The notes under the pieces were generated by a model. That model was not told where the DNA came from. It searched no databases and worked only from the letters and a program-made list of their open reading frames with translations. This document shows, piece after piece, positions 1 through 64,000 of a stretch of 64,000 bases of DNA. A program made the position numbers and the translations under genes. Source of the DNA: an uncultured Candidatus Actinomarina sp. (GTDB lineage Bacteria > Actinomycetota > Acidimicrobiia > Actinomarinales > Actinomarinaceae); assembly GCA_902622665.1 (NCBI GenBank), contig CACNQV010000001.1, forward strand, positions 123,719 to 187,718. Direction: 5' to 3'. Numbering within the stretch: position 1 is the stretch's first letter; every line of letters begins with the position of its first letter.

Positions 1-18
1 AAAAGTTAGAATAACAGT

Positions 19-315
19 ATGGATACACAAGCCAACAAAGAGCGTAAATTTACCCAAGCAATGGAAAAGTGGATAATGTATTTTATGTATGCAATGTTTG
101 GAGGGTTGTTTTTGTTAATTTCTCTTCAAGGCTCTTGGAAGGAAGGTTTAATTTTATTTCCTGTAGCAATCATTTCCCTACCTCTCACAAAATGGGGTAT
201 ACGTTGGCAAAATGAGAGGTATATAAGAAGTGCACAAAATCAAGATGACTTAAAAATAGTAATGAATAAATTGAATGAAATTGATGAGAGATTATCAAAA
301 TTGGAGGAAAATTGA
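19..315 (+). CDS. small hypothetical membrane protein (98 aa)
   Basis: ORF with a hydrophobic segment (FMYAMFGGLFLLISL, LILFPVAIISLPL); 4-nt ATGA overlap with the downstream ORF suggests an operon. Confidence 0.4.
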   Translation: MDTQANKERKFTQAMEKWIMYFMYAMFGGLFLLISLQGSWKEGLILFPVAIISLPLTKWGIRWQNERYIRSAQNQDDLKIVMNKLNEIDERLSKLEEN

Positions 316-797
316 TAAGTATTAAATTGATGCTGGAGCATATGGCATGGGCAAATCAAGAAATATACAAAGAGATTAAAAAGCTAGACACAAAAGTTCT
401 TGATTTTTTTGTAATCGATCCAGAATGGACTGTTCGAACAATAATGATACACATTGCAGGAGCATCACATTTGTATGGTCAGCGATTAAATGGTGAGTCT
501 TTTTCACGTTTCGAACTTAAAAGCACTGATGATTCAGAAATTATTGATGAATTACTAATTGAACTGAACAGGATTGATCAAAGTTTAATGAAAAATGTTG
601 ATAGAGAAGATGAGGAGGTAACTTATATGACATCAAAAGGTGAAGGCAAAAGTACGGTTTCTGAAATACTTTCTCAACTGATTTTTCATGCAGGTGAGCA
701 TCGAGCTCAAATTATCGCTGCTTTAGATAAAAACAATGAAAGATCTATTAACTTAGATAATTATTCCGTTTGGAGTTATGTTGACTCTACTAAGTAG
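312..797 (+). CDS. DinB/YfiT-like (DinB_2) putative metal-dependent hydrolase
   Basis: 161 aa; His-containing segments (MIHIAGASHLYGQRL, IFHAGEHRAQI) resemble the DinB_2 four-helix-bundle family. Tentative. Confidence 0.35.
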   Translation: MISIKLMLEHMAWANQEIYKEIKKLDTKVLDFFVIDPEWTVRTIMIHIAGASHLYGQRLNGESFSRFELKSTDDSEIIDELLIELNRIDQSLMKNVDREDEEVTYMTSKGEGKSTVSEILSQLIFHAGEHRAQIIAALDKNNERSINLDNYSVWSYVDSTK

Positions 798-1095
798 TTG
801 AGTCTGACACCCAGTTTTCATACTCAGGTAAAGTAAATACAGGTTCCAGTACTGTAATTTTTGGAAGCTCATAAGGGTGTCTTTGCTTCACAATGTCAAC
901 AACTTCTCTCATCAAAGTTTCTTTTGTATATAAAGAAATTTCAAATTCTGAATCCTCAACTAACTCATTCCTCCACTTATAAGATGATTGAATTTCATGA
1001 AAAGTTCCGCATGCAATCTTGTTTGTTTCAAGTAGTAGGTTTATTAAGTTTTTTGCTTTTTTTTGCTCATCTACTGTAGTTTGAATTATTATCAT
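790..1095 (-). CDS. cutA: divalent-cation tolerance protein CutA
   Basis: 101 aa; alignable to the CutA1 family (MIIIQTTVDEQKKAKNLINLLLETNKIACGTFHEIQSSYKWRNELVEDSEFE...RHPYELPKITVLEP); typical CutA length. Confidence 0.7.
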   Translation of the reverse strand: MIIIQTTVDEQKKAKNLINLLLETNKIACGTFHEIQSSYKWRNELVEDSEFEISLYTKETLMREVVDIVKQRHPYELPKITVLEPVFTLPEYENWVSDSTT

Positions 1096-1931
1096 ATATC
1101 TAAATTAAGCTCGTTTACTGTATATGACCAAAGTTTATCTCTTAGCTCTTGATTGTAAACTAATTTGTTGTGACGCATAAGTGTCGGTTTACCATAGATG
1201 CCAATTAGTTTTGGCGAATAAACTAAGTCCGCTGTTACATTTTCATCTTCAATTGCTCGAATAATTGGGGCAATACCTGTGTTTATGTTTGTAGAGAGAT
1301 AAGTATAAAGAGGCTTTTTAATTTTTTTAACTTTGTATGGTCTTGATTGTCTAGAATTTGTAAAACCTGGGTGGGTGACAGAAACTGATATTGATGTTTT
1401 TTTAAGTTTATTCTCTAACTCAATTGCAAACATTGATCTAAGCAAATTTGTAAAATTATACCTACTACTTGAAGAAAATGAATCGTTAGAGTGAAGTCTG
1501 CTTAAGTTAAATGTTCTTGCAAAATACATAGTGAGGCTTGTGACTTGAACAATCCTACCAGACCTTCTATGTAAATTTTCTAGTAACATCAAAGCTAACC
1601 TATAGGAACCAAAGTAGTTTACAGAAATCATTGATTCGTAACCTTCCTCCGTTAATTCAAAATCTCTGTAAATTAATCCCCCGTTGTTATACAAAACATC
1701 AATCTCTGAATAATTTGAATTAATTTGATTCACAAATTGATTGATGCTTGAGGGTTTTGATAAATCTAATTCCAAAAATTTTGCATTAGTCCCAAGAAAC
1801 TCTTCAGCCATTTTTCCTTTTGCCGTATCCCTGCAAGCTAAAATAACTTGATAGTTTTTAGCGATTAAATCCTTTGCAACAGCTAAGCCGATTCCTTTAT
1901 TTGCACCAGTAATTATTGCAGTTTTTGACAT
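1092..1931 (-). CDS. short-chain dehydrogenase/reductase (SDR) oxidoreductase
   Basis: N-terminal Rossmann motif TGANKGIGLAVAKDL; 279 aa; overlaps the cutA start by 4 nt. Confidence 0.8.
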   Translation of the reverse strand: MSKTAIITGANKGIGLAVAKDLIAKNYQVILACRDTAKGKMAEEFLGTNAKFLELDLSKPSSINQFVNQINSNYSEIDVLYNNGGLIYRDFELTEEGYESMISVNYFGSYRLALMLLENLHRRSGRIVQVTSLTMYFARTFNLSRLHSNDSFSSSSRYNFTNLLRSMFAIELENKLKKTSISVSVTHPGFTNSRQSRPYKVKKIKKPLYTYLSTNINTGIAPIIRAIEDENVTADLVYSPKLIGIYGKPTLMRHNKLVYNQELRDKLWSYTVNELNLDI

Positions 1932-1968
1932 TATTTTATTTAGTTTATTAATACGTATAATTAAAGAA

Positions 1969-2190
1969 ATGTATTATTTATTAACTGGAATTATTGCAGT
2001 TTCTATTCTTAGATACTTTAATTTGATTCCAAAAATGACAAGTAAATTTTGGACATATGTGGATTATGCCTTAGTTCTTGTAACGTTTGTTTTATTACTG
2101 TCCCGAATACCGCCTTTTTTTGCAGGTATTTTACTGACTGTTGTGATTGGATATGCCTGGCGAAAAGGTTTTTTCGATAAATTTCGCTAA
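1969..2190 (+). CDS. small hypothetical membrane protein (73 aa)
   Basis: Two hydrophobic helices; no recognisable motifs. Confidence 0.3.
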   Translation: MYYLLTGIIAVSILRYFNLIPKMTSKFWTYVDYALVLVTFVLLLSRIPPFFAGILLTVVIGYAWRKGFFDKFR

Positions 2191-2446
2191 GGATAATAAA
2201 GCCTACCTGTTTGTTCTTCTGCTATTGGAATAACGTAGTTTCTGTTTGTGCTTGTTCTGAACCTACACTACACATTGAAAAAACTAGCAAAATTATTAAA
2301 TATTTTTTCATTCGTAAAATTTATTATTGTATATAAGCCACCTTACAGCAAATATAACTACTCCTATAGAAAATAACATTGTGATGTTTGGAAATAGATA
2401 CAAAAGAGAGATTGATCCAATTATTGTCAGAAATATAACCAACATC

Positions 2447-3112
2447 TTACTTTGTACCTGGCTTGTAAAATGTTTTGTTTTTACCCTGAACTAAATGATA
2501 CCTATCCATTAATGCTTCCTTATCTGCTACAACTGAGTCAGTAAGTTCCAAAACTTCCATTAATTCAAACCTTCGATTTTTGTAATCTATCTTGGTTGGA
2601 ACTACGGTAGCATCAAGTGCTTTACCGATATAATAAAAACCGCTTTTAATAGTTTGGTTTGTTTTCATTTCGCCCTCTACTGTTAAATATAAAATAAATT
2701 TATCTTTTGTTTTTAACTGTTCAATAACTTGTTGTGTAACACCAGTTGATTTTGTTCTCCAAACGGGTATTCCTCCAAACTCAAGTAGTGCTCGGTTTTG
2801 AATCTTTCCAAAAGGGTGAGGTATACCAAGTTTGTCTGGATTTTTCTTAAAAGGTAAAGGTATAACAATACGAGTGAACATTGAGAATGAACCAAGAAAG
2901 TAAAATTTTAAATCAGTGGCTAAACAAACCAAGTAAGCATAAATTGCATCAAAAGTTGATGAATGTGGTGCTGAAGCGATGATTATTTTTTTTTCATTGG
3001 GAAGATTACCAACTATATCCCAATTAACGATTTTCAAAAGAAATCTACCAATTGGGCCTAGAGTTTTTCTTTTTTTAATGGGATGATTTTGAGTAATTAT
3101 TATGTCTTTCAT
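2447..3112 (-). CDS. PlsC-like lysophospholipid/glycerol acyltransferase
   Basis: HX4D acyltransferase motif (SAPHSSTFDAIY); 221 aa; paralogous to the ORFs at 41662 and 42330. Confidence 0.55.
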   Translation of the reverse strand: MKDIIITQNHPIKKRKTLGPIGRFLLKIVNWDIVGNLPNEKKIIIASAPHSSTFDAIYAYLVCLATDLKFYFLGSFSMFTRIVIPLPFKKNPDKLGIPHPFGKIQNRALLEFGGIPVWRTKSTGVTQQVIEQLKTKDKFILYLTVEGEMKTNQTIKSGFYYIGKALDATVVPTKIDYKNRRFELMEVLELTDSVVADKEALMDRYHLVQGKNKTFYKPGTK

Positions 3113-3113
3113 A

Positions 3114-4400
3114 TCAAAAATGATTCTTACTTGTGATTTCTCTTACTTGCTCAGAAAGGTTTAATAAATTTTTATTATTAAAATTTATAGCCCATAGAAA
3201 AATGTACAGAACTCCTACAATAAAAAATAAAAATGCATAACCTCTTCCAGGACCATTTCCAACTAATAGTGATAAAAAATCAGAATTAGCAGGATAATAA
3301 GAAAATTCTAAATAATCTCCTAAGGGTCCTGCAATGACAACTCCGAGTGGTCTTAACATCTGAGCAATTGTCCCTCTCAAGGCCAAAGCTCTACCTCTGA
3401 TATTCTCATTTGTAATTGCTAACCATGCACCAGAGGAAATAGTATATTGAACAGTGCCACTTACTCCGGCAATAATCCCGTGAATACAGAGAAGTAAAAT
3501 ACTTGGTCTGATTGATCCAAAAATTAAACTTAGTCCTCCTAAAAGACCACAATATATTGCAATTTTTAGGTTTCCTTGAAGCCAGTCAGATAATTTCAAA
3601 GATATGACTGAACCCAAAAGAAAAGCAAATCCAACACTTGACTCTACAATGCCCAAGCCTCTTGCATCAGTAAAGCTAAGAATCATTGGAGGAATCAAAA
3701 CAGTAGTAAAACCCCATAAGAAATTACCAAATGAAAATATGAGCACTAAAGTAAGCAAACCCTTTTGTTTTTTTAGCCAGTAATAAGCTTCAATTAGGTC
3801 AAAATAAACATTTTTGAAGTTCAACTTACTTTTTATTTCAATTTTTTTACTTTTAAAAAAAGTTATTGTTGCAATACCAAACAAACAAGTCACAATATCT
3901 ACAAGTATTACACCTGTTAATCCAAAAAAAGAATATATAAATGCACCACCTATTGGTCCAATAAGAACAGATATGGCTTCTGCACTTTCGAATAAAGCTG
4001 ATATCTTAGTCACTTCATTCTTTTTAACTACATCACCCAAGAAAGCACTCCACGTTGTCCAATGTGCTATTTCAAAAATACCAAACGCTAAAGCAAATGG
4101 AATAAGAAGAGTTAAAGTCAACATATCATTTAATGCAAGGTAACAAATGATGCACATCAGTACTGCAATTATCAAATCAAAAATAATTATTAGTTTTTTT
4201 CTTGGGAATCTATCTGCAAGAACGCCACCAAAAGGTCCTGTGATTACTCCAACTATAGCAACTATAAATAAGATTGTGGATAGAGCACTTGCTTTTCCCG
4301 TAGTTTCAAATATCCAAACACCAATTGCAAAAAAAGACATCGCAGATCCAGTCCATGATACAGTTTGGCCAAACCAGAGAAGGTAAACTTTTTTACTCAT
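3114..4400 (-). CDS. MFS transporter
   Basis: 428 aa, ~12 predicted TM helices; MFS-like loop (LADRFPRKKL). Confidence 0.7.
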   Translation of the reverse strand: MSKKVYLLWFGQTVSWTGSAMSFFAIGVWIFETTGKASALSTILFIVAIVGVITGPFGGVLADRFPRKKLIIIFDLIIAVLMCIICYLALNDMLTLTLLIPFALAFGIFEIAHWTTWSAFLGDVVKKNEVTKISALFESAEAISVLIGPIGGAFIYSFFGLTGVILVDIVTCLFGIATITFFKSKKIEIKSKLNFKNVYFDLIEAYYWLKKQKGLLTLVLIFSFGNFLWGFTTVLIPPMILSFTDARGLGIVESSVGFAFLLGSVISLKLSDWLQGNLKIAIYCGLLGGLSLIFGSIRPSILLLCIHGIIAGVSGTVQYTISSGAWLAITNENIRGRALALRGTIAQMLRPLGVVIAGPLGDYLEFSYYPANSDFLSLLVGNGPGRGYAFLFFIVGVLYIFLWAINFNNKNLLNLSEQVREITSKNHF

Positions 4401-4456
4401 ATAAGAATATAATGATATAGATAAGAAATATTTAACTAATAATTTTAAGGATTACT

Positions 4457-5482
4457 ATGCATGATTGGATAAAAACAGTTCCAAAGGCAGTTCTCCATGA
4501 CCATTTAGACGGAGGGTTAAGAGTTGAAACTTTAATCGAATTGGCAGATGAACAAAATTATCCAAACCTTCCATCAACCAACCATGATGAATTAAAAAAA
4601 TGGATCCAACCAAAACCTGATAAATCACTTGCGATCAATCTAGAAGCATGGGAACACACGATTGGCGTAATGCAGGACAAGGACTCAATTTACAGAGTAA
4701 CTACAGAAGCATTAGAGGACTTATCAAATGATGGAGTTGTTTACGCAGAACTAAGATTTGCTCCACTTGTTCATACCTTTAAGGGTTTAACAACTGGTGA
4801 GGTAGTAGATTCAGTAGTTAATGGCATAAAAGATGGGATGGAAAAATATGATATTGTTGCTGGAGTTATATTATGTGCGATGCGACAAGAACAAAACTCT
4901 CTCGAGGTTGTAAATTTATGCATCGAACATAATGATGTAATTGGTTTTGATCTTGCAGGACCTGAAGTTGGTTTTTCTGTACTTAATCACAGTGAAGCTT
5001 GCTCCTTGGCTGTTGAGAACAATATAAATGTTACCCTCCATGCTGACTGGGAAGTTGCAGAAGGTATTAAAGAAGTTGTTATAGACTCAAAAGCAAAAAG
5101 AGTTGGGCATGGATCTCAAATCATCAATGATATAGCTTTTAACAATGGTGAAGTCACTTTTCAAAATAATGCAGCCCAGTATGTGTTCGACAACAATATT
5201 GCTTTAGAAATTTGCCCTACCTCAAATGTACAGTGCGGAGCATACTCCGATGTTTCAGAACACTCTTTTGGTGAATTGTTTAATGCAGGATTTAATGTGA
5301 CTATAAATACAGATAATCGGCTTATGAGTGATATAACCATGTCAGAAGAAGTAAATAATGTAGTTGAATCATTTGGATTAGATGAAAAAGATATTCTTGG
5401 TATTACGAAAAATACTATTGAAGCTGGATTTGTTAAACCTGAATTGAAAAATAAAGCACTAAAAAAACTTTCTTTATCATAA
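4457..5482 (+). CDS. add: adenosine deaminase
   Basis: N-terminal metal-binding signature VLHDHLDGGLR; 341 aa; C-terminal TINTDNRLMS-like motif of the amidohydrolase ADA family. Confidence 0.8.
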   Translation: MHDWIKTVPKAVLHDHLDGGLRVETLIELADEQNYPNLPSTNHDELKKWIQPKPDKSLAINLEAWEHTIGVMQDKDSIYRVTTEALEDLSNDGVVYAELRFAPLVHTFKGLTTGEVVDSVVNGIKDGMEKYDIVAGVILCAMRQEQNSLEVVNLCIEHNDVIGFDLAGPEVGFSVLNHSEACSLAVENNINVTLHADWEVAEGIKEVVIDSKAKRVGHGSQIINDIAFNNGEVTFQNNAAQYVFDNNIALEICPTSNVQCGAYSDVSEHSFGELFNAGFNVTINTDNRLMSDITMSEEVNNVVESFGLDEKDILGITKNTIEAGFVKPELKNKALKKLSLS

Positions 5483-5544
5483 AACACGCAAGATTAATTT
5501 GAAAATTAACAATTCTAATCATAAGTTATACATAGAACATAAAA

Positions 5545-6504
5545 ATGATAAGCAGTGAAGCACAAAAAAGTATAAAAAGATACAAAGGCTTTGCTTCTTT
5601 CATTAGCTCTTTTTATAGAACCCCCGGTGAGATAACAGCTTGGAGAGTTAATTTTTTCAGGTGGTTTATAAACTTACAAGGTGTTATAGGTCCAAAAGTT
5701 AAAGGTACAATTAAGGAAGAAGTTTCTCTAGCGGGAATCAGAACTTTAAAAGTTACAACACCTAATTCAGACCCGGAAAGAATATTTCTTTATTATCACG
5801 GTGGTGGTTATGCTATGGGAAGTCCTGAATCTCACTACTCTCTTGTAAGTTACTTAGCTGACATTACTAACACAACTGTATATATACCTGATTATAGATT
5901 GGGCCCCGAGAGTAAATATCCTGCACAGTTAGAAGATGGAGTAAAAACATATAAGTCTTTAATAAATGATTTTGGATATTCACCTAAACAAATAGCAATT
6001 GGGGGTGATTCTGCCGGTGGTAACTTGGCTTTAATTACTATGTTAAAACTTAAAGAACTTGAAATTGCTCTTCCATCCTCACTTGCTTTACTTTCTCCAT
6101 GGGCTGACCCATCTGGTTCCGGAGATTCTTATACAGAAGATATGGCAGATAGAGATATTCTTCTTGGTCCAATAATGAAGAGAGTGTGGAAAAATAATGA
6201 CGAGTTATACAACTTTTATATTGATGAGGATGATGTTGATAAACAAAATGAGTTTATGTTTCCGCTTAGTGGGGACTATAAAAACTCTCCGCCAATTATG
6301 ATTCAGGTTGGCACAGAAGAGCTTTTACTATCAGATTCTCAATCTCTTAAAGAATTACTAGAGAGAGACAATTGTGTACATGAATATTATGAGTGGGAAG
6401 GTATGTATCATGTATTTCATATTGATGTAAGCATGCCAGAGACAATTGAAGCTTTTAAACAGATAGGTAATTTTTTAGAAAAACATTTACCTAAGAACTC
6501 GTAA
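5545..6504 (+). CDS. alpha/beta-hydrolase fold esterase/lipase (HSL family)
   Basis: Oxyanion-hole HGGGY and nucleophile-elbow GDSAGG motifs; 319 aa. Confidence 0.75.
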   Translation: MISSEAQKSIKRYKGFASFISSFYRTPGEITAWRVNFFRWFINLQGVIGPKVKGTIKEEVSLAGIRTLKVTTPNSDPERIFLYYHGGGYAMGSPESHYSLVSYLADITNTTVYIPDYRLGPESKYPAQLEDGVKTYKSLINDFGYSPKQIAIGGDSAGGNLALITMLKLKELEIALPSSLALLSPWADPSGSGDSYTEDMADRDILLGPIMKRVWKNNDELYNFYIDEDDVDKQNEFMFPLSGDYKNSPPIMIQVGTEELLLSDSQSLKELLERDNCVHEYYEWEGMYHVFHIDVSMPETIEAFKQIGNFLEKHLPKNS

Positions 6505-6515
6505 AGGGAGGGGTA

Positions 6516-7505
6516 TTGTCTACTGCTTTAATAACTGGCAGTTCTGGCCACGTAGGTTCTAATTTTATTAGAGAACTGAGCAAACAAGGTTTTACAATCA
6601 GGTGTATTGACTTTGATGGTGATTACAGAGCTTATGAAGGTTTTGAAGTTGAGGTTATAAAAGGCGACATTACCAACAAAGAATCTTTAGAACCTATATT
6701 TAAAAATGTAGATATTGTCTTTCATACAGCAGCTTTAATAAATTTAGATAGAAGATATGAAAAACAAATACGACTAGTTAATGTTGATGGAACTAAAAAT
6801 GTTTGTGAAGCAGCTTTAGAAGCTGGCGTGAAAAAATTAATCCACTTTTCGTCTGTTGATGCTTTTTATAGGTTCCCAATAGAAGAGCCCCTTCTAGAAA
6901 GTCGTAAACTTATCGATGATCCAAATGCTGTTCCATATGATTTATCAAAAGCAGATGGTCAAAAGATAGTATTACAATTTTGTGAAAAAGGTCTGGATGC
7001 AAGTATTATTCATCCAACATCAATAGTTGGTCCAAATGACTTTAAGCCTGGGCTACCTATGCAAGAAATGGTTAATCTTGCCAATGGAAAAAGGAAATTG
7101 CTTCCAAACTGGGGATATAACTTTGTTGATGTAAGAGACTTATGCTTAACTGCTATATCTGCAGTTGAGCTTGGTAGGACTGGCCAAAATTATATAGTTG
7201 GCGGAGAATATCATTTGTATTCATATATTGCTGAGTTGATGGAGCAACAGCTTGGAAGAACTGTTCTATTATCTACGATTCCAGATTTTGTATCTTACCT
7301 GGGGTTACCTTACGAATACATAAAATCTCTTATCACAGGAAAACCAAGAGTATTAACTGTAGACACACTCCATACAGGTAAAAGTGGTAACAAGGTAGTT
7401 CCGAGTACTCTAGCGCGTGAAGAACTAGGACACAACCCAAGACCATTAGAAGAAACTATTTTTGATATGGTTTCTTTTTTTCAAAAAAGAGGCCTGATTA
7501 TATAA
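6516..7505 (+). CDS. NAD-dependent epimerase/dehydratase (extended SDR)
   Basis: TTG start preceded by AGGGAGG; N-terminal ITGSSGHVGSNFIRELSKQG Rossmann motif; YxxxK-type region (PYDLSKADGQK). Confidence 0.75.
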   Translation: MSTALITGSSGHVGSNFIRELSKQGFTIRCIDFDGDYRAYEGFEVEVIKGDITNKESLEPIFKNVDIVFHTAALINLDRRYEKQIRLVNVDGTKNVCEAALEAGVKKLIHFSSVDAFYRFPIEEPLLESRKLIDDPNAVPYDLSKADGQKIVLQFCEKGLDASIIHPTSIVGPNDFKPGLPMQEMVNLANGKRKLLPNWGYNFVDVRDLCLTAISAVELGRTGQNYIVGGEYHLYSYIAELMEQQLGRTVLLSTIPDFVSYLGLPYEYIKSLITGKPRVLTVDTLHTGKSGNKVVPSTLAREELGHNPRPLEETIFDMVSFFQKRGLII

Positions 7506-7528
7506 ATAACAAGATATACAATATTGCT

Positions 7529-8353
7529 GTGAATGAAAACACCACTGTAAATATTGCTGGTTATAAGTTTCAGCCTTTAGATGATGCTGCTGATTTAATT
7601 TCTTTGTATCAGAATAAGTGCGATGAGCTTAAATTAAAAGGCACTATGTTAATCAGTAAAAATGGAATTAATTTCTCTCTCGCAGGAACAAAGCAAGCTA
7701 TTGATAAAATTATTTTCTTTTTAGAACGAGATATCAGGTTTTTAAATATTCCACTTAAGGTAACTTATAGCAAAGAACAGCCATTTCGAAAAATGAAAGT
7801 ACGTCTTAAAAAAGAAATTATATCTCTTGGCCGAAAAGATATAAATCCTTTAAAGCTATCAGGTAAAAAAATTTCCCCACGAGATTTAAAACAGCTCTTT
7901 GATAGCAAAGAGGAATTTCTTGTATTAGATACAAGAAATGAATACGAGACTAGAGTTGGCAAATTTGAAAATGCAATTGATCTAAATTTAGATACTTTTA
8001 GACATTTCCCTAATGCAATTAAGTCACTTCCAGAAGAGTACAAAGATAAACAAATCGTCATGTACTGCACGGGTGGTATTCGTTGTGAGAAAGCATCTGC
8101 AGTAATGATGAAAGCTGGTTTTACAGATGTAAAACAACTTGAGGGCGGAGTTCTTGATTACTTTAAAGAAACTGGTGGAGCTTACTGGGAAGGTGATTGT
8201 TTTGTTTTTGATGAACGTGTAGCTTTAGATACAGAATTAAATGAGACAGATTACATTTATTGTTTTATATGTAGAGAACCATTATCGGCAGAGGAAAAAG
8301 CTTCTCTAGATTTTAAAATTAATGAATACTGTCCGTACTGTATAAGTAAATAA
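7529..8353 (+). CDS. trhO: rhodanese-domain tRNA uridine(34) hydroxylase TrhO/YceA-like
   Basis: GTG start; rhodanese active-site loop CTGGIRCEKAS; C-terminal CxxC pair (CFIC...CPYC) typical of UPF0176/TrhO. Confidence 0.65.
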   Translation: MNENTTVNIAGYKFQPLDDAADLISLYQNKCDELKLKGTMLISKNGINFSLAGTKQAIDKIIFFLERDIRFLNIPLKVTYSKEQPFRKMKVRLKKEIISLGRKDINPLKLSGKKISPRDLKQLFDSKEEFLVLDTRNEYETRVGKFENAIDLNLDTFRHFPNAIKSLPEEYKDKQIVMYCTGGIRCEKASAVMMKAGFTDVKQLEGGVLDYFKETGGAYWEGDCFVFDERVALDTELNETDYIYCFICREPLSAEEKASLDFKINEYCPYCISK

Positions 8354-8354
8354 T

Positions 8355-8558
8355 TTAGTCGTCACCAAAGAACATTTGATTTCCACCATAAGGGATATGT
8401 TCGTCTTTGTCGTAGATTTCAATAAATCTGGCTTTTAACTCAATTACTTTATCGATAATGCCTTTTTCTTTTAAATAGTTGTAGGGAGCCCTAAAAACCC
8501 TATCTTCTGCTTCGAGAAATTTATTTACTTTATCTTTCATGGTTCTATAAAAATACAT
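8355..8558 (-). CDS. hypothetical protein (67 aa)
   Basis: ORF only; convergent with trhO. Confidence 0.3.
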   Translation of the reverse strand: MYFYRTMKDKVNKFLEAEDRVFRAPYNYLKEKGIIDKVIELKARFIEIYDKDEHIPYGGNQMFFGDD

Positions 8559-8682
8559 AGTTTTGAAATTTATCGGTAATTTAAAGTGTTAAATTTTCGT
8601 TAATAAACCTTTTATAATCAATGAAAACAGGCTTTTCTAGTTTCTAGTATATTTAAATAAGAACATTTAAAAAGGAGGAAAA

Positions 8683-9036
8683 ATGGAACAAATGACGATT
8701 ATGCTTACAAAATTCGAGAGCCATGATGAGGAAACTTTTCAAGCTCAAAAAGAAGTGTGGACAGAATATTCAAAAGAGTTTACAGATGCGACAGGAGTTA
8801 CATATTATTGGGCCCATCAAGAAAAAGAAGATGGTGTTTACTATATTGGCGTCAACTTATTCCCTTCAAAGGAATCAAGAGATGCATGGGTTGAAAACTA
8901 TGATGTTGACGCTGAAACAGCTAAATTTGATGAAAAAATGTTTGAAAAAACTGGAAAAACAGCGGAAGACAGGGAAGCTGGAAAGTTACTAGAAATAAAC
9001 ATGCAAGGAATGGATATTGATTTAACAAATCAATAA
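8683..9036 (+). CDS. hypothetical acidic protein (117 aa)
   Basis: Strong RBS AAAGGAGG 7 nt upstream of the ATG; no recognisable domain. Confidence 0.5.
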   Translation: MEQMTIMLTKFESHDEETFQAQKEVWTEYSKEFTDATGVTYYWAHQEKEDGVYYIGVNLFPSKESRDAWVENYDVDAETAKFDEKMFEKTGKTAEDREAGKLLEINMQGMDIDLTNQ

Positions 9037-9039
9037 TAT

Positions 9040-9432
9040 ATGAAAACATTTATACGGGTCAATGTAATTGGTACTTCAGTATTTGGATTTACTGTTGCAG
9101 TTGCATTGCTCGTATTCAATAATCAGTTTTTTGATTTTCTTGGAATCACTGTCTCTGAAAACTATGCATTAAATCAAATCAAGGCGGATCTTGGAGGTCT
9201 TTGGATTCTAGTTGGCGTTGCACCACTTTTTTGGCTAAGAACAAAAGATAATTTTTGGATTAGGATTCTTTTTGTCACTCTAGGATTTGTGATGATTGCA
9301 AGGGTCATAAGTTTTGTGCAAGATGGGATTCATCCAATTTCAATCGTATTGCTAATTGGTGAGATGTGGTTATTTCTATTTACAAGATATATCTTGAAAA
9401 AATACCCCGAGGGGTCATTTTTTAAACTTTAA
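9040..9432 (+). CDS. hypothetical membrane protein (130 aa)
   Basis: Four predicted TM segments; tightly follows the previous ORF. Confidence 0.5.
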   Translation: MKTFIRVNVIGTSVFGFTVAVALLVFNNQFFDFLGITVSENYALNQIKADLGGLWILVGVAPLFWLRTKDNFWIRILFVTLGFVMIARVISFVQDGIHPISIVLLIGEMWLFLFTRYILKKYPEGSFFKL

Positions 9433-9836
9433 CTCAAACTTAATAAGTAAAGAGTTCTGCTGTTTACCTCTGATATCTCCTCAAGAATATTTTCTATATC
9501 ATCAAAAGAGTTCGATTCGTTTAATTCCGCTACAAATCCAGATAACTGTGTTACTTGGTCTTTGAAGTCGTTAATAAGATTTTTAGTCTCTTCTTTAGAA
9601 AAATAATTTTGCAAAGAATAAGGACCTTCACTGAACCTGAGCCTGGTGTTCTGGTTTCCCTGCCAAGACTCTACAAACTTGTCATTTAAGTCTGTAAGGC
9701 TTTCGTAATATTCGCCTAACGCTTGATGTTCAGCATAAGATTGAGTTTGCCAATGAAATACTTGGATGTTGTTCAAGAAACTCATTGTGTAAGACACAAA
9801 ATCGTCAATTTTTGTATTTAATATTTTTACATTCAT
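9429..9836 (-). CDS. ferritin-like / Dps-like protein (tentative)
   Basis: FHWQTQSYAEHQALGEYYESLTD resembles the Dps HW..G..F..LH..EE.Y motif; at 135 aa it is short for Dps. Confidence 0.3.
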   Translation of the reverse strand: MNVKILNTKIDDFVSYTMSFLNNIQVFHWQTQSYAEHQALGEYYESLTDLNDKFVESWQGNQNTRLRFSEGPYSLQNYFSKEETKNLINDFKDQVTQLSGFVAELNESNSFDDIENILEEISEVNSRTLYLLSLS

Positions 9837-9903
9837 GGAATTATTTAAACAAAAATGCGTTTATATGAGAAATTTTTATCTAAGAAAAATGTTTTTACGT
9901 GAT

Positions 9904-10650
9904 TTATAAATTGTAAGCCTGTACTGATTCCACGTATGAACATGTTTCACATTCTTCATTAAGGCTAGGTACAGACGTTTGGTCTAAAACTTTTTTAATT
10001 TCAATAATCTTTGGCTCTACCCAATCTGTTGATCCTTTATATTCCAAAACATAAGTTTTAAAATTCATAACATCATTAAATTTCTCCGCTGTTTTAATAC
10101 CATTTGAATATAAAAATACACTGTCATCAGAGACTTCAAATCCATTCATTCTAAATAACCACTGATAAATATCTATTTGTCTTTTGTACTGCTCCTTCCA
10201 TGGAGTACCATCATTTAAATCAATTCCACTTTGTGTAGATGTCGATTTGTATTCAACAATTACCAACTCATTTGTATCTGTGTCTATCCATACGTCATCA
10301 ATAGCTCCTGTAATTATTAAATCTGTTTTTTTATGATGATAAGCTATTCCTTTGAAGTTGTTTCTCCACTCCTCCATTTTTTCATGTTGGAAAGGAATTA
10401 AATTCTTGTTAAGACTTTCCATATAAGGATGTGTTTCAGCTTTTTCTCTATAAGTATCTAACTCTTTCTTCATTAATTCATCGTGGGCTGAATTTAATGA
10501 AAATCCTGGCATACCAATATCTTTAATGTTTCCAACTTTATTTAGGTAAAAACATCTCTGACATTTTATAAAACTGTCTATCCCGCTTCTACTTAACTTA
10601 AAAGTTTTTCCAGATTCGTATTTATATGTATTATTTTTTCTAAAAGCCAT
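9904..10650 (-). CDS. PD-(D/E)XK nuclease with 4-Cys cluster (Cas4/RecB-like), orphan
   Basis: N-terminal CQRC and C-terminal CETCSY cysteines bracket a D..(V)IVEYKS PD-(D/E)XK core (DDVWIDTDTNELVIVEYKST). No CRISPR array or cas genes nearby. Confidence 0.55.
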   Translation of the reverse strand: MAFRKNNTYKYESGKTFKLSRSGIDSFIKCQRCFYLNKVGNIKDIGMPGFSLNSAHDELMKKELDTYREKAETHPYMESLNKNLIPFQHEKMEEWRNNFKGIAYHHKKTDLIITGAIDDVWIDTDTNELVIVEYKSTSTQSGIDLNDGTPWKEQYKRQIDIYQWLFRMNGFEVSDDSVFLYSNGIKTAEKFNDVMNFKTYVLEYKGSTDWVEPKIIEIKKVLDQTSVPSLNEECETCSYVESVQAYNL

Positions 10651-10736
10651 TTCTTCTGTTAATTATAGTCTTTTAGATCTTAGAGTTATAAATCGTTAAT
10701 AAACGTATCCTGAAAACTCTGTTCTTGAATTAAATC

Positions 10737-12194
10737 CTACTTGTCTTTTGATTGATTTAATTTGTAAGGATTGGGTGAGGGTGGACACCCAGGAGGACAT
10801 TTAGGCTGAACTGTTCTTGTCTGGCCTGGAACAATAACTGATGTTCCAGCTTCAACAAAGGCCAAAGACCAACCCCAATTTTCTGGATCATCAATAATTA
10901 GCTGTGTATTTGAATTAAAACTAAATCCTTCGTAGTACTCATACATATAGCCCATACCTTTTGGTTTATTTAAAAAAGGGACCTCACGTTTTTTTCCATC
11001 ATTTTCTGTAAAAATAAACTTTAAAGTTACAGGTGAGCCATTAGTTACAATAATAAAGTCAACTTTTGAATTGTTAGAAAATGGTAAATCAAGTGTTGTA
11101 GTGCCGTGTCCATGTTGATTAAATATATAATTTTCTGTTTTAAATCCAAGTTCTGTTGATAGTATCTCTTGTTTTGGGTCCAGGCTTGCGTCTCTCTCAT
11201 CACCATAAAAAACTACGTCTAAGTACTCTCCACCAAATGGATGTTCTGCTGGTCCGACATACCAACCCATTGAATCTGGTAGTCCTCTTGCCCTAGACCA
11301 GTCATTACCATAGCTTGAACTTTCCCAACCCTCTCTTGGATTTCTGTATAAATATGAGAACTGTTTAACAACTTCTTCAGTAAAAATTGCTGGTGCCATT
11401 TCTTGTTCTCTATTTGAACCTACTTTTTCCATTACTGAAAAAGCAATATGACTCGAAGACTGCATAGTACCAACCATCTCTTCCTGTGTCGGAACATACA
11501 TATATCCTAAAATGTCACCTTTTTTAACAACTTGACCATTTTCTACAAGAAGATAGTCTTTGAAAAAGGTTTCATTGTCTTTAATAACATATCCCTCCAT
11601 CTGATACAAAAAGCTAACAACATTGCCGTTGTTTTGTGCAAATTGTAATTTGAACGCATAAGAAGAATGCCACCATGGTGGATCTGAATCCGAATGATCT
11701 ACAACGTTATAATAAGAACCTTCTCCTTGTGCCATCTGGATAATTCCATCTGCTACTGCATAGAGTGGTGGATAATCTGATGCTTTGGTTGCCTCTCTCC
11801 ACCTTGGATCTGTATTTGAGAAATATACTTGAGCGTCATTATGAGGTCTTGGTGAGCGTTTTCCTACGTAAGGATGTCCAGCAATAATATCTTCAAAATC
11901 AACAAAGAACCTATTGCTTTTGTTGGTCATAAACTCTTTTATGTCTGGAAGCGTTTGTAGTGTTAATCCACTGTTTTGACTCTGATTACTAGATTGCTGA
12001 TTAGAGGAGGAGCTAGATTGCTTAGTAGCGTTTTGCTGATTAGATTGTTCTTCACTCTTTTGATCACTACTTTCTTGTGGTTGTTGCTCTTGCTGTGGTT
12101 GAGTAAGTCTTGAATCTGTTGCGCCGCCACAAAACGAAATCAATAGAAAAAGAATTATAACTCTCTTCATATAAATTAGTTTAGTAAACATCAA
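10737..12194 (-). CDS. secreted hypothetical protein with Q/S-rich low-complexity linker
   Basis: Signal peptide (VIILFLLISFCGG); QQEQQPQESSDQKSEEQSNQQ... low-complexity region; C-terminal CPPGCPPSPNP. Confidence 0.55.
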   Translation of the reverse strand: MMFTKLIYMKRVIILFLLISFCGGATDSRLTQPQQEQQPQESSDQKSEEQSNQQNATKQSSSSSNQQSSNQSQNSGLTLQTLPDIKEFMTNKSNRFFVDFEDIIAGHPYVGKRSPRPHNDAQVYFSNTDPRWREATKASDYPPLYAVADGIIQMAQGEGSYYNVVDHSDSDPPWWHSSYAFKLQFAQNNGNVVSFLYQMEGYVIKDNETFFKDYLLVENGQVVKKGDILGYMYVPTQEEMVGTMQSSSHIAFSVMEKVGSNREQEMAPAIFTEEVVKQFSYLYRNPREGWESSSYGNDWSRARGLPDSMGWYVGPAEHPFGGEYLDVVFYGDERDASLDPKQEILSTELGFKTENYIFNQHGHGTTTLDLPFSNNSKVDFIIVTNGSPVTLKFIFTENDGKKREVPFLNKPKGMGYMYEYYEGFSFNSNTQLIIDDPENWGWSLAFVEAGTSVIVPGQTRTVQPKCPPGCPPSPNPYKLNQSKDK

Positions 12195-12264
12195 AAAAGC
12201 TTTTGTTTTTTAATTCGTCAAATTTAACTTTTTGGAGTTTTGGCAGTGTCAAAACTGTTTCTAA

Positions 12265-14094
12265 TTATATTTTAGGTTGGAACTCATAAAGAGGTATAGC
12301 AACGATGTAGGGGTTGGCTGTATTCTCTGGAGCATCTTTTAAGATCAAGTAACTATCAGTACAGATTCTACAATCCCATAAAATTGTATAAAGAGTATCT
12401 TCTGTAAAGAAGATATCGCCAATCAAATAATCTTCACTAAATAAGTAATCCTCAACTATGTATCCATCAGGGTTCATTTCATTACTCACCTGTACATACT
12501 CAAGAACTAGTTCCTCCATTCGTTCTTTTGTAATTACATAGTTGTCTTCAATATTTTCAAACTCACAAGTTTCCAAGTTCATTGTGTATGAATTTGTGTA
12601 AGGGTACCTCAAAGTTCCTCCACCATCATCATATCTCCACTCTAAAATCGTTATGTAATCTTGAGGGCCATTAACAAACAATTGGGGAACATAATAATTT
12701 AGCCATTGTTGACCTCGCCCTCTTGGGGATGGATTTCCGTAGTAATCTGCAAGTTCAAAATATGAATTGTTGATTTCTGTAATTTTTTGATTTAACTCTT
12801 CATCGCATCTAATGCTGTATTCTTTAAACTCAATGGCTTCAAAAATATTTGGATTCTCCCACTGATAAGTTGCTGTATTATCGCATTCTTCTTGAGAAAA
12901 ACCATCATCTAAACACCACTGTTGTACTAATTCGTCATATACATATTCTGGTGCATCCCACCAAGTTTCTTTATAAAGATATTCACCAGATTCAAGACCA
13001 ACAGTTTGGGAATAGCTATCAAAGTATCTACCTTCTTCATAATTATTATTTCTAACGAAATCGTAATAATCATAAAGACCATAATGCACTGTTGAAAGAC
13101 CCTTATATTCCCATTCTTTCTCAAACTCTGTGTAATAGTAAGAATCAAATTTACTTAGTGTAAAAAGAAGAGAGGCATATTTACCAGTTCTAATTAGTAC
13201 ATCCTGCAGCTGATTCCAAGGAAGCAGAATTAACTCCATACCCTCAGCATATGATGAAGCACCGTATGGAGCATATTGATAATAAAGTCCGAGACTAGAT
13301 ATGTTGAACACACCTCTAAAGCTTGATGTAAATACTTCATCATCTTCTAGTGTTATGAAAGGGTCACTACCTAGACAATCATCAACTGAAACTTCTGGAG
13401 CACAAAGTTGTAAGCTCATTTCTTGAGTAACTCTTACGCTATTTTCTTTTGTAGATAAATCTAATATGTCAGTTGGAATATCAATTTTGCTGCAGTCATA
13501 TAGTAAATAATTTAATGAATATGGCTCTGTATATCCGTGAGCTGCTCCAGAACTATATGTATAAAAATAAAATAATATGGAGACTATTTCCTCAGTAATT
13601 TCTATTACATCATAATTTATATGAAGTATTTCTCTCCAAAAACCAACATCTTCTTCTTCAAATATTTGTGGATTCGTATATTCAAGAACTGATTTTTTAT
13701 CTTCAATCTGAATGTCAATTACTCTTAAAATTTCTTCTTCAATTATTTCACTACAGGCAAAACTGCTATCCAATTTTGGATAATTGATTTTATAATCATA
13801 ATCTTCAGACCACTCATGAACAGGGTTGACAGTTGCATTGGAATAATATGAATTGTATTTATATATTGTCGGAATATATTTGGTAGGTGTTGTCCTTATA
13901 ACACCTCTTCTGGGGCTTCTGTCAATGTCAATTTTCTTAGCTCTTTCTTCACTTGGCTGAACAAAAACAGTTGTTGAAGTTGTTGTAGTTTCACTTGTAG
14001 AGATAAGAGTATTTGTAGTTTCAAAATCACTTTCGACTGAGGTGCAATAAACAATAAGAAACAAGATCAGTAATAATGAAGTGTTATTTTTCAT
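12265..14094 (-). CDS. large secreted hypothetical protein (609 aa), Cys/Tyr-rich
   Basis: N-terminal signal peptide; T/S-rich stretch; many Tyr and Cys; no recognisable catalytic motif. Confidence 0.55.
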   Translation of the reverse strand: MKNNTSLLLILFLIVYCTSVESDFETTNTLISTSETTTTSTTVFVQPSEERAKKIDIDRSPRRGVIRTTPTKYIPTIYKYNSYYSNATVNPVHEWSEDYDYKINYPKLDSSFACSEIIEEEILRVIDIQIEDKKSVLEYTNPQIFEEEDVGFWREILHINYDVIEITEEIVSILFYFYTYSSGAAHGYTEPYSLNYLLYDCSKIDIPTDILDLSTKENSVRVTQEMSLQLCAPEVSVDDCLGSDPFITLEDDEVFTSSFRGVFNISSLGLYYQYAPYGASSYAEGMELILLPWNQLQDVLIRTGKYASLLFTLSKFDSYYYTEFEKEWEYKGLSTVHYGLYDYYDFVRNNNYEEGRYFDSYSQTVGLESGEYLYKETWWDAPEYVYDELVQQWCLDDGFSQEECDNTATYQWENPNIFEAIEFKEYSIRCDEELNQKITEINNSYFELADYYGNPSPRGRGQQWLNYYVPQLFVNGPQDYITILEWRYDDGGGTLRYPYTNSYTMNLETCEFENIEDNYVITKERMEELVLEYVQVSNEMNPDGYIVEDYLFSEDYLIGDIFFTEDTLYTILWDCRICTDSYLILKDAPENTANPYIVAIPLYEFQPKI

Positions 14095-14281
14095 ATTTAT
14101 ATATTAAACAAATATAGTGTCAAAATTTTTAAATCATATTTCAATATCGTCATATTCTAAAATACAAAAAATCTATAAAGCATTAGCTAGCAAAGAACGT
14201 TTCCTAAAAATACTTTCAAAAGACTATTTTTAAAACATTCGAAAACAAAAAAAGTCACTCAGAACAAAAAAGATTATTCGA

Positions 14282-15301
14282 TTAAAAAATAATTTTTTTT
14301 AAATTGTAGTCATCTTCAATATTTTTAAGTTCAAATGTAGAAATTAGAAGTTCGCCAATCTTTCCTCTGCCATCTCTTTTACTGTTAATAGACTTAGAAA
14401 CTAGGACCTCGTAAGCAAATAGCTCTTCATTTTGTAAAAATATCTCTCTTGCTAGTTCATTATTATTATTTGAAAGAATTACATTATTTCCATCTTCTGT
14501 TAACTTTAGAAATATTTTTCCTAGTTCCAAATGGTCTTTATATTTAAACCCTTGTGAACTGTAGTCAGTAAAATTTGATGTGTCTGAATTGGGTATATAA
14601 GGAGGATCTAAGTAAATAATGCTGTTTTTCTTTTCAATATTTTTGATAGTTTCTCTATATGAACTACATGTTATTTTCGCATTTGATAAATAAAGGCTTG
14701 CATTAGCAAGATTGTGTTTATCAATAATATTAACTTTTTTGTAGCTTCCAATCGGAACATTAAATTTATTATTACTATTTACCCTAAACATTCCGTTGAA
14801 ACATAACTTGTTAATTGCCTGCATCAAAACAGCAGATCTGATTTTTTGCTTTTTAGTTTTTGGTTTTGTTTGAATATACTCTACTTTTTCTTTTTTAAAT
14901 TCCTCTAGGTATGAAACTATTTTTTCTTTTACCCAAATCGAATTAAACTCCTCAACTAGGACTTTGTACTCATCAACAGGCCTCTTTTTTTTAGATAGTA
15001 ATTTATTGAACTTAACCTCTATTTCCTCACACTGTTCAATAAAACTTCCAAGATTCTTACTATCAGAAATAATCTCATAATAAGAAACAAGCTGGGGTAT
15101 AGCATCATTCAAATAAGCCGAATCAATTAATTCTAAATCTTTTAAGTGAAAGAAAATTGAACCTCCACCAAAAAATGGTTCATAGTAATCAAAAGTTTGA
15201 TTGTTTTCATTTTGGAGTAAAGAGAAAGCATCTGATATTAGATTTTTTAGTTTTGTCTTGCCTCCAACCCACTTAAGTGTTGGTTTAGTAATATTACTCA
15301 T
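14282..15301 (-). CDS. dam: Dam-family N6-adenine DNA methyltransferase
   Basis: MSNITKPTLKWVGGKTKL aligns to the Dam N-terminus (LKWAGGK); DPPY motif (YLDPPYIPNS). The track ORF runs to 15358, but a Dam-like start at the internal Met (15301) is more likely. Confidence 0.85.
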   Translation of the reverse strand: MSNITKPTLKWVGGKTKLKNLISDAFSLLQNENNQTFDYYEPFFGGGSIFFHLKDLELIDSAYLNDAIPQLVSYYEIISDSKNLGSFIEQCEEIEVKFNKLLSKKKRPVDEYKVLVEEFNSIWVKEKIVSYLEEFKKEKVEYIQTKPKTKKQKIRSAVLMQAINKLCFNGMFRVNSNNKFNVPIGSYKKVNIIDKHNLANASLYLSNAKITCSSYRETIKNIEKKNSIIYLDPPYIPNSDTSNFTDYSSQGFKYKDHLELGKIFLKLTEDGNNVILSNNNNELAREIFLQNEELFAYEVLVSKSINSKRDGRGKIGELLISTFELKNIEDDYNLKKIIF

Positions 15302-15356
15302 TGTATTAACACATATTACTAGACAGATAAGACTGAAATATTTAAAATGGGAAAAC

Positions 15357-15809
15357 ATGCTCAGTGATTATAAATCTGAAATGATTGCTATTTTTGAAAA
15401 TAATAGCTATAAATTACAGCCTATCAAAACTGAATTTGATACAAGTTTGATGATTAATCACATTACTAGAAGAACTCCCAAGCAAAATATCTATATAGCA
15501 ATTAAAGAGACCCAAGAACAGCCTAGATTAATGACAAGCAAAGCTGAATATTGCATAAGGTACATGGGGCAAGAAAGTCCCTCAGGTACAGCTTGGATGA
15601 AAATTGATCTATACGCCAAAGAGCTCAGTCACTGGGTACATAATATCGATTCTATTGACAAAGCTATCTTGTATTTGGGTGGAGATTTTTGGCAAGAAAT
15701 AAACATAAAAAACTATTGGAATAAGCTTGTAGAAAATTTGTCACTTCCTAGTGCTAATTTAAATATTGTTGATAGTGATGGCTTAGTTAACTTATTGGAG
15801 AATAAATGA
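15357..15809 (+). CDS. hypothetical protein, first gene of the GHKL/SNF2 operon
   Basis: In-frame ATG at 15357 (MLSDYKSEM...) avoids overlap with the divergent dam gene. Its stop overlaps the next gene's start by 4 nt. Confidence 0.4.
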   Translation: MLSDYKSEMIAIFENNSYKLQPIKTEFDTSLMINHITRRTPKQNIYIAIKETQEQPRLMTSKAEYCIRYMGQESPSGTAWMKIDLYAKELSHWVHNIDSIDKAILYLGGDFWQEINIKNYWNKLVENLSLPSANLNIVDSDGLVNLLENK

Positions 15810-17464
15810 CCCAATTTCAAATTCAGTTAGGTAATTCTTTTTTCAAATCTCTTGGTGCTGAAGACATGGAGCCATTGCTAGCAATAAACGAAATCATTGC
15901 TAACTCAATTGACTCGTGGATTGAAGAATATTGTGGTAAAAAAACAAAACGACCAAAACTATCGATAGATATCAAAATGTCAGCAAAAGAAATAACTATT
16001 CAAGATAATGCTGGAGGAATGGAACCAGAAGAGTTAAAAAATGCAATGGGACTTGCAAAAGTACAAAAAGAGCTCAGTGATTGTGCTGATGATTTAATGG
16101 GGATGTATGGATTTGGTCTTAAAGCTGCAACTGCAAATCTTGGAGGACATTTTGAAGTAGTTTCTAAAAGAAAAAATAAAGAACTCTGCCATGTGGTAAT
16201 GCCTATCGAAAAAATGGCCGAGGCAGTTCTTGAAGGAAAATCAGGAATGCTCAGTGATATTGAAGAAAGTGGGTATAACAAAAAAACAAAAATTAAAGAT
16301 GTAGAAAAATTATTTAAACCTGCAAATACAAAGTCTGGAACATTAGTTTATATTTCACAAATAAAAAGAACAAACTTTAATCCTGAGTCAATAATGAACG
16401 AATTGTGCTACGCATGGCATTTTTTCACTCAAGAAAATCATCTGGGGCCTCCTGTAGAGATAAAGTTCAACGGAGTAAAAATAGGCGAACCAGATTGGGG
16501 CAAAGAACAGGGTGGGCAAATTCCATATAGCTCCATAGATTTTGAGTTTCCATTTTCTTGGAGAGAAAAAACAAAAACAATTGATACTAAAATTCAATTT
16601 TCGATATGGCTTAATTTTAAAGGTGGACAATATCAAGCAGGTGGACTGTCTTTATATAGAAAACTTCAAATGGTTTCATATAGGGATCAGGAAATTGGTA
16701 AATGGTGGAGTAACGAATCTGCTGTTATAGAGGGGTATTTGAGCACAAGTTATTTAACACCTAACCAGCGTAAAGACGATTTAGATAGAACCACAAGGTT
16801 TTACAAAGAATTTAACAAAGCAATAGAACCTCTCATGAAGGGTGCTAGCAAGTTGGTTAGTTCATCAAGTGGATACTCAACTCTAGAAATGGCTAAAGAT
16901 GATTTTGAGAGGAACAAATTCCTAGCATTAAAGTGGCATAAATATTTCAATGAACATCCACTAATAAACGTAAGTTCAAAATTTCCAAAAGAACTTGAAA
17001 AATTTTTAAAAGACGAAAAAGATATTCCAGTTGGTCCTGATGAGCCTGGTCCAGAAGAACCAGGTGGTCCTGATGAGCCTGGTCCAGAGGAACCAGGTGG
17101 TCCAGAGAATCCGGTTGTTGAAATTTTTGAGCCTATCGATGAAAACTCTTTTAATTTTCATGGTGAAACATATCAACTCCTTATACTCAAAGACAAGACT
17201 GATGGAAGTAGTTATGACTGGAAAAAAACGGGAGAACAAATTGAAATATTTATTGATGATGAAATAGACGGCATAAATAAAGAAATGGAAGGTATGCTGA
17301 AAAAAATGACAGATGATCCTGGAACAGGTAAATGGGAAAAATTATCTTTAAATTTAATAAAAGAACACGTAATTCATCAATTTTTACTTAATGAAAATAT
17401 ACAAAATGCGCGAGCGTTTGCATTTGCAAAATCTTGGATTGAGAATATTTATAAAAATGAATAA
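15806..17464 (+). CDS. GHKL (Bergerat-fold) ATPase, MORC/MutL-like
   Basis: N-box EIIANSIDSW, G1 box QDNAGGM, G2 box GMYGFGLKAA; 552 aa; internal tandem repeat PDEPGPEEPGG x2. Confidence 0.7.
   Translation: MTQFQIQLGNSFFKSLGAEDMEPLLAINEIIANSIDSWIEEYCGKKTKRPKLSIDIKMSAKEITIQDNAGGMEPEELKNAMGLAKVQKELSDCADDLMGMYGFGLKAATANLGGHFEVVSKRKNKELCHVVMPIEKMAEAVLEGKSGMLSDIEESGYNKKTKIKDVEKLFKPANTKSGTLVYISQIKRTNFNPESIMNELCYAWHFFTQENHLGPPVEIKFNGVKIGEPDWGKEQGGQIPYSSIDFEFPFSWREKTKTIDTKIQFSIWLNFKGGQYQAGGLSLYRKLQMVSYRDQEIGKWWSNESAVIEGYLSTSYLTPNQRKDDLDRTTRFYKEFNKAIEPLMKGASKLVSSSSGYSTLEMAKDDFERNKFLALKWHKYFNEHPLINVSSKFPKELEKFLKDEKDIPVGPDEPGPEEPGGPDEPGPEEPGGPENPVVEIFEPIDENSFNFHGETYQLLILKDKTDGSSYDWKKTGEQIEIFIDDEIDGINKEMEGMLKKMTDDPGTGKWEKLSLNLIKEHVIHQFLLNENIQNARAFAFAKSWIENIYKNE
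17032..17104. repeat. 33-bp tandem repeat (x2 + partial) in the GHKL ATPase gene encoding PDEPGPEEPGG
   Basis: ggtcctgatgagcctggtccaga(a/g)gaaccaggt repeated directly. Confidence 0.8.
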
Positions 17465-18134
17465 AAAATTTAAACAAGCTTGGGAAGCACTATTAATATT
17501 AGAAAAATCTGAAAATCAAGAGTTAGCTGATTATGAAGATCAGCTACTTGATATATTAAATAGCCTATTTAACCACTGGCCTGAAAATGTTGATGATTTA
17601 ACTTTAGCTGACGAACTCAATACAACTGTTGCTAAAATTACCGCTTTAAAGTTTTTAAGTTCTATAGAAGAAGATGAATTAATCCCAGTTCTTAAAAAGT
17701 ACAGAAACACTTCGCTTTTATATGAAATATTAAAAATACCCGAGCAACCAAGAGGTGTTTTTTTAAATAGAGCAGGAAGAGTCAGGCATAATATTTCTAT
17801 GTTAGTAAAAATGGCCAATGATATGTTTAATGGTTTAACTGAAATTGAAAAAAATGAGAATTCTAATCCTTGGATGAAAAAAATTAGTGTTATAGATAAA
17901 AGTATCTGGGGAGATATAGCTAATGAAGCACAGGACTGGGGTATTAAAGAGCAGGATATTAAGAAAGTTGAGAAATTTAAAACAGGTAGAAAAAAAACAA
18001 TGCAGGATTGGGAATGGTTAAAAGATTTTGTAGAAATCCAGATAAATAAGAAAAATATTGCACCAAAAAATATACACGGAGAGCCTATGAATCATCACAA
18101 AGTTTTAATTGAAACATGGAAAAGAATAATCTAA
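17457..18134 (+). CDS. hypothetical protein (operon member, ~225 aa)
   Basis: Start MNKKFKQAWE overlaps the GHKL stop (8 nt); it ends 1 nt before the TTG start of the PLD-SNF2 gene. Confidence 0.45.
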   Translation: MNKKFKQAWEALLILEKSENQELADYEDQLLDILNSLFNHWPENVDDLTLADELNTTVAKITALKFLSSIEEDELIPVLKKYRNTSLLYEILKIPEQPRGVFLNRAGRVRHNISMLVKMANDMFNGLTEIEKNENSNPWMKKISVIDKSIWGDIANEAQDWGIKEQDIKKVEKFKTGRKKTMQDWEWLKDFVEIQINKKNIAPKNIHGEPMNHHKVLIETWKRII

Positions 18135-18135
18135 A

Positions 18136-21100
18136 TTGTCCTATAAAGATTTACGCTTAAGAAAAACAGTCGAAGGTAGTGGAAAGCTACTTAATAATGT
18201 AATAAAACCTGCACTTAAAGAAAACACAAAAACATTTAAAGCTCTTACTGCCTATTACAGTATCGGCTCACTAGAGGCAATAGGTAAAACGCTCGATTAT
18301 TTTCTAAGTAATGACGGGGTAATTCAAATTGTTATTGGAGATCAAATAGATGACGAGAGGACACTTAAAGGGGCTAGTGAAAAACTTCAAAAAGAAGAAA
18401 TTGAAATTTTTCAAAAAAAATTACAGGAAGATGTTGAACTTGTAAGAAATAAAAATTCAAGGTTTACAATTGCGACAATTGCATATTTGATTTTAGATGA
18501 AAAATTACAGCTTAAAGTGGCTAATTATAAAAATGGTGAGCTATGGCATCCTAAAATGTACCTACTTGAAGATAAAGACGGAAATAAAATAGCAGCATCT
18601 GGATCTGGAAATATGTCAGAAAGCGGTTTTGAAAAAAACTATGAAATACATGATATTTTTACTAATTGGGACTTCGGAACCGAGTACTTTTCATCAGAAG
18701 ATCCATCCGAACCAACAAAGGAAGAAATATTTTGGAGAATTTGGAATAATAACGATGAAAATACAGAGGTAAAAGAACTTGATAGAGAATACGCTCAAAA
18801 GCTATTAGAGAGAATTGGCAATCCATCAAAAGAAGATGTTGTTAAACACGTAGAACAAAAATTAAAAGATAACCAGAATGAAAATTTATTAGACTTTAAA
18901 AAAGATTTACAAACTTCTCCAATTTTTCATGAGTTCAATTTAGGTAAATCAGCACTATATCCACATCAAATAAATGCAGTACAAAAAGCATTAAAAATGT
19001 GGCCAATTAGGATTCTCTTTTCTGATGAAGTTGGATTAGGTAAGACTTTAGAATTAGGAACACTTATAGCTTACCTAATTAAAAACAATTTAGTAGATAA
19101 TGTTTTAGTCTTGGCACCACCACCATTGACTGAACAATGGCAGGATGAAATGAAACTACATTTTGAACTAGACTTTGCAAGATATGACAGAACAAAAAAA
19201 AGTTGGGTTTATAAAGATGAAGAATTTCCAAGCATTAAAGAAAATACTCCTTTAAGATATAGCGATAATTTTCCTTCTTTAGCAATAATGTCTAAATCTA
19301 TGGCAGTTCGTTCAAATGAGCAACATATCTTCTTAGAAAATGATTCTTATCCTGACTTTTTAGTAATTGATGAAGCTCATCATGCCAGAATGCATAGAGG
19401 TTACGATGGTTCAGCAAAAAAAACGAATTTTAGAAAAGTTGTGGAACAAATCTCTAATGAAATCAAACACATGGCGTTTGCGACAGCAACACCAATGAGA
19501 AAAAATATAGATGAATACTTCTTCTTATTAGATCTATTGGGTGTGGAAGAGTTGATAAGTGAGGAAGATTATGAAAAATCTCTTTCTATAATAAATGACT
19601 TCTACACGGATGGGAATAATAAATTTAATTTAAATGACCTTTCCTTAGTCAAAGATTTATTAATTAAAATAATTGAAAAATCAGAGGATCGTTTTTTTCA
19701 TAATTCTCCAGAAATTAACAGCCTTGTAAACGAACTTAAAAACGGTAAAGATGACAATGCGTGGCTTTTTGAGAATAGTAAAAAATTAATTGAGTTTCAT
19801 ACAATTTATCATCCAACAAGAATTTTGACATCAAGAAATGTTCAAGAAAATCTAAACAAGTTTTCCGAAATTTATAAAATACCTAAAAGAACTCTTAGAC
19901 CATCTCCAATTCTTCCAATTGATATTTCAAATGAGCTTAATGATTTCTTTTTTAGCATTATGGAGTATGTAGATAAATTTTATCAAATAACTGAGCTTGC
20001 TATTACACCTGATAAACAATTACCTCTTGGCCTTAGAAGGCATTCTTTACAAGAGAGATTCGCTTCAAGTTTTTGGTCAGCAAAAAAGAGTATCGCAAAC
20101 AGAAGAGAACATCTTATAAATTCGCTGGAAGAATTTAAAGAGAATAAAATTTCAAAAGAATTTTTTGAGAATTCTGATGAAAATGTTGACGAAGATACAA
20201 TAATTTCTGATTTAACAAAAAGTGAATTAGTCAGTGTTGACTGGGAAAACGTAATAAAGAATTGTGAGTCAGAGATAAGAGCATTAAATGCCTATGTTGA
20301 CTTGGCAGAAATAGTTATCAATAGCACTCCTGAAGATATTGATCCTGACCCTAAAATAAATGAAACTGTCAGGTTATTCTCTGAACACATAGAAAAAAAT
20401 CCTGGAAAACCATTATTAATTTTCTCTAAATATACAGATACTTTAAATGAAGTTGAACGAGCTGTCATTTCTTACTGTGAAAACAACGATATCCCTGTGG
20501 GATATGCTAGTTACAGGGGTGACTATCGAAGAATTAAGTACGCAAATGACCGTGAACATAGAAAAGCTGAAAAAAGAGATATTACAAGAGCTCTTAATAA
20601 CGGACGAGTTCAAGTAATATTTTGTAGCTCAGCTGCCAGTGAGGGGCTGAATTTGCAAGCAGCTTCTTACATGATCAATGTAGATGTGCCTTGGGTTCCT
20701 AGTGATCTTGAACAGAGAATTGGAAGAATTGCAAGGCTAGGTCAGAAAGAAGATGAGGTATTGATTGATAATATTTGGTACCCATTCAGTATTGAAAGCA
20801 ATATGTATAAAAGACTTATTGATCGCCAGAGAGATATGTCATTTGCAATTGGACAATTTCCAGACTTGATTGCAGAGGCGATTAAAAATTTTGTAGACGA
20901 TAAAGATGCAAAAAAAATTGAAAAAACGATTGATGAAATTAATAAAAAGAAAAATAGCTATGAAATGAGAGTGTTAAATGAGCTATGGATCCAGGATGGG
21001 AATGAACCCCTTCATCCTTGGGGGAACGTATTTAGAAAAGAAATCCTCGAAATTATGCAAAAATTAGATTTAAATACCGAAAGTATTGATTCGAACTCAG

Positions 21101-21501
21101 GCTCATTGGACATTCTACATTTTCATTTAACAGAGTTTGAAGAAATATTTAATCAAGAACCAGAAGAACATGGTTCTAATACAAATTTGTTAGGCATTTA
21201 TTCAAATGAACAATTGGTAGGTTTTAAATTATTAAAAGACGGTGAAGAGAACGGTTTATTAATAAATCCTATCAATTTACCACAAGTACTAGAAAGTCTC
21301 TTTTTTGGAAGTAGCTTATCTATAGAGACTTATGACAAGCAACCAGACACTCTCAATAAATTACTTGACTTTTATTTAGATATAAAATTCCCGAGCTTGT
21401 TGCCAGTTCATCATTTAATTTCATTTATCGAAAACGAAATAAGTCAAAACTCGTTTGATAGAGAGCTAAAAGAAAAAGTAATAGGCAGAGTTACTCTGTA
21501 A
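18136..21501 (+). CDS. PLD-family (single HKD) nuclease fused to SNF2/SWI2 family helicase
   Basis: TTG start. N-terminus carries an HKD motif (HPKMYLLEDKDGNKIAASGSGNMS). Helicase motif I DEVGLGKT, motif II VIDEAHHAR, motif VI QRIGRIARLGQ. 1121 aa. Confidence 0.8.
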   Translation: MSYKDLRLRKTVEGSGKLLNNVIKPALKENTKTFKALTAYYSIGSLEAIGKTLDYFLSNDGVIQIVIGDQIDDERTLKGASEKLQKEEIEIFQKKLQEDVELVRNKNSRFTIATIAYLILDEKLQLKVANYKNGELWHPKMYLLEDKDGNKIAASGSGNMSESGFEKNYEIHDIFTNWDFGTEYFSSEDPSEPTKEEIFWRIWNNNDENTEVKELDREYAQKLLERIGNPSKEDVVKHVEQKLKDNQNENLLDFKKDLQTSPIFHEFNLGKSALYPHQINAVQKALKMWPIRILFSDEVGLGKTLELGTLIAYLIKNNLVDNVLVLAPPPLTEQWQDEMKLHFELDFARYDRTKKSWVYKDEEFPSIKENTPLRYSDNFPSLAIMSKSMAVRSNEQHIFLENDSYPDFLVIDEAHHARMHRGYDGSAKKTNFRKVVEQISNEIKHMAFATATPMRKNIDEYFFLLDLLGVEELISEEDYEKSLSIINDFYTDGNNKFNLNDLSLVKDLLIKIIEKSEDRFFHNSPEINSLVNELKNGKDDNAWLFENSKKLIEFHTIYHPTRILTSRNVQENLNKFSEIYKIPKRTLRPSPILPIDISNELNDFFFSIMEYVDKFYQITELAITPDKQLPLGLRRHSLQERFASSFWSAKKSIANRREHLINSLEEFKENKISKEFFENSDENVDEDTIISDLTKSELVSVDWENVIKNCESEIRALNAYVDLAEIVINSTPEDIDPDPKINETVRLFSEHIEKNPGKPLLIFSKYTDTLNEVERAVISYCENNDIPVGYASYRGDYRRIKYANDREHRKAEKRDITRALNNGRVQVIFCSSAASEGLNLQAASYMINVDVPWVPSDLEQRIGRIARLGQKEDEVLIDNIWYPFSIESNMYKRLIDRQRDMSFAIGQFPDLIAEAIKNFVDDKDAKKIEKTIDEINKKKNSYEMRVLNELWIQDGNEPLHPWGNVFRKEILEIMQKLDLNTESIDSNSGSLDILHFHLTEFEEIFNQEPEEHGSNTNLLGIYSNEQLVGFKLLKDGEENGLLINPINLPQVLESLFFGSSLSIETYDKQPDTLNKLLDFYLDIKFPSLLPVHHLISFIENEISQNSFDRELKEKVIGRVTL

Positions 21502-21697
21502 CTAATCTTTTAGCTTCATCAGGATCAAATCCATTAGTTACAAGATCTTCTCTCTTTGTACAACCACGACAAGGTTGCTGCTCTGTAATATCTGTATATT
21601 CTTGATAAATTATTTTAGATTCATGAATTTTTTCTAACCATTTGCAATCTCGAAATTTATGATAGGTTTTTTCATTTGTTGTTATAAAATCAGACAT
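21491..21697 (-). CDS. small Cys-containing hypothetical protein (68 aa)
   Basis: C..C..CRGC pattern, possible zinc ribbon; overlaps the end of the SNF2 gene by 11 nt. Confidence 0.25.
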   Translation of the reverse strand: MSDFITTNEKTYHKFRDCKWLEKIHESKIIYQEYTDITEQQPCRGCTKREDLVTNGFDPDEAKRLVTE

Positions 21698-21741
21698 AAG
21701 TAAAGAGTAACAAATAAAATAAGGAAGTAGAAGAATAAAAA

Positions 21742-22332
21742 ATGTTTGAAGAAAGATTTGGAAGCTTTGTTAAAAAAAACTATGAAATTCATGAATTTGG
21801 TAATGCTTCATCAATCTTCAAACATGATTATCCAACTGAATTTAATGAATTAAAAAGCTCCCTAGAGAATTTTACTCTCAAGAAATCTAATTTGATGGCA
21901 GGAGGAGGTGGAAAGTCAAAAATACCTCCTACTTTTGAAGATCCCTTGTATAAAAATGGATGGATTGAAAAAAATTTTGATATCAGTATTTCACTTGATG
22001 GTGTTGAAAACAAAATTGAGACACATAAAATTGACTGTTTTAAAAACAAAATAGGTATCGAAGTCGAGTGGAATAATAAAACAGAGTTTTATGATAGAGA
22101 TTTAAATAACTTTAGGGTATTGCATAGTTTAAATGCTTTAGACTTAGGAATAATCATTACAAGATGTGATGAGTTAAATGATATTTTTGACACTTTAAAT
22201 ATTAAATCAAAATATGGTTCATCCACAACTATTTTAAGCAAACTATTATTTAAAGTTAGAAGTGGTTCACTTGGCGGTTGCCCCCTTTTAATTTTCGGAA
22301 TTAAAAAAAGTTTATACAGAGATAATTTGTGA
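21742..22332 (+). CDS. hypothetical protein; possible BamHI-like restriction-endonuclease fold
   Basis: IDCFKNKIGIEVEW gives D-x11-E-x-E spacing reminiscent of the BamHI catalytic D..ExE motif. Weak. Confidence 0.3.
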   Translation: MFEERFGSFVKKNYEIHEFGNASSIFKHDYPTEFNELKSSLENFTLKKSNLMAGGGGKSKIPPTFEDPLYKNGWIEKNFDISISLDGVENKIETHKIDCFKNKIGIEVEWNNKTEFYDRDLNNFRVLHSLNALDLGIIITRCDELNDIFDTLNIKSKYGSSTTILSKLLFKVRSGSLGGCPLLIFGIKKSLYRDNL

Positions 22333-22383
22333 GGTAAAAAATAATACTGGCTTTAAAACATTTGTCATGAAGCCAGTACCGGC

Positions 22384-22959
22384 TCAGTATGAATCTACAA
22401 TAAAATAGTCACCACTAGGAATATTCCAGGCTTTAACTGCATCGAACCACCTAAAATGTCCTTCAGCTTCATTGGTATCTCCTGCAAAAACTATTCCCGA
22501 TACGTATTGAAATAACAATGATGAACATTTTCCATTGACATGAGACTTTGATGATTTCATATCAACTGCCCTTATTAATTTTTCAATATATTGAATAGTT
22601 CTTAAGGTAACTTGGCCTCCCGCATTTTTTCTATTCAATCTTATGTAGTCATTAATATTAGGCTTTGGTCTATTTAAACGTTGAGAAATTCTTACTGGAG
22701 CTAAAAACGCGTCTGGATCCTTTAAGTCATCTAATTTTCCATCTATTTCCAAAGAAATTTGCATATCTTCCTTATTAAATCTCATAATTATCCAAATATC
22801 TTTACCAAATTTAGACGTACCGAGATACCTTCGACCATTAAAAGTGTCTTTCTTTAACGCATTTGTAAGAAATTGCTCTTTTTTTCTTTTTTTAAGTTCT
22901 AACTTTTTGTTATCTATTTTTTTATTCAAATAATCCCCTTTCAATGTAAATTTGCACAA
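22384..22959 (-). CDS. hypothetical protein (191 aa)
   Basis: ORF; basic N-terminus; no motif recognised. Confidence 0.4.
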   Translation of the reverse strand: MCKFTLKGDYLNKKIDNKKLELKKRKKEQFLTNALKKDTFNGRRYLGTSKFGKDIWIIMRFNKEDMQISLEIDGKLDDLKDPDAFLAPVRISQRLNRPKPNINDYIRLNRKNAGGQVTLRTIQYIEKLIRAVDMKSSKSHVNGKCSSLLFQYVSGIVFAGDTNEAEGHFRWFDAVKAWNIPSGDYFIVDSY

Positions 22960-23093
22960 AAAAAAGAAGCGAGAGATTTCCCGCTTCTAAATTAAAAAAG
23001 CACACGTTTGTGTGCATTAAATTACATTATATCACAAAATGATTAAAAAATCAATTTTCAGCTGTTTGTGGCTAAGTTAGTATGTAATGATAT

Positions 23094-24839
23094 ATGGGTA
23101 AAGCGACATTTTTTGAGGGAGAATATCCAGAATCAAATACTTCTGAAAAAAAGGTTGCAGAAATTTTAAAAAAATTTTCAAATGAATGGACAATTTTTCA
23201 CTCTGTAAAAGTCCATGATCCCGAAACTGAAAAGCTAACAAATACAGAAATTGACTTTTTACTTATTCATCCTGCATATGGATTTATACAGATAGAGGTA
23301 AAAGGGAAAGGATACCAAACAGATGAGGAGGGTAATTGGTTTATAAAAAAAGGACCAAATAAAGAAAAAGTAGCTTCTCCAATTGATTCACTTGGTGAAA
23401 AACAATCTAAGATAATGAAAACTTTCCTGTATCACAATAAATCTATAAAGGGAGTAGATCTTTTTAATGTAAATGTACCCATAATATCACTTATGTTTTG
23501 GACTGACTTAAAGCGTGAAGATCTACCAATTGCAGAGGTTTCAGAAGTCAATTCTTACTTTGTTGAAGATATATTTATTCCGGTGGAAAGTCTTGAAGAA
23601 AATTTATTACAAAAATTGCAGAAACATATAAAAGTAAATAAAAAAATAAAATTTGATAAAAACAAGTGGTTGACTCCATTCTTAGGAAAACCCTTTGTTA
23701 CTACAGCTATTAATATTTTTAAACCATATCAGAAGAGTTATAAATTAAAGTCAGCAACAGGTAGAACCAGTAATGAATTAGAACTTGCTACACAAGAACA
23801 GATTGAGCATTACAAGATACTAACTGACAGCAGTTACAAACGTCACCTTGTAAGTGGCCCTCCAGGAAGTGGAAAGACTGTGTTAGCTAAAGCTATAGCT
23901 AGGGAAAGAGCAGAAGAAGGTAAAAAAGTACTTTTTATGTGTTTCAACAGGGCATTAGCTGATGAGATTGATTTTGAATTTAGGAAAGAAGAAAATATTG
24001 AAGTCATGTCTATGTGGAAGTATTTTAAACTACTTGGGATATCGTGGGAAGATACTGTTGAGCATGAAGGTAAGAAAATAGTACTTCAAAAACTACCTCC
24101 CCATATTTCATCAAAGTATATTGCGAAATTGTTAGAAGAAAAAATTAATGATGCTGTAGATAATTTTAAATTTGACACCCTGCTTATTGATGAAGCACAA
24201 GATTTTTCAGAAAAATATTGGGATTTTTTTAAATTACTTTTTGCTGAAAAGCCTGAATCAGCTTGGTATTTATTTTTTGACACAAACCAAGCTCTTACAC
24301 ACCCTGAATGGTCGCCTCCACTATTTGAAATATCTCATTCAAATTTACCCCTGACTTATATATTGAGATGTACTGAAAACATATCTTATAAAGTACAAAA
24401 TATATTTGAATCTAAGTTTGGCTTCAAGGGAATTACTGGAGAAGAACCTGAATTTTTAGTTGTAAATGAATCCTCATGGAACAAATCTTTGGAAGAGTTG
24501 GTGGAGTTATTAAAAAATCTTATAGACATTGAACATTTTTCTCCAAAACAATTATCGGTGCTGGTGCCTCACTCACGAGATATAGATTTGGTAAAAGGTT
24601 ATAAATATGATGAAGAAAGTTCTATTGAATCGAAAAAAATTAATGTATCTTCAGTTTACAAATACAAAGGACTAGAAAATGATATTGTTATAGTCGTCAT
24701 ACCTAGCTGGGATTCATTAAATGCCGATTATATACTTCAGCCCCTTAGTCTTGCCTATGTTGGCTTTTCGAGAGCAAAGACTAAATTGTACGTCATAGGA
24801 GATAAAAAAATCCAAAAAGAAATAAATTGGAACAAATAA
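23094..24839 (+). CDS. NERD-domain nuclease fused to UvrD-like SF1 helicase (Nhi-like)
   Basis: N-terminal NERD-like D..E.K core (EIDFLLIHPAYGFIQIEVKG); Walker A SGPPGSGKT; motif II LLIDEAQDF; UvrD-C-like end (YKGLENDIVIVV). Confidence 0.75.
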   Translation: MGKATFFEGEYPESNTSEKKVAEILKKFSNEWTIFHSVKVHDPETEKLTNTEIDFLLIHPAYGFIQIEVKGKGYQTDEEGNWFIKKGPNKEKVASPIDSLGEKQSKIMKTFLYHNKSIKGVDLFNVNVPIISLMFWTDLKREDLPIAEVSEVNSYFVEDIFIPVESLEENLLQKLQKHIKVNKKIKFDKNKWLTPFLGKPFVTTAINIFKPYQKSYKLKSATGRTSNELELATQEQIEHYKILTDSSYKRHLVSGPPGSGKTVLAKAIARERAEEGKKVLFMCFNRALADEIDFEFRKEENIEVMSMWKYFKLLGISWEDTVEHEGKKIVLQKLPPHISSKYIAKLLEEKINDAVDNFKFDTLLIDEAQDFSEKYWDFFKLLFAEKPESAWYLFFDTNQALTHPEWSPPLFEISHSNLPLTYILRCTENISYKVQNIFESKFGFKGITGEEPEFLVVNESSWNKSLEELVELLKNLIDIEHFSPKQLSVLVPHSRDIDLVKGYKYDEESSIESKKINVSSVYKYKGLENDIVIVVIPSWDSLNADYILQPLSLAYVGFSRAKTKLYVIGDKKIQKEINWNK

Positions 24840-24840
24840 C

Positions 24841-26295
24841 CTAAAGTAAGCTTGCCAGCCAATCATGCAGTAAATACAAGTTTTTACAATCTGCTTTGTT
24901 ATATTCAATAATTAAATCTTTTAATTCGTATTCCTCATTAAAAAAATAATCTTCAAAATACTGAATTGATTCCATTCCAGATTGTAAATCTTCAGTTCTA
25001 TTTATACCTGCTAACTTCTCAACTGTTTTTAAGGAGTAAGAACTTGCTCCAATCAACAATGAAGAGTTGACTATTGTAAATAAGTCTATAAAACACTTTT
25101 TTTCAATAAGTTGTTCTAATTCCTTTTCATACACGCCAAAGTTCTGAGCAGATCTTTTCAGAGAGGAAATTTCGTAACTAAAGTAGTGATAAAACTTTGC
25201 ATCAGGATACAGTTCTAAATGTTCAAGTAATTTTTCTATAAAGCTAACAAAAGAATTTTTTTCTTCTTCTTCGTCATCAGACCAGTAGTAAGTGAAACTA
25301 TCATTTTTGTCATTACTCCAAATGCCATAGAGGTATTCAAAGTTTCTACCAATAGTTAAAAACGGGTACCCCTCAAAATCGATATACAAGTCTCCTTTTT
25401 TAGGTTTTAGTAATCCATTTAAAGATGCATCTTTTATTTCATATGAAATTTTATTTTCGGTTGAGTCATTAAAAAGCTGGGCTAATTTTTTGTACTTAGT
25501 AAATGTAGCCTCGCCCATGCCGTCAATTTTTTCTAAATTAGTATTTTTTAATTCTTCAACAGTTTTGATGTCATTGTTTTTTAATTTCTCAATCTGTTTA
25601 GCTTGAATTCTATATAAAAGTTCGAGGCCATTATCTTTAATCCAAATTTTTTTAGCTTCATCATCGTACTCTTGGAGTTCTTCCCCTTTCTTTGGGTATG
25701 GTGGCGTTTCAGGATCGTATAAATTGTTGAAGTCCATAAACTGATTTTTAAGTTCCGCATAGATTTCCTTGTATTCATCAAATTCAACTTTATGCATTTG
25801 CAAATCTCCAAGAAACAAAAAACATTCCGTTACCTGTTTTTTGGTAACTGTTTCAAGAATTTCTCTGTAAACAAATAGTTGCATAATATGTTCTGTTTTT
25901 ATTGAAGATGAAAGCTTTGCATCAATTATGTGTAAGTTGTCATCTACTATTTTTACAAAATCTAATCTTCCGACAAAATCTATTGAAGAAATATAAGGTT
26001 GAAAAATAACATCAGGATTTTTCTCAAGTTCTTTTAAAAATACTTTGTTTGAAGAGTCTTTATTAGACATATCAACAACATTTAAATTTTCTGAAATTCT
26101 ATATTTGTCTTTTAAAACAACCTCATGCTCTTGTGCTTTTGTTAAAAGCTGTTTAGAAATTAATTTTGAGGCATTAATTTGTATTTTGTATTTAGCATCA
26201 ATTTTTTTTTCATCTACAAGTCTGTTTGTTTTATTACACCAGTAGCTAAAAGGTGAATTGTAGAATCTAATAAATTCTGATACGCTATGAGGCAT
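24841..26295 (-). CDS. RecB-family nuclease (COG2251/TM0106-like)
   Basis: PD-(D/E)XK-like HIIDAKLS...QLFVY segment plus a DnaQ/RNaseH-like YIDFEGYPF segment; shares an operon with sbcDC; overlaps the sbcC stop by 11 nt. Confidence 0.5.
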   Translation of the reverse strand: MPHSVSEFIRFYNSPFSYWCNKTNRLVDEKKIDAKYKIQINASKLISKQLLTKAQEHEVVLKDKYRISENLNVVDMSNKDSSNKVFLKELEKNPDVIFQPYISSIDFVGRLDFVKIVDDNLHIIDAKLSSSIKTEHIMQLFVYREILETVTKKQVTECFLFLGDLQMHKVEFDEYKEIYAELKNQFMDFNNLYDPETPPYPKKGEELQEYDDEAKKIWIKDNGLELLYRIQAKQIEKLKNNDIKTVEELKNTNLEKIDGMGEATFTKYKKLAQLFNDSTENKISYEIKDASLNGLLKPKKGDLYIDFEGYPFLTIGRNFEYLYGIWSNDKNDSFTYYWSDDEEEEKNSFVSFIEKLLEHLELYPDAKFYHYFSYEISSLKRSAQNFGVYEKELEQLIEKKCFIDLFTIVNSSLLIGASSYSLKTVEKLAGINRTEDLQSGMESIQYFEDYFFNEEYELKDLIIEYNKADCKNLYLLHDWLASLL

Positions 26296-29200
26296 TTAAA
26301 TCAATTAAGTTTACATCTTTGGATGATTTGCTTAATGCCTCAGCAAATACCTCGTCGTGTGTAAGAACAACAATTTGTGTTTCTGTTGCTAAGTCTTCTA
26401 AGACTTTAATAAAGCCTGCTTGTGAATTCCTGTCTAAATGATCTGATATATCATCGTAGAATAGTGGAAATCTAAAATCTGAATTTTTAAAAGTTTCAAG
26501 TTGCACTGCCATCCTTACTGCTAAGGCAATTGCGGCTTGTTCTCCATCACTGTGTAAGTGAAGCTCTTTATCTCTTGTATTTTCTTTAGATACTTGATAT
26601 TTCACACTTAAAATATCTTCTTCTTCGTCAAACTCAACACCTGATAAGTTTGGATTAATTTTATTGATGATGGAATTTATTCTCTTTTTTAAATCAAGTG
26701 TTATATTTGCTGTGTTCTTCAATTGCTCATCAACTAAATAAAGCGCTAATACTGTTGAAAGATATTGTTTTCTTGCTTCCTGCCACTCCCTCAAAATCTT
26801 ATACTTTTCAGAAAGTAAATCTTCCTTTTTGTAATCCGGTTCTGTAAATAAAGCACCTTCTAAACTGCTAAGTTCTAGTTTTTTATCTTCTCTTTTTGAT
26901 ATTGTCTCTTCTAGTTCATCGTCTATTTCATCAGAATTGACTAAAAGAGTATCAATAGTAAGTTCACTTGATAATATCTTCTTTGCAAACTGATCTTTTT
27001 CAGATTTCTTAAAAAAGTTAAGCTCATTATCATCGAATAAGGTTTCTAGTTGTTCTAGTACTAAAATCACACTTTCTATTTCATCAAGAGATTCTGCATC
27101 ATATGTGCTTAGGATGTTCTTATTCATTTTTTCAGCGTCTGTTATATATTTCTTGGATCCTTTGATTTCTTCTTCTAGTTGTTTTTTATTCTCAAGTTCT
27201 TCCTCTAACTTGGATATTGAATTGTTAAAATCTTCAATGTGGCTTTGAAGAGAAGTTCTTTCTAGTTCTTCTATTTCTAAATCTTTACTAATAGGTTCTA
27301 GTAGTTTTTTTAGGCTTTTCTTCTTAGAGTTCAGATCTGTAGTGAGACTATTGAGTTCTAGATTTTGCTCTTCTAAATTTAATGTGTCTTGATTTAAATC
27401 AACTAAAAGATCTAATTGCTCTTCTAAATCTTCACTTTCCATAAAAGCTTTCGAAACTTTATATTTTTTTATTAACTCATCAGACGCTTTTTTAATTTCT
27501 GTGATGCCTTCTTTCTTTTTGCTTAATTCTTCTTCTAACTTGCTCTTTGAATCATTTAAGGTGTTTAATTCCTCTTCTAAATCTATTAAGTCATCTAACT
27601 GATCGAAATAATAGGAGAAATCCGAGTCTTTAAGGGTTACTTCACCCAATTTATATTTTTTTGAGATTGTCTCATTTTTCTTTAAAATATTCCTTACATC
27701 AGAGGTATATGTCTTTTCTTTGAGTTTTAAAATTTTGATTTCTTCTTCTATAGACTGAAACTGTAATCTTGTTGTTAAATTTTTAACTAGACTCTCATAA
27801 TCATCATGAATTAAAGACACCTTAGACATTATCAATGTCTCATTTTCCACAATAATATCTAATAGATCTTCTAATTTTTTTATATCTTTATAAGATTTAT
27901 GAACTTTTTTAAATGTCTTTTGATTTTCTTCTAAAATGCTCTGGATAGATTCTGTAATTGAAAATATATCATCTCCTCTATAGTCAATGTGCTGTGTGCC
28001 GGCTTTGTCTTCATTCAATCTTTTTAGCTTCTTCTTTGTCTCATTAGAGTTTTGTTTGATATCAAGAATTTCTTTATTGAGTTTTTTCAACAACGTTTTA
28101 TCTTTTGCGGTTATTTTTTCTTTTTTTAATTGAGCTATAGTCTGAGGAGAAAAGCCACAACTATCTATTGACTCTTTAATTTCTTGTTTCTTGTTTTTTA
28201 TATCGATTTTAAGTTTTGCTATTTCATCTACTAAAGGTTGTGAATCAAATTCATTTATCTTGTTAGAAATTGTAAGTATTTTGTTTTTATCACTTTCTTT
28301 TAACTTAGTTTTTTTATAGAACGCAACACTTGTTTTTGTCAGATTTAACTCTTCTTCTATTTCCGTTAAGGCAGTTTTTAAACTTTCAACTTTATCTATT
28401 TGTAAAAGAACTTTTTCGTTTGCATTTTCATACTCATCAAATGCAGTGAGATAGGTGTCTACTTCCAATTCTTTTAAATTGGTCTTTTTGACTCCACCAA
28501 TCCTTTCATCACACTCTTCCAATTGGATTTTTAAATCTACTAGATTATTTCCCTTCACTTCAACCTCTGAAATAGATTCATTCAAATTTTTATAATCTGA
28601 TTCTATTTTTACGAGCTTATGGGTTTTATAAGAATTGGTCTTAATGTTTTTCTTTTGAAGAGAATTTAGTGAATCTAGTAATTCTCCAATATTTTCAATA
28701 TGTTTTTGTTGAATTTGTATTTCTGTTTTTGTAGATTCCAGTTCACTAATTTTTGTATTCAGGCTTACTATATTTTTCTTTAACTTAGCTATGTCCTCTT
28801 CATCATTTTTAGATAAATTATCTCTATTTTCTTTCTCTGTTTTTTCAAGGTCTTTTAGCCTATCGTTTACATCTTTTAAATTGTTTTGAAGCTCTCCAAT
28901 TTTTGTTAGGTTTTTAGTTCTTGTTGCACTCTCTGTTTTATCTGTCAACTTAGTTGCATACTCAGCATAAGACATAACAGCTTCTTCAACATTTTGAGAC
29001 ATTGAACCTGACGCTACGCTTATTAACTTTATTAAATCATTTCTTATGTTTTTATCTAACGAAATTGAACCTTGTATGTCTGAAATCATCTTTGTTGATG
29101 TAAAAAAGAAGTTTGAAAATAATCTTCGCATCTTCTCAACATCATCTATTTGAGGATATATATTTTTTATCTGTTCATTAATATTTTTGTCCCACTTACT

Positions 29201-29482
29201 TCTTGAAATTGAAAGCTTGTCTCCATTGCTGTCAATATTTAAGATAACTCCTCCAGATCCAATTTCTGTTCGTGACACTGCAGTTGGTCCGTCATAATCA
29301 TATTGAAAATAGTGATCGCTTTTTGTGGGTATTCCAAAAAGCAAATGATAAAGAGACTTCACAATAGATGATTTGCCAGAACCATTATCTCCAAGCAAAA
29401 CATTTATATTAGGTTCGAATGAAATTGGCTTGAAGTCAACTAGGGCACCGTATTTTAGGATTGATAATTCTTCAAACTTCAT
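26285..29482 (-). CDS. sbcC: SbcC/Rad50-like SMC ATPase
   Basis: N-terminal Walker A LLGDNGSGKSS; long coiled coil; C-terminal signature/Walker B region (HSDGEQAAIALA, LFYDDISDHLD). Confidence 0.8.
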   Translation of the reverse strand: MKFEELSILKYGALVDFKPISFEPNINVLLGDNGSGKSSIVKSLYHLLFGIPTKSDHYFQYDYDGPTAVSRTEIGSGGVILNIDSNGDKLSISRSKWDKNINEQIKNIYPQIDDVEKMRRLFSNFFFTSTKMISDIQGSISLDKNIRNDLIKLISVASGSMSQNVEEAVMSYAEYATKLTDKTESATRTKNLTKIGELQNNLKDVNDRLKDLEKTEKENRDNLSKNDEEDIAKLKKNIVSLNTKISELESTKTEIQIQQKHIENIGELLDSLNSLQKKNIKTNSYKTHKLVKIESDYKNLNESISEVEVKGNNLVDLKIQLEECDERIGGVKKTNLKELEVDTYLTAFDEYENANEKVLLQIDKVESLKTALTEIEEELNLTKTSVAFYKKTKLKESDKNKILTISNKINEFDSQPLVDEIAKLKIDIKNKKQEIKESIDSCGFSPQTIAQLKKEKITAKDKTLLKKLNKEILDIKQNSNETKKKLKRLNEDKAGTQHIDYRGDDIFSITESIQSILEENQKTFKKVHKSYKDIKKLEDLLDIIVENETLIMSKVSLIHDDYESLVKNLTTRLQFQSIEEEIKILKLKEKTYTSDVRNILKKNETISKKYKLGEVTLKDSDFSYYFDQLDDLIDLEEELNTLNDSKSKLEEELSKKKEGITEIKKASDELIKKYKVSKAFMESEDLEEQLDLLVDLNQDTLNLEEQNLELNSLTTDLNSKKKSLKKLLEPISKDLEIEELERTSLQSHIEDFNNSISKLEEELENKKQLEEEIKGSKKYITDAEKMNKNILSTYDAESLDEIESVILVLEQLETLFDDNELNFFKKSEKDQFAKKILSSELTIDTLLVNSDEIDDELEETISKREDKKLELSSLEGALFTEPDYKKEDLLSEKYKILREWQEARKQYLSTVLALYLVDEQLKNTANITLDLKKRINSIINKINPNLSGVEFDEEEDILSVKYQVSKENTRDKELHLHSDGEQAAIALAVRMAVQLETFKNSDFRFPLFYDDISDHLDRNSQAGFIKVLEDLATETQIVVLTHDEVFAEALSKSSKDVNLIDLNAS

Positions 29483-30822
29483 TAATCATCCTTGTAACTT
29501 AAGCCATTTATTATTCTTGAAGCTATTTTTTTAGCATTGTTAATAATCTCTGAAGACTCTTGCTCATCAATTTCGTCTGAAATAACTTTTTGTTCTGTGA
29601 GGGGAATCGATTTTGGCAAAATACCAAACTTTTTATTTAAATTTTTTTTAAATTCTTTTTTGGTTAAATGTTCAAAAACAGTCTCATTAATAAAGCTTTC
29701 TAAATCGTCTATATCTAGACCTTCTAGTTCTGTAACTATAGATTCAATTGCTTCTAGTGAGTCTTCTTTAGTGGAGGGTTTTAGTTTATTAATACATTTT
29801 ATGATATTTAAATCTTCATATTCTAACTCCTCATTAAGACTTGTTAAGAGCTCTTCTTCTAAAATAAGGTTGTAATAGTCAGATTTTCCTTCTAATTCGA
29901 CTGTTATCATCAAAAACTTACCTGGGTTTTCATTCTGAATTGATTCAATTTTTTTGACAGTATTATTAACAATCTCACTTATGTCTTGATCTTTTTTGAC
30001 TTCTGTTACTGCTGTAAAAAACCTGGCATCATCTAATGGCTTAAATGTTAACTCTGGTTCAAAATTTTTTACTTCAACTAAATAACACCCTTTTCCATCT
30101 GAAATATCATTACAAGTTTCAGACGGTTTAGTGCTTAGCCCCTGTGGATTTCCAGGGTAGACAGCTAAATATGGATCTTGAATGAGAATTTCTCTTTTGT
30201 GGATATGTCCAAATGCCCAGTAATTATATTCACATTTATCCAACATAGCTTTATTTGTCGGAGCATAGTTATGTGTTTCATCAAACTTATATGTATTTTC
30301 ATAACTTGTATGAATTAAACCAATGTTGTAGAAATCTCTGAATGGTTTTGGAAACTTTTCTACAAGTTTTTCTGTTACTACTTTTTTTGGGTAGCTTTGA
30401 CCGTGGATAGCTACTTTAAAATTATCAATAGTAAAAGTATCTGCATTTTTAGCTGGAAATACATAGGTGTTTTCAGGTAATTTTTTTGCTTCAAAAGATG
30501 TTAATAAATCAGAATCAACATCATGGTTTCCTAAAACAATATATATGTCAATATTTAATTGGTCTAACTTTTTTAAAAAGTTTTTAAATTTTTTAAAATA
30601 ATTGTCACTAGAGGGCATATCGTCATCAAATGTATCCCCAGCGAGAAGAATGAAATCTGGTTGCTCTTCTTCAGCTAAAGCAACTAGGTTGTCGAGAACC
30701 TTAATAGGAGAACGTCTTACTCGAATTTCTTGGTCAGGATCCAAAAAGCTATATTTTTTTGTTATTTCTCGCCCTATGTGTAGGTCAGAAATGTGAATAA
30801 ATTTAAATTCTTTACCCGCCAT
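29482..30822 (-). CDS. sbcD: SbcD/Mre11-like metallophosphoesterase nuclease
   Basis: Calcineurin-like phosphoesterase motifs (HISDLHIG, LLAGDTFDD, LGNHD, GHIH); 1-nt overlap with sbcC. Confidence 0.85.
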   Translation of the reverse strand: MAGKEFKFIHISDLHIGREITKKYSFLDPDQEIRVRRSPIKVLDNLVALAEEEQPDFILLAGDTFDDDMPSSDNYFKKFKNFLKKLDQLNIDIYIVLGNHDVDSDLLTSFEAKKLPENTYVFPAKNADTFTIDNFKVAIHGQSYPKKVVTEKLVEKFPKPFRDFYNIGLIHTSYENTYKFDETHNYAPTNKAMLDKCEYNYWAFGHIHKREILIQDPYLAVYPGNPQGLSTKPSETCNDISDGKGCYLVEVKNFEPELTFKPLDDARFFTAVTEVKKDQDISEIVNNTVKKIESIQNENPGKFLMITVELEGKSDYYNLILEEELLTSLNEELEYEDLNIIKCINKLKPSTKEDSLEAIESIVTELEGLDIDDLESFINETVFEHLTKKEFKKNLNKKFGILPKSIPLTEQKVISDEIDEQESSEIINNAKKIASRIINGLSYKDD

Positions 30823-30889
30823 AAAGATATTGTAAAAAATATTTTATGGATAAACAATCTGTCTCACTAAATTCTTAAAATAAAACTGT

Positions 30890-31342
30890 ATGGTTAAGGT
30901 AGAAACAAGAATTCAACTAGCAATTAAAGAAATTCTTGTAGAAGAAACCTGGAAACATCTGAAATCAAATAATAATTTCGACAAGGTATTATCTATTGCC
31001 TCATTGATTGAACCTTTTGATGAGGGACCTGATGCATGTTATGAAGACTGTAAAGGTATGTGTTTTGGTTGTTACGATGGCTATAAATACTCTCTTGATT
31101 GGAGAGCAAGTTATAACCTTCGAGACAAAAAACCTTTTAGTTTAATAACAGATCACGAACTAGATATGTTGATTGAAGCAATAGATGACAAAGTACACAC
31201 ATGTGATGAGTGGTGTTCAGATTTTATCTGTTACAAATATAAAGCTACAAATTGTAAGACTTGGTACTGTGAGAACTTATTTCTTAAAGAAAAAAAGAAT
31301 ATTAAATACTGTTCTAGCTGTAGAGGGCTTGCTCATATCTAA
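30890..31342 (+). CDS. Cys-rich hypothetical protein (150 aa, ~14 Cys)
   Basis: CYEDCKGMCFGCYDGYKY...CDEWCSDFICYKYKATNCKTWYC...CSSCRG; probable metal-binding or disulfide-rich domain. Confidence 0.4.
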   Translation: MVKVETRIQLAIKEILVEETWKHLKSNNNFDKVLSIASLIEPFDEGPDACYEDCKGMCFGCYDGYKYSLDWRASYNLRDKKPFSLITDHELDMLIEAIDDKVHTCDEWCSDFICYKYKATNCKTWYCENLFLKEKKNIKYCSSCRGLAHI

Positions 31343-31417
31343 ATTAGACTTTTGTTAGCGAAGAAGGATATTTGCTTTCTAATGCAATTATTATTTGTGA
31401 TCCTATAAGTTTCATCC

Positions 31418-31939
31418 TCAATAATCCTTATCTCTTGGAGTAAGGGGTGCTCCGTATTGTCTATAAGGTGCTGCGTCTTCAATTCTTTTTTCACGAGCAA
31501 TTCTCTCTTTATTAGTTTCTTTTAGATTCGTATCCTTATAATTCTTGATTTTCTCAAACTCTAAATTAAAAAATTCTAATTTTTTACTAAGTTCATCTTT
31601 ATCAATTCTTAAGTCAACTTGTTCTCCCTGAATCTCGTCTAAAGTAAGCTCGATAAATTTTTTTAGTTTTCTAAGTAAGCGAAGAAATTTTCTATCTGTA
31701 GATGTTGTTTTAAGTTGCTCAATTTCAACTAACCTGTTTAAGAACTCATTTACAATTTTTTTTAAACTGGCTTCTTGAATAATTTCCATATCTGTCATGT
31801 TTTTTCCATGCTTGATAAGATTTTCATGTCTCTCAAAATTCTCTACAGATTGTTTTTCTCGAATTAATCTCTCTTTATCAGTTTCACGGATACCAGTTTC
31901 TAACCAGTTCTTCATTTTCTCTTTTTTATTTTCATCCAT
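31418..31939 (-). CDS. hypothetical charged coiled-coil protein (173 aa)
   Basis: K/E-rich heptad-like sequence; no motif recognised. Confidence 0.4.
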   Translation of the reverse strand: MDENKKEKMKNWLETGIRETDKERLIREKQSVENFERHENLIKHGKNMTDMEIIQEASLKKIVNEFLNRLVEIEQLKTTSTDRKFLRLLRKLKKFIELTLDEIQGEQVDLRIDKDELSKKLEFFNLEFEKIKNYKDTNLKETNKERIAREKRIEDAAPYRQYGAPLTPRDKDY

Positions 31940-31964
31940 AATTGCTGCCTATTAATATTTAATT

Positions 31965-32276
31965 ATGGTCATGAAAAGTAAAACAAAAAAGTTAAAAATA
32001 GAATTTAAAAATATTGAGACAGATCTTTTAAAAATTAACAAAAGTATCTCTGATCTGTACCAAAAAATAGACCATCTTGATGAAGATGAGCTTAGAGATG
32101 AAATAAAGAACCTATTTGAATCCTCTGAAATTAATATTGTTAACGAACATGAAGGCTTTGATAATTGTTTTGTAACAACTGTCGGTACTGAAAATAAAGT
32201 TAATAGGCCTGCTTTTGTTGATAAATACGGCAACTGTCTTGTACAGGGCTATAGAGAAATTACAAAAAAAGGGTAA
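31965..32276 (+). CDS. hypothetical protein (103 aa) upstream of the Hsp70-like gene
   Basis: Ends 5 nt before the Hsp70-like start; probably co-transcribed. Confidence 0.35.
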   Translation: MVMKSKTKKLKIEFKNIETDLLKINKSISDLYQKIDHLDEDELRDEIKNLFESSEINIVNEHEGFDNCFVTTVGTENKVNRPAFVDKYGNCLVQGYREITKKG

Positions 32277-32281
32277 ATTCA

Positions 32282-34531
32282 ATGGGAAAACAGGCTTTAG
32301 GGTTTGATTTTGGAACCTCCAACTGTACGGTGTCGATTTTTGATTCTGATAAAGGGATAGTTGAAACACTACCTATATCGAATTATTCAGAGTCAAAAAA
32401 AAGAAGCCTGGCAAATCAATCTTTATTCCCCTCAAAAGTCGGTCTCAATGATGATTTTGAATATGTATTTGGTGATGATACAAAAAATTGTGAGAGAGAC
32501 TTTGTGTGGGACAACTCTAAAAGACTGTTAGAACATAACACCCCAATTTATAGAGGAGGAGTTCACAAAAAACCTGTCTGGGTTGCAATAGGCATAATGG
32601 GTGGAGTATATAAAGAACTAAAAAATCTATCTATCAAAACATCTTCACCCATGGTAATTACAGTTCCAGCTAACTCTTACAGTACACAGAGAAGTCTCAC
32701 GAGATTGGCTGCAGAGTCATATAATTTTAATGTAGATCAATTAGTATCTGAGCCATGCGCTGCAGCATTAGGTTGCTATAAGAACATAGTAAATTTAAAA
32801 AATATTTTAATAGTTGATGTAGGCGGTGGCACAACAGATATAGCATTAATAGAAAATGATTTTGGTACGTTAAAAGAGATAGCAATTGAGGGCTTGAAGA
32901 GATTTGGCGGTATAAATATTGATCAAAAATTATATGAGGCGTATAAAGAAGAGTTTGAATTATCTACTGATTCAGAGAAATTACTTTTTAGAGATTTGCT
33001 TGAAGATGTAAAAATAGAGCTGTCATCCAAAAAGAAATCCAAATTAATTTTTAAAGACAACGTAATAGACATCACAAGAGAAAACCTTGAAAAATTAATT
33101 AAAAAAGATATTGAAAGTTTAGATAAAACTATTGATAAGGTTTTGAAAAAAGGTAAGGTCGAGTTAAAAAACGTAGAAGCTGTTTTACCTATTGGAGGCT
33201 CATCTAATATTCCTGCAGTAAGAGAGCTTTTGAAAAAAAAGTTTAAATCAAAATTAATAAATCTTGATTTTGATGAGGCAATTACTGCAGTTGCTAAAGG
33301 TGCAGCAATAGCTTCCGCTATAAACACAGGAATTATTAAAGATCTTAACTTTCAACAGTGTCTGGAGCATAGTGTTGGTCTCAGGGTCTGGAGTGGCACT
33401 AAAGAAAATAAAATTTTTAAAACAATGTTAAAAAAAGGTTCTATATTTCCAGCGTCTGCAGTAGAAACTTTTATATCAGATACAGATGAATCTATAGTTG
33501 CTTTATATGAAAGTACTTCAGGCAAGTTAAAAAACAACGATACAAAATTAATTATTGAAAAAAGAATTAAAACTGGCGTTATGCATGTTGATGTTGAGCT
33601 CACTTATGATGATGATGGAAAAATAGATATAAAAACATACAACATTAATAAAAATGAGCGAGGAAAGTTAGGAGATTTAGGAGATAGTAGTAAAGACTCT
33701 GAAGGATACATCAAAAATTTACAAGATAAATCTCGTGAACAAGGAATGGACTTAAAGATAGATAGTATCAAATATATTGATTCACAATTAAATCAAAAAA
33801 AATTAAAAGAATGGTCAAACGAATTCCTGGGGAAATATAAAAAATATAAAAAAGTATCTGAGAAGGTAAAAAATATATTTAAAAAAGAAGCAAAGGATGA
33901 ATTTATTTCTATTAATAATGAGGAGCTCTCCAATGTAGTTGTTGAAGATAGTCCTGATATGGAGTTTGGAAGTACAAACGATGCATTTATGTATGCTGAA
34001 GGTGTTTTAAAACGCACCTTAAGACTTGTTTTTACGTATGCAGGGTATGAAAAAATACATCATTTTAGAGGTATTCATGACTTGTTAAGTGAGCGTGATG
34101 TAATCTACAAAACAAGAGAAAGGTTATTTCCAGAGCAGCCATTAGACGACAAAAGATGGTTAATTAAAGTACTTCTGAAGTCAAGATATCTAAAAAATCT
34201 AGGACATACAAATACTGATGAGGTTAAGGGCCACCTTAACTCTTTAAGAACGATTCTTAATAAATTTAGCCATGGAGTCAGATCTAGTTTTTTTTCAGAT
34301 GTATTTAATGACTCTTTAGATGAATATGACTCACTAATTGAAAGCAATATATTAGAAGAGGTATACAAAGAATCAAAATATACAGCACAAGATGTTGGTT
34401 TCCTTTCTTCAAATATAGTTTCGTTAATCTCTTCTTTAATTAACACAAAAGTATACACAGGACAAGAGAGAGACGATCTAATACAAATGCTAGAAAGTAT
34501 GCATACTTTAGTACAAACATATAAAGAGTAA
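32282..34531 (+). CDS. divergent Hsp70/actin-fold ATPase with long C-terminal extension (749 aa)
   Basis: Phosphate-1 motif LGFDFGTSNCTVS (cf. DnaK IDLGTTNS), phosphate-2 VVDVGGGTTDIALIE (cf. DLGGGTFD), adenosine motif LPIGGSSNIPAVRE. The last ~330 aa are unrelated to the DnaK substrate-binding domain. Confidence 0.7.
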   Translation: MGKQALGFDFGTSNCTVSIFDSDKGIVETLPISNYSESKKRSLANQSLFPSKVGLNDDFEYVFGDDTKNCERDFVWDNSKRLLEHNTPIYRGGVHKKPVWVAIGIMGGVYKELKNLSIKTSSPMVITVPANSYSTQRSLTRLAAESYNFNVDQLVSEPCAAALGCYKNIVNLKNILIVDVGGGTTDIALIENDFGTLKEIAIEGLKRFGGINIDQKLYEAYKEEFELSTDSEKLLFRDLLEDVKIELSSKKKSKLIFKDNVIDITRENLEKLIKKDIESLDKTIDKVLKKGKVELKNVEAVLPIGGSSNIPAVRELLKKKFKSKLINLDFDEAITAVAKGAAIASAINTGIIKDLNFQQCLEHSVGLRVWSGTKENKIFKTMLKKGSIFPASAVETFISDTDESIVALYESTSGKLKNNDTKLIIEKRIKTGVMHVDVELTYDDDGKIDIKTYNINKNERGKLGDLGDSSKDSEGYIKNLQDKSREQGMDLKIDSIKYIDSQLNQKKLKEWSNEFLGKYKKYKKVSEKVKNIFKKEAKDEFISINNEELSNVVVEDSPDMEFGSTNDAFMYAEGVLKRTLRLVFTYAGYEKIHHFRGIHDLLSERDVIYKTRERLFPEQPLDDKRWLIKVLLKSRYLKNLGHTNTDEVKGHLNSLRTILNKFSHGVRSSFFSDVFNDSLDEYDSLIESNILEEVYKESKYTAQDVGFLSSNIVSLISSLINTKVYTGQERDDLIQMLESMHTLVQTYKE

Positions 34532-34535
34532 AAAA

Positions 34536-35321
34536 ATGATTTTCAAAAAGAGAAAGATTGAAAACCTTAAATTATCTCAAAAGGAAGAAATAAATAATTT
34601 AAAAAATGAGCACATCAAATTTAAAAAAAAGCTACTTGATGATTTTGATAAAGAATCAAAAGAATTAGATATAAGATTAAAAGCAGGTATCAAAGATAAA
34701 AAAACATTACAGAAAAAAGAAATAGATCAAATTATAAAATTGCATAACGAAACTGTTAAAGAACTATCTAGTAAAAACGCAGAGGAATTGGAAAAAAAGA
34801 AATCTATATATAGAAAGAAATTAGAAGATTGGAAAGTTAAAGCTGATAAACATTTGCAAAATGAAATCGATAAATACAAAAAAAACTTAGAAAAAAAGCA
34901 AAAGAAGAAAGAAGAGCTTGAAAAACTAGAGATAGAAAAGAAAATGAAGAAAGAAATCTCTTCATTTCTAGAAAAGTTTGAGAAACAAAAACAGAGTGAA
35001 GTAAAAAAACTAGAAAAAAAGTACCAAGATACCGAACTCCTCACAAAGCAATTACAAAAATATTTCTCCGACTTTTTGGGAAAAGAATATAGTGATGTTT
35101 CTTTTAAAGAACTTGAAAAAATATTAAAAAACGAACTAGAAGAACTTGTTAATGAGATTGATGAGGTTAAAAAAGAGATAGAAAATAAGAATGAGTTAGT
35201 TAAAGAATTTAATGAATTTGCTAAAGAAATGGATTATTTACATGAAGAAATAGTAGATAAAAAGAATGAACTTTATGAACTAAAACAAGCAATTAGGAAA
35301 TTAAAGAAAGATGATTATTGA
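34536..35321 (+). CDS. K/E-rich coiled-coil protein (261 aa)
   Basis: Almost entirely KEELEK-type heptads; starts 5 nt after the Hsp70-like stop. Confidence 0.5.
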   Translation: MIFKKRKIENLKLSQKEEINNLKNEHIKFKKKLLDDFDKESKELDIRLKAGIKDKKTLQKKEIDQIIKLHNETVKELSSKNAEELEKKKSIYRKKLEDWKVKADKHLQNEIDKYKKNLEKKQKKKEELEKLEIEKKMKKEISSFLEKFEKQKQSEVKKLEKKYQDTELLTKQLQKYFSDFLGKEYSDVSFKELEKILKNELEELVNEIDEVKKEIENKNELVKEFNEFAKEMDYLHEEIVDKKNELYELKQAIRKLKKDDY

Positions 35322-35401
35322 ATCAACTCTGTTTTTGCTTTTTAAAATAATTCACAATTTCCTTATATCTATAATTTAAGATATAGGAAAAATTAATGAA
35401 A

Positions 35402-36670
35402 CTAAATATCATTTATGAAAGTATCTTGAAAGCTTTGTCTGTTTACTAATTCCACTACACCACTACTGGTAACTGCAACTACTCCAGATTTAGGTACTCG
35501 GTTATAGTTACTTGCCATAGCAAATGTATAAGCACCGGTAGAAGTAGACATTAAAATATCTCCAGACACAGTATCACTTGGTAGCATTGCATCTTTGACT
35601 AATAAATCTCCACTTTCACAGTGTCTACCAGAGACTGCATGCACAACATCTTCTCCAGCTTTTCCACCAGAGATATTAAAAAGTTTATGCTCACTTCCAT
35701 ACAGTGCTGGCCTTGGGTTATCTGACATACCACCATCAACCAAAATATATGGTTTCTCACCCCGGTCATCTTTAATGGCCCCAGCCGTATATAAAATGAC
35801 TCCTGGATTATTTACAAGTGCTCTTCCTGGTTCGATCATTACTTTATAAGACCCACTCCAGTGTTCTTTAATCCCTTCATGAATTGCATCAGCATATACT
35901 TTTAATTCATGATCGACTTCATCACCTGCATAAGGTGAAAAGAATCCACCACCAGCATCAAAAACTATTTCTCTCTCTACACTTGCTGGATGAGCATTGA
36001 CAAAATCTGCACACTCGCTCATTGCTTTTTTGTAACGATCTGGGTCTTTAATCTGACTTCCGATATGAACATGTACTCCTGAAAAAAGTAGATGAGGAGA
36101 GTTATAAATTTGTTGTAATGCCTCTTCAGCAAAGCCAATAGAGATACCAAACTGTTGGTCGTATCCTGAAGTTAATACCATTGGATGCGTTTCTGCTCCA
36201 ACATCTAAATTTATACGCATAATAACTGGTTGTTTTCTGTCTAATTTACTTGCAACCTGTTCTAACATAGGAATCTCAAAACGATTATCTACCGAGATAT
36301 GGCCACCATTATGTTGCATAAAGAACTCAATCTCATCTTTATGTTTAAACGTTCCATTAAATAATGAGTTTTCTAAAGTACCAGTAACAGCTTGTACTGT
36401 TGCCATTTCTCCACCTGAGACAACATCTACTCCCCAGCCCTTTTCTTCTAGCTCTTTGACTAATGCTTTACAGATAAATGCTTTGGCTGCGTACCTAAAG
36501 TAAGTCTCTTCACCAAACGCATTCGAGAAGTGATCAATATTATCTCGCAGGTGTTCCCAGTCATAGACATATAGGGGAGTACCAAACTCTTTAGCAACAT
36601 CAAGCAGTGAAGTCTCTCCTATAAAAGCTACTCCATCTTTAAATTCGAGATTAGATGGTAAATAATTCAT
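35402..36670 (-). CDS. lysA: PLP-dependent decarboxylase, Orn/DAP/Arg family (diaminopimelate decarboxylase-like)
   Basis: PLP-lysine region FRYAAKAF; GGG motif; HCESGD near the C-terminus; 422 aa. Confidence 0.65.
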   Translation of the reverse strand: MNYLPSNLEFKDGVAFIGETSLLDVAKEFGTPLYVYDWEHLRDNIDHFSNAFGEETYFRYAAKAFICKALVKELEEKGWGVDVVSGGEMATVQAVTGTLENSLFNGTFKHKDEIEFFMQHNGGHISVDNRFEIPMLEQVASKLDRKQPVIMRINLDVGAETHPMVLTSGYDQQFGISIGFAEEALQQIYNSPHLLFSGVHVHIGSQIKDPDRYKKAMSECADFVNAHPASVEREIVFDAGGGFFSPYAGDEVDHELKVYADAIHEGIKEHWSGSYKVMIEPGRALVNNPGVILYTAGAIKDDRGEKPYILVDGGMSDNPRPALYGSEHKLFNISGGKAGEDVVHAVSGRHCESGDLLVKDAMLPSDTVSGDILMSTSTGAYTFAMASNYNRVPKSGVVAVTSSGVVELVNRQSFQDTFINDI

Positions 36671-37434
36671 TTTTTTAAACGACGTTTAATCCAAGCAATG
36701 TCTTTCTTCTGAGCTTCAAGCCCTCCCGGTGTTTCAACAACAATATCTGTTTTGCAGTTTTTAATAACATACTCAAGTTCAGCTTTAGGAATTTGGCCTT
36801 TACCAAGGTTCTCATGACGATCTCTAGAACTCTCAAAACCATCTTTGGAATCATTGAAATGAACTAAGTCTATTTTTTTGACGAGCTTTTGAAATCCTTT
36901 TACAGCCTTTTCAGTTGGAATACCACCAGCCCACGTATGACAGGTATCTAAACAAAGTCCAACATTTAAATGCCCAATTACCTCCCACAGTCTCTCGATA
37001 GAATCCATATATCTAGCAACTGAGTTTTTTCCACCAGCAGTATTTTCAACTAAGACTCTCATACCTGTATCTTCTACATGTTCTATTGCTTTTCTCCAAT
37101 TATTGTAGCCAACACCAATGTCGCCTCCCTCACCAACTGATCCTCCATGAACAATCACACCTTTTGCTCCAAAACTTGCAGCAACTTTACAAGTATCTTT
37201 TAACAATTTTCTACTCGGATGTCTCACTTTATTATTTGGTGTTGCAACATTAATTAAATACGGCGCATGGACATAAATTGGTCCATCGTAGTCTTGTAAA
37301 ATATCAACATCTTCTCGAGGTTTTGGGCTTTTCCACATCTGAGGACTAGAGATAAAGATCTGAAAAGTATCACCTTTTCGTTGTTTTATCTCATCAACTG
37401 CATTTTTTGAAGGTATATGTGCACCAATATTCAT
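36667..37434 (-). CDS. nfo: endonuclease IV (AP endonuclease family 2)
   Basis: HAPYLINVAT, VLVENTAG and HFNDSKDGFESSRDRHENLGKGQI match Nfo signatures; 4-nt overlap with lysA. Confidence 0.75.
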   Translation of the reverse strand: MNIGAHIPSKNAVDEIKQRKGDTFQIFISSPQMWKSPKPREDVDILQDYDGPIYVHAPYLINVATPNNKVRHPSRKLLKDTCKVAASFGAKGVIVHGGSVGEGGDIGVGYNNWRKAIEHVEDTGMRVLVENTAGGKNSVARYMDSIERLWEVIGHLNVGLCLDTCHTWAGGIPTEKAVKGFQKLVKKIDLVHFNDSKDGFESSRDRHENLGKGQIPKAELEYVIKNCKTDIVVETPGGLEAQKKDIAWIKRRLKK

Positions 37435-37472
37435 GGGTTAATTATAAAAGCATTCACTTAATAAGAAATTGA

Positions 37473-39899
37473 TTATTTTGAAGGTGCAAAACCAAGAAGT
37501 CTATTTGAAAACTTGTATTCACCAACCCAAAAATGATACCCATCCCAGCCAATACCAGATGCCATCTTTGTTCCCATATTAGATTTATCAGTTCTTCCGC
37601 CAAAGCTCATTGTTGGAGTGTTTCCAGCTAAAGCATCTGTAACTGAATTCCAACCAATGATATTGTTACTATCAGGAATAAAAAACCCTTTATCGTTGAA
37701 GCTAACTTCTGAAGGACAGTCATATCCAGGTACCATTTGATACGATGGTGAGCTCAGAGAGGAAAGCTCTAAAACATTAAAACTAGATCCACCCGGATAA
37801 CATCCAATTGCTAAATGAGTATCGTTCATGTCTATTCTTCCAAGATTCGTAAGATTTGGAAGAGAGTAAGCAGGATTATCAGATACCCCTGGTACGCCTT
37901 CCCATATGTAAATTGTGTCTGCACCAGCGTCTGCTACTGCAAAATATGTACCATTATATGCAAGCCCCCTAACACTTTGGAATGTTACATTACCGATAGT
38001 TTTTGCATTCAATGTAAAACTGTAGTTCCCGCTATTCATCGTTGATTCTATATCGCTCCATCCAAACACACTATTGCCACCAGCCAAATACACTTCTTTG
38101 TCCTCAACAACCATATCCCATGGAGCTTGGTCGAACCTCCTCATAACAATATCTGGTTTTGCGCCTGAGTTTCCAGGAAGTTGTTTCCAGATAGAAAGAG
38201 ATCTGTCAAAATCTGATGATACAAAAAGCATGGTTCCATTTGAATCAATGATTGGATTTTGAATAATAAATTCATCTAAAAGTGGATAATCAGTTGGCTC
38301 ATTTGCTAGTAACGCCCAATCTGGCTTTTCAGCAGGTGAAGTAGGTATAGTATCAAAAACAGAGATCCTATTTCCGTTGTATTCCGCAACAAATAATTTT
38401 CCATCAACAACTGTTGCTCCTCCATCGTCTCCACCAGCCCATCTATGTCCCTCATTAGGATTAGCTAGTTTTACATTTGCTTTTAAATCCTGCGTAGTTG
38501 TATAAAGGTTATCATAAAAATACATAGTCTCTCCACCTGCAGCTATTCCATAAATTTTTGAATCATATATTGCACTTGCTAACCAATTATCGATACAAGC
38601 ATCTGGATCTCTTGAAGAGGTGGGCCATGAAGTCCAAATATGAGTAGATCTTGTACCGTTTTGGCCGATACATGGTCCGTTTGCATTTTCATCACCAAGC
38701 ATTACATAGTTACCATCTGAAGTAATAGATCGTGGAGTTCCTACCTGGCTGGAGGTCAGAACTACATTTGGAGCATCACTAGGTCCCGGAAATGAATCCC
38801 AAAACAAAACTGCTTTTGCAACTGTCGCTGTAACAATAACTTTTGTGCCATCTGACCAAACTCCCCAAGGCCAAGAGTCACCAAAATTAACATAGTTTGT
38901 AGTTTGTATAGCATAATCTGCTGCCTGACCTGAAACTGTTGGGAAAGAAGTCCAAACTAAAACTCTGTTATTGTCTGAATCAGCAACCAAAACTTTTCCA
39001 TCTGGTGTTATCACTACCTGTCCTGGAAAGTTCATATTATTTAAACCTGTTCCAGAGTTATGTGTTGTAAAGTTTGCCTGACCTAACACTATATCTGGTG
39101 CAGTATTGGAAGTTGGAATTGAATTCCATATTAAAACTCTATTATTAAATCTATCTGTAACCGCCATCTTGCCAGCATTTGCGGATATAGAAACTGGGTG
39201 GTTTAATTTTGTCGATCCACCAGAGTTATTAAAGCCATATCCGGAAAGCAAAATATCTCCGGACTCATTTAAACCAAATCCTGTATTTCCATTAGATGTT
39301 GCTACTGAGTAACTCTGAGAGTATTCGTAGACATTCAAATCGTACCATGAGTTACCTTGGTTTCCCTCAGGACCACTTGGTTGATTTGTACTGTCTGATT
39401 TAGAATCTGAAGCTAGAGTAGTTGGTGTTGTACTATTGCCTCCATAACCTCCCCCACTTGGTGGAGGTGGTTGTGCTGTATCAGAAGAAGATGTTGGATC
39501 ATCAAAACAACCAATAATAACACCGGCTTCAAAATTGTCTGGGTTTAAATCATTTACAATTTTTTGATAAATATCTGTTGGAAAAGCTCTAGAAATACAA
39601 TCTAATACTTCGTCATCTGCATCATTAATTATCTGTTTAGCTCTATCTATATCATTTCCGTCTTTTGGAGGTGGAAGGGGTTTATTACCTTCTGGTGGAG
39701 GTGGAGGGTTGTTTCCTTCTGGTGGAGGTGGAGGGTTGTTTCCTTCTGGTGGAGGTGGATTATTGGGATCGGCTGGTTTATTAATTGGTGTATCTTCTGA
39801 GATTGGATCAATATTTACCTGATTTTCCGAATTTTCTGGGCTAGAACATGCCTGAAGTATCAAAAAGAGTATAAGTCCCGTATTTATTGACTTTTTCAT
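37473..39899 (-). CDS. secreted NHL-repeat (beta-propeller) protein with Pro-rich N-terminal repeats
   Basis: Signal peptide; (NNPPPPPEG)x3 repeats; repeated NNRVLIW/NNRVLVW/GNRISVFD NHL-like blades; 808 aa. Confidence 0.65.
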   Translation of the reverse strand: MKKSINTGLILFLILQACSSPENSENQVNIDPISEDTPINKPADPNNPPPPEGNNPPPPPEGNNPPPPPEGNKPLPPPKDGNDIDRAKQIINDADDEVLDCISRAFPTDIYQKIVNDLNPDNFEAGVIIGCFDDPTSSSDTAQPPPPSGGGYGGNSTTPTTLASDSKSDSTNQPSGPEGNQGNSWYDLNVYEYSQSYSVATSNGNTGFGLNESGDILLSGYGFNNSGGSTKLNHPVSISANAGKMAVTDRFNNRVLIWNSIPTSNTAPDIVLGQANFTTHNSGTGLNNMNFPGQVVITPDGKVLVADSDNNRVLVWTSFPTVSGQAADYAIQTTNYVNFGDSWPWGVWSDGTKVIVTATVAKAVLFWDSFPGPSDAPNVVLTSSQVGTPRSITSDGNYVMLGDENANGPCIGQNGTRSTHIWTSWPTSSRDPDACIDNWLASAIYDSKIYGIAAGGETMYFYDNLYTTTQDLKANVKLANPNEGHRWAGGDDGGATVVDGKLFVAEYNGNRISVFDTIPTSPAEKPDWALLANEPTDYPLLDEFIIQNPIIDSNGTMLFVSSDFDRSLSIWKQLPGNSGAKPDIVMRRFDQAPWDMVVEDKEVYLAGGNSVFGWSDIESTMNSGNYSFTLNAKTIGNVTFQSVRGLAYNGTYFAVADAGADTIYIWEGVPGVSDNPAYSLPNLTNLGRIDMNDTHLAIGCYPGGSSFNVLELSSLSSPSYQMVPGYDCPSEVSFNDKGFFIPDSNNIIGWNSVTDALAGNTPTMSFGGRTDKSNMGTKMASGIGWDGYHFWVGEYKFSNRLLGFAPSK

Positions 39900-40072
39900 A
39901 ATTTGATTATATTGAATTTTTTGTAATTTTTAAAAAAATAACTTGGGAATATTAGAATAGGTAGTAAGACTTCCTTTCGTGCTTTGAGCCACTTTTAGAG
40001 ACGATAAAACAAAAATTTACAGCCACAGGGAGTCTTTTTGCCGTTTTTAATAAAAATTGGCCCTAAAAAGTG

Positions 40073-40110
40073 AAAATCCCGATTGATCTTGCGACCCTTC
40101 GGGATTTTCG
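40073..40110 (-). terminator. hairpin AAAATCCCG-N19-CGGGATTTT followed by a T-tract on the minus strand (copy 1 of a duplicated element)
   Basis: 9-bp perfect inverted repeat. On the minus strand it is followed by CACTTTTTAG. Identical core repeated at 40287-40322. Confidence 0.45.
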
Positions 40111-40286
40111 TACTATTTTCAATTAGGTCTTGCGACTTAATTTCTGATAGTTATTTAAAAATAGTAGGTTTTTTGTAATTTGACAAGATTTTTTTCTTAG
40201 TTTTTTTCGCGAACTTTTATACCTAAATTTAATAAATTACAAGTTAAATGGGTTTAATCTTTACAAAAAACTTGGGCAAGAAGCAA

Positions 40287-40322
40287 AAATCCCGATTGAT
40301 CTTGCGACCCTTCGGGATTTTC
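40287..40322 (-). terminator. hairpin copy 2 (identical 37-nt core)
   Basis: Same inverted repeat; minus-strand T-tract TTTTTGC follows. Lies downstream of the minus-strand ORF ending at 40441. Confidence 0.45.
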
Positions 40323-40440
40323 TGTTCTATCTTATTTTCAATCTTGCGATTTATTTTCCGATAGTGTTCTATAAATATACGTTAGTTTTTATTCTTCTGC
40401 AAGAAATTTACTAATGTATTTTTCGCGAGGTTTTTGTATA

Positions 40441-40965
40441 TTATTCCTCTTCATAAAAATTAAAAGATGTGAATGCTTCTTGTAGCTCGTTAATTGAGAT
40501 ATCATCAACTTGAACATTAAACACCTCTTCTCCAAAAGAAAACTGTAAGAAATTATTCTCTACAAGTTCTAGATTTGTTATATCAAAAATACTTTTTACA
40601 ACAGAAAGTGTTCTCTCCTTAGATCGAAGAACAACTTTTGTATCAATTATTTCAATAACTGGTTGAAATGCACTTTGTATTGTTATGAGGAGCTGTAGAA
40701 GACCAAAAAATAACAACAAATAATACAAGTACTCTTCTCTTGCGTTAGAACCAAACTCACCAATCCTAAAATATTTAATCATTAATTCTCTGAAAGGTCC
40801 TGTAATAATGTTATCGACTCCAACATACGTAAGAATAAATCCTCGCAAGAATGGAAGGTATAAACTATTTCTGTCACGATAAAACTTCATATATTTTTCT
40901 CTTAAGCTATCAGAATAACCTAGTTTAGCTATTGTTTTTGTATGGAAATTGTATTGATTAGACAT
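40441..40965 (-). CDS. hypothetical protein (174 aa)
   Basis: ORF; its N-terminus overlaps the divergent histidine-phosphatase gene, so the true start may be an internal Met (~40890). Confidence 0.35.
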   Translation of the reverse strand: MSNQYNFHTKTIAKLGYSDSLREKYMKFYRDRNSLYLPFLRGFILTYVGVDNIITGPFRELMIKYFRIGEFGSNAREEYLYYLLLFFGLLQLLITIQSAFQPVIEIIDTKVVLRSKERTLSVVKSIFDITNLELVENNFLQFSFGEEVFNVQVDDISINELQEAFTSFNFYEEE

Positions 40966-41637
40966 GGTCAGCCAGAATGGATGCCGGGTGAGGTGTATAC
41001 AAAAAACCCAGGCTTGACTTCACTTGGAAAAATACAATCTGAAAAGTCATCTTCAGCTTTTCAAGAAAATATTGCCGATGAAATATGGGTTTCTCCCTTA
41101 AAGCGTGCTCAAGAAACACTTACTCCTTTTAGAGAAAGAAACATAGGTAAATCTATTCATGTATATGAGTGGCTCCAAGAAATGCAGGACGAAGAAGAAG
41201 AGACGTTATATGGAAAGAATACTGAAGAAGTAATGGCTTTTTTTGCTAAAAGAAATTCTCAGTCTTTTGAAGAGTGGAGTGAAGCTAGTCATGGGAAATA
41301 CATGGAAGTCTTCCGTAAAAACATAGTTTCAAATTTAGAAATAGAGCTTAGCAATAGGGGGATTGTATCTTTAGACGCAGAGTATGATAGAAGATTTGAC
41401 TTAAACGAATCAAGTATTGAAAGATTAATGATTATTTCTCATGCTGGAACAATGTCAGTCTTGTTATCATATTTTTTAAACATGCCCCTCTATGCATGGA
41501 CGTGGAGAAAGTTTCTTCCAAGACATACAGGTCACACAACATTAAAATCAACTCAGATTTCAGGAGGTCACTTTTTTAGGCTTAAAGAGTTCAATAATGT
41601 GTCTTTTACTGATAGTGACGAAGAACAAACATACTAA
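40942..41637 (+). CDS. histidine phosphatase family protein (phosphoglycerate-mutase-like)
   Basis: N-terminal catalytic RHG motif (VLIRHGQPEW); later IISHAGT. Confidence 0.7.
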   Translation: MEIVLIRHGQPEWMPGEVYTKNPGLTSLGKIQSEKSSSAFQENIADEIWVSPLKRAQETLTPFRERNIGKSIHVYEWLQEMQDEEEETLYGKNTEEVMAFFAKRNSQSFEEWSEASHGKYMEVFRKNIVSNLEIELSNRGIVSLDAEYDRRFDLNESSIERLMIISHAGTMSVLLSYFLNMPLYAWTWRKFLPRHTGHTTLKSTQISGGHFFRLKEFNNVSFTDSDEEQTY

Positions 41638-41661
41638 TATAATTTTAACTACAAAAAAATT

Positions 41662-42330
41662 ATGCCTTATACAAGAGTTTTACCTGAGGTAACGATAAGC
41701 GAACTTACGCCTAGAAAAAGTAGATTCTTTTTAAAATATCTTGCGAGATTTCTTCTTATGTTTGAATCGGTTAAAGCTAAAGGTTTTTTTCTAGATAATA
41801 AAAGAGTTATCATTACCGCTGCTCCTCATCAATCTAGTAAAGATGAATACTTGATGATTTTAATGATTTTAGCTTTGGATATAGATGTCTGCTATCTATC
41901 TGCAAAATGGACAATGCGAAGGATTCCAATTCCTTTAATGAAGCCAAAAGATATTGATAAGCAAGGTATTCGCTGGCCACTAGGTTGGCTCCAAGAAATA
42001 GTATTTAGAAAATTTGGTGCAATTCCTGTAGATAGAAAAAGTAATAGTGGGCAGTATGACTCTGTTGTTCGAGAACTTTTAAAGAGAGATAATTTTCTAT
42101 TAATTATTACACCGGAAGGTAGATTTGACGCAACTAGGTTTAGAAGTAGTTTTTTATATCTAGCAAAAGAACTAAATGCTGAAGTAATGCCAGTACAGAT
42201 CGATTACGAACACAGCACCTTAAAGTTTTTAGATAGTTTAAGTCTTGATGGTACCGAGGAAGAGGTCATACAAAGACTTCGTAATTGCTTTGACGGAGTT
42301 AAAGGAAGAAAAAGTAGGTTTAAGGCTTAA
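41662..42330 (+). CDS. PlsC-like acyltransferase (HX4D)
   Basis: ITAAPHQSSKDEY HX4D motif; IITPEGR block III; paralog of the ORF at 2447..3112 (shared VLELTDSV / FLDSLSLD-type C-terminus). Confidence 0.5.
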   Translation: MPYTRVLPEVTISELTPRKSRFFLKYLARFLLMFESVKAKGFFLDNKRVIITAAPHQSSKDEYLMILMILALDIDVCYLSAKWTMRRIPIPLMKPKDIDKQGIRWPLGWLQEIVFRKFGAIPVDRKSNSGQYDSVVRELLKRDNFLLIITPEGRFDATRFRSSFLYLAKELNAEVMPVQIDYEHSTLKFLDSLSLDGTEEEVIQRLRNCFDGVKGRKSRFKA

Positions 42331-43181
42331 TGGAAGAAAAAATACACCAACTTATTAAAGAAAGGAATCCATGGTTACTAAAAAACAACTTACTATCCAA
42401 AATTACTTACAACTTATTGAAAAAATATCTTAGATATGATGAAACTGTTTTTGTTGGAGATCACATTCAAAGTATGACTGGTGAAGAAGCTTTTAATTGG
42501 ATAGGCAGTGAATACACAAACAACTCTTCTATTGAGGGTCTTGAAAATATACCAAAAGACGAAAAGTTTTTAATTGTATCAAATCACCCTATGGGAGCTG
42601 CAGATGCAATAGCTCTGTATTATAAAATTTATCCAGTCCGTAATGATCTTTTCTTTTTTGCAAATGAACTTTTTGTAAGTCTATTAGGAGCTTTTCATGA
42701 TCTATTAGTACCTGTTGTATGGAACAAAGAAAAGGAAACTCATTCAGCAAACAAAGTAACACTTGAACGGCTTAGTATTTTTTTTAGTGATGGAAGGCCT
42801 GGTATCATATTTCCCTCCGGTCGTATTTCTAAACTTACTTTCTTCGGTTTATGGGATAGATCCTGGGAAAAAACTCCAGTTGCACTTGCAAAAAAATACA
42901 ACTTTCCTCTAATTCCAGTGTATGTGGAGGGAAGGAACTCATGGTTTTTTTATTTTGCTTCATATGTTAATAAACAGTTAAGGGATGTTTCTCAATTAAA
43001 CGAACTGTTTAATAAAAGAGAAAAAAATATTTCAATAACGATAGGTAAGCCAGTTTATGTAAATAAACTTAGTGATAATAGTGATGTCGCAATTGAACAG
43101 TTGCGTTACAAATCAGAGAGTTTAAGAAAAAAAGCTTCATTAAAGTTAAATAGGTATATTCACTTAGGAAAATATAGATAG
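42330..43181 (+). CDS. lysophospholipid acyltransferase-like protein
   Basis: VSNHPMGAADAIAL (HX5D variant) and FPSGRIS block; start overlaps the previous stop by 1 nt. Confidence 0.45.
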   Translation: MEEKIHQLIKERNPWLLKNNLLSKITYNLLKKYLRYDETVFVGDHIQSMTGEEAFNWIGSEYTNNSSIEGLENIPKDEKFLIVSNHPMGAADAIALYYKIYPVRNDLFFFANELFVSLLGAFHDLLVPVVWNKEKETHSANKVTLERLSIFFSDGRPGIIFPSGRISKLTFFGLWDRSWEKTPVALAKKYNFPLIPVYVEGRNSWFFYFASYVNKQLRDVSQLNELFNKREKNISITIGKPVYVNKLSDNSDVAIEQLRYKSESLRKKASLKLNRYIHLGKYR

Positions 43182-43183
43182 TT

Positions 43184-44161
43184 TTACTCTACAACTTCTC
43201 CAGTACTTGGGCTAACACCTAGATTGCCGACCATATATCCAAATAAGAGCGGTGTTGTGATTAAACCACCAAGTCCATAAAATCTCCAAGTAAGCTCATA
43301 ATCACTTTGAGATTGTTGAATAAGCAGGTATAGAACAAAAAATAATCCATATAATGATGCAGTTACAGCTGCACTTACTTGTATTTTTCTATCGTGGTCG
43401 GTGTTGTAATACCAGTTGGTGACCCTAAGTACTCCGAAACTAAATAGTCCTCCAATACCAATAATCAGCATCATTAACCTTATGTTTCCTAAAGAAGCAT
43501 GAACCGACACATAAACAAAAGAGAGAAAATAAAGCAAAAACATTTGATTTGGTGACATTTTAAATCGTATCGCATAAACATAAACAATGCTTGCAAGCAT
43601 TGATTGAAAAAATAAAGTCCCAGCCGCAAAAGCATCGTCAGAGCTAAAAAATACTCCATATTGCAAATATGGGTGAAGGAACTGCGTTATAAACATTACC
43701 AACGCGTAGATTGTTGATACTGCTACAACAGAAGCTGTGTCTAATTGATCTTTGCTGGGTCTTGTTGTAAACACATAATCTAACATTAGAAATGCGCCAA
43801 GGAATAACATTAAGTGCGAAGGAGAAACTAGTGGCTCAACTCCTGTTTCAATACCAAGTAGGGTATGCCACACAGCATCTGATGCTCCACCAACTCCAAA
43901 AATAATCGCACCTAAGACACCAACATCAAATTTGTAATCTTTTATTTTGTTTTTGATATATATTGCAACGAAAACAGAGAAAGTATACCCTGAATACAAC
44001 ACAGCATGCCAAGGAGTAAAAAATGTTTCAATATCATCAATTAAATATGTGTGTGCACTTGAATCTATCCATGCTCCAATAAAAAACCAAAGCATTGCAA
44101 TAATAAATAAGTTTCTATCTCTTTCATCTGTAATTGCTACAGGTGATAATTTATTGAACAT
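43184..44161 (-). CDS. hypothetical polytopic membrane protein (325 aa)
   Basis: ~9 hydrophobic helices; no motif recognised. Confidence 0.5.
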   Translation of the reverse strand: MFNKLSPVAITDERDRNLFIIAMLWFFIGAWIDSSAHTYLIDDIETFFTPWHAVLYSGYTFSVFVAIYIKNKIKDYKFDVGVLGAIIFGVGGASDAVWHTLLGIETGVEPLVSPSHLMLFLGAFLMLDYVFTTRPSKDQLDTASVVAVSTIYALVMFITQFLHPYLQYGVFFSSDDAFAAGTLFFQSMLASIVYVYAIRFKMSPNQMFLLYFLSFVYVSVHASLGNIRLMMLIIGIGGLFSFGVLRVTNWYYNTDHDRKIQVSAAVTASLYGLFFVLYLLIQQSQSDYELTWRFYGLGGLITTPLLFGYMVGNLGVSPSTGEVVE

Positions 44162-44229
44162 ATAAATATTATAAACCTAAAGCTATGTGCGTATTTAGTA
44201 AAATCAACCAGTACAGATAGAATACAAAT

Positions 44230-45396
44230 GTGAAAAATAATGGATTCAATAGAACACTTACTTTAAAAAGCTCAATATATCTTGGGTTAAGTTCAATGAT
44301 TGGTGCTGGCCTTTTCAATAATATAGCTCCTACAGCAAAAATAAGTTCTTATGGTTCAATCCTAGGACTACTTTTAGCTTCAACATTAGCAATAGCAAAT
44401 GCCTCTTCATCAGCTCAACTCTCATCACTTTTCCCAAAAACCGGTGGTACATATTTGTATGCAAATGAAGTATTAGGTAAACCTTATGCAGTTACTGCTG
44501 GTACGGTATTCATTATTGGCAAAACTATAAGTTGTGTTGCAATAGCGCTTACAGTTGGAAACTACATTTCACCCGTGTATGGAAAAGAAATTGGTGTTAT
44601 TTTATGTCTTTTGGTATTTTTGTTAAGCTTTTCTGGAATACACAAGACTGCAGAAATTGCTAAATGGTTTGTTTGGATAATTTTTGGGTTACTTTTATTT
44701 TATGCTGTATCGATTATCTCAACACCAGACATTAATTTAAGTATTCCAATCTTTGAGAGTGCTTCAGTTGATAATATTTTGTTATCTGCAAGTATATGGT
44801 TCTTTGCATTTACGGGATATTCGAGACTTGCTACATTTGGTGAGGAAATAAAAAATCCTAGAGAAATTATCCCAACAGCAATTTTTACTGGTCTAGGGGT
44901 AATAATCTTACTGTATTTTGGAATTACTTGGTTAACGTTGTCGATAATCAGTCCGGAGTTCATTATGAACTCAAATACACCTCTTCTTGTTGCTATGGAT
45001 GTCAGTAGATTTTCAGAATTTTCGTTTTTAATAGTTTTTGCTTCTTCTATTGCTATGGTTTCTGTATTTCTTGCATTGATGCCTGGTATTAGCAGGATAT
45101 ACGTTGCTCTATCCAGAGACAAAATACTTCCAAATGCATTTTCAAAAATTCATAAAAAATTTAATTCTGCTTATTTCTCAGAAGTCTTTGTGTTTATATC
45201 GGTTATTGTAGGTATTTATAGTTTTGATGTTGTCAGATCCATAGAGCTAAGCTCCTTTTTTATTTTGATCTATTATGCAATTACTAATTTTTGTGTAATA
45301 AAACTAGAAAAAAGAGACAGGCTTTATTCATTGACAATTTCTGTCTACGGATTTACTATGTGTCTTGTATTTGCAGGGGTTTTAATAATTTTTTAA
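44230..45396 (+). CDS. APC-superfamily amino-acid permease
   Basis: 388 aa, ~11-12 TM helices; G-rich TM1 (GLSSMIGAGLF) typical of APC transporters. Confidence 0.6.
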   Translation: MKNNGFNRTLTLKSSIYLGLSSMIGAGLFNNIAPTAKISSYGSILGLLLASTLAIANASSSAQLSSLFPKTGGTYLYANEVLGKPYAVTAGTVFIIGKTISCVAIALTVGNYISPVYGKEIGVILCLLVFLLSFSGIHKTAEIAKWFVWIIFGLLLFYAVSIISTPDINLSIPIFESASVDNILLSASIWFFAFTGYSRLATFGEEIKNPREIIPTAIFTGLGVIILLYFGITWLTLSIISPEFIMNSNTPLLVAMDVSRFSEFSFLIVFASSIAMVSVFLALMPGISRIYVALSRDKILPNAFSKIHKKFNSAYFSEVFVFISVIVGIYSFDVVRSIELSSFFILIYYAITNFCVIKLEKRDRLYSLTISVYGFTMCLVFAGVLIIF

Positions 45397-45718
45397 CAAA
45401 CAAACTGGGATTGTTCCTGGCTTGTTATTAGTGACCTTTAAAATTCCTCCTAAAATATTTTATAAGTTGATAAGAAGTTTTATTTCTCCCTTTTTTTATT
45501 ATGTAAATAAAATTAAAGAAATCTTTTTTAGTACAAATTTCACAAATACATATGACTTGTGAAATAAATATCACAATCTTGCAGGGTTGTGAAATAAGAA
45601 TTATACTTATATTATCGGTCAATCACGTGTATGCGTTGAAAATCACTCAAACACACTTCCATAAGTGGTTGACCTATGCCTGATTTGCTATAAATTCTAA
45701 AATATTTATTCTTAATTC

Positions 45719-46210
45719 ATGCAAAAGTTTAAAACTTCAAACAGTATGAATTACGAATGTTCCATTGAAGAATTATGGGAGATTGTGTCATCCCCTAATT
45801 ATCTAAACAATGTACATCCATTTTGCAGAGAAAACTCGATTATTCACTGGGATAACGATAACCATGAAGACAAAATAGTCTATTTAAATGATCGCACTTA
45901 TATAAGAAGATTTGTAAGTTGGAGGACATTTGAAGGATATGATCTATGGATAGGTGACAATAATAAAGATCAGTCTTTTGTTGAGTGGAGATTGGAAAAA
46001 ATAGACAACGGTTCAAAGCTTACAATTACAATTTATCCATTTTTATTAAGTACATGGCCAAAGGTGTTTTCATTCTTGCCTTATTTTCTTTATATAAATA
46101 TTAAATTAAAGTCGTACTTGTTCTCAGTGCTGAGTGGAATTAATTGGTATATTAAAGAGAAAACTGCTGTTCCAAAAAATCAATTTGGTAAACATACTTG
46201 GTTCTCCTAG
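45719..46210 (+). CDS. hypothetical protein (163 aa)
   Basis: ORF preceded by an AT-rich region with a TTGACC...TGnTATAAAT promoter-like sequence (45668-45695). Confidence 0.4.
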   Translation: MQKFKTSNSMNYECSIEELWEIVSSPNYLNNVHPFCRENSIIHWDNDNHEDKIVYLNDRTYIRRFVSWRTFEGYDLWIGDNNKDQSFVEWRLEKIDNGSKLTITIYPFLLSTWPKVFSFLPYFLYINIKLKSYLFSVLSGINWYIKEKTAVPKNQFGKHTWFS

Positions 46211-46211
46211 T

Positions 46212-46718
46212 TTAATGTTCCCTTGATCTAGATGATTTAGACATTGTCTTTTCCAAAGAACCGTTTGAAAATATATAAGACTCAACACTATCCACTAAAT
46301 GTTTTCCATTTTGTGATTTTTGCATAATCACATCTACAGTCATTCCCTCATAGGGAGAAATTAGAGTTATTGAATGTTGTCTAAATTTTTTTGATGATTG
46401 GTCTCTTCTAATTACATCACTTATCATATTGCTTGATTCCCACGACCAGTCTTCACCAACAGCTACAAATTTACATATGTGTTTTGTCTGCGATTTGTCG
46501 ATTCTTGCACCTGGACAAACTAGTATGGAGCCTTCAACCCAAGGGTTTAAGCCTAAACCATCTATCTTTGGAAAGGCAATGTTAAAAGAGTCGTCAACTA
46601 TTGCCTCAATATCGCCTTTTTTAAAATTACGTTCTTTGATAATTTCAGAAATTGTATTTTGAATCCTAAATAATGATTCCTCGTCTAAATTTTCAAGATT
46701 TTCCCTGTCCATAATCAC
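46212..46718 (-). CDS. hypothetical protein (168 aa)
   Basis: ORF; convergent with the ORF at 45719..46210, 1-nt gap. Confidence 0.4.
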   Translation of the reverse strand: MIMDRENLENLDEESLFRIQNTISEIIKERNFKKGDIEAIVDDSFNIAFPKIDGLGLNPWVEGSILVCPGARIDKSQTKHICKFVAVGEDWSWESSNMISDVIRRDQSSKKFRQHSITLISPYEGMTVDVIMQKSQNGKHLVDSVESYIFSNGSLEKTMSKSSRSREH

Positions 46719-46952
46719 ATGTAAACAGTTTGGTGAGACAAATTGCTACTCTTCTTCTAAGGCAAGCTTTTGACCAGCTGTTTCTTTTCCTCTTAAATCA
46801 CGAATGTCTACTCGTATTAAACCAATTACAAATATGGTAAGAGTACCTACTGGAAATAAAAGAATTAAGAACAAAGGCGATGATGTTATTGTCTCTATCA
46901 TATTTTTATCATAACAAATTTACATAGTATAATTAAATCGAGAAAGGAAATA

Positions 46953-47107
46953 TGGTAAAACTAGGTTTGTATGCAAGCATGGTGTCTGTGATAGCATCTG
47001 TGCTCATTTATATTGTATTAGATGATTCTCAACTTGCGATTTACGTAGGGCTTTGGGCTCCAACACTTATTCTTTATAGCCAAGCTTACGAACAAGCAAA
47101 TAAGTAA
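46953..47107 (+). CDS. possible small membrane protein (~50 aa, below the ORF-track cutoff)
   Basis: ATG preceded by AGAAAGGAAA RBS; encodes MVKLGLYASMVSVIASVLIYIVLDD..., a single TM helix. Approximate end coordinate. Confidence 0.3.
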
Positions 47108-47233
47108 CTCGGTTTACGTAAAAAATAGACTGTTGCTAGTATTTGATTGTGAATAAAGTTGAAAAGAAATCATTTTTTGGCTTCTTAGTTGTAGCCTTTT
47201 TTTTGCATTTGTATTTAGTAGTTTCACTTATCG

Positions 47234-47698
47234 GTGGCTAGAAAACTTCTTTTTTTTCTTCTTATAATTTCTTGTACGTCTACAACAGATGTTTTAACAG
47301 AATCTTCTCAAACGGTCGTAAAACAAACATTATCATCTGAAGAAATTCTTGTTGAGATACTTGATACATATAAAGTTTTTTCTGAAAATCCTAGTAATGC
47401 AGTGAATACTATTTGGGATTATGCTCATGAAAAAAATAAAGAAATAACAGGGCCAAAAGAAAGGTTTTCAATGATGCTTACTTCTCAACCATACGATGCA
47501 ATAATTGATCTTAAAGATTATTCATACGAAGTCACTTCTGAAAGTGAAGAAAATATTCAATATGAAGTAAAAGTGTTAGCTAAAAGTAACAATTATTTTG
47601 TAATAACGTGGGTATTTGAAAAAACAATTTGTGACGACAAGCAATGTTGGAGAACTACTAGTGTTAGTCAGCCAGAATTTTTTGATTCTGGAATTTAA
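47234..47698 (+). CDS. putative lipoprotein, hypothetical (154 aa)
   Basis: Signal peptide with lipobox LLIISC. Confidence 0.4.
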   Translation: MARKLLFFLLIISCTSTTDVLTESSQTVVKQTLSSEEILVEILDTYKVFSENPSNAVNTIWDYAHEKNKEITGPKERFSMMLTSQPYDAIIDLKDYSYEVTSESEENIQYEVKVLAKSNNYFVITWVFEKTICDDKQCWRTTSVSQPEFFDSGI

Positions 47699-47714
47699 AA
47701 TTTAATTAACTTTA

Positions 47715-47867
47715 TTATTCCTCTTCAAGCGCTGATTTCCAATCAAAACTGTACGTATCAGGATTTTTCCTCTCATCATACTTGGTCCATATTTGAAATA
47801 CTAAAGCCCCTAATGTAAGTACAAAAACAATGATGACCATCCAGTCGCTTCCCTCATCGTAAAACAT
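47715..47867 (-). CDS. possible small membrane protein (~50 aa) downstream of the lipoprotein/ABC operon
   Basis: ATG 3 nt after the lipoprotein stop; encodes MFYDEGSDWMVIIVFVLTLGALVFQIW... with one TM helix. Not in the ORF track (<60 aa). Confidence 0.3.
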   Translation of the reverse strand: MFYDEGSDWMVIIVFVLTLGALVFQIWTKYDERKNPDTYSFDWKSALEEE

Positions 47868-47870
47868 CAA

Positions 47871-48503
47871 TTACTGGTCGTCTAAGTTTTCGAGAGGGTT
47901 TTCTGGTTGACAGATTTCAAATGCATCTTGTACTGCCTCTGAACTAAAGTCTATATCAACATCTCTAAATGCAAAAAAGCCAAACTCACCAGGTTTAGGG
48001 TCTGGAAAATCTATTCCTTGTTCTCGCATGCATTGAGAAAACTCTAGCGAGGCATCAACTAAAGCTGCTTCTACCTCTGGGTCTAAATCGAATTGTTCAG
48101 GTAGTGCATTTCTTAAAATATCTTCACAATTTTCAAAAGCAGTTTCAAATTCATCTTCATTTTCTATTTCTAAATTATCGAATTGAGGATTGCCATCGAT
48201 ATCAAATGTTGGATCGGGAAAATTGATTCCTTCCTCTCTCATGCACTGTGCAAAATTAAGCACGCCCTCTTCAAAAGTAACTTCTTCTTCTACGACCGTT
48301 GTAGCTGTGGTAGAGTCAATTGTTACAACACCTGGAGACTCTTCGCCGCCAATAGTGCATGCAGAAAAAATCATTATAAAAATAAGGATATTTACTTTCG
48401 TACTGCCTCCGCTGGTTGAATTTTTGAAGCCTTTATAGCCGGATAGACACCAGAAATAGCTCCAATTAATAGCGCTAAAAGCACCGCTCCAAATATTTGC
48501 CAT
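47871..48503 (-). CDS. lipoprotein with two C-x-RE-x-G...PDP repeats (paralog family member 1)
   Basis: Lipobox-like IFSAC; two ~70-aa repeats (FAQCMREEGINFPDP / FSQCMREQGIDFPDP). The track start at 48503 overlaps FtsX by 112 nt, so the true start is uncertain. Confidence 0.55.
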   Translation of the reverse strand: MANIWSGAFSAINWSYFWCLSGYKGFKNSTSGGSTKVNILIFIMIFSACTIGGEESPGVVTIDSTTATTVVEEEVTFEEGVLNFAQCMREEGINFPDPTFDIDGNPQFDNLEIENEDEFETAFENCEDILRNALPEQFDLDPEVEAALVDASLEFSQCMREQGIDFPDPKPGEFGFFAFRDVDIDFSSEAVQDAFEICQPENPLENLDDQ

Positions 48504-49576
48504 ACAGGTATTGAGAATACAATATTCGTGTAATTAGTATAACCAAGTGTTATTACTGTTCCTAAAAGAACCCCAACAAGGCCTCCTATTCCAGACAAAA
48601 CAATGCTCTCTAATAAAAACTGGTATCGTATCTCTCTCCTAGTTGCTCCAATTGACCTTCTAACTCCAATTTCCATTCTTCTCTCTAAAACTGACATGAC
48701 CATTACATTTGCAATAGCGACACCACCAACAAGAAGTGCAACTGACCCCAGTCCCAAAAGTAAGTTAGTAAATGCTTCTTCAGCTGCCTGTTGTGCTTCG
48801 AGTGCATCTGAAGGACGAGTAACCTCAACTTGATCTGGGTTTTCAGGATTCATAGAGGGCGCAAGAACTTCAACAACGTCCTCAATAAATGTTGGATTAG
48901 CTCTTAAATAAATAGTTGTTGGCTCTTCGTCAATATCAAAAAGTATCTTTGCTACCCCATATCCAATGAATACAGATCTATCTAGGTCTGGGTGAATTTT
49001 TAGCTCTTCCAATATTCCAACTACTCCAAACCATTCATTTTCTATCAGTATCTTTGTAGGTGTAGATAGATTATTAATTCCTAATCGCTGAGCAGTTACG
49101 CTGCCTAGAACTGTTACAGGAATATCAGAGAGCCCATCCTCAATAAATCTTCCATCGATTAGATTGCCTCCTATGACGTCTAGTAACTCGGCGCTTGTAA
49201 CAATTGTTGAAATACCTCCGCCTTCAAATTCTGAAATAAAATTGCTTCTTCTTACTAGAAGGTCTGTTTGGGTTGTTGAAGTTACTTCCTGTACAGGACC
49301 AATTCTCTCAACCATACCTAAAACTCCTTTTGGAAGTTCTTCCTGCGTTCCAAAAAAACCAGCTTGTGGTGATGCTTTTACTAAATTAGTACCAAGAGAC
49401 TCCAGAGTTGAAAGAAGATCTGCCCTTCCAGAAGCTGAAATTCCAGAAACTGCAACGATTGCTGCAATTCCGATACCTATACCAATTGATGTGAGTGTTG
49501 CCCTGCCTTTTCTTGATTTTACACCATATAAAGCTACAAAAAATAAATCTTTTATTTTGAGTCTGTTTTTTTTCAT
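48392..49576 (-). CDS. ABC transporter permease, FtsX/MacB family
   Basis: N-terminal TM, large periplasmic domain, three C-terminal TM helices, C-terminus ...IQPAEAVRK typical of FtsX-like permeases. Confidence 0.8.
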   Translation of the reverse strand: MKKNRLKIKDLFFVALYGVKSRKGRATLTSIGIGIGIAAIVAVSGISASGRADLLSTLESLGTNLVKASPQAGFFGTQEELPKGVLGMVERIGPVQEVTSTTQTDLLVRRSNFISEFEGGGISTIVTSAELLDVIGGNLIDGRFIEDGLSDIPVTVLGSVTAQRLGINNLSTPTKILIENEWFGVVGILEELKIHPDLDRSVFIGYGVAKILFDIDEEPTTIYLRANPTFIEDVVEVLAPSMNPENPDQVEVTRPSDALEAQQAAEEAFTNLLLGLGSVALLVGGVAIANVMVMSVLERRMEIGVRRSIGATRREIRYQFLLESIVLSGIGGLVGVLLGTVITLGYTNYTNIVFSIPVWQIFGAVLLALLIGAISGVYPAIKASKIQPAEAVRK

Positions 49577-50256
49577 TAACTTACTATTTTTCCATCAACT
49601 AGTTCGATGACTTTTTTAAACATACTTGCGTGCTCTTGGTTATGAGTAATCATTATTACTGTTTTACCTTGATTGTTTAAGTCTTTTAAAATATTGAGTA
49701 TGTTTACACCAGATTCTTTATCTAAATTTCCTGTTGGTTCATCTGCTAATACGAATGCTGGATCTTGCACAAGAGCACGAGCAATCGCAACTCTTTGTTG
49801 TTGACCACCTGACAATTCTTTAGGTAAGTGGGTCAACCTGTCCCCAAGGCCAACTTGTTCTAAAACTTCCTTAGCTTTTTCTAATCTATCTTTTCTTGAA
49901 ACGCCTTGGTACAAAAGGCCTTCAGCGACGTTTTCTTGAGCGGTTAATCCTGGAAGTAGAAAAAAACTTTGAAATATAAATCCAATCTTTTCACCTCTAA
50001 ACTTTGAAAGTTCATTGTCTGAGAGTTCCGAAACGTCTTTTCCTTCTATTTCAATAGAGCCGTCAGTTATGCTATCTAGTAATCCAATCATATTTAAAAA
50101 TGTAGATTTTCCACTACCTGATTGGCCAACTATTGAGACAAAATCTCCTTCTTTAATTTCAAGCGAGACACCATCTAGAGCTCTTACTTGTGGAGGACCT
50201 TCATATACTTTTGAAATATTATCTATAGAGATTACAGTTTTTGTACTGGTATTCAT
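49576..50256 (-). CDS. ABC transporter ATP-binding protein (MacB/LolD type)
   Basis: Walker A GQSGSGKST, signature LSGGQQQRVAIARAL, Walker B FVLADEPTGNLD. Confidence 0.85.
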   Translation of the reverse strand: MNTSTKTVISIDNISKVYEGPPQVRALDGVSLEIKEGDFVSIVGQSGSGKSTFLNMIGLLDSITDGSIEIEGKDVSELSDNELSKFRGEKIGFIFQSFFLLPGLTAQENVAEGLLYQGVSRKDRLEKAKEVLEQVGLGDRLTHLPKELSGGQQQRVAIARALVQDPAFVLADEPTGNLDKESGVNILNILKDLNNQGKTVIMITHNQEHASMFKKVIELVDGKIVS

Positions 50257-51977
50257 CTTGGTACGACTACTGTTTGACCCTCTGAGATATTTCCTTTTAC
50301 TTCGACGAAGCCATCCGTAAAGACTCCTATTTCAACCGCAACATAGCTAGTATCAACACCAGACTCTCCTTCAAAAGTTCCTCCATCAAGCTCTCCGTCA
50401 TAAATTTCTAAAGCATATCCGCCCTCTGCTAAAGCCAGTAAAGCATTTACAGGAACATACAATACATTTTCTGAGATCTCTGTAGTGACAAACACTTTTA
50501 CCGGGGCCTGATCATAAGCTTCAATCTCTTCTGGATTAAGTACTTCTAAGGTGACCTCTATAAATTCTCCTGCTTGAGTTTGTGTTACAACTTGGTCTAT
50601 AAAAGTAATGACCGTAGGGACTCTTTCATCTGTGGGAAGCTCTATCTCAACACTATCACCAAGAGATACTGTTTCTTGGTCAGTCGCATCAACTTGAAAA
50701 ACAACCTCTATTCCAATAGAGGAAATGTTATAAAGTGGTGAATTTAATGTAACTGCAGATCCCACATCGCTAATGTAAGAACCAACAATTATTGCTGTTT
50801 TTGATGCATAAGCATTTGTTGGGCTAAAAGTTTCAGATTGTGCGGAAAGTTTTAATTCATTAAGTTCTTCTTTTGCTTTTGCTAGTTCTGACTCTTGGTC
50901 AACTCCCTCGTTATAACTTTTTAATGCATCGTCATATGCTTTTTGAGCATTCTCTATCGCCAGTGCTTCCGTTGCATCTACTCCTTCGTTATAACTTTTT
51001 AATGCATCGTCATATGCTTTTTGAGCATTCTCTATTGCCAGTGCTTCCGTTGCATCTACAACAGAACCTTCTCCTTCTTCCATTTCTCTAATTCTTTTTT
51101 GTTCTTCAATTAAATCTTCATAGTCTTTAATTTCTTCGTCCCTTGTTTCTTGCGATTTAGCAATAGTTCTTGGGTTTGTAAGATCTTTTAAAAGAGAGAT
51201 TTGTTGATTGTAGTCTTCAATTAAATTAGTAGCTGCTTGCCATGCTGCATTTTCTTTGGTGGAATTTTCAATAGCATCATCTAATGTTTTCTTTTTGCTG
51301 TTTACTTCAGCTAAAGTTGTGACAGAGTCTTTTTGTAAATCTTCTAATATTTTCTTTTTGCTGTTTACTTCAGCTAAAGTTGTTCCTCCGTTCGATATTG
51401 TGTCTTCTATGTTTTCAACTTCAGTTTGTTTTAAATTTATAGCAACTTGCTCAGAAGGAGTAATTTCAGATTTTGTTTCAATCTTATAATCAATATAAAG
51501 CGAGTTAAGCATATTCGATGTAGTTTCATCAAAAGTTTCATCAGGCACAAAATCTTCAGCTGCGTAACCTAAAAATACAAGAGCTCTTTCGAGCTGAAAA
51601 ACATCTGGGCCTGGATCAGAATTGAGATCAAGAGTTCTGTAAAAGGGGGTCTTTCCCTCAACTAAAATTACAGGTTTATTGTCAACCGCAAAAAGTACTT
51701 CTCCAAAATTTATTATTGTTCCTTCTTTTGGAGCAAAAGTAACTACTCCAGATAAAGGTGAGTTAAGAACCCTGCTGTTCGTTTGTCTTAATGTGCCGTT
51801 ATATTCTTCTTTTTTTGCCAAATCACCTTTTTGTATTTCAGTAGTAGTTAATTCTAGAGTTTTACTACTTGAGGATGTTTCTGTATTTTGAGTTCCAAAA
51901 TAATAAGCACCGTAACCTAATGCCACCACAGCTATTAAAATGTATAAGTTTTTTAATTTAAATATATTTTTCATCAT
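50253..51977 (-). CDS. periplasmic adaptor / membrane-fusion protein (HlyD/MacA-like) with internal tandem repeats
   Basis: N-terminal TM anchor; long coiled-coil centre containing exact 26-aa (YDDALKSYNEGVDATEALAIENAQKA x2) and ~21-aa (TTLAEVNSKKK...) tandem repeats; C-terminal beta-rich domain; 4-nt overlap with the ATPase gene. Confidence 0.6.
   Translation of the reverse strand: MMKNIFKLKNLYILIAVVALGYGAYYFGTQNTETSSSSKTLELTTTEIQKGDLAKKEEYNGTLRQTNSRVLNSPLSGVVTFAPKEGTIINFGEVLFAVDNKPVILVEGKTPFYRTLDLNSDPGPDVFQLERALVFLGYAAEDFVPDETFDETTSNMLNSLYIDYKIETKSEITPSEQVAINLKQTEVENIEDTISNGGTTLAEVNSKKKILEDLQKDSVTTLAEVNSKKKTLDDAIENSTKENAAWQAATNLIEDYNQQISLLKDLTNPRTIAKSQETRDEEIKDYEDLIEEQKRIREMEEGEGSVVDATEALAIENAQKAYDDALKSYNEGVDATEALAIENAQKAYDDALKSYNEGVDQESELAKAKEELNELKLSAQSETFSPTNAYASKTAIIVGSYISDVGSAVTLNSPLYNISSIGIEVVFQVDATDQETVSLGDSVEIELPTDERVPTVITFIDQVVTQTQAGEFIEVTLEVLNPEEIEAYDQAPVKVFVTTEISENVLYVPVNALLALAEGGYALEIYDGELDGGTFEGESGVDTSYVAVEIGVFTDGFVEVKGNISEGQTVVVPR
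50904..51059. repeat. 78-bp near-perfect tandem direct repeat x2 inside the adaptor gene
   Basis: ctcc(c/t)tcgttataactttttaatgcatcgtcatatgctttttgagcattctctat(c/t)gccagtgcttccgttgcatcta appears twice back to back. Confidence 0.8.
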
Positions 51978-52040
51978 TGTTCCAATTAGATTAGTTTATT
52001 AAACCTGTATATTTTCTGTGAAATTATTTCACTTAGTTTT

Positions 52041-52640
52041 TTATGCACCCCACTCCTCATCTTTTAGCTCTTCTGGCAATTTATCTTCACATGATTGCCA
52101 TGTTTGGACCAATGGATCATCTTCTCTAAGCTCCCAGTCTTCATCAATATAAGCATCTAACCTGACTTCTCTGTTGAAATAGTCTGGATCTGGGACTTTT
52201 GGATATCCACTTTCTCTAAAACACTTCGCCATAAATAACGATCTATCAATTTCTTTTGATACTTGTGCCGGGTCTTCAAATTGGTTTTCATCCGCTAACC
52301 CCCATAAATTATATTTCAAAGCACATTCCTCGATTATGTCCCAGAGTTCCTCAGCCTCTTGTTCGGTTATTGTTTCAAAATATGATGCAATTGTGGTGTA
52401 AAGGTCTAAAAAATTTTTTGGTTCTTTAAATTTATAACCTGATTCATTAACACATTGAACAAGTACTAATGGAGCGTCTTCGTCAGAAATTTCTTCTTGT
52501 TGGTCTTTAAGCTGTACACCAGAAGCAATTGCCTCCTTACCTTTATCAGTGTCAGCAACTGAAACAACAGATTGTTCTTCTTGTTGGAAGAATGAACATG
52601 CTGTTAAAAAAATGAGTACTAATGAAGCTTTTTTATACAT
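52041..52640 (-). CDS. lipoprotein with two C-x-RE-x-G...PDP repeats (paralog 2)
   Basis: Internal start MYKKASLVLIFLTAC (lipobox LTAC) preferred over the track start; repeats VQCVNESGYKFKEP / AKCFRESGYPKVPDP. Confidence 0.55.
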   Translation of the reverse strand: MYKKASLVLIFLTACSFFQQEEQSVVSVADTDKGKEAIASGVQLKDQQEEISDEDAPLVLVQCVNESGYKFKEPKNFLDLYTTIASYFETITEQEAEELWDIIEECALKYNLWGLADENQFEDPAQVSKEIDRSLFMAKCFRESGYPKVPDPDYFNREVRLDAYIDEDWELREDDPLVQTWQSCEDKLPEELKDEEWGA

Positions 52641-52665
52641 AAAAAAATTATAAAGAAAACTGGAG

Positions 52666-53256
52666 TTATCCTCCACCTTGTTGTGGTGGTTCAATTCCAA
52701 GATCGTCAAAGCATTCTTCAGCAGATGCTCTAATTTGGTCTTCTAGATATTGTCCAGACTGAACGAGGCCAACAAGTATAGATCTAAGAGGTTTTTCAGT
52801 GTTTGGGTCTTCAACCTCTATTCCTTTTCGTCTCAAACATTGAGCAAATTCGAGTTCAGTGTCTAATGTATCTGCAACTTCTTCGGGATTTTCAAATTCT
52901 GCGGTGCTACCCAGGGGAATATTGTTTTCATCACCACATGTCTGTATTGTCTCAAAAAGTTCTTCTCTTCCTTTTTGATCAGCAGCTAAAAAAACTGGTC
53001 GAAGAACACTTTGTAAACTCTGATCATTTTTAGGATCAGTAATATCGTATCCATTTTCTCTTAAGCACTTAGCTAGTAAAAGTTGTGCATCTTCAACTGA
53101 AACGAGTTCTTCAGCAACTTTCTCTACGATCGTTGTAACTGTTGTATCACTTGATAAATCTTTTGTAGAAACAACTCCTTGCGAATCATCTGATGAAGAG
53201 CATGCAGAGATAAAAACAAATGTAAGTAATAAGAAGATTGTTAAATATTTTTTCAT
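52666..53256 (-). CDS. lipoprotein with two C-x-RE-x-G...DP repeats (paralog 3)
   Basis: Internal start MKKYLTIFLLLTFVFISAC (lipobox ISAC); repeats AKCLRENGYDITDP / AQCLRRKGIEVEDP. Confidence 0.55.
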   Translation of the reverse strand: MKKYLTIFLLLTFVFISACSSSDDSQGVVSTKDLSSDTTVTTIVEKVAEELVSVEDAQLLLAKCLRENGYDITDPKNDQSLQSVLRPVFLAADQKGREELFETIQTCGDENNIPLGSTAEFENPEEVADTLDTELEFAQCLRRKGIEVEDPNTEKPLRSILVGLVQSGQYLEDQIRASAEECFDDLGIEPPQQGGG

Positions 53257-53273
53257 AAGGCTTAATTTAATAC

Positions 53274-53765
53274 TTATTTTTGCCAACCACATTCTTGTAG
53301 CAACGGCATAATGTCATCTTTAGATTCCTTGAGCCCACTTAAATCAACCTTAGGTTCTTGTTGATTTGGATCAGGAACATTTAACCCTTTTTCTCTTAAG
53401 CATTTAGCCAATTCAAGATTTTCATCATATATTTTGGCAAGCTCTTCTGGATTCGAGGAAGATGAATCTGACCAGAGATTATATTTACTTATGCAGTAAT
53501 CAACATCTTCCCCCAACTTCAGCTCCTCATATTTGCTGTTGCTCAACTGACTAATTGTTGTTTTTAAATCTTGTATATCAAATGGAGTTGCTATGTTATA
53601 CCCCATTTCTTCATTTAAGCATTGGGTTAAAACAATTGGATAATCCTGTACTGCTATGACCGAAGTGGTGGTTGTTTCATTTGATAGAGAAGCTACTCCA
53701 TCATCACTAGAAGTAGAACATAAATTAAAGAGAAGAGTAATAATTATTAAATGTGTTTTTTTCAA
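53274..53765 (-). CDS. lipoprotein with two C-x-RE-x-G...PDP repeats (paralog 4)
   Basis: Signal peptide MKKTHLIIITLLFNLCS; repeats TQCLNEEMGYNIATP / AKCLREKGLNVPDP. Confidence 0.55.
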   Translation of the reverse strand: MKKTHLIIITLLFNLCSTSSDDGVASLSNETTTTSVIAVQDYPIVLTQCLNEEMGYNIATPFDIQDLKTTISQLSNSKYEELKLGEDVDYCISKYNLWSDSSSSNPEELAKIYDENLELAKCLREKGLNVPDPNQQEPKVDLSGLKESKDDIMPLLQECGWQK

Positions 53766-53767
53766 TT

Positions 53768-54871
53768 TTATTTATTTCTCAAACCAAATAATGGCCTTAA
53801 TGGCTTAATATTTTTTACTGCGTGATAAATCGTTAAAGATAGAAAGCAAATCAAGAACAGAACAATTGGAAATTTAATTATTGGATGAATATTTATACCA
53901 GCAAAAAAATACATTATTGCCATTTGTACGGGTAAGTGAACAATGTATACAGGATATACTGCTGTTTTATAATAGGTAAGTTGTGGTGAGTCTTTGTTTA
54001 AATAAACTGCAGCAAGGCCTAGTAATAAAAATATAAAATTAAAAGACTCGAAAGCTATAAGTCTATTATCCAGGGCATAATCATTTTGAAAATTATTCTC
54101 CCACCTGTATAGATAAGAGATAGTTCCAAAAACTAGATGAATACGCCAATTTCTCTTATTAGATTCCCAGAAAACATCACCCTGCGAAGTTAAAACAATA
54201 CCAATTAGGAACCATAGAAAACCGAGTAAAAGCCCATGCTCAGTATTTGCGTATCCATTATAAAAATCTCCATAGTAGGAATCTGGGTTAAATCTGAAAA
54301 GATTTAGAAGATAACCTTCAGCAATGATAGGTATTGAAAATATAAATATACCTCCAGGTTTTTGAAGTAAAAAAGAAACGATACCTTCTTTTTGCTTTTT
54401 ATTAGAAATATAATTTAAAACGGGAACTAACAGAATGCAGTAAATCAATATGTTTAAAAGAAACCATAAATGAACGCCATTAAATTCAAAAGCAGAAAAT
54501 ATTAACCATAGTGAGTCAGGCGACCATCCCTCATAATATGTAACAGCAATTATGAGAGAAGCTGTAGCAAAAGTAATTGTTCCAAACAGCCATGGGACTA
54601 CAAGAATCTTGACTCTTTCTTTAAGGATTTCTGGACGCGATCTTTTTTGAAACGATAACCTTAGGGCAATTCCAGCAATCAAAAAAACTAACGGTAATCT
54701 CCATGTATTAAGTAAGTTCAATAATGGCCATATTCCATCAGTAACTCTTTTATTTTGAACAAAGAGAATATAAGGAGAGAGTGATGTAAATGAAATTCCA
54801 AGGTGATAAAAAATAAGTAGAAACATTGCTATGGACCTCAAGGCGTCAATGTCATATCTTCTCTCATTCAT
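53768..54871 (-). CDS. acyltransferase family 3 (membrane O-acyltransferase, OpgC/OafA-like)
   Basis: N-terminal DIDALRSIAMFLLIFYHL (cf. LDGLRGIA..V..H of PF01757); ~10 TM helices. Confidence 0.65.
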   Translation of the reverse strand: MNERRYDIDALRSIAMFLLIFYHLGISFTSLSPYILFVQNKRVTDGIWPLLNLLNTWRLPLVFLIAGIALRLSFQKRSRPEILKERVKILVVPWLFGTITFATASLIIAVTYYEGWSPDSLWLIFSAFEFNGVHLWFLLNILIYCILLVPVLNYISNKKQKEGIVSFLLQKPGGIFIFSIPIIAEGYLLNLFRFNPDSYYGDFYNGYANTEHGLLLGFLWFLIGIVLTSQGDVFWESNKRNWRIHLVFGTISYLYRWENNFQNDYALDNRLIAFESFNFIFLLLGLAAVYLNKDSPQLTYYKTAVYPVYIVHLPVQMAIMYFFAGINIHPIIKFPIVLFLICFLSLTIYHAVKNIKPLRPLFGLRNK

Positions 54872-54899
54872 ATGAACAATATTAACGCCTTGGTTTCAA

Positions 54900-55334
54900 T
54901 TAATTAAACTGAAGTTTTTCTTTGAGGTCTTCAGTTATTGGTGTGGCTTTCATGGTTGTTTGGTCTGTGTAAACATGAACAGCCTCACAAGAACTTACTA
55001 ATTCCCCTGTTTCTTTCAAAAACATTCCCATAATCCAGGTCATGCTTGAGTTTCCTATTTCTTTCACTTTGACGCCGATTTCTATATCTTGATCAAAATA
55101 GAGAGGCTTGTTGTATTGAACTAATACTTGTACGGTATGAAAATCTTTTTTTGTTTCATGAATTTCTTTCAAGTAATCGTAATTTATATGCTTAAAATAG
55201 GCAGTAATTGCCTGGTCAAAAAATGCTACATGGTTAGCGTTGTGCATCACCCCTTGAGGATCGAGTTCATAATATCGAACAGTTGCTTCCCAAAAAGATT
55301 CAAATTCATCTCTGGATAAAGTTATTTTTGACAT
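54900..55334 (-). CDS. hotdog-fold acyl-CoA thioesterase (YbgC/4HBT-like)
   Basis: 144 aa; 4HBT-like pattern (VMHNANHVAFFDQA...); adjacent to the pfk gene. Confidence 0.5.
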   Translation of the reverse strand: MSKITLSRDEFESFWEATVRYYELDPQGVMHNANHVAFFDQAITAYFKHINYDYLKEIHETKKDFHTVQVLVQYNKPLYFDQDIEIGVKVKEIGNSSMTWIMGMFLKETGELVSSCEAVHVYTDQTTMKATPITEDLKEKLQFN

Positions 55335-56537
55335 CTAAACAAAAATTTGTGTTTTTGGTTCTATTCCTCCTGTAAGAGGCATTGCATATTCAAAAAATTC
55401 ATTTGTTACATATGGCTTACTTTCATCCAAAAATTCTTGTGGCATGTCTTTTGTGTACTTTGCAACCTTGCTTAAATCTACAACATCAACATCACAGCTA
55501 TATGTTTCTGATAGTTGTCTTTTAAGAATTACAGATCCACTTTGAATTTCCTTTGAAGCAACTACAGCGTGTTGTCCAACTCTCTCTGCTTCTTCAGCAT
55601 CTACCTCAGAGACGTCGGCAAGAAAAGACCTTTGCAAATACCCAAAAGTATCAGCTCTAACTCTTGCTCCGTCAATGTGTTCTGAAACAATATTTGTTAA
55701 TGTATCACCAAGTGCTCCTGAACCTGAAAGCTGTATGTTTCCGTGACTATCTTTTTTTCCAGCTAAGCCAGATCCTGTTTCGCTTGCGTATGTTTGCAAG
55801 AAGTATTCTCCTTCTTCGTTATGAATACCCTCAGAGACAGCAACTACACATCTTCCAAGTGAATCATAAACATCTTTGACTTCCTTTAAAAATTCATCAA
55901 TTTTAAAAACTTTTTCAGGCACATATACCAAATGTGGTCCGTCTTCTTCAGTAGATTTTCCTAAAGTACTTGCGGCAGTAAGCCATCCGGCATGTCTCCC
56001 CATTAAAACATTTATCTTGATACCTTTTAAGCTTCTATTGTCAGCATCATCACCTTGAAAGGCGTGAGCTACAAAACGAGCAGCCGAACCGTAACCTGGG
56101 CAGTGGTCTGTTTCAAGTAGGTCATTATCAATAGTTTTTGGTATATGAAATGCTTTCATGTCATATCCTGTAGATTTTGCTCCTTCAGAAACTAAGTTTG
56201 CTGTTTCAGCAGAATCATTGCCCCCTATGTAAAAGAAGTTTCTAATATTTTGTTTTTCAAATATTGATACAAGCTGTTCTATATCAGAGTCTGTAGGTTT
56301 TTTTCTCACAGAACCGAGGGCTGCAGCAGGGGTTTTACCAATTCCATAAAGCTGGGTTTCAGATAAATCTGATAAATCAACAAAATCTTCACTGAGCATG
56401 CCCGCTAATCCATGTCTTGCACCAAGAATTTCATCAAAATCTGATTTGGTAGCCTCTTGAATAAACCCAACTAGTGATTTATTTATAACAGCTGTTGGAC
56501 CGCCGGATTGTCCAATTACTGCTTTGCCTTGTGGCAT
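55335..56537 (-). CDS. pfkA: 6-phosphofructokinase (ATP- or PPi-dependent group)
   Basis: N-terminal IGQSGGPTAVINKS (PFK GGDGS/GGP loop); GGNDS-like FYIGGNDSAE; PKTIDNDL catalytic motif; 400 aa. Confidence 0.75.
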   Translation of the reverse strand: MPQGKAVIGQSGGPTAVINKSLVGFIQEATKSDFDEILGARHGLAGMLSEDFVDLSDLSETQLYGIGKTPAAALGSVRKKPTDSDIEQLVSIFEKQNIRNFFYIGGNDSAETANLVSEGAKSTGYDMKAFHIPKTIDNDLLETDHCPGYGSAARFVAHAFQGDDADNRSLKGIKINVLMGRHAGWLTAASTLGKSTEEDGPHLVYVPEKVFKIDEFLKEVKDVYDSLGRCVVAVSEGIHNEEGEYFLQTYASETGSGLAGKKDSHGNIQLSGSGALGDTLTNIVSEHIDGARVRADTFGYLQRSFLADVSEVDAEEAERVGQHAVVASKEIQSGSVILKRQLSETYSCDVDVVDLSKVAKYTKDMPQEFLDESKPYVTNEFFEYAMPLTGGIEPKTQIFV

Positions 56538-56540
56538 TTT

Positions 56541-57449
56541 TTAACTCCCGTTTTGATATACAGATATAAAACTTAGGTAAGAGTTTGCTATTTCTGAAAC
56601 AGCCTCTTCGCGTGATTTCTCACCAGCATGCCATCCTTTAAGAGAATTCCAAAAGATAGATCTACCAATTGCAAAACCTTTGTATCCGTCAACTGATGAT
56701 CCGGCTCTTAACCATTCATTAACTTTTTCATCATTAGCGCCCCTACCAAGAACAACAGCTATGACATCTTCTCTGCCACCATCTTTAATTACTTTTGAAA
56801 CATTTTCACAATCATTAGTGGTATCTAGTCCTTCAATTTTCCAAATGTCTGGATCAGCTCCTCGCTCCCGCATTTCCTCCACTACTTGTACAGCAAGTCT
56901 TGGTCTAATTTCTGAATCATATCTAGCCTGGTCACCACCAACACTTTCTAACTGTTGTTCAGATGCAGGAACTAAAAACTCTAAAAGAAATTTTCGTTCG
57001 TTTTCATCAAGCCAGTCAGATAGTGTTTTAATTCTTTCACCTTGAATTTGCCTTGTGTCTGTATCATCATCTGGGTTCCAACGCACTAAAATTTTTACAA
57101 AGTCTGCATTTACTTCCTTTATTTTCTCATCAAACTCATCTCCGTATTCGAAGTCGAACACTTTTTGCCCAGACTTTTCCACCGGAGCAGCAAATTTAAT
57201 TCCCATTTCTTTTGCTTTTTCTTGTACTTGTATTCCAAATGCCTCATCAACTAATATTGCTGGGTCTCCACCCTCGATGCCTTGATTTCTTGCTTCAAGA
57301 AAACCATCAAAAATGATATCTTTCATGGAGGATACTCTTGCGATCTCATCACCGCTGGGTGCTCTTCCCTCAACGCCCAAAAGTCCTTTGGTTAAGGTGC
57401 CTCTGTGATCAAATGCAAGAATGTATAAATCGCTTGAGTATCCTTTCAT
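56541..57449 (-). CDS. class I aldolase-like protein (LacD/DUF2090-like TIM barrel), putative FBP/tagatose-bisphosphate aldolase
   Basis: YILAFDHRGTL N-terminus and a K-containing barrel; lies immediately upstream of pfk, consistent with a glycolytic pair. Family assignment tentative. Confidence 0.4.
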   Translation of the reverse strand: MKGYSSDLYILAFDHRGTLTKGLLGVEGRAPSGDEIARVSSMKDIIFDGFLEARNQGIEGGDPAILVDEAFGIQVQEKAKEMGIKFAAPVEKSGQKVFDFEYGDEFDEKIKEVNADFVKILVRWNPDDDTDTRQIQGERIKTLSDWLDENERKFLLEFLVPASEQQLESVGGDQARYDSEIRPRLAVQVVEEMRERGADPDIWKIEGLDTTNDCENVSKVIKDGGREDVIAVVLGRGANDEKVNEWLRAGSSVDGYKGFAIGRSIFWNSLKGWHAGEKSREEAVSEIANSYLSFISVYQNGS

Positions 57450-57458
57450 AAGTCTCCT

Positions 57459-58382
57459 TTAAATTTTTTCTTTTGTTGTTTTTCTTGTAAATACAAACAA
57501 CATTATTACTAAAACCATTAATGATAGTAATAGTAAATAATCTGAATAAACGTTGGTTTGAGCACTTTCTTCAAACACACCTGCAAGCGAACTGACCAGC
57601 TGAACAGTGGTAGTACCCCAGTTGCTAGCCAGTGTGTCATCAAGAAAATAGACATTTGAATTCTGTACTGCTGTTAAATTACCCCAACCATCCCTAATGG
57701 ACAGGTCCTTATTTAAATAATCTGAGTGCCCAACAACTATAAAGTCAGGGTTAGATTCAATTACCATCTCTTCACTAAGTGCCGGATAACCACTACCAAA
57801 TGGGTCTTCTTCAAGACCAGCAATGTTTTCAACTCCAATTGAGTTATAAATCTGCCCAATGAGGGATTCATTATTTACACTATAGATTCCGTATGTATAG
57901 CCAATTTCGTGGTACACAGAAACATTTCCAAAGTTTGAATTATCTAATATTCGATTAATCTCAAGCTTCATATCTCTCACTTTTTTACTTGCTTCACTAC
58001 GTTTATTTATAATGTCACCAACTGTTTCAATTTGTAAATAAACATCTTCAATTGTTTTAGCCGGTGGTAAAAGTACATAGTTGATGTCTTGACCTACTAA
58101 CCCATCAACAATTCCGTTAAAATCAAAAGCTACAATGACTATGTCTGGTTTTAGAGGAACTAATTCTTCTGCTGTAACGGTGTAAGCATCAATTCTTTCA
58201 ACCGGAAAATCAACCTCAGAAAAAGCATCAATAGCTACTAAAGTATCTTGCCCACCTAGTGTTTGAATAATTTCTGTGTGTGTTGTTGATAATGAGATGA
58301 CTCTTGTCTCTTCATTGTTTTCTTGCGTTACATTCGAGCACATCGAAAATAACAAGGCAAGAAAAATAATTTTAAATTTCAT
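57459..58382 (-). CDS. periplasmic binding protein, BtuF/FhuD family (Peripla_BP_2), membrane-anchored
   Basis: Signal/lipobox FSMCS; RVISLSTTHTEIIQTLGGQDTLVAID resembles the BtuF N-lobe; C-terminal TM anchor; cobalamin riboswitch upstream. Confidence 0.6.
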   Translation of the reverse strand: MKFKIIFLALLFSMCSNVTQENNEETRVISLSTTHTEIIQTLGGQDTLVAIDAFSEVDFPVERIDAYTVTAEELVPLKPDIVIVAFDFNGIVDGLVGQDINYVLLPPAKTIEDVYLQIETVGDIINKRSEASKKVRDMKLEINRILDNSNFGNVSVYHEIGYTYGIYSVNNESLIGQIYNSIGVENIAGLEEDPFGSGYPALSEEMVIESNPDFIVVGHSDYLNKDLSIRDGWGNLTAVQNSNVYFLDDTLASNWGTTTVQLVSSLAGVFEESAQTNVYSDYLLLLSLMVLVIMLFVFTRKTTKEKI

Positions 58383-58419
58383 AATTTCCTTTCTTACCTT
58401 GAGAAAATGTACGAAATTT

Positions 58420-58550
58420 TAGAAACTTCATTCCTTCTCTCGAGGACTGTTGTCTTATGAATATTAAAGGCGACCTGACTTATCTTTCGAATCACAGTTG
58501 CGGGACAGTGTTAGGTTTTCACTAACTTCGCTTCATTATTCTTTTAAGAT
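58420..58550 (-). ncRNA. cobalamin (B12) riboswitch in the 5' leader of the BtuF-like gene
   Basis: Minus-strand leader reads ...GUGAAAACCUAACACUGUCCCGCAACUGUGAUUCGAAAGAUAAGUCAGGUCGCC..., matching the conserved GGUGAAA.UCC ... CUGUCCCGCAACUGUAA core and the B12 box AGUCAGG..CCUGCC. Confidence 0.55.
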
Positions 58551-58559
58551 AATAGCAGA

Positions 58560-59159
58560 TTAAATAGAATCGTCTTCTTCGTTTTCTTCGTTTTTTAAAA
58601 CATCCATCAGTGTAGGTTCTTCAATATCTCTTGGTACATCAGGTCTCGGAAGGTCAGATGTAGATGGTATTTGTTCTGCTTTTTTTTCTGTTCTTGCCTT
58701 TTTAATAGAGTTTACAAATGACATCATGACTGTTTCTTTTGATTCATTGCTTGGAGTATTTTTAACTTTCTGTGATTTTTCTGAAGCATCTAAATGTGAC
58801 TCCTCAAGCACAACAACTTCAATACCTCCGACTAAGTCCGAAACTAAATTATAAAAGAATGCACCTACGGTAGCAATAGCGGTCTGAGTCAACATATATA
58901 CCACTGCCAAAGAAACTAAACCAGTAAATAGTGGTTCTATATTTCCAACCAAAGAAGCATCTTGATCTAGTAGAGCAAGTCGTCTTGCAATATCTTCCAA
59001 TCCTTGTGGGACTCCAGCATTTACTAATAGGACCCACATAATTGAAAAGCCAAGAACAACAGTTAATCCGACGACGAAGTTAAGCACTAGGGTGACCTTT
59101 AAAACAGTCCAGGGATCAATTTTTCTAATTATTCTTCTAACTCTATTTACACGAACCAT
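58560..59159 (-). CDS. DUF3566-like transmembrane protein (conserved downstream of gyrA in Actinobacteria)
   Basis: Basic N-terminus, two TM helices (LVLNFVVGLTVVLGFSIMWVLL; LAVVYMLTQTAIATVGAFFY), acidic C-terminus; positional conservation after gyrA. Confidence 0.5.
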   Translation of the reverse strand: MVRVNRVRRIIRKIDPWTVLKVTLVLNFVVGLTVVLGFSIMWVLLVNAGVPQGLEDIARRLALLDQDASLVGNIEPLFTGLVSLAVVYMLTQTAIATVGAFFYNLVSDLVGGIEVVVLEESHLDASEKSQKVKNTPSNESKETVMMSFVNSIKKARTEKKAEQIPSTSDLPRPDVPRDIEEPTLMDVLKNEENEEDDSI

Positions 59160-59161
59160 AA

Positions 59162-61714
59162 TTAACTCTTAATTGGTATGAAAGCTGACACTTCTTCTTC
59201 TGATGAAAGCTTCATAACCCGAACTCCTTGTGCTGCTCTACTCATTTGTTTAATTTGCTTTACTGCACATCTTATTGCAGTTCCACCTGTACTCATAAGC
59301 ATAACCTCTGTATCTTCGTCTACAGACCTTGCGCCAACTAAATTTCCTTTGTTTTCTGTGACTTTTAGAGCTTTTACTCCCATTCCGCCTCTTCCTGCTC
59401 TTCTAAATTCATCTAGTTTGGTTCGTTTTCCGTACCCCTTTGCTGTAATGAACAGCAGTGTTTCATCTCTTGAAGTTGCTGCACCTACTACTTTGTCTCC
59501 GTCTCGAAGTTTTATTCCCCTTACTCCCATTGCTGATCTACCTTGAGCTTTAAGGTTTTTTTCATCAAATCTAATAGCTTGACCTTTTTGAGAGACAAGT
59601 ATTACGTCTTCTTCACCTGATGTAGTTTTCACGGAGACAACTTTGTCATCATCTTTGAGTTTTATTGCTTGTAAAGATTTATAGTTAGAATCGAATTCTT
59701 TGAACTTAGATTTTTTTACAGTGCCTTTTTCTGTCATAATTAATAGAAATTTTTCTGTCTCGTAATCTCTTGTATCAATAATTGCCTGAACTTTTTCATC
59801 CTGACTCATTGAAAGCACATTTTGGATTAAAGAGCCTCTAGCGGTTCTATTAGTTTTTGGAATCTCGTGTGCTTTAGCTCTATACACTTTTCCTTGATCA
59901 GTAAAAAATAATAAGTAGGAATGCACAGATGTAGAGAGCAAGTGTTCTATTACGTCTTCATCTGATGAAGCAGCTTTAACTCCTTTACCTCCTCTTCCCT
60001 GTTTTTTGTAGGAGGCCGAAGGAACAGATTTTACATATCCATTTGATGATACAGAAACAATAATTTCTTCATCTTCTATGAGGTCTTCAATAGATACCTC
60101 TCCTACATCGGGAACTATCCTTGATCTTCTCTCGTCACCAAATTTATCTGTAATTGCCTCTAATTCTTCGATTAATATAGTGTTTTGTTTTGATCTGCTT
60201 TTCAATATTGCTGCTAATTCTTTAATTGTTTCTTTTAACTCTTTCTTTTCATCTTCAAGCTTTTCCATTTCCAATGCAGTAAGTCTTCTAAGTGGCATAT
60301 CCAAAATGTGTGAAGCTTGAACTTCTGATAGTTTAAATTTTGTCATTAATGATTTTCTAGCTGTATCAACATCTTTTGATGCTTTGATGACCTTAATAAT
60401 TTGATCAATTTTTTTAAGAGCTAAAAGAAGACCTTCAACAATATGAAGTCTACTTTCAGCTTTGTCTAACCTGTATTTTGTTCTTCTTTGTATTACGTCA
60501 ATTTGATGATCGATGTAATAGTTTATTAACTCTGGAACAGAAAGAACTTTAGGAACACCATCCACTAGCGCAACTGAATTAACAGAAAAGGTGTCTTGTA
60601 GTTGGGTTTGCTTAAAAAGTTGGTTTAGAACTACTTGTGGAACCGCGTCTCGTTTTAGTTCTACAACTAACCTTGTACCGTTTCTATCACTACTTTCATT
60701 TCTCAAGTCAGATATTCCTTGTAGTTTTTTGTCTTGTACAAGTGTGGCAATTTTCTCCATAATACGATCTGTAGATGCTTGATAAGGAAGTTCTTTTACA
60801 ACAATCGCAGAACGACCCCTTCCAAGTTCTTCAACGTCTGCAACCGCACGTATTTTAATAGAGCCCCTTCCTTTCAAAATGGCATCTTTAATGGTTGGTG
60901 TATCAACAACCAAACCGCCTGTAGGAAAGTCTGGTCCTTTAATTATTTTTAAAAAATCTCTTGGTTTTGCATCTTTATTTTCAACTGCAAATTTTACAGC
61001 TTCTGTGACTTCTCTTAAATTGTATGGAGGCATATTTGTAGCCATAGCTACAGCAATACCCTCTGCACCGTTTACTAAAAGGTTTGGGAATCTTGCTGGA
61101 AGAACTTTTGGTTCGGAAGTTTCACCTGAGTAATTTGGTTCAAAAATTACAGTATTTTCATCGATACCGTCTAATAACTGAGATGATAGTGAAGACATTC
61201 TAGATTCTGTGTACCTCATGGCGGCTGGTGGATCATCAGGGGTACCAAAGTTTCCCTGAGGTTCGATGAGTGGGTATCTTGTACTAAAGTGTTGCCCGAG
61301 TCTTACTAAAGTTCCATAAATTGCATCATTGCCGTGGGGGTGGTAATTACCCATTACATCACCAACAACCTTGGAGCATTTTCTGAAAGGACCTGTGGGC
61401 CTAATTCCTGTTTCGTACATTGAGTATAAAATTCTTCTTTGAACAGGTTTTAAACCGTCTTTTACATCGGGTAATGCCCTTGAAACAATAACAGACATTG
61501 CATAATCTAAAAATGACTTTGAAATCTCGTCCTCAACCGCAATTGTTCCATTTCCTGTAATATTCTCTTTTAGTGGAGTCTCTTTAGTTGCAGTTTTTTT
61601 TGCTGGTGGCTTTTTGGCCGGTGGTTTTTTAGCGGTTGGCTTTTTGGCCGGTGGTTTTTTAGCTGGTGTTTTTTTAGCGGCTGGCTTTTTGGCCGGTGGT
61701 TTTTTAGCAGGCAT
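59162..61714 (-). CDS. gyrA: DNA gyrase subunit A with N-terminal (PAKKP)n extension
   Basis: YAMSVIVSRALPDVKDGLKPVQRRILY, the catalytic Tyr region and GyrA-box-like C-terminal beta-pinwheel repeats. ATG overlaps the gyrB stop (TAATG). First ~45 aa are PAKKPPAKKP repeats. Confidence 0.95.
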   Translation of the reverse strand: MPAKKPPAKKPAAKKTPAKKPPAKKPTAKKPPAKKPPAKKTATKETPLKENITGNGTIAVEDEISKSFLDYAMSVIVSRALPDVKDGLKPVQRRILYSMYETGIRPTGPFRKCSKVVGDVMGNYHPHGNDAIYGTLVRLGQHFSTRYPLIEPQGNFGTPDDPPAAMRYTESRMSSLSSQLLDGIDENTVIFEPNYSGETSEPKVLPARFPNLLVNGAEGIAVAMATNMPPYNLREVTEAVKFAVENKDAKPRDFLKIIKGPDFPTGGLVVDTPTIKDAILKGRGSIKIRAVADVEELGRGRSAIVVKELPYQASTDRIMEKIATLVQDKKLQGISDLRNESSDRNGTRLVVELKRDAVPQVVLNQLFKQTQLQDTFSVNSVALVDGVPKVLSVPELINYYIDHQIDVIQRRTKYRLDKAESRLHIVEGLLLALKKIDQIIKVIKASKDVDTARKSLMTKFKLSEVQASHILDMPLRRLTALEMEKLEDEKKELKETIKELAAILKSRSKQNTILIEELEAITDKFGDERRSRIVPDVGEVSIEDLIEDEEIIVSVSSNGYVKSVPSASYKKQGRGGKGVKAASSDEDVIEHLLSTSVHSYLLFFTDQGKVYRAKAHEIPKTNRTARGSLIQNVLSMSQDEKVQAIIDTRDYETEKFLLIMTEKGTVKKSKFKEFDSNYKSLQAIKLKDDDKVVSVKTTSGEEDVILVSQKGQAIRFDEKNLKAQGRSAMGVRGIKLRDGDKVVGAATSRDETLLFITAKGYGKRTKLDEFRRAGRGGMGVKALKVTENKGNLVGARSVDEDTEVMLMSTGGTAIRCAVKQIKQMSRAAQGVRVMKLSSEEEVSAFIPIKS
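61588..61711. repeat. 15-nt-period tandem repeat encoding (P/T)AKKP at the gyrA 5' end
   Basis: ggccggtggttttttagc(g/t)g(t/c)tggctttttg iterated ~4 times on the plus strand. Confidence 0.8.
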
Positions 61715-63636
61715 TATACGTCCAAAAACCTAACGTCTTTTGCGTTCTTTTCAATAAACAATTTTCTCTTTGAAACATCGTTGCCCATAAGAACCTCAAA
61801 CATGTCCGAGGCTTTTGCCATTGCTCCTTTAGCATCAGCAAGAGTTACTTTAATTAGCGTTCTTGTTTCTGGGTTCATGGCTGTGTCCCAAAGCTCTCCA
61901 GCGTTCATTTCTCCCAAACCTTTGAATCTACTTATATCAAATTTTTTATTCTTGTTTTCTTTTTTAAAGGCGTTGAGTTCATCATCATCCTTTAAGTAGG
62001 TAATTCCTGAAGCTGCTTTTAACCTATAAAGTGGTGGCTCTGAAATCCACACTTTTCCACCTGTAATAAGTCCTGGCATAAATTTAAAGAAAAAAGTTAG
62101 CAAGAGTGTTCTAATGTGAGCTCCATCTACATCAGCATCTGTTAAAAATATAATTTTGTCATACCTAGATTCCTCTTCGTTAAATTGTGACTTTATTCCA
62201 GTACCAATTGCTTTAATCAAAGCGCTGATTTCTTCATTTTGCAGTGCTCTGTTTTCGGTAACCTTTTGAACATTAATTATTTTTCCTCTGATTGGAAGTA
62301 TGGCCTGAACCCTAGAATCTCTAGCTTGTTTTGCCGGACCAGCGGCAGAGTCTCCCTCAACAATAAAGAGTTCGCTTTCGGTTGGATCTGTTGATGAGCA
62401 ATCTGCAAGTTTTCCAGGCAATCCAGAGGTCTCTAAAATACTTTTCCTCTTTGTTAGTTCTCTTGCTTTTTTTGCACTCATTCTAGCTTTTGCAGCTACG
62501 GCACATCTCTCTACAATAGCTCTACCTTCTTTTGTGTTTTTTGAAAGCCACTTTGGAAATTCTTCATTTATTAAAACCTGAACTTTTGATTTCATCTCGG
62601 TGTTTCCTAGTTTTGTCTTTGTTTGACCCTCGAATTGTGGCTCTTTAACTCTGACTGAAACCACCCCTGTCATACCTTCCCTAATATCATCACCTGTTAG
62701 TGAAATATCGGAGTGTAGATTTCTTTTTTTTGCAAAATCATTAATAGATTTTGTTACTGCTGTTCTAAGACCTTCTTCATGTGTGCCACCCTCAAGTGTG
62801 TGAATGTTGTTTGCAAAACTTTTTACTGTAACATCGTCTTCATTTTTCCACTGCAGGGCAACTTCTATCTCTGAATCTTTTGTTTGGTCTGAAAAAGATA
62901 TGATTTTATCGTGTAGTGGTTCGAATCCCTCGTTTAGATATTCAACAAAATCAACCAAACCACCTTTAAAGTGGAATTGTTCCTTTGTTGCCGGTTTTAC
63001 CCTGTTGTCAACAAGGGTTATTTTCAATCCTTTGTTTAGAAAGGCGGTTTGTCTCAGTCTTTCAGAAACAATGTTGTATTCGTAGGTTTGTGTTTCATCA
63101 AATATTTCAGGGTCAGCTAAAAAATTGACTTTTGTTCCGGTCTTTTTTGAAACTTTTCCTCTTTTAATTTTCGATTTTGGTTTACCTAAATCAAAGTCTT
63201 GATTCCAAAAATACCCATCTCTTTGAACCTCGACTTTTACAAAGGTTGATAAAGCATTAACCACAGAAATTCCCACTCCGTGTAAGCCACCGCTAACTGT
63301 GTATGCTCCTGATTCAAACTTTCCACCAGCATGAAGTGTGGTTAATACTGTCGTGAGTGCTGAAACTTTTGTTTTCGGGTGGGGTTTTACTGGTATTCCG
63401 CTTCCATCGTCTTCCACCGTAACAGATCCATTTTTCTCCAATGAAACTTTAATTGTAGAACACCTTCCGGCCATTGCTTCGTCAACAGAGTTGTCTAACA
63501 CTTCCCAGATAAGGTGGTGTAAACCATTTGGTCCAGTCGAACCAATATACATTGCTGGTCTTTTTCTTACTGCTTCTAGACCCTCAAGAATTTTTATATC
63601 TTTTGAATCATAACTATTTGAATCTTTTTTAGACAC
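61714..63636 (-). CDS. gyrB: DNA gyrase subunit B
   Basis: GHKL N-terminus (LHHLIWEVLDNSVDEAMAG, GLHGVGISVVNALS), Toprim region (EGDSAGG, PIRGKIINV), C-terminal KRKLFIEKNA. Confidence 0.95.
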   Translation of the reverse strand: MSKKDSNSYDSKDIKILEGLEAVRKRPAMYIGSTGPNGLHHLIWEVLDNSVDEAMAGRCSTIKVSLEKNGSVTVEDDGSGIPVKPHPKTKVSALTTVLTTLHAGGKFESGAYTVSGGLHGVGISVVNALSTFVKVEVQRDGYFWNQDFDLGKPKSKIKRGKVSKKTGTKVNFLADPEIFDETQTYEYNIVSERLRQTAFLNKGLKITLVDNRVKPATKEQFHFKGGLVDFVEYLNEGFEPLHDKIISFSDQTKDSEIEVALQWKNEDDVTVKSFANNIHTLEGGTHEEGLRTAVTKSINDFAKKRNLHSDISLTGDDIREGMTGVVSVRVKEPQFEGQTKTKLGNTEMKSKVQVLINEEFPKWLSKNTKEGRAIVERCAVAAKARMSAKKARELTKRKSILETSGLPGKLADCSSTDPTESELFIVEGDSAAGPAKQARDSRVQAILPIRGKIINVQKVTENRALQNEEISALIKAIGTGIKSQFNEEESRYDKIIFLTDADVDGAHIRTLLLTFFFKFMPGLITGGKVWISEPPLYRLKAASGITYLKDDDELNAFKKENKNKKFDISRFKGLGEMNAGELWDTAMNPETRTLIKVTLADAKGAMAKASDMFEVLMGNDVSKRKLFIEKNAKDVRFLDV

Positions 63637-63710
63637 GAATTATCTCCAAGATACGCTTCTATTTGTTTATTACAGCCCCTGCTGAACTCTTATTTTACTA
63701 GGTTTCTAGA

Positions 63711-63998
63711 TTATTGCTTAAGATTAGATATTTGAATATCTATGTTTTTAAGTCTTATTTTGGTATTTTTTTCAATGTTTATAATTAAGTTTTGTTCGTC
63801 TAGTTGCACGATTTTTTTCACCCTGGAGTTGTCAACATAAACCACTAATGTTTCTCCTAAAACCGGTCCTGGCACAACATCTTCAGCCCATTTGTAGTGG
63901 CTGTTTGTAATGTAGTTTTCTATTTTTTTAGAATTTTTAAAATTTATACCTAAAGAATTATTGTTTGAATTTATTTTTTCTGGTTCTTTATTCAGCAC
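63711..63998 (-). CDS. DUF721/DciA-like protein (Rv0004-like), possibly N-terminally truncated by the window edge
   Basis: KWAEDVVPGPVLGETLVVYVDNSRV resembles the DUF721 W..IVG..LA..T.P..L..G.L.V.V.S.W motif; lies upstream of gyrB as in Actinobacteria. Confidence 0.45.
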   Translation of the reverse strand: MLNKEPEKINSNNNSLGINFKNSKKIENYITNSHYKWAEDVVPGPVLGETLVVYVDNSRVKKIVQLDEQNLIINIEKNTKIRLKNIDIQISNLKQ

Positions 63999-64000
63999 TA

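Follow-up and report, generated by a model that had tools for sequence, protein, structure and literature searches.

The window analysed here, a stretch of 64,000 nucleotides from an uncultured Candidatus Actinomarina sp., encodes on its forward strand a fusion protein of 1121 amino acids (positions 18136–21501) that joins a PLD(HKD) nuclease domain to a SNF2 motor and is called PLD-SNF2 below; related loci are given as L001 and so on. The gene is the last of an operon that opens with a ~150-aa ORF and continues with genes for a MORC-like GHKL ATPase and a ~226-aa protein. The operon genes are tightly packed, with stop/start overlaps or a 1-nt gap between them. The start codon of PLD-SNF2 is a TTG, one base past the stop of the preceding gene, and the same junction appears in the gene calls of homologous loci. 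A Dam-family methylase gene is divergently transcribed upstream of the operon, and a short convergent ORF overlaps the PLD-SNF2 stop codon. sbcCD-like genes and gyrBA are also found in the region.

The original prediction had placed a single HKD motif ahead of a SNF2 ATPase, and this arrangement is borne out. The motif, H138-P-K140-MYLL-E145…G156-S-G-N159 (nt 18547–18612), opens the segment HPKMYLLEDKDGNKIAASGSGNMS (residues 138–161, nt 18547–18618, + strand). The pattern H.K.{4}[DE].{4,12}G[ST].N occurs only once in the whole protein, and it arose in full in 18 of 20,000 residue shuffles of PLD-SNF2. In a family alignment of 35 sequences that reaches down to 17% identity, H138, K140 and N159 never vary and G156 hardly does. 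A second HxK, at residue 808, sits within RecA lobe 2 and is no HKD motif.

The motif belongs to a PLD-fold nuclease domain of about residues 1–230 (18136–18825, + strand), defined by an AlphaFold model, Foldseek comparison and the invariant H, K and N, and followed by a helical linker at about residues 232–260. Structure prediction, which had been suggested as a check of the fold, yielded a model of residues 1–265 with a mean pLDDT of 79 and block values of 89–95 for the two HKD strands. In Foldseek searches against the PDB this model matched PLD nucleases, upholding the predicted fold. SauUSI (7clg) was the best match (E 7e-8), followed by BfiI (2c1l), NucT (6ehi), NgoAVII-R (4rct), Zucchini and Nuc (1byr), with a probability of 1.0 in each case. 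Of the findings named beforehand as refuting the idea, namely an N-terminal region without the PLD fold or H/K residues that do not point to a composite site, neither arose within the reach of the fold comparison and the family alignment. Pfam PLDc_2 aligns at residues 63–180 with 26.2 bits (E 8e-6), 0.8 bit under its gathering score of 27. Solved PLD nucleases imply dimerisation of a chain with one HKD; by analogy with SauUSI, MtsD and BfiI, it is reasonable to expect that PLD-SNF2 would homodimerise to form one active site.

The strings DEVGLGKT, VIDEAHHAR and QRIGRIARLGQ, cited earlier as signs of a canonical SNF2 ATPase, are all present in the translation. RecA lobe 1 (18943–19590, + strand), delimited by Pfam SNF2-rel_dom and ResIII and by a RapA alignment over residues 271–469, contains the Walker A GLGKT (nt 19033–19047, with DEVGLGKT at residues 297–304), the DEAH box (nt 19369–19380, with VIDEAHHAR at about 410–418) and the motif III TATP (nt 19483–19494, residues 450–453). 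RecA lobe 2 (20371–20835, + strand), delimited by Pfam Helicase_C (8e-18) and a RapA alignment over residues 824–873, contains motif VI, QRIGRIARLGQ (residues 860–870, nt 20713–20745). Both Pfam domains exceed their gathering scores (SNF2-rel_dom at residues 292–485, 52 bits against 24.9; Helicase_C at residues 746–869, 65.1 bits against 23.5) and, together with the helicase motifs, place the protein in the SNF2 family. The best PDB sequence matches of the motor are RapA (2e-26), DDM1 and INO80, with RapA the closest.

A long insertion between the RecA lobes had also been noted, and comparison with RapA confirms it: the segments that align are ~355 aa apart in PLD-SNF2 and ~224 aa apart in RapA. 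As in the SNF2 family, the enlarged stretch falls between motifs III and IV, here between motif III and the start of Helicase_C at residue 746. The inter-lobe region, delimited by comparison with RapA (~260 aa; 19591–20370, + strand), is ~130 aa longer than the equivalent stretch of RapA. SNF2 proteins characteristically bear insertions between the two RecA lobes, so this one is no anomaly in itself. Its C-terminal part corresponds to the usual SNF2 helical region, because the matches to the PADLOC DrmD and HmaA models begin near residue 565 and run onward; searched alone against Pfam, the inter-lobe region gave no match. Beyond the motor lies a family-specific C-terminal region (residues 901–1121; 20836–21498, + strand), defined by its conservation, which is confined to the close family (35% identity in L004, 27% in L001). 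The model of this region has a pLDDT of 74, rising above 84 over residues 961–1080. It has no Foldseek PDB match below E 0.8 and no Pfam match, and neither an SRA-like nor any other reader fold was seen in it by Foldseek against the PDB.

The kinship with RapA, the motor's closest solved relative, would suit a housekeeping RapA-like remodeller or repair factor whose PLD domain is no nuclease, as would the presence of the sbcCD-like genes and gyrBA. Such a role is highly improbable, given that the PLD domain has nucleases as its nearest structural relatives and that the profile matches beyond the generic motor, in PADLOC and NCBIfam, are all to defence-system proteins. The evolution of the cassette argues in the same direction. 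Its distribution is patchy, it has undergone allelic replacement at a fixed chromosomal site, and in other loci its neighbours include defence genes (TIR/SLATT, DarT/NADAR). In L087 the cassette is 82–94% identical to that of the window, against 96–98% for the downstream-side genes; in L006 it is ~37% identical and decayed to pseudogenes, next to a flanking gene with 86% identity. Judged from these sequence comparisons, the faster-than-flank divergence in L087 and the decay in L006 are defence-type evolution.

The fusion of a PLD domain with an SF2 motor is already known from the structures of SauUSI and MtsD and from PADLOC and NCBIfam models. The idea of a translocase-coupled nuclease was thus right in kind, but the claim that it was built from different parts does not stand as a novelty, since SauUSI, MtsD and PbeA precede it. 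In SauUSI, a Type IV enzyme of Staphylococcus aureus, two PLD-SF2 chains are held together through their PLD domains, and the dimer shreds DNA by ATP-driven translocation (PMC7913695; structure 7CLG). Like PLD-SNF2, SauUSI has an N-terminal PLD domain with a single HKD of the H(X)K(X)4E form, which a linker joins to an SF2 ATPase in the same polypeptide (PMC7913695). However, SauUSI works alone, with a coupler and an SRA-type target-recognition domain, whereas PLD-SNF2 has a SNF2-family motor, a C-terminal domain of its own and obligate-looking partner genes. By phmmer, no sequence similarity between the two was detected.

It is nevertheless conceivable, though unlikely, that PLD-SNF2 acts as an autonomous SauUSI-like Type IV enzyme whose C-terminal domain reads a modified base, the methylase being an orphan or belonging to a BglII-like endonuclease. 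The nuclease domain has its best structural match in SauUSI, with an identical HxK(x)4E; moreover, the family-specific C-terminal domain of ~220 aa stands where SauUSI has its target-recognition domain, the BglII-like endonuclease adjoins in the window, and the members in L004 and L001 have no D12 methylase. The C-terminal model, with no SRA-like or other reader fold, points the other way. In all loci that extend far enough upstream, a GHKL gene and a small protein gene, needless for an autonomous enzyme, precede PLD-SNF2, and the D12 methylase stays and co-diverges in L088/L089 and L090, which have no BglII-like gene.

The informative part of the locus is not the fusion but the set of operon partners, which the original prediction had passed over: the MORC-like GHKL ATPase, the small protein and the Dam-family methylase. 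The GHKL ATPase (552 aa; 15806–17464, + strand; Pfam HATPase_c_3, 6e-15) has an N-terminal Bergerat-fold ATPase domain, a proline/glutamate-rich linker and a C-terminal domain. Its best PDB profile matches are MORC3 (9e-11), MORC4 and MORC2, with Topo VI-B, HtpG and MLH1 lower. NEIIANSIDSW, DNAxGM and GxYGFGxKAAT, together with a MORC-like GLxxYRxxQhh segment, are invariant in the GHKL alignment (A4). On sequence grounds, the protein belongs among the GHKL ATPases of MORC type and has its ATP-binding motifs intact; it is assignable to the MORC radiation as a whole and to no single subfamily (MORC or paraMORC1-5).

The gene between the GHKL ATPase and PLD-SNF2 encodes a fast-evolving protein of ~226 aa (17454–18134, + strand). 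The longest ORF begins at 17391, and the homologs favour the ATG at 17454. This protein is only 21–29% identical where PLD-SNF2 is 33–42% identical, and it showed no Pfam or PDB match and no recognisable fold. The first gene of the operon, the ~150-aa ORF (15357–15809, + strand), runs into the GHKL gene, its stop and the GHKL start sharing 4 nt (ATGA). By tblastn it is 82% identical in L087 and 58% identical in L090, and it is missing from the clade at 56% identity; no match to it was found in Pfam, NCBIfam or PADLOC.

In L001, L003–L005 and L087–L091 the GHKL gene immediately precedes those of the small protein and PLD-SNF2, and in L006 it is decayed; this count covers every locus whose upstream side is present. 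The order GHKL/small protein/PLD-SNF2 is held at 33–94% identity (L001, L003, L004/L005 and L087–L091). This core recurs on low-GC, mostly marine, metagenome contigs, and the cassette family appears to be confined to low-GC, mostly marine, uncultured lineages.

The methylase (14282–15358, − strand) is a Dam-family (D12 class) N6-adenine DNA methyltransferase. Pfam MethyltransfD12 matches it at 3.7e-46 and NCBIfam TIGR00571 (dam) at 186.6 bits against a cutoff of 114.85; the translation contains a DPPY motif, and the true start is probably at M20. It is the candidate self-marking enzyme. Across three different flanking contexts its gene remains a neighbour of the cassette, and its divergence follows that of the cassette (85%, 48%, 40% and 38% identity). 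The D12 methylase is present in the clade of at least 56% identity, and a fragment of it persists in L006. In L004 (42% identity) no methylase was found within 8 kb and a TIR-domain gene occupies that position, while the sole methylase of L001 (33% identity) is of the C5 type, its gene flanked by BglII-like genes. The methylase is thus not universal, so that self-marking by methylation may hold for part of the family only. In the window, a BglII-like endonuclease gene lies 240 bp downstream, and it could be the real partner of the methylase.

Among named proteins, the closest sequence relative of PLD-SNF2 is MtsD of the MANTIS system, also named Gao_RL (PADLOC PLD_Helicase PDLC02193, 2e-55). 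Cryo-EM shows MtsD as a dimer of PLD-SF2 chains that share one composite PLD site, and its cleavage has not yet been reconstituted in vitro (bioRxiv 10.64898/2026.09.23.753747). The NCBIfam model NF042964, 'phospholipase D-like domain-containing anti-phage protein', scores 279.7 bits over residues 17–470 only, below its equivalog cutoff of 1100. Both cassettes follow one system logic, comprising an ATPase, a small co-factor, an adenine methylase and a PLD-motor protein, and MtsD comes after an ATPase, a small protein and a methylase in its operon. However, MANTIS employs a DUF499 AAA+ ATPase, DUF3870 and a DUF1156-type methylase, whereas PLD-SNF2 is accompanied by a GHKL ATPase, a Dam-family methylase and a small protein that is unrelated. 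The neighbours in the window are accordingly not a MANTIS operon but an HATPase_c_3 GHKL gene, two ORFs without a family and a D12 methylase. DUF499 and DUF1156-type methylase genes were seen only beside distant PLD-SNF2 relatives (L007, L011 and L044), in MANTIS-like operons.

Other defence systems share parts of the protein. PbeA, the HKD and SF2 helicase protein of the PbeABCD/CxC-ABC-ATPase systems (PMC10853773), has a homologous PLD domain and RecA lobe 1; the PADLOC PbeA models align with residues 8–431 (2e-44), and a fast-evolving small protein is found in both PbeABCD and the present cassette. The nearest relatives of the PLD domain include proteins of ~700 aa that are true PbeA. PbeA differs in this shorter length, and true PbeA scores ~738 bits over its full length against 150 bits, partial, for PLD-SNF2. 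The CxC ABC ATPase and DndE that accompany PbeA are both missing beside PLD-SNF2; no DndE-like gene emerged nearby when Pfam and PADLOC were scanned. The only ABC/SMC-type ATPase in the vicinity is a 1065-aa SbcC-like gene product, encoded ~5 kb downstream on the opposite strand. The PADLOC models HmaA (5e-46) and DrmD (6.5e-51) match the motor part, as does the BrxH model. HmaA is a SNF2 helicase with a C-terminal PD-(D/E)xK nuclease (PMC11232893), in contrast to the N-terminal PLD domain of PLD-SNF2, and the PADLOC scan found neither an HmaB methylase nor an HmaC (DUF499) ATPase among the neighbours. The NCBIfam DrmD model (DISARM class 1) reaches 193.3 bits, below its equivalog cutoff of 610, and no PADLOC match to DrmA, DrmB or DrmC was obtained in the surrounding genes.

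Operons uniting a MORC or paraMORC ATPase with an SF2 helicase, a nuclease and a methylase were predicted in 2008 to be restriction-modification (R-M) systems by Iyer, Abhiman and Aravind (PMC2292703). In the portions of that survey drawn on here, HKD fusions and SNF2 helicases are listed, adenine methylases are rare partners, and the class is a computational prediction without biochemistry (PMC2292703). In the same portions, HKD domains are fused to Rad25-like helicases and SNF2 helicases go with HNH or EcoRII-like nucleases, and an HKD-SNF2 fusion with a MORC-like partner is not spelled out (PMC2292703). The present family shows the sequence and operon features of the class: a MORC-type GHKL ATPase with intact motifs and, in one operon with it, an SF2 helicase and a nuclease, often accompanied by a methylase. 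The only experimental prokaryotic example of a MORC-type GHKL protein found in the literature searched is VcSduA, a single-protein GHKL-Shedu fusion whose paraMORC-type GHKL domain is needed for the anti-phage activity of its nuclease.

It is fairly probable, by analogy with these systems, that PLD-SNF2 is the nuclease-translocase effector of an uncharacterised MORC-type, R-M-like defence cassette, for which pairing, translocation, licensing by the GHKL ATPase and adenine self-marking are proposed. As in SauUSI, MtsD and BfiI, two protomers would pair through their PLD domains to create one metal-independent active site, which would cut the two strands one after the other by way of a phosphohistidine intermediate. 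The SNF2 lobes, hydrolysing ATP, would move the dimer along duplex DNA, giving cleavage away from the place of loading. From the gene neighbourhood and the precedents of MORC and VcSduA, the GHKL ATPase, as an ATP-driven dimerising DNA clamp, and the small protein might recognise the target DNA and license or recruit the effector, while adenine methylation by the neighbouring methylase would mark host DNA as self. More tentatively, the Dam-family methylase, the MORC-like GHKL ATPase, the small protein and the HKD-SNF2 effector, possibly with the 68-aa Cys/His protein, may form a defence system of MANTIS logic, in which a MORC-type clamp replaces the AAA+ loader and the MORC ATPase reads or enforces methylation and licenses the SNF2-driven nuclease.

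Discrimination by methylation would have no place if the cassette acted by abortive infection, with the MORC-like ATPase and the small protein sensing an infection cue (a phage protein or a replication intermediate) and releasing PLD-SNF2 on any DNA, including that of the host. The small protein evolves fast, as a component that contacts the trigger or has a regulatory part would be expected to; for Pbe systems a comparable 'small disordered protein' has been proposed, HKD-SF2 effectors have been suggested to act by suicide, and methylase-less variants exist, one of them adjoining TIR-domain genes. However, methylase and cassette diverge in step in the clade of the window, and the two best-characterised PLD-SF2 enzymes, SauUSI and MtsD, act directly on invading DNA; abortive infection is accordingly considered improbable.

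The fusion itself adds little, and it is the partner set that could matter. A compact operon of a MORC-like ATPase, a SauUSI-like shredder and a Dam-type methylase would make it possible to test how a MORC clamp controls a motor nuclease and whether the clamp reads methylation. If the more tentative reading above holds, the cassette would also serve as a simple model, in prokaryotes, of the way MORC, SNF2 and DNA methylation are functionally coupled in eukaryotic silencing, and one bearing on the proposed bacterial origin of eukaryotic MORCs. Moreover, the defence systems of the host lineages of this family are poorly sampled.

Finally, the 68-aa convergent ORF (21491–21697, − strand) has no family match in Pfam or PADLOC and may encode a regulator or accessory protein. 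It is called in L087, L088, L089, L090 and L091, with tblastn identities of 99%, 85% and 60%, in step with the cassette. H12, C17, C42 and C45 are invariant, and these conserved His and Cys residues are suggestive of zinc binding.

PLD-SNF2, a protein of 1121 aa, is encoded by the ORF at 18136-21501 on the + strand. Its TTG start lies one base past the stop of the upstream gene (a 1-nt gap), and the gene calls of homologous loci also begin at this gene junction. The original prediction described a single-HKD PLD nuclease fused to a SNF2 motor, and all the strings on which it drew were found in the protein: the HKD motif at residues 138-161 and, in the motor, DEVGLGKT (297-304), the DEAH box (412-415) and QRIGRIARLGQ (860-870). 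The full HKD pattern occurs once in PLD-SNF2, and when the protein was shuffled 20000 times the pattern arose in only 18 cases. Pfam analysis placed PLDc_2 at residues 63-180 with 26.2 bits, 0.8 bit below threshold, SNF2-rel_dom at 292-485 and Helicase_C at 746-869. The closest solved motor is RapA, and the long insertion predicted between the RecA lobes corresponds to an inter-lobe stretch ~130 aa longer than that of RapA. This position is the usual site of insertions in SNF2 proteins. The SNF2 motor of PLD-SNF2 is complete.

An alignment of 35 sequences, reaching down to 17% identity, showed no variation at H138, K140 and N159 and almost none at G156. The H(X)K(X)4E variant of the motif present in PLD-SNF2 is that described for SauUSI (PMC7913695). 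In the AlphaFold model of residues 1-265 the mean pLDDT is 79, with values of 89-95 in the two HKD strands, and the top Foldseek matches in the PDB all belong to the PLD superfamily: SauUSI (E 7e-8), BfiI, NucT, the NgoAVII R-protein, phosphatidylserine synthase, Zucchini and Nuc. Given the residue invariance, the model and these structural matches, the N-terminal region of PLD-SNF2 does adopt the predicted PLD fold, and its catalytic motif is intact. By analogy with solved precedents, PLD-SNF2 would act as a dimer. The architecture originally described is confirmed, and its mechanistic reading as a translocase-coupled nuclease is supported as far as it is testable.

The fusion of a PLD nuclease to an SF2/SNF2 motor is a known design, and the architecture is not new. 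SauUSI combines an N-terminal PLD nuclease with an SF2 motor, dimerizes through its PLD domains, and translocates along and shreds DNA (PMC7913695). MtsD of MANTIS (Gao_RL), a PLD-SF2 protein, forms a dimer with a single active site made by the nuclease domains (bioRxiv 10.64898/2026.09.23.753747), and PbeA is an HKD endoDNase joined to an SF2 helicase (PMC10853773). PLD-SNF2 itself is matched by the PADLOC models 'PLD_Helicase' and 'HKD+Snf2' and by the NCBIfam model 'phospholipase D-like domain-containing anti-phage protein'. A HMMER search with residues 1-265 against 1.84 billion cluster representatives recovered 1018 clusters at E <= 0.001. In nearly all of the best 150 of these 1018 clusters the match starts near the N-terminus and, leaving out shorter, probably fragmentary, sequences, these 150 fall into two size classes of ~700 aa and ~1100 aa. 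The three examples tested from the ~700-aa class are true PbeA, and the three tested from the ~1100-aa class share the partial PLD-helicase and DrmD profile of PLD-SNF2.

Membership of the named systems was rejected in each case. NCBIfam scores were 280 for MANTIS MtsD (cutoff 1100) and 193 for DISARM DrmD (cutoff 610); the PbeA match is limited to the first 431 residues, excluding Pbe; the C-terminal PD-(D/E)xK domain of HmaA (PMC11232893) is missing, excluding Hma; and the modelled C-terminal region shows no SRA-like domain of the kind present in SauUSI. Among the matches listed in a scan of genome contigs, only distant relatives with 22-34% identity were found. In three loci of such relatives (L007, L011 and L044, 22-27% identity), the PLD-SNF2 relative lies downstream of genes for a DUF499 AAA+ ATPase and a DUF1156 methylase, which is a MANTIS or BREX-related layout. 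A GHKL profile search found a GHKL homolog beside the distant PLD-SNF2 relative in 0 of 80 loci.

PLD-SNF2 closes a packed operon that starts with an ORF of ~150 aa (15357-15809, +), continues with a GHKL ATPase of 552 aa (15806-17464, +) and leads through a small protein of ~226 aa (17454-18134, +), the gene before the 1-nt gap, to PLD-SNF2. The ~150-aa ORF overlaps the GHKL start by 4 nt, matched no known family, and is kept only in the clade with 77-94% effector identity, being missing at 56%. The GHKL protein is MORC-like, with intact ATP-binding motifs, and among solved structures it is closest to MORC3, MORC4 and MORC2; a search for its homologs returned the close family only (22 clusters). 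Residues ~416-445 form a low-complexity Pro/Glu/Gly linker, PVGPDEPGPEEPGGPDEPGPEEPGGPENP, between the GHKL module and a conserved C-terminal domain, and the GHKL protein of the homologous locus L004 likewise has a Pro-rich linker. The ~226-aa protein had no match in Pfam, PADLOC, NCBIfam or PDB. Those related loci that cover the upstream side repeat the gene order GHKL, small protein, PLD-SNF2, at 94%, 77%, 56%, 42% and 33% effector identity. GC content is ~31% in all close loci measured, and the MAG labels of the homologs differ (Acidimicrobiia, 'Rhizobiales TMED94' and Gammaproteobacteria). A promoter scan performed no better than shuffles, and a terminator scan was uninformative on the operon ends.

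Divergent from this operon lies a Dam-family D12 methyltransferase gene (14282-15358, -). It accompanies the cassette in three flanking contexts that are unrelated to one another, and the two diverge together (methylase identity of 85%, 48% and 40%; in locus L006 a fragment at 38%). The operon holds an intact MORC-like ATPase, and the Dam-family methylase is co-inherited; that PLD-SNF2 is an autonomous Type IV-like enzyme is improbable. The methylase is missing from two diverged members, L004 and L001. In L004 (42% identity) a TIR-domain gene occupies its divergent position, and in L001 a C5 methylase is flanked by BglII-like genes. The retention of the D12 gene and its absence from these two loci bear on another account, an abortive-infection nuclease without methylation-based discrimination, which seems an equally slim prospect. 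L004 carries its divergent TIR-domain gene and downstream TIR and SLATT genes at 4248-5501 and 14072-16403; TIR domains fused to or adjoining the paraMORC4 family are among the associations listed by Iyer et al. (PMC2292703).

The reading that we favour, with reasonable though incomplete confidence, is that PLD-SNF2 is the effector of a MORC-linked, restriction-modification-like cassette. A 2008 prediction by Iyer, Abhiman and Aravind places MORC/paraMORC GHKL ATPases in restriction-modification-like operons, and the partners named there include SF2 helicases, nucleases (HKD among them) and methylases (PMC2292703). The cassette does fit this class. Experimental support for the control of a nuclease by a prokaryotic paraMORC-type ATPase was found only in VcSduA, a GHKL-Shedu single-protein fusion. 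In the proposed mechanism, adenine methylation would mark self DNA, the GHKL clamp and the small protein would license or recruit PLD-SNF2, and its SNF2 motor would drive ATP-dependent translocation; the PLD domains would homodimerize into one active site, cutting the strands sequentially. The MORC-linked operon is an uncharacterised variant of the known PLD-motor fusion design.

Comparison of homologous loci argues against a housekeeping role. Versus L087, the closest locus, the cassette genes are 82-94% identical, and the downstream NERD-UvrD, RNase_H_2-like and sbcCD-like genes 96-98%. The NERD-UvrD helicase gene and the convergent RNase_H_2-like gene, which encodes 484 aa and also has a Cas4/PD-(D/E)xK part, lie at 23094-26295 in the window and at 13829-17030 in L001, a contig from an Acidimicrobiia MAG; between the two, identity is 72-74% for this gene pair and only 25-33% for the cassette. 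This pair looks like a conserved anchor beside a variable defence slot. In L006 (1-11211, JGI 3300066022), a PdaC-domain gene in the flank shares 86% identity with window 12265-14094, but the cassette is only ~37% identical and its GHKL and D12 methylase genes are in fragments, a sign of allelic replacement with subsequent decay at a single chromosomal site. Defence loci typically show this kind of replacement and decay at one position, and the pattern across L087, L001 and L006 makes a housekeeping remodeller very improbable.

Only the window and L087 carry an insertion that separates the cassette from the NERD helicase; it comprises a BglII-like restriction endonuclease gene (21742-22332, +; Pfam 1.3e-38) and an ORF of 191 aa (22384-22959, -). 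Since the BglII-like gene is missing from L088-L091, it was ruled out as part of the unit. No methylase of its own was detected beside this gene and the 191-aa ORF, and the endonuclease may rely on the Dam-family methylase of the cassette or be inactive. A convergent ORF of 68 aa (21491-21697, -), overlapping the PLD-SNF2 stop codon, matched no known family and is kept in L087-L091 with 60-99% identity; its invariant H12, C17, C42 and C45 suggest, from sequence, zinc binding.

The sbcCD-like genes (26285-30822, -; AAA_23 of 1065 aa and Metallophos of 446 aa) and adjacent gyrB-gyrA (59162-63636, -) show that the region is chromosomal. GyrB scores are higher for the M. tuberculosis type than for the E. 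coli type; together with the synteny with the Acidimicrobiia MAG, the scores tentatively suggest a marine, Acidimicrobiia-like actinobacterium of ~33% GC as host. A stand-alone Cas4-like PD-(D/E)xK protein of 248 aa is encoded at 9904-10650 (-), and no CRISPR-Cas genes to go with it were detected in the window parts examined. At 32282-35321 (+), an HSP70-like ATPase of 749 aa is followed by a protein of 261 aa with a weak MotA/ZorA-like PADLOC match (3e-4), and the two may be a further pair of defence type within this island.

What the first reader, a model, noticed from the sequence alone, without database searches (positions are those of the whole stretch)
31965..35321. Operon of a divergent Hsp70-fold ATPase (749 aa) with non-chaperone C-terminus plus coiled-coil proteins
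The ATPase has clear Hsp70/actin phosphate-1/phosphate-2/adenosine motifs but is far from DnaK. DFGTSNCTV replaces DLGTTNS and there is no EEVD or substrate-binding-domain signature. It carries a ~330-aa unrelated C-terminal domain containing an R-x6-H segment (RYLKNLGH).

It is tightly flanked by a 103-aa protein upstream and an almost pure K/E coiled-coil protein downstream. A 14-Cys small protein and another coiled-coil protein lie nearby.

Divergent Hsp70-like ATPases outside the chaperone operon, located in a defense island, may be sensors or effectors rather than foldases.
Basis: partly seen in the sequence, partly recalled or inferred. Interest (0 to 1): 0.6.

Follow-up and report, generated by a model that had tools for sequence, protein, structure and literature searches.

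The report
Accessory Hsp70-like cassette in Actinomarina
A tiny marine bacterium carries, inside a cluster of anti-virus genes, a swappable cassette that encodes an unusual Hsp70-type ATP-driven protein clamp with a new tail domain and a new small partner protein; it may be an uncharacterised defence module, but its function has not been shown.

Summary
The three ORFs are real, tightly packed and under purifying selection (103 aa, 749 aa, 261 aa).

The 749-aa protein is a true Hsp70-family ATPase with every catalytic motif invariant. A divergent Hsp70 substrate-binding β-domain (aa ~356-465) and lid-like helices are present. Only the last ~190 aa form a new helical domain. That domain has no detectable relative outside this family in Pfam, PDB, BFVD or 1.84 billion representative proteins.

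The proposed R-x6-H motif (RYLKNLGH) is not conserved, so a HEPN fold is not supported.

The conserved core is two genes, found in 13 loci of five divergent clades. It consists of a ~100-aa partner (two helices plus a small β-domain) directly upstream of the Hsp70-like gene, often overlapping it. This is the position that grpE occupies next to the nearest outgroup paralogs, but no GrpE homology is detectable. K/E-rich coiled-coil genes recur beside the pair but are not conserved in sequence.

The host is Candidatus Actinomarina. The module sits in a flexible island with restriction-modification genes, NERD helicases or DarTG. It is far more diverged than its flank (85% vs 98% DNA identity). 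In one relative it is bracketed by a duplicated lysA 3' end.

Best reading: a mobile accessory Hsp70-clamp module, probably conflict-related (confidence ~0.4). No effector is identified.

The parts
31965..32276 (+). Small partner protein (103 aa): long helix (aa 2-37), short helix (40-53), then a 5-6-strand β-domain (57-100). Invariant R81, A83, D86, G95.
   Evidence: ORF. It lies directly upstream of the Hsp70-like gene in all 13 related loci and overlaps it in some. The family has 53 clusters, all about 93-113 aa. AF2 pLDDT is 84.8. No Pfam, PDB or GrpE similarity. dN/dS is 0.06-0.11.
32282..33346 (+). [quoted passage not shown]
   Evidence: Pfam HSP70 E=2.5e-36 and MreB_Mbl E=2.9e-17. DnaK and Hsc70 structures match at E~1e-23. 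Invariant columns are listed, and the alignment to DnaK is.
33347..33676 (+). Divergent Hsp70 substrate-binding β-domain (aa ~356-465). It starts with the invariant F-x-Q-C-L-E-H-S-V and ends with Y-D-D-D-G-K.
   Evidence: The Pfam HSP70 alignment extends to profile position 589 of 599. The 5obu DnaK alignment runs to aa 463. The domain-only profile hits DnaK substrate-binding domains 1dg4 and 1q5l first, at E 0.14-0.22. One clade carries a ~55-aa insertion just after the first conserved segment of this domain.
33677..33961 (+). Lid-like helices (aa 473-486 and 505-534) and a low-confidence K/E-rich linker (aa ~535-564).
   Evidence: AF2 secondary structure and pLDDT. Pfam HSP70 still aligns to aa 552. 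Y476 is invariant.
33962..34531 (+). Family-specific C-terminal all-helical domain (aa ~561-749). Conserved D623-x-R625 (P-L-x-D-x-R-W) and N660-x3-H664. It evolves fastest, at 15-25% identity between clades.
   Evidence: pLDDT is above 90 for most of the domain. No Pfam match, no PDB-sequence match, and no Foldseek match in PDB or BFVD with E below 0.1. The 1.84-billion-protein search finds only this family and its fragments.
34536..35321 (+). K/E-rich (42%) coiled-coil protein, 261 aa. Third gene of the operon in the closer clades only.
   Evidence: ORF and composition. It is 48% identical to the L013 homolog. Only its C-terminal ~110 aa are conserved in the 48%-identity clade (E=3e-9). It is not found in the 42% and 33% clades. 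dN/dS is 0.14-0.18.
31418..31939 (-). Divergently transcribed 173-aa K/E/R-rich helical protein. A constant neighbour only within the closest clade.
   Evidence: Present as 173-175 aa in L001, L003 and L013. The upstream gene in L012 is not homologous. No family match.
35358..35390 (.). AT-rich hairpin between the convergent coiled-coil gene and lysA. Likely a bidirectional terminator that closes the operon.
   Evidence: RNA fold -10.4 kcal/mol, z=-4.06 against shuffles. The consensus terminator scan did not call it because it has too few G-C pairs.

Best explanation
This is a horizontally exchanged accessory cassette of Candidatus Actinomarina flexible (defence) islands. It encodes a self-contained, non-canonical Hsp70 machine.

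COMPONENTS
- The core is two translationally coupled genes.
- The 749-aa protein is a catalytically intact Hsp70-type ATPase. It keeps the peptide-clamp β-domain and lid-like helices, and it ends in a fast-evolving new helical domain.
- The ~100-aa partner (two helices plus a small β-domain) sits where grpE sits next to the nearest outgroup paralogs. I infer that it acts as the clamp's dedicated cofactor or adaptor.
- K/E-rich coiled-coil proteins are frequent accessory scaffolds, but they are interchangeable.

PROPOSED MECHANISM (inferred)
- ATP-controlled opening and closing of the β-domain clamp captures an extended segment of a specific target. I consider a phage or other invader protein most likely.
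- This nucleotide-state change is passed to the C-terminal helical domain, the partner and the coiled-coil scaffold as the output, for example through assembly, sequestration or a block on a host or phage process.

SHOWN VERSUS INFERRED
- Shown: domain architecture, motif conservation, gene linkage, accessory and mobile status, defence-island context.
- Inferred: the target, the role of the small protein, and any anti-phage activity.
For: HSP70 IDENTITY AND INTACT ATPASE
- Family membership.
- Invariant catalytic motifs across 21 members at 33-100% identity.
- Substrate-binding β-domain retained.

DEDICATED PARTNER
- The small gene is directly upstream in every one of 13 loci from five clades, with overlapping or near-overlapping stop and start codons.
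- The partner family occurs only as ~100-aa proteins, with one probable chimera as the exception.
- The nearest outgroup Hsp70 paralogs (27-29% identity) have grpE in exactly that position.
- No J-domain (HPD) protein lies in the locus.
- The DnaK J-docking residues R167/N170/T173 are replaced by Q/N, S and C. This rests on the pattern [QN]L[VI]SEPCAA, the alignment and my own knowledge of DnaK.

ACCESSORY AND MOBILE
- The host is Ca. Actinomarina: GyrB is 95-97% identical to named MAG proteins.
- GyrB has more than 120 clusters at >=95% identity, against about 12 for this protein.
- Window versus L001: the flank is 97.9% identical but the module only 85.3%.
- A 33%-identity version occupies the same lysA-adjacent site in L009. 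There it is bracketed by a 109-nt, 95% direct repeat of the lysA 3' end.
- Other clades sit at other sites.

DEFENCE CONTEXT
- Window: Dam methyltransferase, BglII endonuclease, SNF2/PLD helicase, NERD helicase.
- The adjacent site holds different restriction-modification cassettes in L001 and L013.
- L009 has DarT and Macro.
- L011 has a NERD helicase, Schlafen AlbA_2 and a UvrD-like helicase.

PRECEDENT
- Hsp70 NBD/SBD units occur in predicted conflict systems: CoCoNuT CnuD (PMC11090510) and the GTPase/tubulin/Hsp70 and GAP1-N2/Hsp70-GrpE systems (PMC7159879).

FUNCTIONAL GENES
- All genes are under purifying selection.
Against: - No recognisable effector (nuclease, TIR, pore-former and so on) is present in the core pair or its partners.
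- PADLOC gives only a weak partial hit to candidate PDC-M61B (E=1.8e-5, 180 aa of the ATPase core).
- The 42%-identity clade lies among ordinary metabolic genes with no clear defence neighbour.
- There is no sign of positive selection; dN/dS is about 0.1.
- Flexible islands of streamlined marine bacteria also carry non-defence cargo (PMC7771536).
- The cofactor role of the small protein rests on gene position and gross topology only. Profile comparison with GrpE is negative.
- There are no experimental data of any kind.
Confidence: 0.4

Rival explanations
1. A specialised, non-defence Hsp70 chaperone, in the manner of HscA or HscC. It would fold, assemble or hold a particular lineage-specific or island-encoded client, with the small protein as its private co-chaperone.
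For: - The ATPase is intact and the peptide-binding β-domain is retained.
- Selection is purifying.
- No effector domain is present.
- The 42%-identity clade lies among metabolic genes.
- The best NCBIfam hits are HscA and DnaK.
- The nearest outgroup paralogs sit in grpE-hsp70 operons.
Against: - Scores are far below the HscA and DnaK cut-offs: 111 against 620 bits.
- The gene is accessory and rare compared with core genes of the same lineage.
- It occupies different genomic sites in different clades, shows cassette-type flank duplication and a sharp drop in identity relative to its flank.
- It repeatedly neighbours restriction-modification, DarTG and NERD genes.
- An extremely streamlined 1.1-Mb genome (PMC7771536) is unlikely to keep a dispensable housekeeping paralog.
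Confidence: 0.25
2. One reading: the C-terminal domain is a HEPN/Abi-type RNase effector driven by the Hsp70 ATPase.
For: - The domain is all-helical.
- An N-x3-H motif with a preceding basic residue (LRTILNKFSHG) and a D-x-R motif are conserved.
- HEPN domains accompany Hsp70-like units in CoCoNuT systems.
Against: - RYLKNLGH is not conserved.
- The R of L-R-x3-N-x3-H lies 8 residues before the H (seven residues between them; canonical HEPN is R-x4-6-H). It is replaced by H or K in several members.
- No HEPN or Abi hit appears in Pfam even at E<=10, in PDB sequences or in Foldseek against PDB, which holds many HEPN structures.
Confidence: 0.07
3. An actin-like (ParM/Alp-type) filament system with a small adaptor, serving segregation or maintenance of a mobile element.
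For: - Weak ParM_N, FtsA, MreB and Alp7A matches.
- A PHROG 'partition protein' hit at E=4.5e-13.
- The gene pair consists of a small partner plus an ATPase and has cassette-like mobility.
- One JGI annotation calls a partner homolog 'H-NS'.
Against: - HSP70 scores far better than any actin-like family (E-36 against E-17 or worse).
- Hsp70-specific substrate-binding β-domain and KR/NEPxAAAL-type motifs are present.
- No family member was found on plasmids or phages.
- No replicon or integrase genes are in the cassette.
Confidence: 0.05
4. A degenerate or partial copy of an already described Hsp70-containing conflict system: CoCoNuT type III (CnuD), or the DO-GTPase/tubulin/Hsp70 or GAP1-N2/Hsp70-GrpE systems.
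For: The layout of NBD/SBD plus a helical C-terminal extension and coiled-coil partners resembles CnuD with CoCoNuT coiled-coil proteins. Hsp70-GrpE themes occur in actinobacterial GTPase systems.
Against: - No McrB-like GTPase, DUF2357/McrC, tubulin or TRAFAC GTPase lies next to the module in the window or in any of 13 loci.
- The ATPase motifs are invariant here but degenerate in CnuD.
- The C-terminal domain has no relatives outside the family.
Confidence: 0.03

Closest known systems
DnaK/Hsp70 chaperones (PF00012; DnaK, HscA, HscC)
   Same: - Actin-fold nucleotide-binding domain with all catalytic motifs.
- A peptide-binding β-sandwich domain follows in the same order, then helical lid-like segments.
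   Different: - Only 22-29% identical to DnaK-type proteins and far below the equivalog cut-offs.
- The interdomain linker VLLLD is replaced by an invariant (N/H/S/E)-F-x-Q-C-L-E-H.
- The J-docking residues are changed.
- No EEVD.
- A new ~190-aa C-terminal helical domain.
- No grpE or dnaJ neighbours; a novel ~100-aa partner instead.
- Accessory and mobile rather than core.
CnuD / CnuCD Hsp70-like proteins of type III CoCoNuT systems (Bell et al. 2024, PMC11090510)
   Same: - An Hsp70 NBD/SBD unit followed by a helical C-terminal region.
- Encoded beside coiled-coil proteins in defence islands.
- Predicted non-foldase role.
   Different: - CoCoNuTs are defined by a McrB-type NxD GTPase and a McrC/DUF2357 partner, plus HEPN nucleases. 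None of these is present here.
- CnuD ATPase motifs are degenerate, whereas here they are invariant.
- The helical region here is not detectably HEAT-like.
GTPase-centric conflict systems with Hsp70 (DO-GTPase+tubulin+Hsp70; GAP1-N2+Hsp70+GrpE) of Kaur et al. 2020 (PMC7159879)
   Same: An Hsp70 paralog recruited to a predicted NTP-dependent conflict system, partly in Actinobacteria, with a nucleotide-exchange factor gene adjacent.
   Different: - No GTPase, tubulin, FNIII/DnaJ or TPR partner here.
- The adjacent small gene is not a detectable GrpE.
grpE-hsp70-TPR operons of the nearest outgroup paralogs (P0075 and P0076, loci L113 and L116)
   Same: These are the closest sequence relatives outside the family (27-29% identity). 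A small gene directly precedes the Hsp70 gene.
   Different: - There the upstream gene is a Pfam-recognisable GrpE.
- TPR, Zn-ribbon and BON proteins flank the pair.
- The Hsp70 proteins are 563-607 aa and lack the C-terminal domain.
- The host genomes have 42-49% GC.

Membership tests
Hsp70 superfamily (PF00012) | Actin-fold ATPase domain with phosphate-1, phosphate-2 and adenosine motifs and the catalytic K and E residues | tested here: met
   Pfam HSP70 E=2.5e-36. PDB DnaK and Hsc70 match at E~1e-23. D9, K80, E157, D179, G181-D186 and G305-G306 are invariant in 21 members.
Hsp70 superfamily (PF00012) | Substrate-binding β-domain C-terminal to the ATPase | tested here: met
   The Pfam alignment reaches profile position 589 of 599. 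DnaK 5obu aligns to aa 463. The domain-only profile gives DnaK substrate-binding domains 1dg4 and 1q5l as top hits, but only at E 0.14-0.22. The domain is divergent but collinear.
Canonical DnaK / HscA chaperone (NCBIfam equivalogs) | Score above the curated equivalog cut-off | tested here: not met
   HscA scores 108.7-111 bits against cut-offs of 620-708. DnaK scores 107.7 bits against 822.
Canonical DnaK / HscA chaperone (NCBIfam equivalogs) | Operon or functional linkage with grpE and a J-domain protein | tested here: not met
   No GrpE or DnaJ Pfam hit appears in the neighbours of the window or of 13 related loci. No HPD motif occurs in any locus protein. The small partner against GrpE profiles gives probability 0.1%.
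HEPN RNase superfamily (for the C-terminal domain) | Conserved R-x4-6-H motif in a four-helix-bundle core | tested here: not met
   RYLKNLGH is not conserved. The conserved H664 has N at -4. The R at -8 is replaced by H or K in several members. No HEPN hit in Pfam at E<=10, in PDB sequences or in Foldseek against PDB.
CoCoNuT type III (CnuD) | Adjacent McrB-like NxD GTPase (CnuB) and McrC/DUF2357 protein (CnuC) | tested here: not met
   No such domains in the genes flanking the module in the window or in the related loci.
CoCoNuT type III (CnuD) | Hsp70 NBD/SBD followed by HEAT-like helical repeats | tested here: inconclusive
   The NBD/SBD plus helical C-terminal domain is present. No HEAT or other repeat match was found. 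No CnuD sequences were available for direct comparison.
GTPase/tubulin/Hsp70 and GAP1-N2/Hsp70-GrpE conflict systems | Linked TRAFAC GTPase(s), with or without tubulin | tested here: not met
   No GTPase or tubulin domains in the neighbours.
PADLOC candidate PDC-M61 (component B) | Full-length match to the PDC-M61B model, with its partner genes | tested here: not met
   Only aa 145-324 match model positions 320-519 of 588, at E=1.8e-5. No partner hits.
ParM/Alp actin-like segregation ATPases | Best match to actin-like families, no Hsp70 substrate-binding domain, plasmid or phage location | tested here: not met
   ParM_N E=0.004 and Alp7A_like_C E=0.012, both below cut-off. The substrate-binding β-domain is present. 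The family is absent from the plasmid and phage collections searched.
GrpE nucleotide-exchange factors (for the 103-aa protein) | Sequence or profile similarity to PF01025; long helix plus C-terminal β-domain | tested here: not met
   No PF01025 hit in 27 members at E<=10. hhalign probability is 0.09-0.14%. Foldseek against PDB returns no GrpE. Only the gross topology and the gene position resemble GrpE.

The most novel reading that the evidence does not exclude
The cassette is a self-contained Hsp70-based immune module of a kind not yet described. The peptide clamp of an Hsp70 paralog directly senses a phage protein. Its ATP cycle is tuned by a private non-GrpE cofactor and switches a new helical output domain, with no GTPase, nuclease or STAND partner. 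It operates in one of the smallest free-living bacteria, which was reported to lack toxin-antitoxin and CRISPR systems.
Probability: 0.3. Interest if true: 0.75.

Novelty: new variant of a known kind. Interest (0 to 1): 0.5.

Why it matters
- Hsp70 is the archetypal foldase. Its recruitment as a sensor or switch in prokaryotic conflict systems has so far only been predicted, and always alongside GTPases or McrBC-type partners.
- A minimal two-gene Hsp70 module with its own cofactor and a new output domain would be the simplest test bed for that idea.
- It would add a defence-like function to Candidatus Actinomarina. This is an abundant, extremely streamlined ocean bacterium whose flexible islands are thought to hold little beyond restriction-modification and surface-modification genes.
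- The work also defines two protein domains with no detectable relatives: the ~100-aa partner and the ~190-aa C-terminal domain.
- If it turns out to be a private chaperone instead, it is still an unusual luxury for a 1.1-Mb genome.

Tried and rejected
- HEPN/Abi effector in the C-terminus: no conserved R-x4-6-H, and no Pfam, PDB or Foldseek support.
- GrpE homology of the small protein: rejected at sequence, profile and Foldseek level. Only position and topology are GrpE-like.
- Phage or plasmid origin: no family member in IMG/VR contigs (only generic giant-virus Hsp70, <=30% identity over most of the match), INPHARED phages, PLSDB plasmids or PHROGs.
- Relatives of the C-terminal domain elsewhere: the exhaustive HMMER search of 1.84 billion representatives returned only this family, its fragments and one possible standalone 164-aa copy.
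It says nothing about the family's distribution.
- Flanking att-like repeats, tRNAs or integrases around the window copy: none found.
- The promoter and terminator consensus scans were uninformative in this AT-rich DNA.
- The assembly accessions of the related loci L001 and L002 (GCA_902619825, GCA_902579135) were not found in the supplements of the Actinomarinales paper. Taxonomy was settled through GyrB instead.
- The precomputed PF23717 hit on P0058 was not reproduced.

Full report
OBSERVATION

The three ORFs exist exactly as reported: 31965-32276 (103 aa), 32282-34531 (749 aa) and 34536-35321 (261 aa). All are on the + strand and are separated by 5 and 4 nt. A 173-aa K/E/R-rich gene is transcribed divergently only 25 nt upstream. 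A Cys-rich 150-aa ORF lies beyond it, with 11 Cys rather than 14. An AT-rich hairpin (35358-35390, -10.4 kcal/mol, z=-4.1) separates the operon from the convergent lysA gene.

The genes are real:
- The large protein has about 74 full-length or near-full-length homologous clusters.
- The small protein has 53 clusters.
- Pairwise dN/dS among close relatives is 0.06-0.12 for the two core genes and 0.14-0.18 for the coiled-coil gene.

WHAT THE LARGE PROTEIN IS

It is a true Hsp70-family protein. Pfam HSP70 matches at E=2.5e-36, against MreB_Mbl at E=2.9e-17 and much weaker actin-like hits. DnaK, Hsc70 and BiP structures match at E~1e-23. It is not a DnaK, HscA or HscC orthologue, since it scores 108-111 bits against cut-offs of 620-822.

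- D9-F-G-T-x-N
- K80 in N-S-K-R-L-L
- E157 in S-E-P-C-A-A-A-L
- D179-x-G-G-G-T-T-D
- I-G-G-(S/T)

That does not hold.
- The Pfam alignment continues to aa 552, which is profile position 589 of 599.
- Mycoplasma DnaK 5obu aligns through aa 463.
- A profile of aa 348-475 alone picks the two isolated E. coli DnaK substrate-binding-domain structures (1dg4, 1q5l) as its best PDB hits. The alignment is collinear over 84 positions, though the E-values are weak (0.14-0.22).

The architecture is therefore:
- NBD, aa 1-355.
- An invariant junction F-x-Q-C-L-E-H-S-V in place of the DnaK VLLLD-V-T-P-L-S linker.
- SBDβ, aa ~356-465.
- Two lid-like helices and a low-confidence K/E linker, aa ~466-560.
- A family-specific all-helical domain, aa ~561-749, with AF2 pLDDT above 90 over most of it.

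Conservation decays along the chain. Against the 42-34% clades, identity is 44-54% in the NBD, 40-45% in SBDβ, 22-33% in the middle region and 15-25% in the C-terminal domain. One clade carries a ~55-residue insertion just after the first conserved segment of the β-domain.

The residues equivalent to the DnaK J-domain docking site (R167, N170, T173; from my own knowledge of DnaK) are Q/N, S and C throughout the family. This follows from the pattern [QN]L[VI]SEPCAA and the alignment. No locus protein has an HPD motif. This suggests the protein works without a J-protein.

THE C-TERMINAL DOMAIN

Its only conserved residues are D623-x-R625 (P-L-x-D-x-R-W), N660 and H664 (L-N-x3-H-G).

Nothing matches the domain:
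- Pfam on 14 members at E<=10.
- A profile search of PDB sequences.
- Foldseek against PDB and BFVD, where the best E-value is about 0.2.

An exhaustive HMMER search of 1.84 billion representative proteins returned only three clusters of this same family and fragments. It also returned one 164-aa protein (P0130) that keeps the D-x-R-F and N-x3-H motifs. That protein is encoded next to a K/E-rich coiled-coil ORF on a short, low-coverage contig.

THE PARTNER GENES

In all 13 related loci a 98-113-aa gene lies directly upstream of the Hsp70-like gene and overlaps it in several. The loci represent five clades, at 85-87%, 48%, 42%, 34% and 33% identity to the window protein. In L009 the 5' part of the small gene is disrupted, while L010 encodes the identical Hsp70-like protein with an intact small gene.

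The small proteins are homologous, with invariant R81, A83, D86 and G95. AF2 predicts a long helix, a short helix and a small β-domain at pLDDT 85.

That topology, and the gene's position, recall GrpE. The nearest outgroup Hsp70 paralogs (P0075 and P0076, 27-29% identity) do have a Pfam-recognisable grpE immediately upstream, inside TPR-GrpE-Hsp70-TPR operons. No homology is detectable, however:
- No PF01025 hit at E<=10.
- hhalign probability 0.1% against E. coli GrpE and against an alignment that includes the outgroup GrpEs.
- No GrpE among the Foldseek hits.

The cofactor role of the small protein is therefore inferred.

The downstream K/E coiled-coil protein is conserved in close relatives (48% identity where the Hsp70 protein is 85%). 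In the 48% clade only its C-terminal ~110 residues are conserved (E=3e-9). It is absent from the other clades. Unrelated K/E-rich coiled-coil genes do recur beside the pair: a 476-aa gene in L009, 180- and 193-aa genes in L012, and a 179-aa gene in L117. The 173-aa divergent gene is specific to the closest clade.

GENOMIC SETTING

GyrB at the end of the window is 95-97% identical to proteins labelled Candidatus Actinomarina sp.. The window's GC content (33%) fits that order (PMC7771536).

Window positions ~14.3-26.3 kb encode a Dam-type methyltransferase, a GHKL ATPase, an SNF2/PLD helicase, a BglII endonuclease, a NERD-UvrD helicase and a PD-(D/E)xK/RNase-H-like protein. An SbcD-like/SMC-like pair follows.

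Between that pair and the module, relatives carry different cargo:
- The Cys-rich ORF in the window.
- A Bsp6I restriction-modification system in L001 and L002.
- An MmeI-like methyltransferase plus an SNF2/PLD enzyme in L013.
- Nothing in L003.

Several observations mark the module as accessory and exchangeable:
- Against L001, the left flank is 97.9% identical in DNA, the module only 85.3% and the coiled-coil gene 78.6%.
- In L009, a version of the module only 33% identical occupies the same lysA-adjacent site, with DarT and Macro nearby.
- That L009 cassette comprises the 476-aa coiled-coil gene, the small gene and the Hsp70-like gene. It is bracketed by a 109-nt, 95% direct repeat of the lysA 3' end.
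- This is the same signature the Actinomarinales literature describes for cassette insertion at tRNA genes (PMC7771536).
- L011 shows a 178-nt repeat (78%) of a NERD-helicase 3' end around the module plus RNase J, with Schlafen-AlbA2 and UvrD-like neighbours.
- The 42% clade sits among metabolic genes.
- GyrB of this lineage has more than 120 clusters at >=95% identity, many of them seen on tens of contigs. The Hsp70-like protein has about a dozen.
- No family member was found in viral contigs, phage genomes, plasmids or PHROGs.

INTERPRETATION

Shown:
- A catalytically intact Hsp70 paralog that retains the peptide clamp.
- A private, translationally coupled small partner.
- A fast-evolving new C-terminal domain.
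- Accessory, cassette-like, island-associated genomics.

Inferred:
- The ATP-driven clamp recognises a specific target.
- The small protein tunes the cycle.
- The C-terminal domain, with or without coiled-coil scaffolds, provides the output.
- The biological role is conflict or defence.

Precedents exist only as predictions: CnuD in type III CoCoNuTs (PMC11090510), and Hsp70 in the DO-GTPase/tubulin and GAP1-N2/GrpE systems (PMC7159879). Their defining GTPase or McrC partners are absent here, so this module is not a member of those systems. The main rival is a private, non-defence chaperone. The absence of any recognisable effector and the metabolic context of one clade keep that rival alive.

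VERDICT

This is a new variant of a known kind: an Hsp70 paralog recruited to a mobile, island-borne module. Interest is moderate at 0.5. I put the defence-type mechanism at about 0.4. The structural and genomic description is far better supported, by multiple independent lines of evidence.

Noticed in passing
L009:5701-5809 and L009:10349-10457: A 109-nt direct repeat (95% identical) of the lysA 3' end. It brackets a ~4.5-kb cassette made of a 476-aa coiled-coil gene, a 5'-disrupted small gene and the Hsp70-like gene. This is the footprint of cassette insertion at the lysA 3' end.
   Followed up: partly
L011:2581-2757 and L011:6822-6996: A 178-nt direct repeat (78%) derived from the 3' end of a NERD-helicase gene. 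It flanks the small gene, the Hsp70-like gene and RNase J. The 78-aa ORF called on the - strand there is probably a gene remnant.
   Followed up: partly
window 14282-26295: A run of defence-type genes: a D12 Dam-like methyltransferase, a GHKL (HATPase_c_3) ATPase with a 247-aa unknown protein and a 1121-aa SNF2/PLD helicase, a BglII endonuclease, a NERD-UvrD helicase and a PD-(D/E)xK/RNase_H_2 protein. The GHKL/SNF2-PLD trio was not classified.
   Followed up: partly
window 26285-30822 (- strand): An SbcD-like phosphoesterase (446 aa) plus a 1065-aa SMC/Rad50-like ATPase. They give weak hits to Lamassu LmuB (E=2.8e-13) and to an 'anti-phage phosphoesterase' model. The pair is 98% conserved with L001, so it may be core SbcCD-like repair rather than defence.
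   Followed up: no
window 30890-31342; L001:5280-6938; L013:1073-8128: The site between the SbcD-like gene and the 173-aa gene is a swap site. It holds a Cys-rich 150-aa orphan in the window, a Bsp6I restriction-modification system in L001 and L002, and an MmeI-like methyltransferase with an SNF2/PLD enzyme in L013. L003 has nothing there.
   Followed up: partly
L113:520-7780 and L116:867-7499: The nearest outgroup Hsp70 paralogs lie in conserved operons of a large TPR protein, a ~150-aa protein, GrpE, the Hsp70-like protein, and then a TPR or BON/LysM protein. The host genomes have 42-49% GC. This may be another dedicated Hsp70 system.
   Followed up: no
L117:107-1314: A possible standalone copy (164 aa, P0130) of the C-terminal helical domain, preceded by a K/E-rich coiled-coil ORF. 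The contig is 1.4 kb at 0.7x coverage, so this may be an assembly artefact.
   Followed up: partly
alignment A1 columns ~374-430 (P0071-P0074); in L009 about 9100-9270: A ~55-residue insertion, containing two Cys, just after the first conserved segment of the substrate-binding β-domain in one clade. If it lies in a substrate-contacting loop, target specificity may be altered there.
   Followed up: no
window 40052-40434: Two tandem copies of a ~170-nt unit (75% identical) in the region between the 808-aa gene and the 174-aa gene.
   Followed up: no
window 58420-58556 (- strand): An AdoCbl (B12) riboswitch, Rfam RF01482, 56.6 bits. It lies between gyrA and a block of - strand genes.
   Followed up: no
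window 37473-39899 (- strand): An 808-aa predicted lipoprotein or secreted protein with PPPPEGNN proline-rich repeats near the N-terminus and a long β-propeller-like body. It was not analysed.
   Followed up: no
P0060 (433 aa, on a 230-kb NCBI contig): A truncated copy, 95% identical and covering 58% of the protein, in an otherwise long contig. It may be a pseudogene or a frameshifted allele of the Hsp70-like gene.
   Followed up: no

What the first reader, a model, noticed from the sequence alone, without database searches (positions are those of the whole stretch)
47871..53765. Family of four paralogous lipoproteins built from a repeated C-x-RE-x-G-(I/Y)...PDP module, flanking a MacB-type ABC efflux operon
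The four proteins (47871-48503, 52041-52640, 52666-53256, 53274-53765) share one plan: lipobox signal, short linker, then two copies of a ~70-aa acidic module. The module begins (F/L)AxC(L/M)RExG(I/Y)x(F/V)(P/E)DP and ends with a second Cys, so there is probably one disulfide per module.

Three paralogs lie in tandem upstream of, and one immediately downstream of, the adaptor-ATPase-FtsX permease operon. I do not recognise this domain.

Tandem paralogous secreted proteins next to a MacB-like exporter suggest exported substrates or partners (e.g. bacteriocin/immunity-like, or periplasmic binding or chaperone components), or a lineage-specific cell-envelope protein family.
Basis: seen in the sequence. 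Interest (0 to 1): 0.6.

Follow-up and report, generated by a model that had tools for sequence, protein, structure and literature searches.

The report
Unnamed lipoprotein partner of MacB pumps
The four cysteine-paired, membrane-anchored proteins around this ABC pump belong to a large unnamed family that was encoded next to this type of pump in every informative locus I checked in Actinomycetota and Chloroflexota, so they are most likely an uncharacterised fourth part of the pump, here multiplied to four copies.

Summary
Four minus-strand genes (A 53274-53765, B 52666-53256, C 52041-52640, D 47871-48503) encode paralogs. Each has a signal peptide with a Cys and two copies of a ~60-aa three-helix module carrying one invariant Cys pair.

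The family has no Pfam, NCBIfam or PADLOC match, and no PDB sequence or fold match. It is not lineage-specific: about 2,975 representative clusters match, from Actinomycetota and Chloroflexota.

Gene linkage is strict in both directions.
- Of 80 genomes found through the lipoprotein, 73 of 73 informative loci carry adaptor, ATPase and MacB/FtsX permease directly downstream. 68 of 71 have an OmpR-type two-component system next door.
- Of 36 informative loci found through the permease, all 36 carry the lipoprotein upstream.

Elsewhere the gene is nearly always single-copy. This Actinomarina-like genome has four copies, all under purifying selection. It has no two-component system within 64 kb, and its adaptor has a lengthened coiled coil.

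Best reading: a membrane-tethered, extracytoplasmic partner of a MacB-type (type VII ABC) machine. Its biochemical role is inferred, not shown. Bacteriocin, metal-chaperone and PG_binding_1 readings were tested and not supported. I rate it a new variant of a known kind, of moderate interest.

The parts
53274..53765 (-). Paralog A (163 aa, TTG start). It has an atypical lipobox (FNLC). Modules lie at about 53478-53657 and 53277-53438. The first module is degenerate (CLNEE...TP).
   Evidence: ORF. Cys pattern and motifs. Family HMM score 94 bits. dN/dS about 0.10 against Actinomarina orthologs.
52666..53256 (-). Paralog B (196 aa, lipobox ISAC). Modules lie at about 52921-53103 and 52696-52875.
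   Evidence: Family HMM score 142 bits. AF2 model of the mature protein has pLDDT 85 and shows two three-helix modules. dN/dS about 0.17.
52041..52640 (-). Paralog C (199 aa, lipobox LTAC). Modules lie at about 52308-52490 and 52074-52259. The first module is degenerate (CVNES...EP). It sits 63 nt upstream of the adaptor gene, which is the position of the single-copy gene in other genomes.
   Evidence: Family HMM score 112 bits. dN/dS about 0.07.
50253..51977 (-). Membrane-fusion-type adaptor (574 aa). Its N- and C-terminal parts are homologous to the PG_binding_1-containing adaptors of the canonical cassette. A ~225-aa coiled-coil insertion lies between them.
   Evidence: BLASTP to the Nonomuraea adaptor gives 33-34% identity over residues 48-178 and 404-573. 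Weak NCBIfam match to the CzcB-type adaptor family. Window-specific 21-aa and 26-aa duplications.
50902..51059 (.). A 78-nt x 2 tandem duplication (97% identical) inside the adaptor's coiled coil.
   Evidence: TRF. Absent from L001 and L170 orthologs.
49576..50256 (-). ABC ATPase of the MacB/LolD/FtsE type. Its ATG start overlaps the adaptor's TGA stop by four bases (ATGA).
   Evidence: Pfam ABC_tran E 4e-35. NCBIfam best matches are DarD, MacB and LolD. Junction sequence.
48392..49576 (-). MacB-type permease (MacB_PCD plus FtsX 4-TM domain). Its start overlaps the ATPase stop.
   Evidence: Pfam FtsX 3.8e-21 and MacB_PCD 4.7e-15. 46% identity to the Nonomuraea cassette permease.
47871..48503 (-). 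Paralog D (210 aa from ATG 48503; lipobox FSAC at Cys49; mature part about 161 aa). Modules lie at about 48111-48281 and 47895-48068. It is the most canonical copy (FAQCMREEGINFPDP). Its start codon is uncertain.
   Evidence: Family HMM score 172 bits, the highest of the four. dN/dS about 0.04. The ortholog in sister lineage L170 starts at an ATGA overlap with the permease stop.

Best explanation
The four genes encode membrane-tethered, extracytoplasmic partner proteins of a MacB-type (type VII ABC, mechanotransmission) transporter.

Shown:
- They belong to a large unannotated family of proteins, mostly lipoproteins.
- Each protein is built from two homologous three-helix modules, each with an invariant Cys pair.
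- In Actinomycetota and Chloroflexota the gene is the first gene of a four-gene cassette: lipoprotein, PG-binding adaptor, ABC ATPase, MacB/FtsX permease. An OmpR-type response regulator and a histidine kinase usually lie next to it.
- The window carries the same cassette, but with four diverged copies (three upstream, one downstream). All four are under purifying selection. There is no two-component system within 64 kb.

Inferred:
- The protein sits on the outer face of the membrane beside the MacB periplasmic domain and the adaptor.
- A conserved short motif, V-A-S-L-like, lies 8-10 residues after the lipidated Cys. It is proposed to dock the protein to the machine.
- The helical, disulfide-braced modules are proposed to bind the transported compound, an amphipathic or hydrophobic molecule or peptide taken from the membrane surface or wall zone. 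They would present it to the pump or accept it from the pump.
- In this streamlined marine genome, the four paralogs are proposed to broaden or partition that specificity in place of transcriptional induction.
For: Paralogy and module repeat.

Family size and spread: 2,975 clusters with E<=1e-3 and 411 with E<=1e-10. Taxa include Acidimicrobiia, Amycolatopsis, Nonomuraea, Nocardioides, Thermoleophilia, Nitriliruptorales, Streptomyces chartreusis, Limnocylindrales, Chloroflexia and Anaerolineaceae.

Linkage seeded on the lipoprotein:
- The adaptor is adjacent in 79/80 loci and within the cluster in 80/80.
- The full adaptor, ATPase and permease set is on the same strand in 73/73 informative loci.
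- RR plus HK are adjacent in 68/71 informative loci.

Linkage seeded on the permease: 36/36 informative metagenome loci carry the lipoprotein upstream on the same strand.

The lipoprotein stop overlaps the adaptor start in L005 and L007. No other gene is conserved around the cassette.

The window transporter is orthologous to the canonical one (permease 46% identity; adaptor).

Anchoring: 221 of 259 members have a lipobox. Some others, such as P0154 and P0187, have an N-terminal TM helix instead.

Linker motif: present in 160/221 members against 3.4 expected from shuffling, at a fixed 8-10 residues from the Cys.

All four window paralogs have dN/dS of 0.04-0.17.

The window keeps the lipoproteins although no RR or HK is detectable in 64 kb. 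That ties them to the pump rather than to the sensor.

AF2 model: pLDDT 85, with the modules above 90.
Against: No physical interaction, ligand or phenotype is known, and the role is inferred from gene context only.

The fold has no informative structural neighbour (best Foldseek E 1.3), so 'ligand-binding' has no structural precedent. The only hints are sub-threshold Pfam matches to PBP_GOBP (E 0.01-0.04 in 3 of 10 members).

Acidity is common but not universal: 52/65 members have pI<5 and 4 are basic. A simple charge-based capture mechanism therefore cannot be general.

The loci kept by both scans are the best-scoring 80, so looser relatives of the transporter could lack the lipoprotein.

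Operon structure in the window is inferred from spacing. The promoter and terminator scans were uninformative.
Confidence: 0.6

Rival explanations
1. The lipoprotein is the cargo or effector rather than a helper. In this reading the MacB-type machine acts on the lipoprotein itself. It could extract or release it from the membrane as LolCDE does, or switch its conformation mechanically as FtsEX does with EnvC or RipC. The lipoprotein would then do something in the wall zone.
For: MacB-family machines are known to act on lipoproteins (LolCDE) or on periplasmic partner proteins (FtsEX); review PMC5985334, read. The conserved motif at a fixed 8-10 residues from the acylated Cys is what one would expect if the anchor and linker are held by the transporter. 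The adaptor carries a peptidoglycan-binding domain. Strict 1:1 gene linkage fits this reading as well as the helper reading.
Against: Some members are anchored by a TM helix or lack a lipobox, which does not fit acyl-chain extraction. The protein has no enzymatic or coiled-coil regulator domain. NCBIfam LolC/E and FtsX models score far below their cut-offs for the permease (40 vs 362 bits; 35 vs 250 bits). Monoderm hosts have no known need for lipoprotein release.
Confidence: 0.17
2. The lipoprotein is a co-sensor for the adjacent histidine kinase. It would bind a signal outside the cell and modulate the kinase, as LpqB does with MtrB or HbpS with SenS (both from my own knowledge).
For: RR plus HK are adjacent in 68/71 informative loci. 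The kinase has a ~140-aa extracytoplasmic domain that is poorly conserved, as is the variable middle of the lipoprotein modules.
Against: The gene is co-oriented with, and overlaps, the adaptor gene rather than the TCS genes. The window and its relatives keep four or two copies with the pump while no RR or HK is detectable in the window. L048 has no adjacent RR or HK hit, and L012 and L081 lack an adjacent HK hit.
Confidence: 0.1
3. It is a metal (Cu/Ag/Zn) or redox chaperone, analogous to CusF in CusRS-CusCFBA. Binding would use the Cys pairs or the Met/His residues of the CMREHGVDMPDP motif.
For: The cassette TCS scores best against the NCBIfam heavy-metal RR and HK subfamilies, though below their cut-offs (204 vs 279 bits; 200 vs 293 bits). 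The window adaptor's best NCBIfam hit is CzcB/NccB (E 3e-7). A TlpA-like CxxC thioredoxin lipoprotein lies directly upstream in sister lineage L170. The overall layout resembles cusRS/cusCFBA (my own knowledge).
Against: The Met and His positions are not conserved. Met is replaced by L, V or F, and His by E, Q, N or K. All eight window modules lack the His, and only the two modules of D keep the Met after the first Cys. The kinase sensor domain has no column with His, Met or Cys at 40% or more across 68 cassettes. The NCBIfam hits are generic OmpR/EnvZ-type matches, with MtrA/B, PhoB and BaeS scoring almost as high. No thioredoxin homolog is found in the window.
Confidence: 0.06
4. They are secreted bacteriocin or immunity-like proteins, or unrelated envelope proteins that merely happen to sit beside the pump.
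For: They are small, acidic, Cys-containing and paralogous, and they sit next to an exporter of a family that includes bacteriocin exporters (NCBIfam L_ocin_972_ABC hit of the ATPase).
Against: They are membrane-anchored, not free. The gene is single-copy and strictly linked in two phyla. The loci searched with the family and adaptor models gave only those hits, and no further gene is shared around the cassette. Purifying selection is in the same range as the adaptor's (0.09), though weaker than on the ATPase and permease (0.02). There is no PADLOC or Pfam toxin or immunity match.
Confidence: 0.03

Closest known systems
Gram-positive MacAB-like systems with an adaptor (B. subtilis YknWXYZ, S. 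pneumoniae Spr0693-0695); review PMC5985334
   Same: Both have a separate ABC ATPase, a 4-TM FtsX-type permease with a MacB periplasmic core domain, and a membrane-fusion-type adaptor in a bacterium without a classical outer membrane. [quoted passage not shown] YknW is an extra, non-transporter subunit (my own knowledge).
   Different: The extra subunit here is an unrelated two-module Cys-paired lipoprotein, and it is encoded first in the operon. In the canonical cassette the adaptor carries a Pfam PG_binding_1 domain; it is degenerate in the window. The cassette is paired with an OmpR-type TCS. It is distributed in Actinomycetota and Chloroflexota, not Firmicutes.
LolCDE (lipoprotein extraction) and FtsEX-EnvC/RipC (mechanical activation of a periplasmic partner)
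   Same: Both use a MacB-fold ABC machine whose work is done on a lipoprotein or on a dedicated extracytoplasmic partner protein rather than on a cytoplasmic substrate.
   Different: The permease scores far below the NCBIfam LolC/E and FtsX cut-offs. The permease is single, not a LolC/LolE pair. An adaptor is present. The partner has no hydrolase-activator or LolA-like features.
TCS-coupled peptide-antibiotic ABC modules with small accessory proteins (BceRS-AB type; YxdJK-LM-YxeA; VraDE-VraH). The accessory-protein examples are from my own knowledge.
   Same: A two-component system lies next to a type VII ABC transporter, together with a small extra protein of unknown role that is conserved with the transporter.
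   Different: The permease is the 4-TM MacB type, not the 10-TM BceB type. The kinase has a ~140-aa external domain and is not an intramembrane-sensing kinase. An adaptor is present. The accessory protein is unrelated in sequence.
CusRS / CusCFBA (small periplasmic chaperone plus adaptor plus pump plus divergent TCS)
   Same: The gene layout matches: a divergent OmpR-type TCS, then a small extracytoplasmic protein, then an adaptor, then a pump. The TCS has its best, sub-threshold NCBIfam matches to heavy-metal RR and HK subfamilies.
   Different: The pump is an ABC/MacB type, not RND. The putative ligand residues are not conserved. There is no similarity to CusF.

Membership tests
MacB-type (type VII) ABC transporter with adaptor | Permease with an N-terminal TM, a MacB periplasmic core domain and a C-terminal FtsX 4-TM bundle | tested here: met
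   Pfam MacB_PCD 4.7e-15 (57 bits, cut-off 27) and FtsX 3.8e-21 (76 bits, cut-off 25.5) on 48392-49576.
MacB-type (type VII) ABC transporter with adaptor | Cognate ABC ATPase of the MacB/LolD/FtsE clade | tested here: met
   Pfam ABC_tran 3.8e-35. The best NCBIfam matches are DarD, MacB and LolD at 230-239 bits. The gene overlaps both neighbours.
MacB-type (type VII) ABC transporter with adaptor | Membrane-fusion (HlyD/MacA-like) adaptor | tested here: inconclusive
   No Pfam HlyD model matches. There is only a weak NCBIfam CzcB/NccB match (E 3e-7, 30 bits vs 319 cut-off). The protein is clearly homologous to the cassette adaptors that carry PG_binding_1.
Bacterial lipoproteins | Signal peptide ending in a lipobox [LVI][ASTVI][GAS]C | tested here: met
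   B has ISAC, C has LTAC and D has FSAC. A has FNLC, which is atypical. 221 of 259 family members have a lipobox. Lipidation itself is not testable here.
The unnamed two-module 'CxRExG...PDP' lipoprotein family defined here | Two homologous modules, each with an invariant Cys pair plus a conserved R, G and D-P | tested here: met
   Invariant columns in 65 sequences are C, G, C, C, R, P, C. Module 1 vs module 2 hhalign gives 99.8% probability. All four window proteins score 94-172 bits against the family HMM.
The unnamed two-module 'CxRExG...PDP' lipoprotein family defined here | Encoded on the same strand next to the adaptor, ATPase and MacB-permease genes | tested here: met
   Window. Elsewhere: 73/73 and 36/36 informative loci.
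BceAB-BceRS-type peptide-antibiotic modules | 10-TM BceB permease with a large extracellular domain, an intramembrane-sensing kinase and no adaptor | tested here: not met
   The permease is 394 aa with a 4-TM MacB layout. The cassette kinase has a ~140-aa external domain. An adaptor is present.
LolCDE / FtsEX | Permease reaching the curated LolC/E or FtsX family score | tested here: not met
   NCBIfam lolCE scores 40 bits vs a 362 cut-off. FtsX_actino scores 35 bits vs 250.
CusF-like / metal chaperone | Conserved metal-ligand residues (Met/His/Cys motif) in the chaperone and the sensor | tested here: not met
   The Met and His positions are variable, and the His is absent from all eight window modules. 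No conserved H, M or C is found in the kinase sensor domain. The four Cys are invariant, but their redox or metal state is not testable here.
PG_binding_1 (three-helix peptidoglycan-binding domain) | Profile similarity of the module to PG_binding_1 | tested here: not met
   hhalign of the module profile against the adaptors' PG_binding_1 region gives probability 0.1%. There is no Pfam hit at E<=1.
PBP/GOBP-like helical disulfide ligand-binding proteins | Pfam PF01395 gathering score | tested here: not met
   Best scores are 14-16 bits against a cut-off of 22, in 3 of 10 high-GC members and none of the window proteins.

The most novel reading that the evidence does not exclude
The cassette is a previously unrecognised four-component envelope machine of monoderm Terrabacteria. 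In it a MacB-type motor, held to the wall by a peptidoglycan-binding adaptor, works on a dedicated lipoprotein. Either it hands a membrane-derived lipid or amphiphile to the disulfide-braced helical modules, a Lol-like extraction and hand-off in bacteria not known to have one, or it mechanically switches the lipoprotein. The four Actinomarina paralogs would then be four alternative acceptors or effectors for one motor.
Probability: 0.17. Interest if true: 0.8.

Novelty: new variant of a known kind. Interest (0 to 1): 0.55.

Why it matters
MacB-type (type VII) ABC machines are understood mainly from Gram-negative MacAB-TolC, LolCDE and FtsEX. What adaptor-containing versions do in bacteria without an outer membrane is an open question (PMC5985334).

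This work identifies a fourth component that is conserved, strictly linked and unannotated. It has a fold without a solved relative, in a cassette widespread in Actinomycetota and Chloroflexota. Carriers include culturable antibiotic producers (Amycolatopsis, Nonomuraea, Streptomyces chartreusis), in which it can be tested genetically.

It also gives a name-worthy domain family (about 3,000 clusters at 50% identity) to thousands of 'hypothetical proteins'.

Finally, one of the smallest free-living marine actinobacteria keeps four copies of it while its cassette has no adjacent regulator. That argues the protein is central to the machine's function.

Tried and rejected
1. Known-family searches found nothing above noise. 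I searched Pfam and NCBIfam on the four window proteins and on 10 high-GC members, and PADLOC on the window proteins.
2. PDB by sequence, using profiles A1 and A4, matched only signal peptides.
4. The idea that the three-helix module is a diverged PG_binding_1 was rejected: hhalign probability 0.1%.
5. The copper/metal chaperone idea came from the CMREHGVDMPDP motif and from heavy-metal-like TCS hits. I rejected it as a general explanation because the ligand positions vary and the kinase sensor has no conserved H, M or C.
6. The charge-capture idea (an acidic protein binding cationic peptides) is weakened because 4 of 65 members are basic.
7. The apparent lipoprotein-adaptor fusion P0146 is best read as an assembly frameshift. 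The linker is Arg-rich out-of-frame-looking sequence, and the topology would be impossible.
8. The extra 146-aa ORF between A and B in L002-L004 is an unrelated membrane protein.
9. I first took D to start at a GTG at 48395. The codon is GTA, so that was wrong.
I used narrower ones (A5, A7) instead.
11. An all-against-all ORF clustering timed out. A reduced version showed no further conserved neighbours.
12. Promoter and terminator scans were uninformative, with fewer sites than in shuffles.
13. Six literature searches found no description of the family or of this cassette.

Full report
**What is in the window**

The region lies in a 30-38% G+C genome. Its closest relatives are Candidatus Actinomarina MAGs. 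For example, P0042, the C ortholog, is named 'Candidatus Actinomarina sp.'.

On the minus strand the gene order is: Acyl_transf_3 gene (53768-54871), A (53274-53765), B (52666-53256), C (52041-52640), adaptor (50253-51977), ABC ATPase (49576-50256), MacB_PCD/FtsX permease (48392-49576), D (47871-48503). Gaps are 2, 17, 25 and 63 nt. The adaptor/ATPase and ATPase/permease junctions overlap.

- The four proteins are paralogs, with BLASTP E-values of 2e-10 to 2e-23.
- Each has a signal peptide ending in a Cys, then four more Cys as two Cys...~40 aa...Cys units.
- The eight units align in register.
- Family-wide, unit 1 and unit 2 are homologous (hhalign 99.8%, E 1e-29).
- The mature proteins are very acidic, with pI about 4.1.

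Four corrections apply.
- The first units of A and C have lost the Arg and the Asp-Pro.
- A's lipobox (FNLC) is atypical.
- D's only canonical start is ATG 48503, 112 nt inside the permease gene. A sister lineage uses a short ATGA-coupled start that has been lost here.
- The units are about 55-65 aa, not 70.

**The family is large and unannotated**

No Pfam, NCBIfam or PADLOC model matches the window proteins or ten high-GC relatives. No PDB chain matches by sequence.

A profile of the four mature proteins found 2,975 representative clusters (50% identity) at E<=1e-3, and 411 at E<=1e-10. These share the consensus ...L.FA.CMRE.G(V/I)D.PDP...A..aC..., present twice. Where sources name the matches, the names are 'hypothetical protein' or 'secreted protein', apart from one JGI 'DUF305 family' label.

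A scan of one genome per species placed the family in these groups:
- Acidimicrobiia
- Pseudonocardiales (Amycolatopsis)
- Streptosporangiales (Nonomuraea and others)
- Nocardioides
- Micromonosporaceae
- Thermoleophilia
- Nitriliruptorales
- Streptomyces chartreusis and Embleya
- Chloroflexota (Limnocylindrales, Chloroflexia, Anaerolineaceae)

So it is not an Actinomarina-specific family.

**Structure**

With a 65-sequence alignment, AlphaFold2 gave pLDDT 85, with the two units above 90.

Each unit has three parts:
- a helix ending in C-x-R-E-x-G;
- the PDP loop and a variable stretch, which is helical in the window protein and Gly-rich in many relatives;
- a helix that carries the second Cys.

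The N-terminal 30 residues after the lipobox are of low confidence. I could not read the coordinates, so the Cys-Cys distance is not verified. One disulfide per unit is inferred from the invariance of all four Cys.

**Gene context is the decisive evidence**

In Nonomuraea and in metagenome contigs the gene sits between a divergent OmpR-type RR-HK pair and a PG_binding_1 adaptor, an ABC ATPase and a MacB_PCD/FtsX permease. Its stop overlaps the adaptor start. I then tested linkage in both directions.

*Seeded on the lipoprotein* (80 genomes):
- The adaptor lies immediately downstream in 79 loci. In the eightieth the TCS is inserted between the two genes.
- All 73 loci with enough downstream sequence carry adaptor, ATPase and permease on the same strand.
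- 68 of 71 loci with enough upstream sequence have RR plus HK adjacent (54 divergent, 14 co-directional).

*Seeded on the permease*, independently of the lipoprotein (80 metagenome loci at 53-79% identity): all 36 loci with at least 2.5 kb upstream carry a family member upstream on the same strand.

No other gene is conserved around the cassette. The window's permease (46% identity) and adaptor are orthologous to the canonical ones.

**What is special about the window**

- Copy number is one in 79 of the 80 genome loci (L049 has a weak second hit), but four in the window and its Actinomarina relatives.
- A sister marine lineage (L170/L171) has two copies: a B-like copy upstream and a D-like copy translationally coupled downstream of the permease. 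A few unrelated metagenome loci also have a second copy, one of them downstream (L130).
- D is the most canonical copy (172 bits against the family HMM; A 94, C 112, B 142) and the most constrained (dN/dS 0.04). All four are under purifying selection (0.04-0.17).
- No RR or HK is detectable anywhere in the 64-kb window.
- The adaptor lacks a recognisable Pfam PG_binding_1 hit. It carries a ~225-aa coiled-coil insertion relative to the ~350-aa canonical adaptors. Two further window-specific tandem duplications, of 21 and 26 aa, lie inside that insertion.

**Further anatomy bearing on mechanism**

- 221 of 259 members with a recognisable module have a lipobox. Some of the rest have a TM anchor instead. 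Tethering to the outer face of the membrane therefore seems to matter more than lipidation as such.
- A short motif, [VI][AVS][ST][LIVMF], lies 8-10 residues after the lipobox Cys in 160 of 221 members, against 3.4 expected from shuffled linkers. Examples are GVASL in paralog A and in many relatives, and GVVS, SVVS and GVVT in B, C and D. I read it as a docking element near the membrane surface. This is inference.
- Acidity is frequent (52/65 members with pI<5) but not universal.
- The cassette kinase has a ~140-aa external domain, and that domain is poorly conserved.

**Interpretation**

Strict two-way linkage, co-orientation with overlap of the adaptor gene, and retention with the pump where no two-component system lies nearby all point the same way. 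The protein is a dedicated extracytoplasmic partner of the MacB-type machine. I put about 0.8 on partnership in the broad sense. That figure includes the 0.6 I give to the helper reading and the 0.17 I give to the cargo/effector rival below.

How it works is inferred. MacB-family machines take substrates from the outer leaflet or periplasm, or act mechanically on partner proteins (PMC5985334). The most economical model is a tethered substrate-presenting or substrate-accepting subunit. The four Actinomarina paralogs would then diversify specificity.

Rivals, in descending order:
- The lipoprotein is itself the cargo or effector, in a Lol-like or FtsEX-like manner.
- It is a co-sensor for the kinase.
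- It is a metal or redox chaperone.
- It is a bacteriocin, an immunity protein or a coincidental neighbour.

The metal idea was tested and not supported. Homology to PG_binding_1 was tested and rejected.

**Comparison with known systems and novelty**

The transporter is a member of the MacB/type VII ABC family. The cassette is not a Bce-type, Lol or FtsEX system.

The closest analogues are the Gram-positive adaptor-containing MacAB-like pumps (YknWXYZ, Spr0693-0695) and, in layout only, CusRS/CusCFBA.

Six literature searches found no description of this lipoprotein family or of the cassette. That library lacks most subscription journals.

I rate it a new variant of a known kind: a four-component MacB-type system with an unannotated, structurally unmatched partner family. 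Interest is moderate (0.55).

Noticed in passing
window 50902-51059 and about 51330-51450 (adaptor gene 50253-51977): The adaptor carries two window-specific in-frame tandem duplications in its coiled coil. One is 26 aa (78 nt x 2, 97% identical) and one is 21 aa. Both are absent from the Actinomarina relative L001 and the sister lineage L170. The whole ~225-aa coiled-coil segment is absent from the ~350-aa canonical adaptors.
   Followed up: partly
window 48392-48503: D's ORF overlaps the 3' end of the permease gene by 112 nt in another frame. In sister lineage L170 the ortholog starts at an ATGA overlap with the permease stop. That ATG is lost here, and a GGAGG lies 112 nt downstream of the only canonical ATG. 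The real start of D is therefore unresolved.
   Followed up: partly
L170 6486-6977 (also L171 3842-4333): A TlpA/ResA-like thioredoxin lipoprotein (lipobox LISC, active site CPTC) lies directly upstream of the family lipoprotein in a sister marine lineage. This may be relevant to the redox state of the invariant Cys pairs. No homolog is found in the window.
   Followed up: partly
L172 2497-3075: A B-like family member (107 bits) sits on a 3.4-kb, 34% G+C contig next to a DNA methyltransferase and a gene with a weak Phage_T4_gp2 hit. No adaptor lies downstream. It may be a phage-borne or island copy.
   Followed up: no
window 47234-47698 (+): A 154-aa ORF with a lipoprotein-like signal (LIISC) is convergent with D and conserved at the same place in Actinomarina relatives. 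It has only a weak DUF4864 hit (E 0.011) and is unrelated to the family.
   Followed up: no
window 53768-54871 (-): An Acyl_transf_3 (OpgC/MdoC-like) membrane acyltransferase gene ends 2 nt before A's TTG start and is syntenic in all Actinomarina relatives. It may be co-transcribed with the lipoprotein and pump genes. It is absent from the sister lineage L170 at this position.
   Followed up: no
L130 7189-7866; L140, L158, L166: A few high-GC metagenome cassettes also have a second family copy. One lies directly downstream of the permease, as in the window, so duplication of this gene has happened more than once.
   Followed up: partly
L001-L004, about 13218-13579 in L001 coordinates: A pair of divergently oriented 51-aa ORFs is conserved downstream of the cassette in all four Actinomarina relatives. 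I did not examine them.
   Followed up: no
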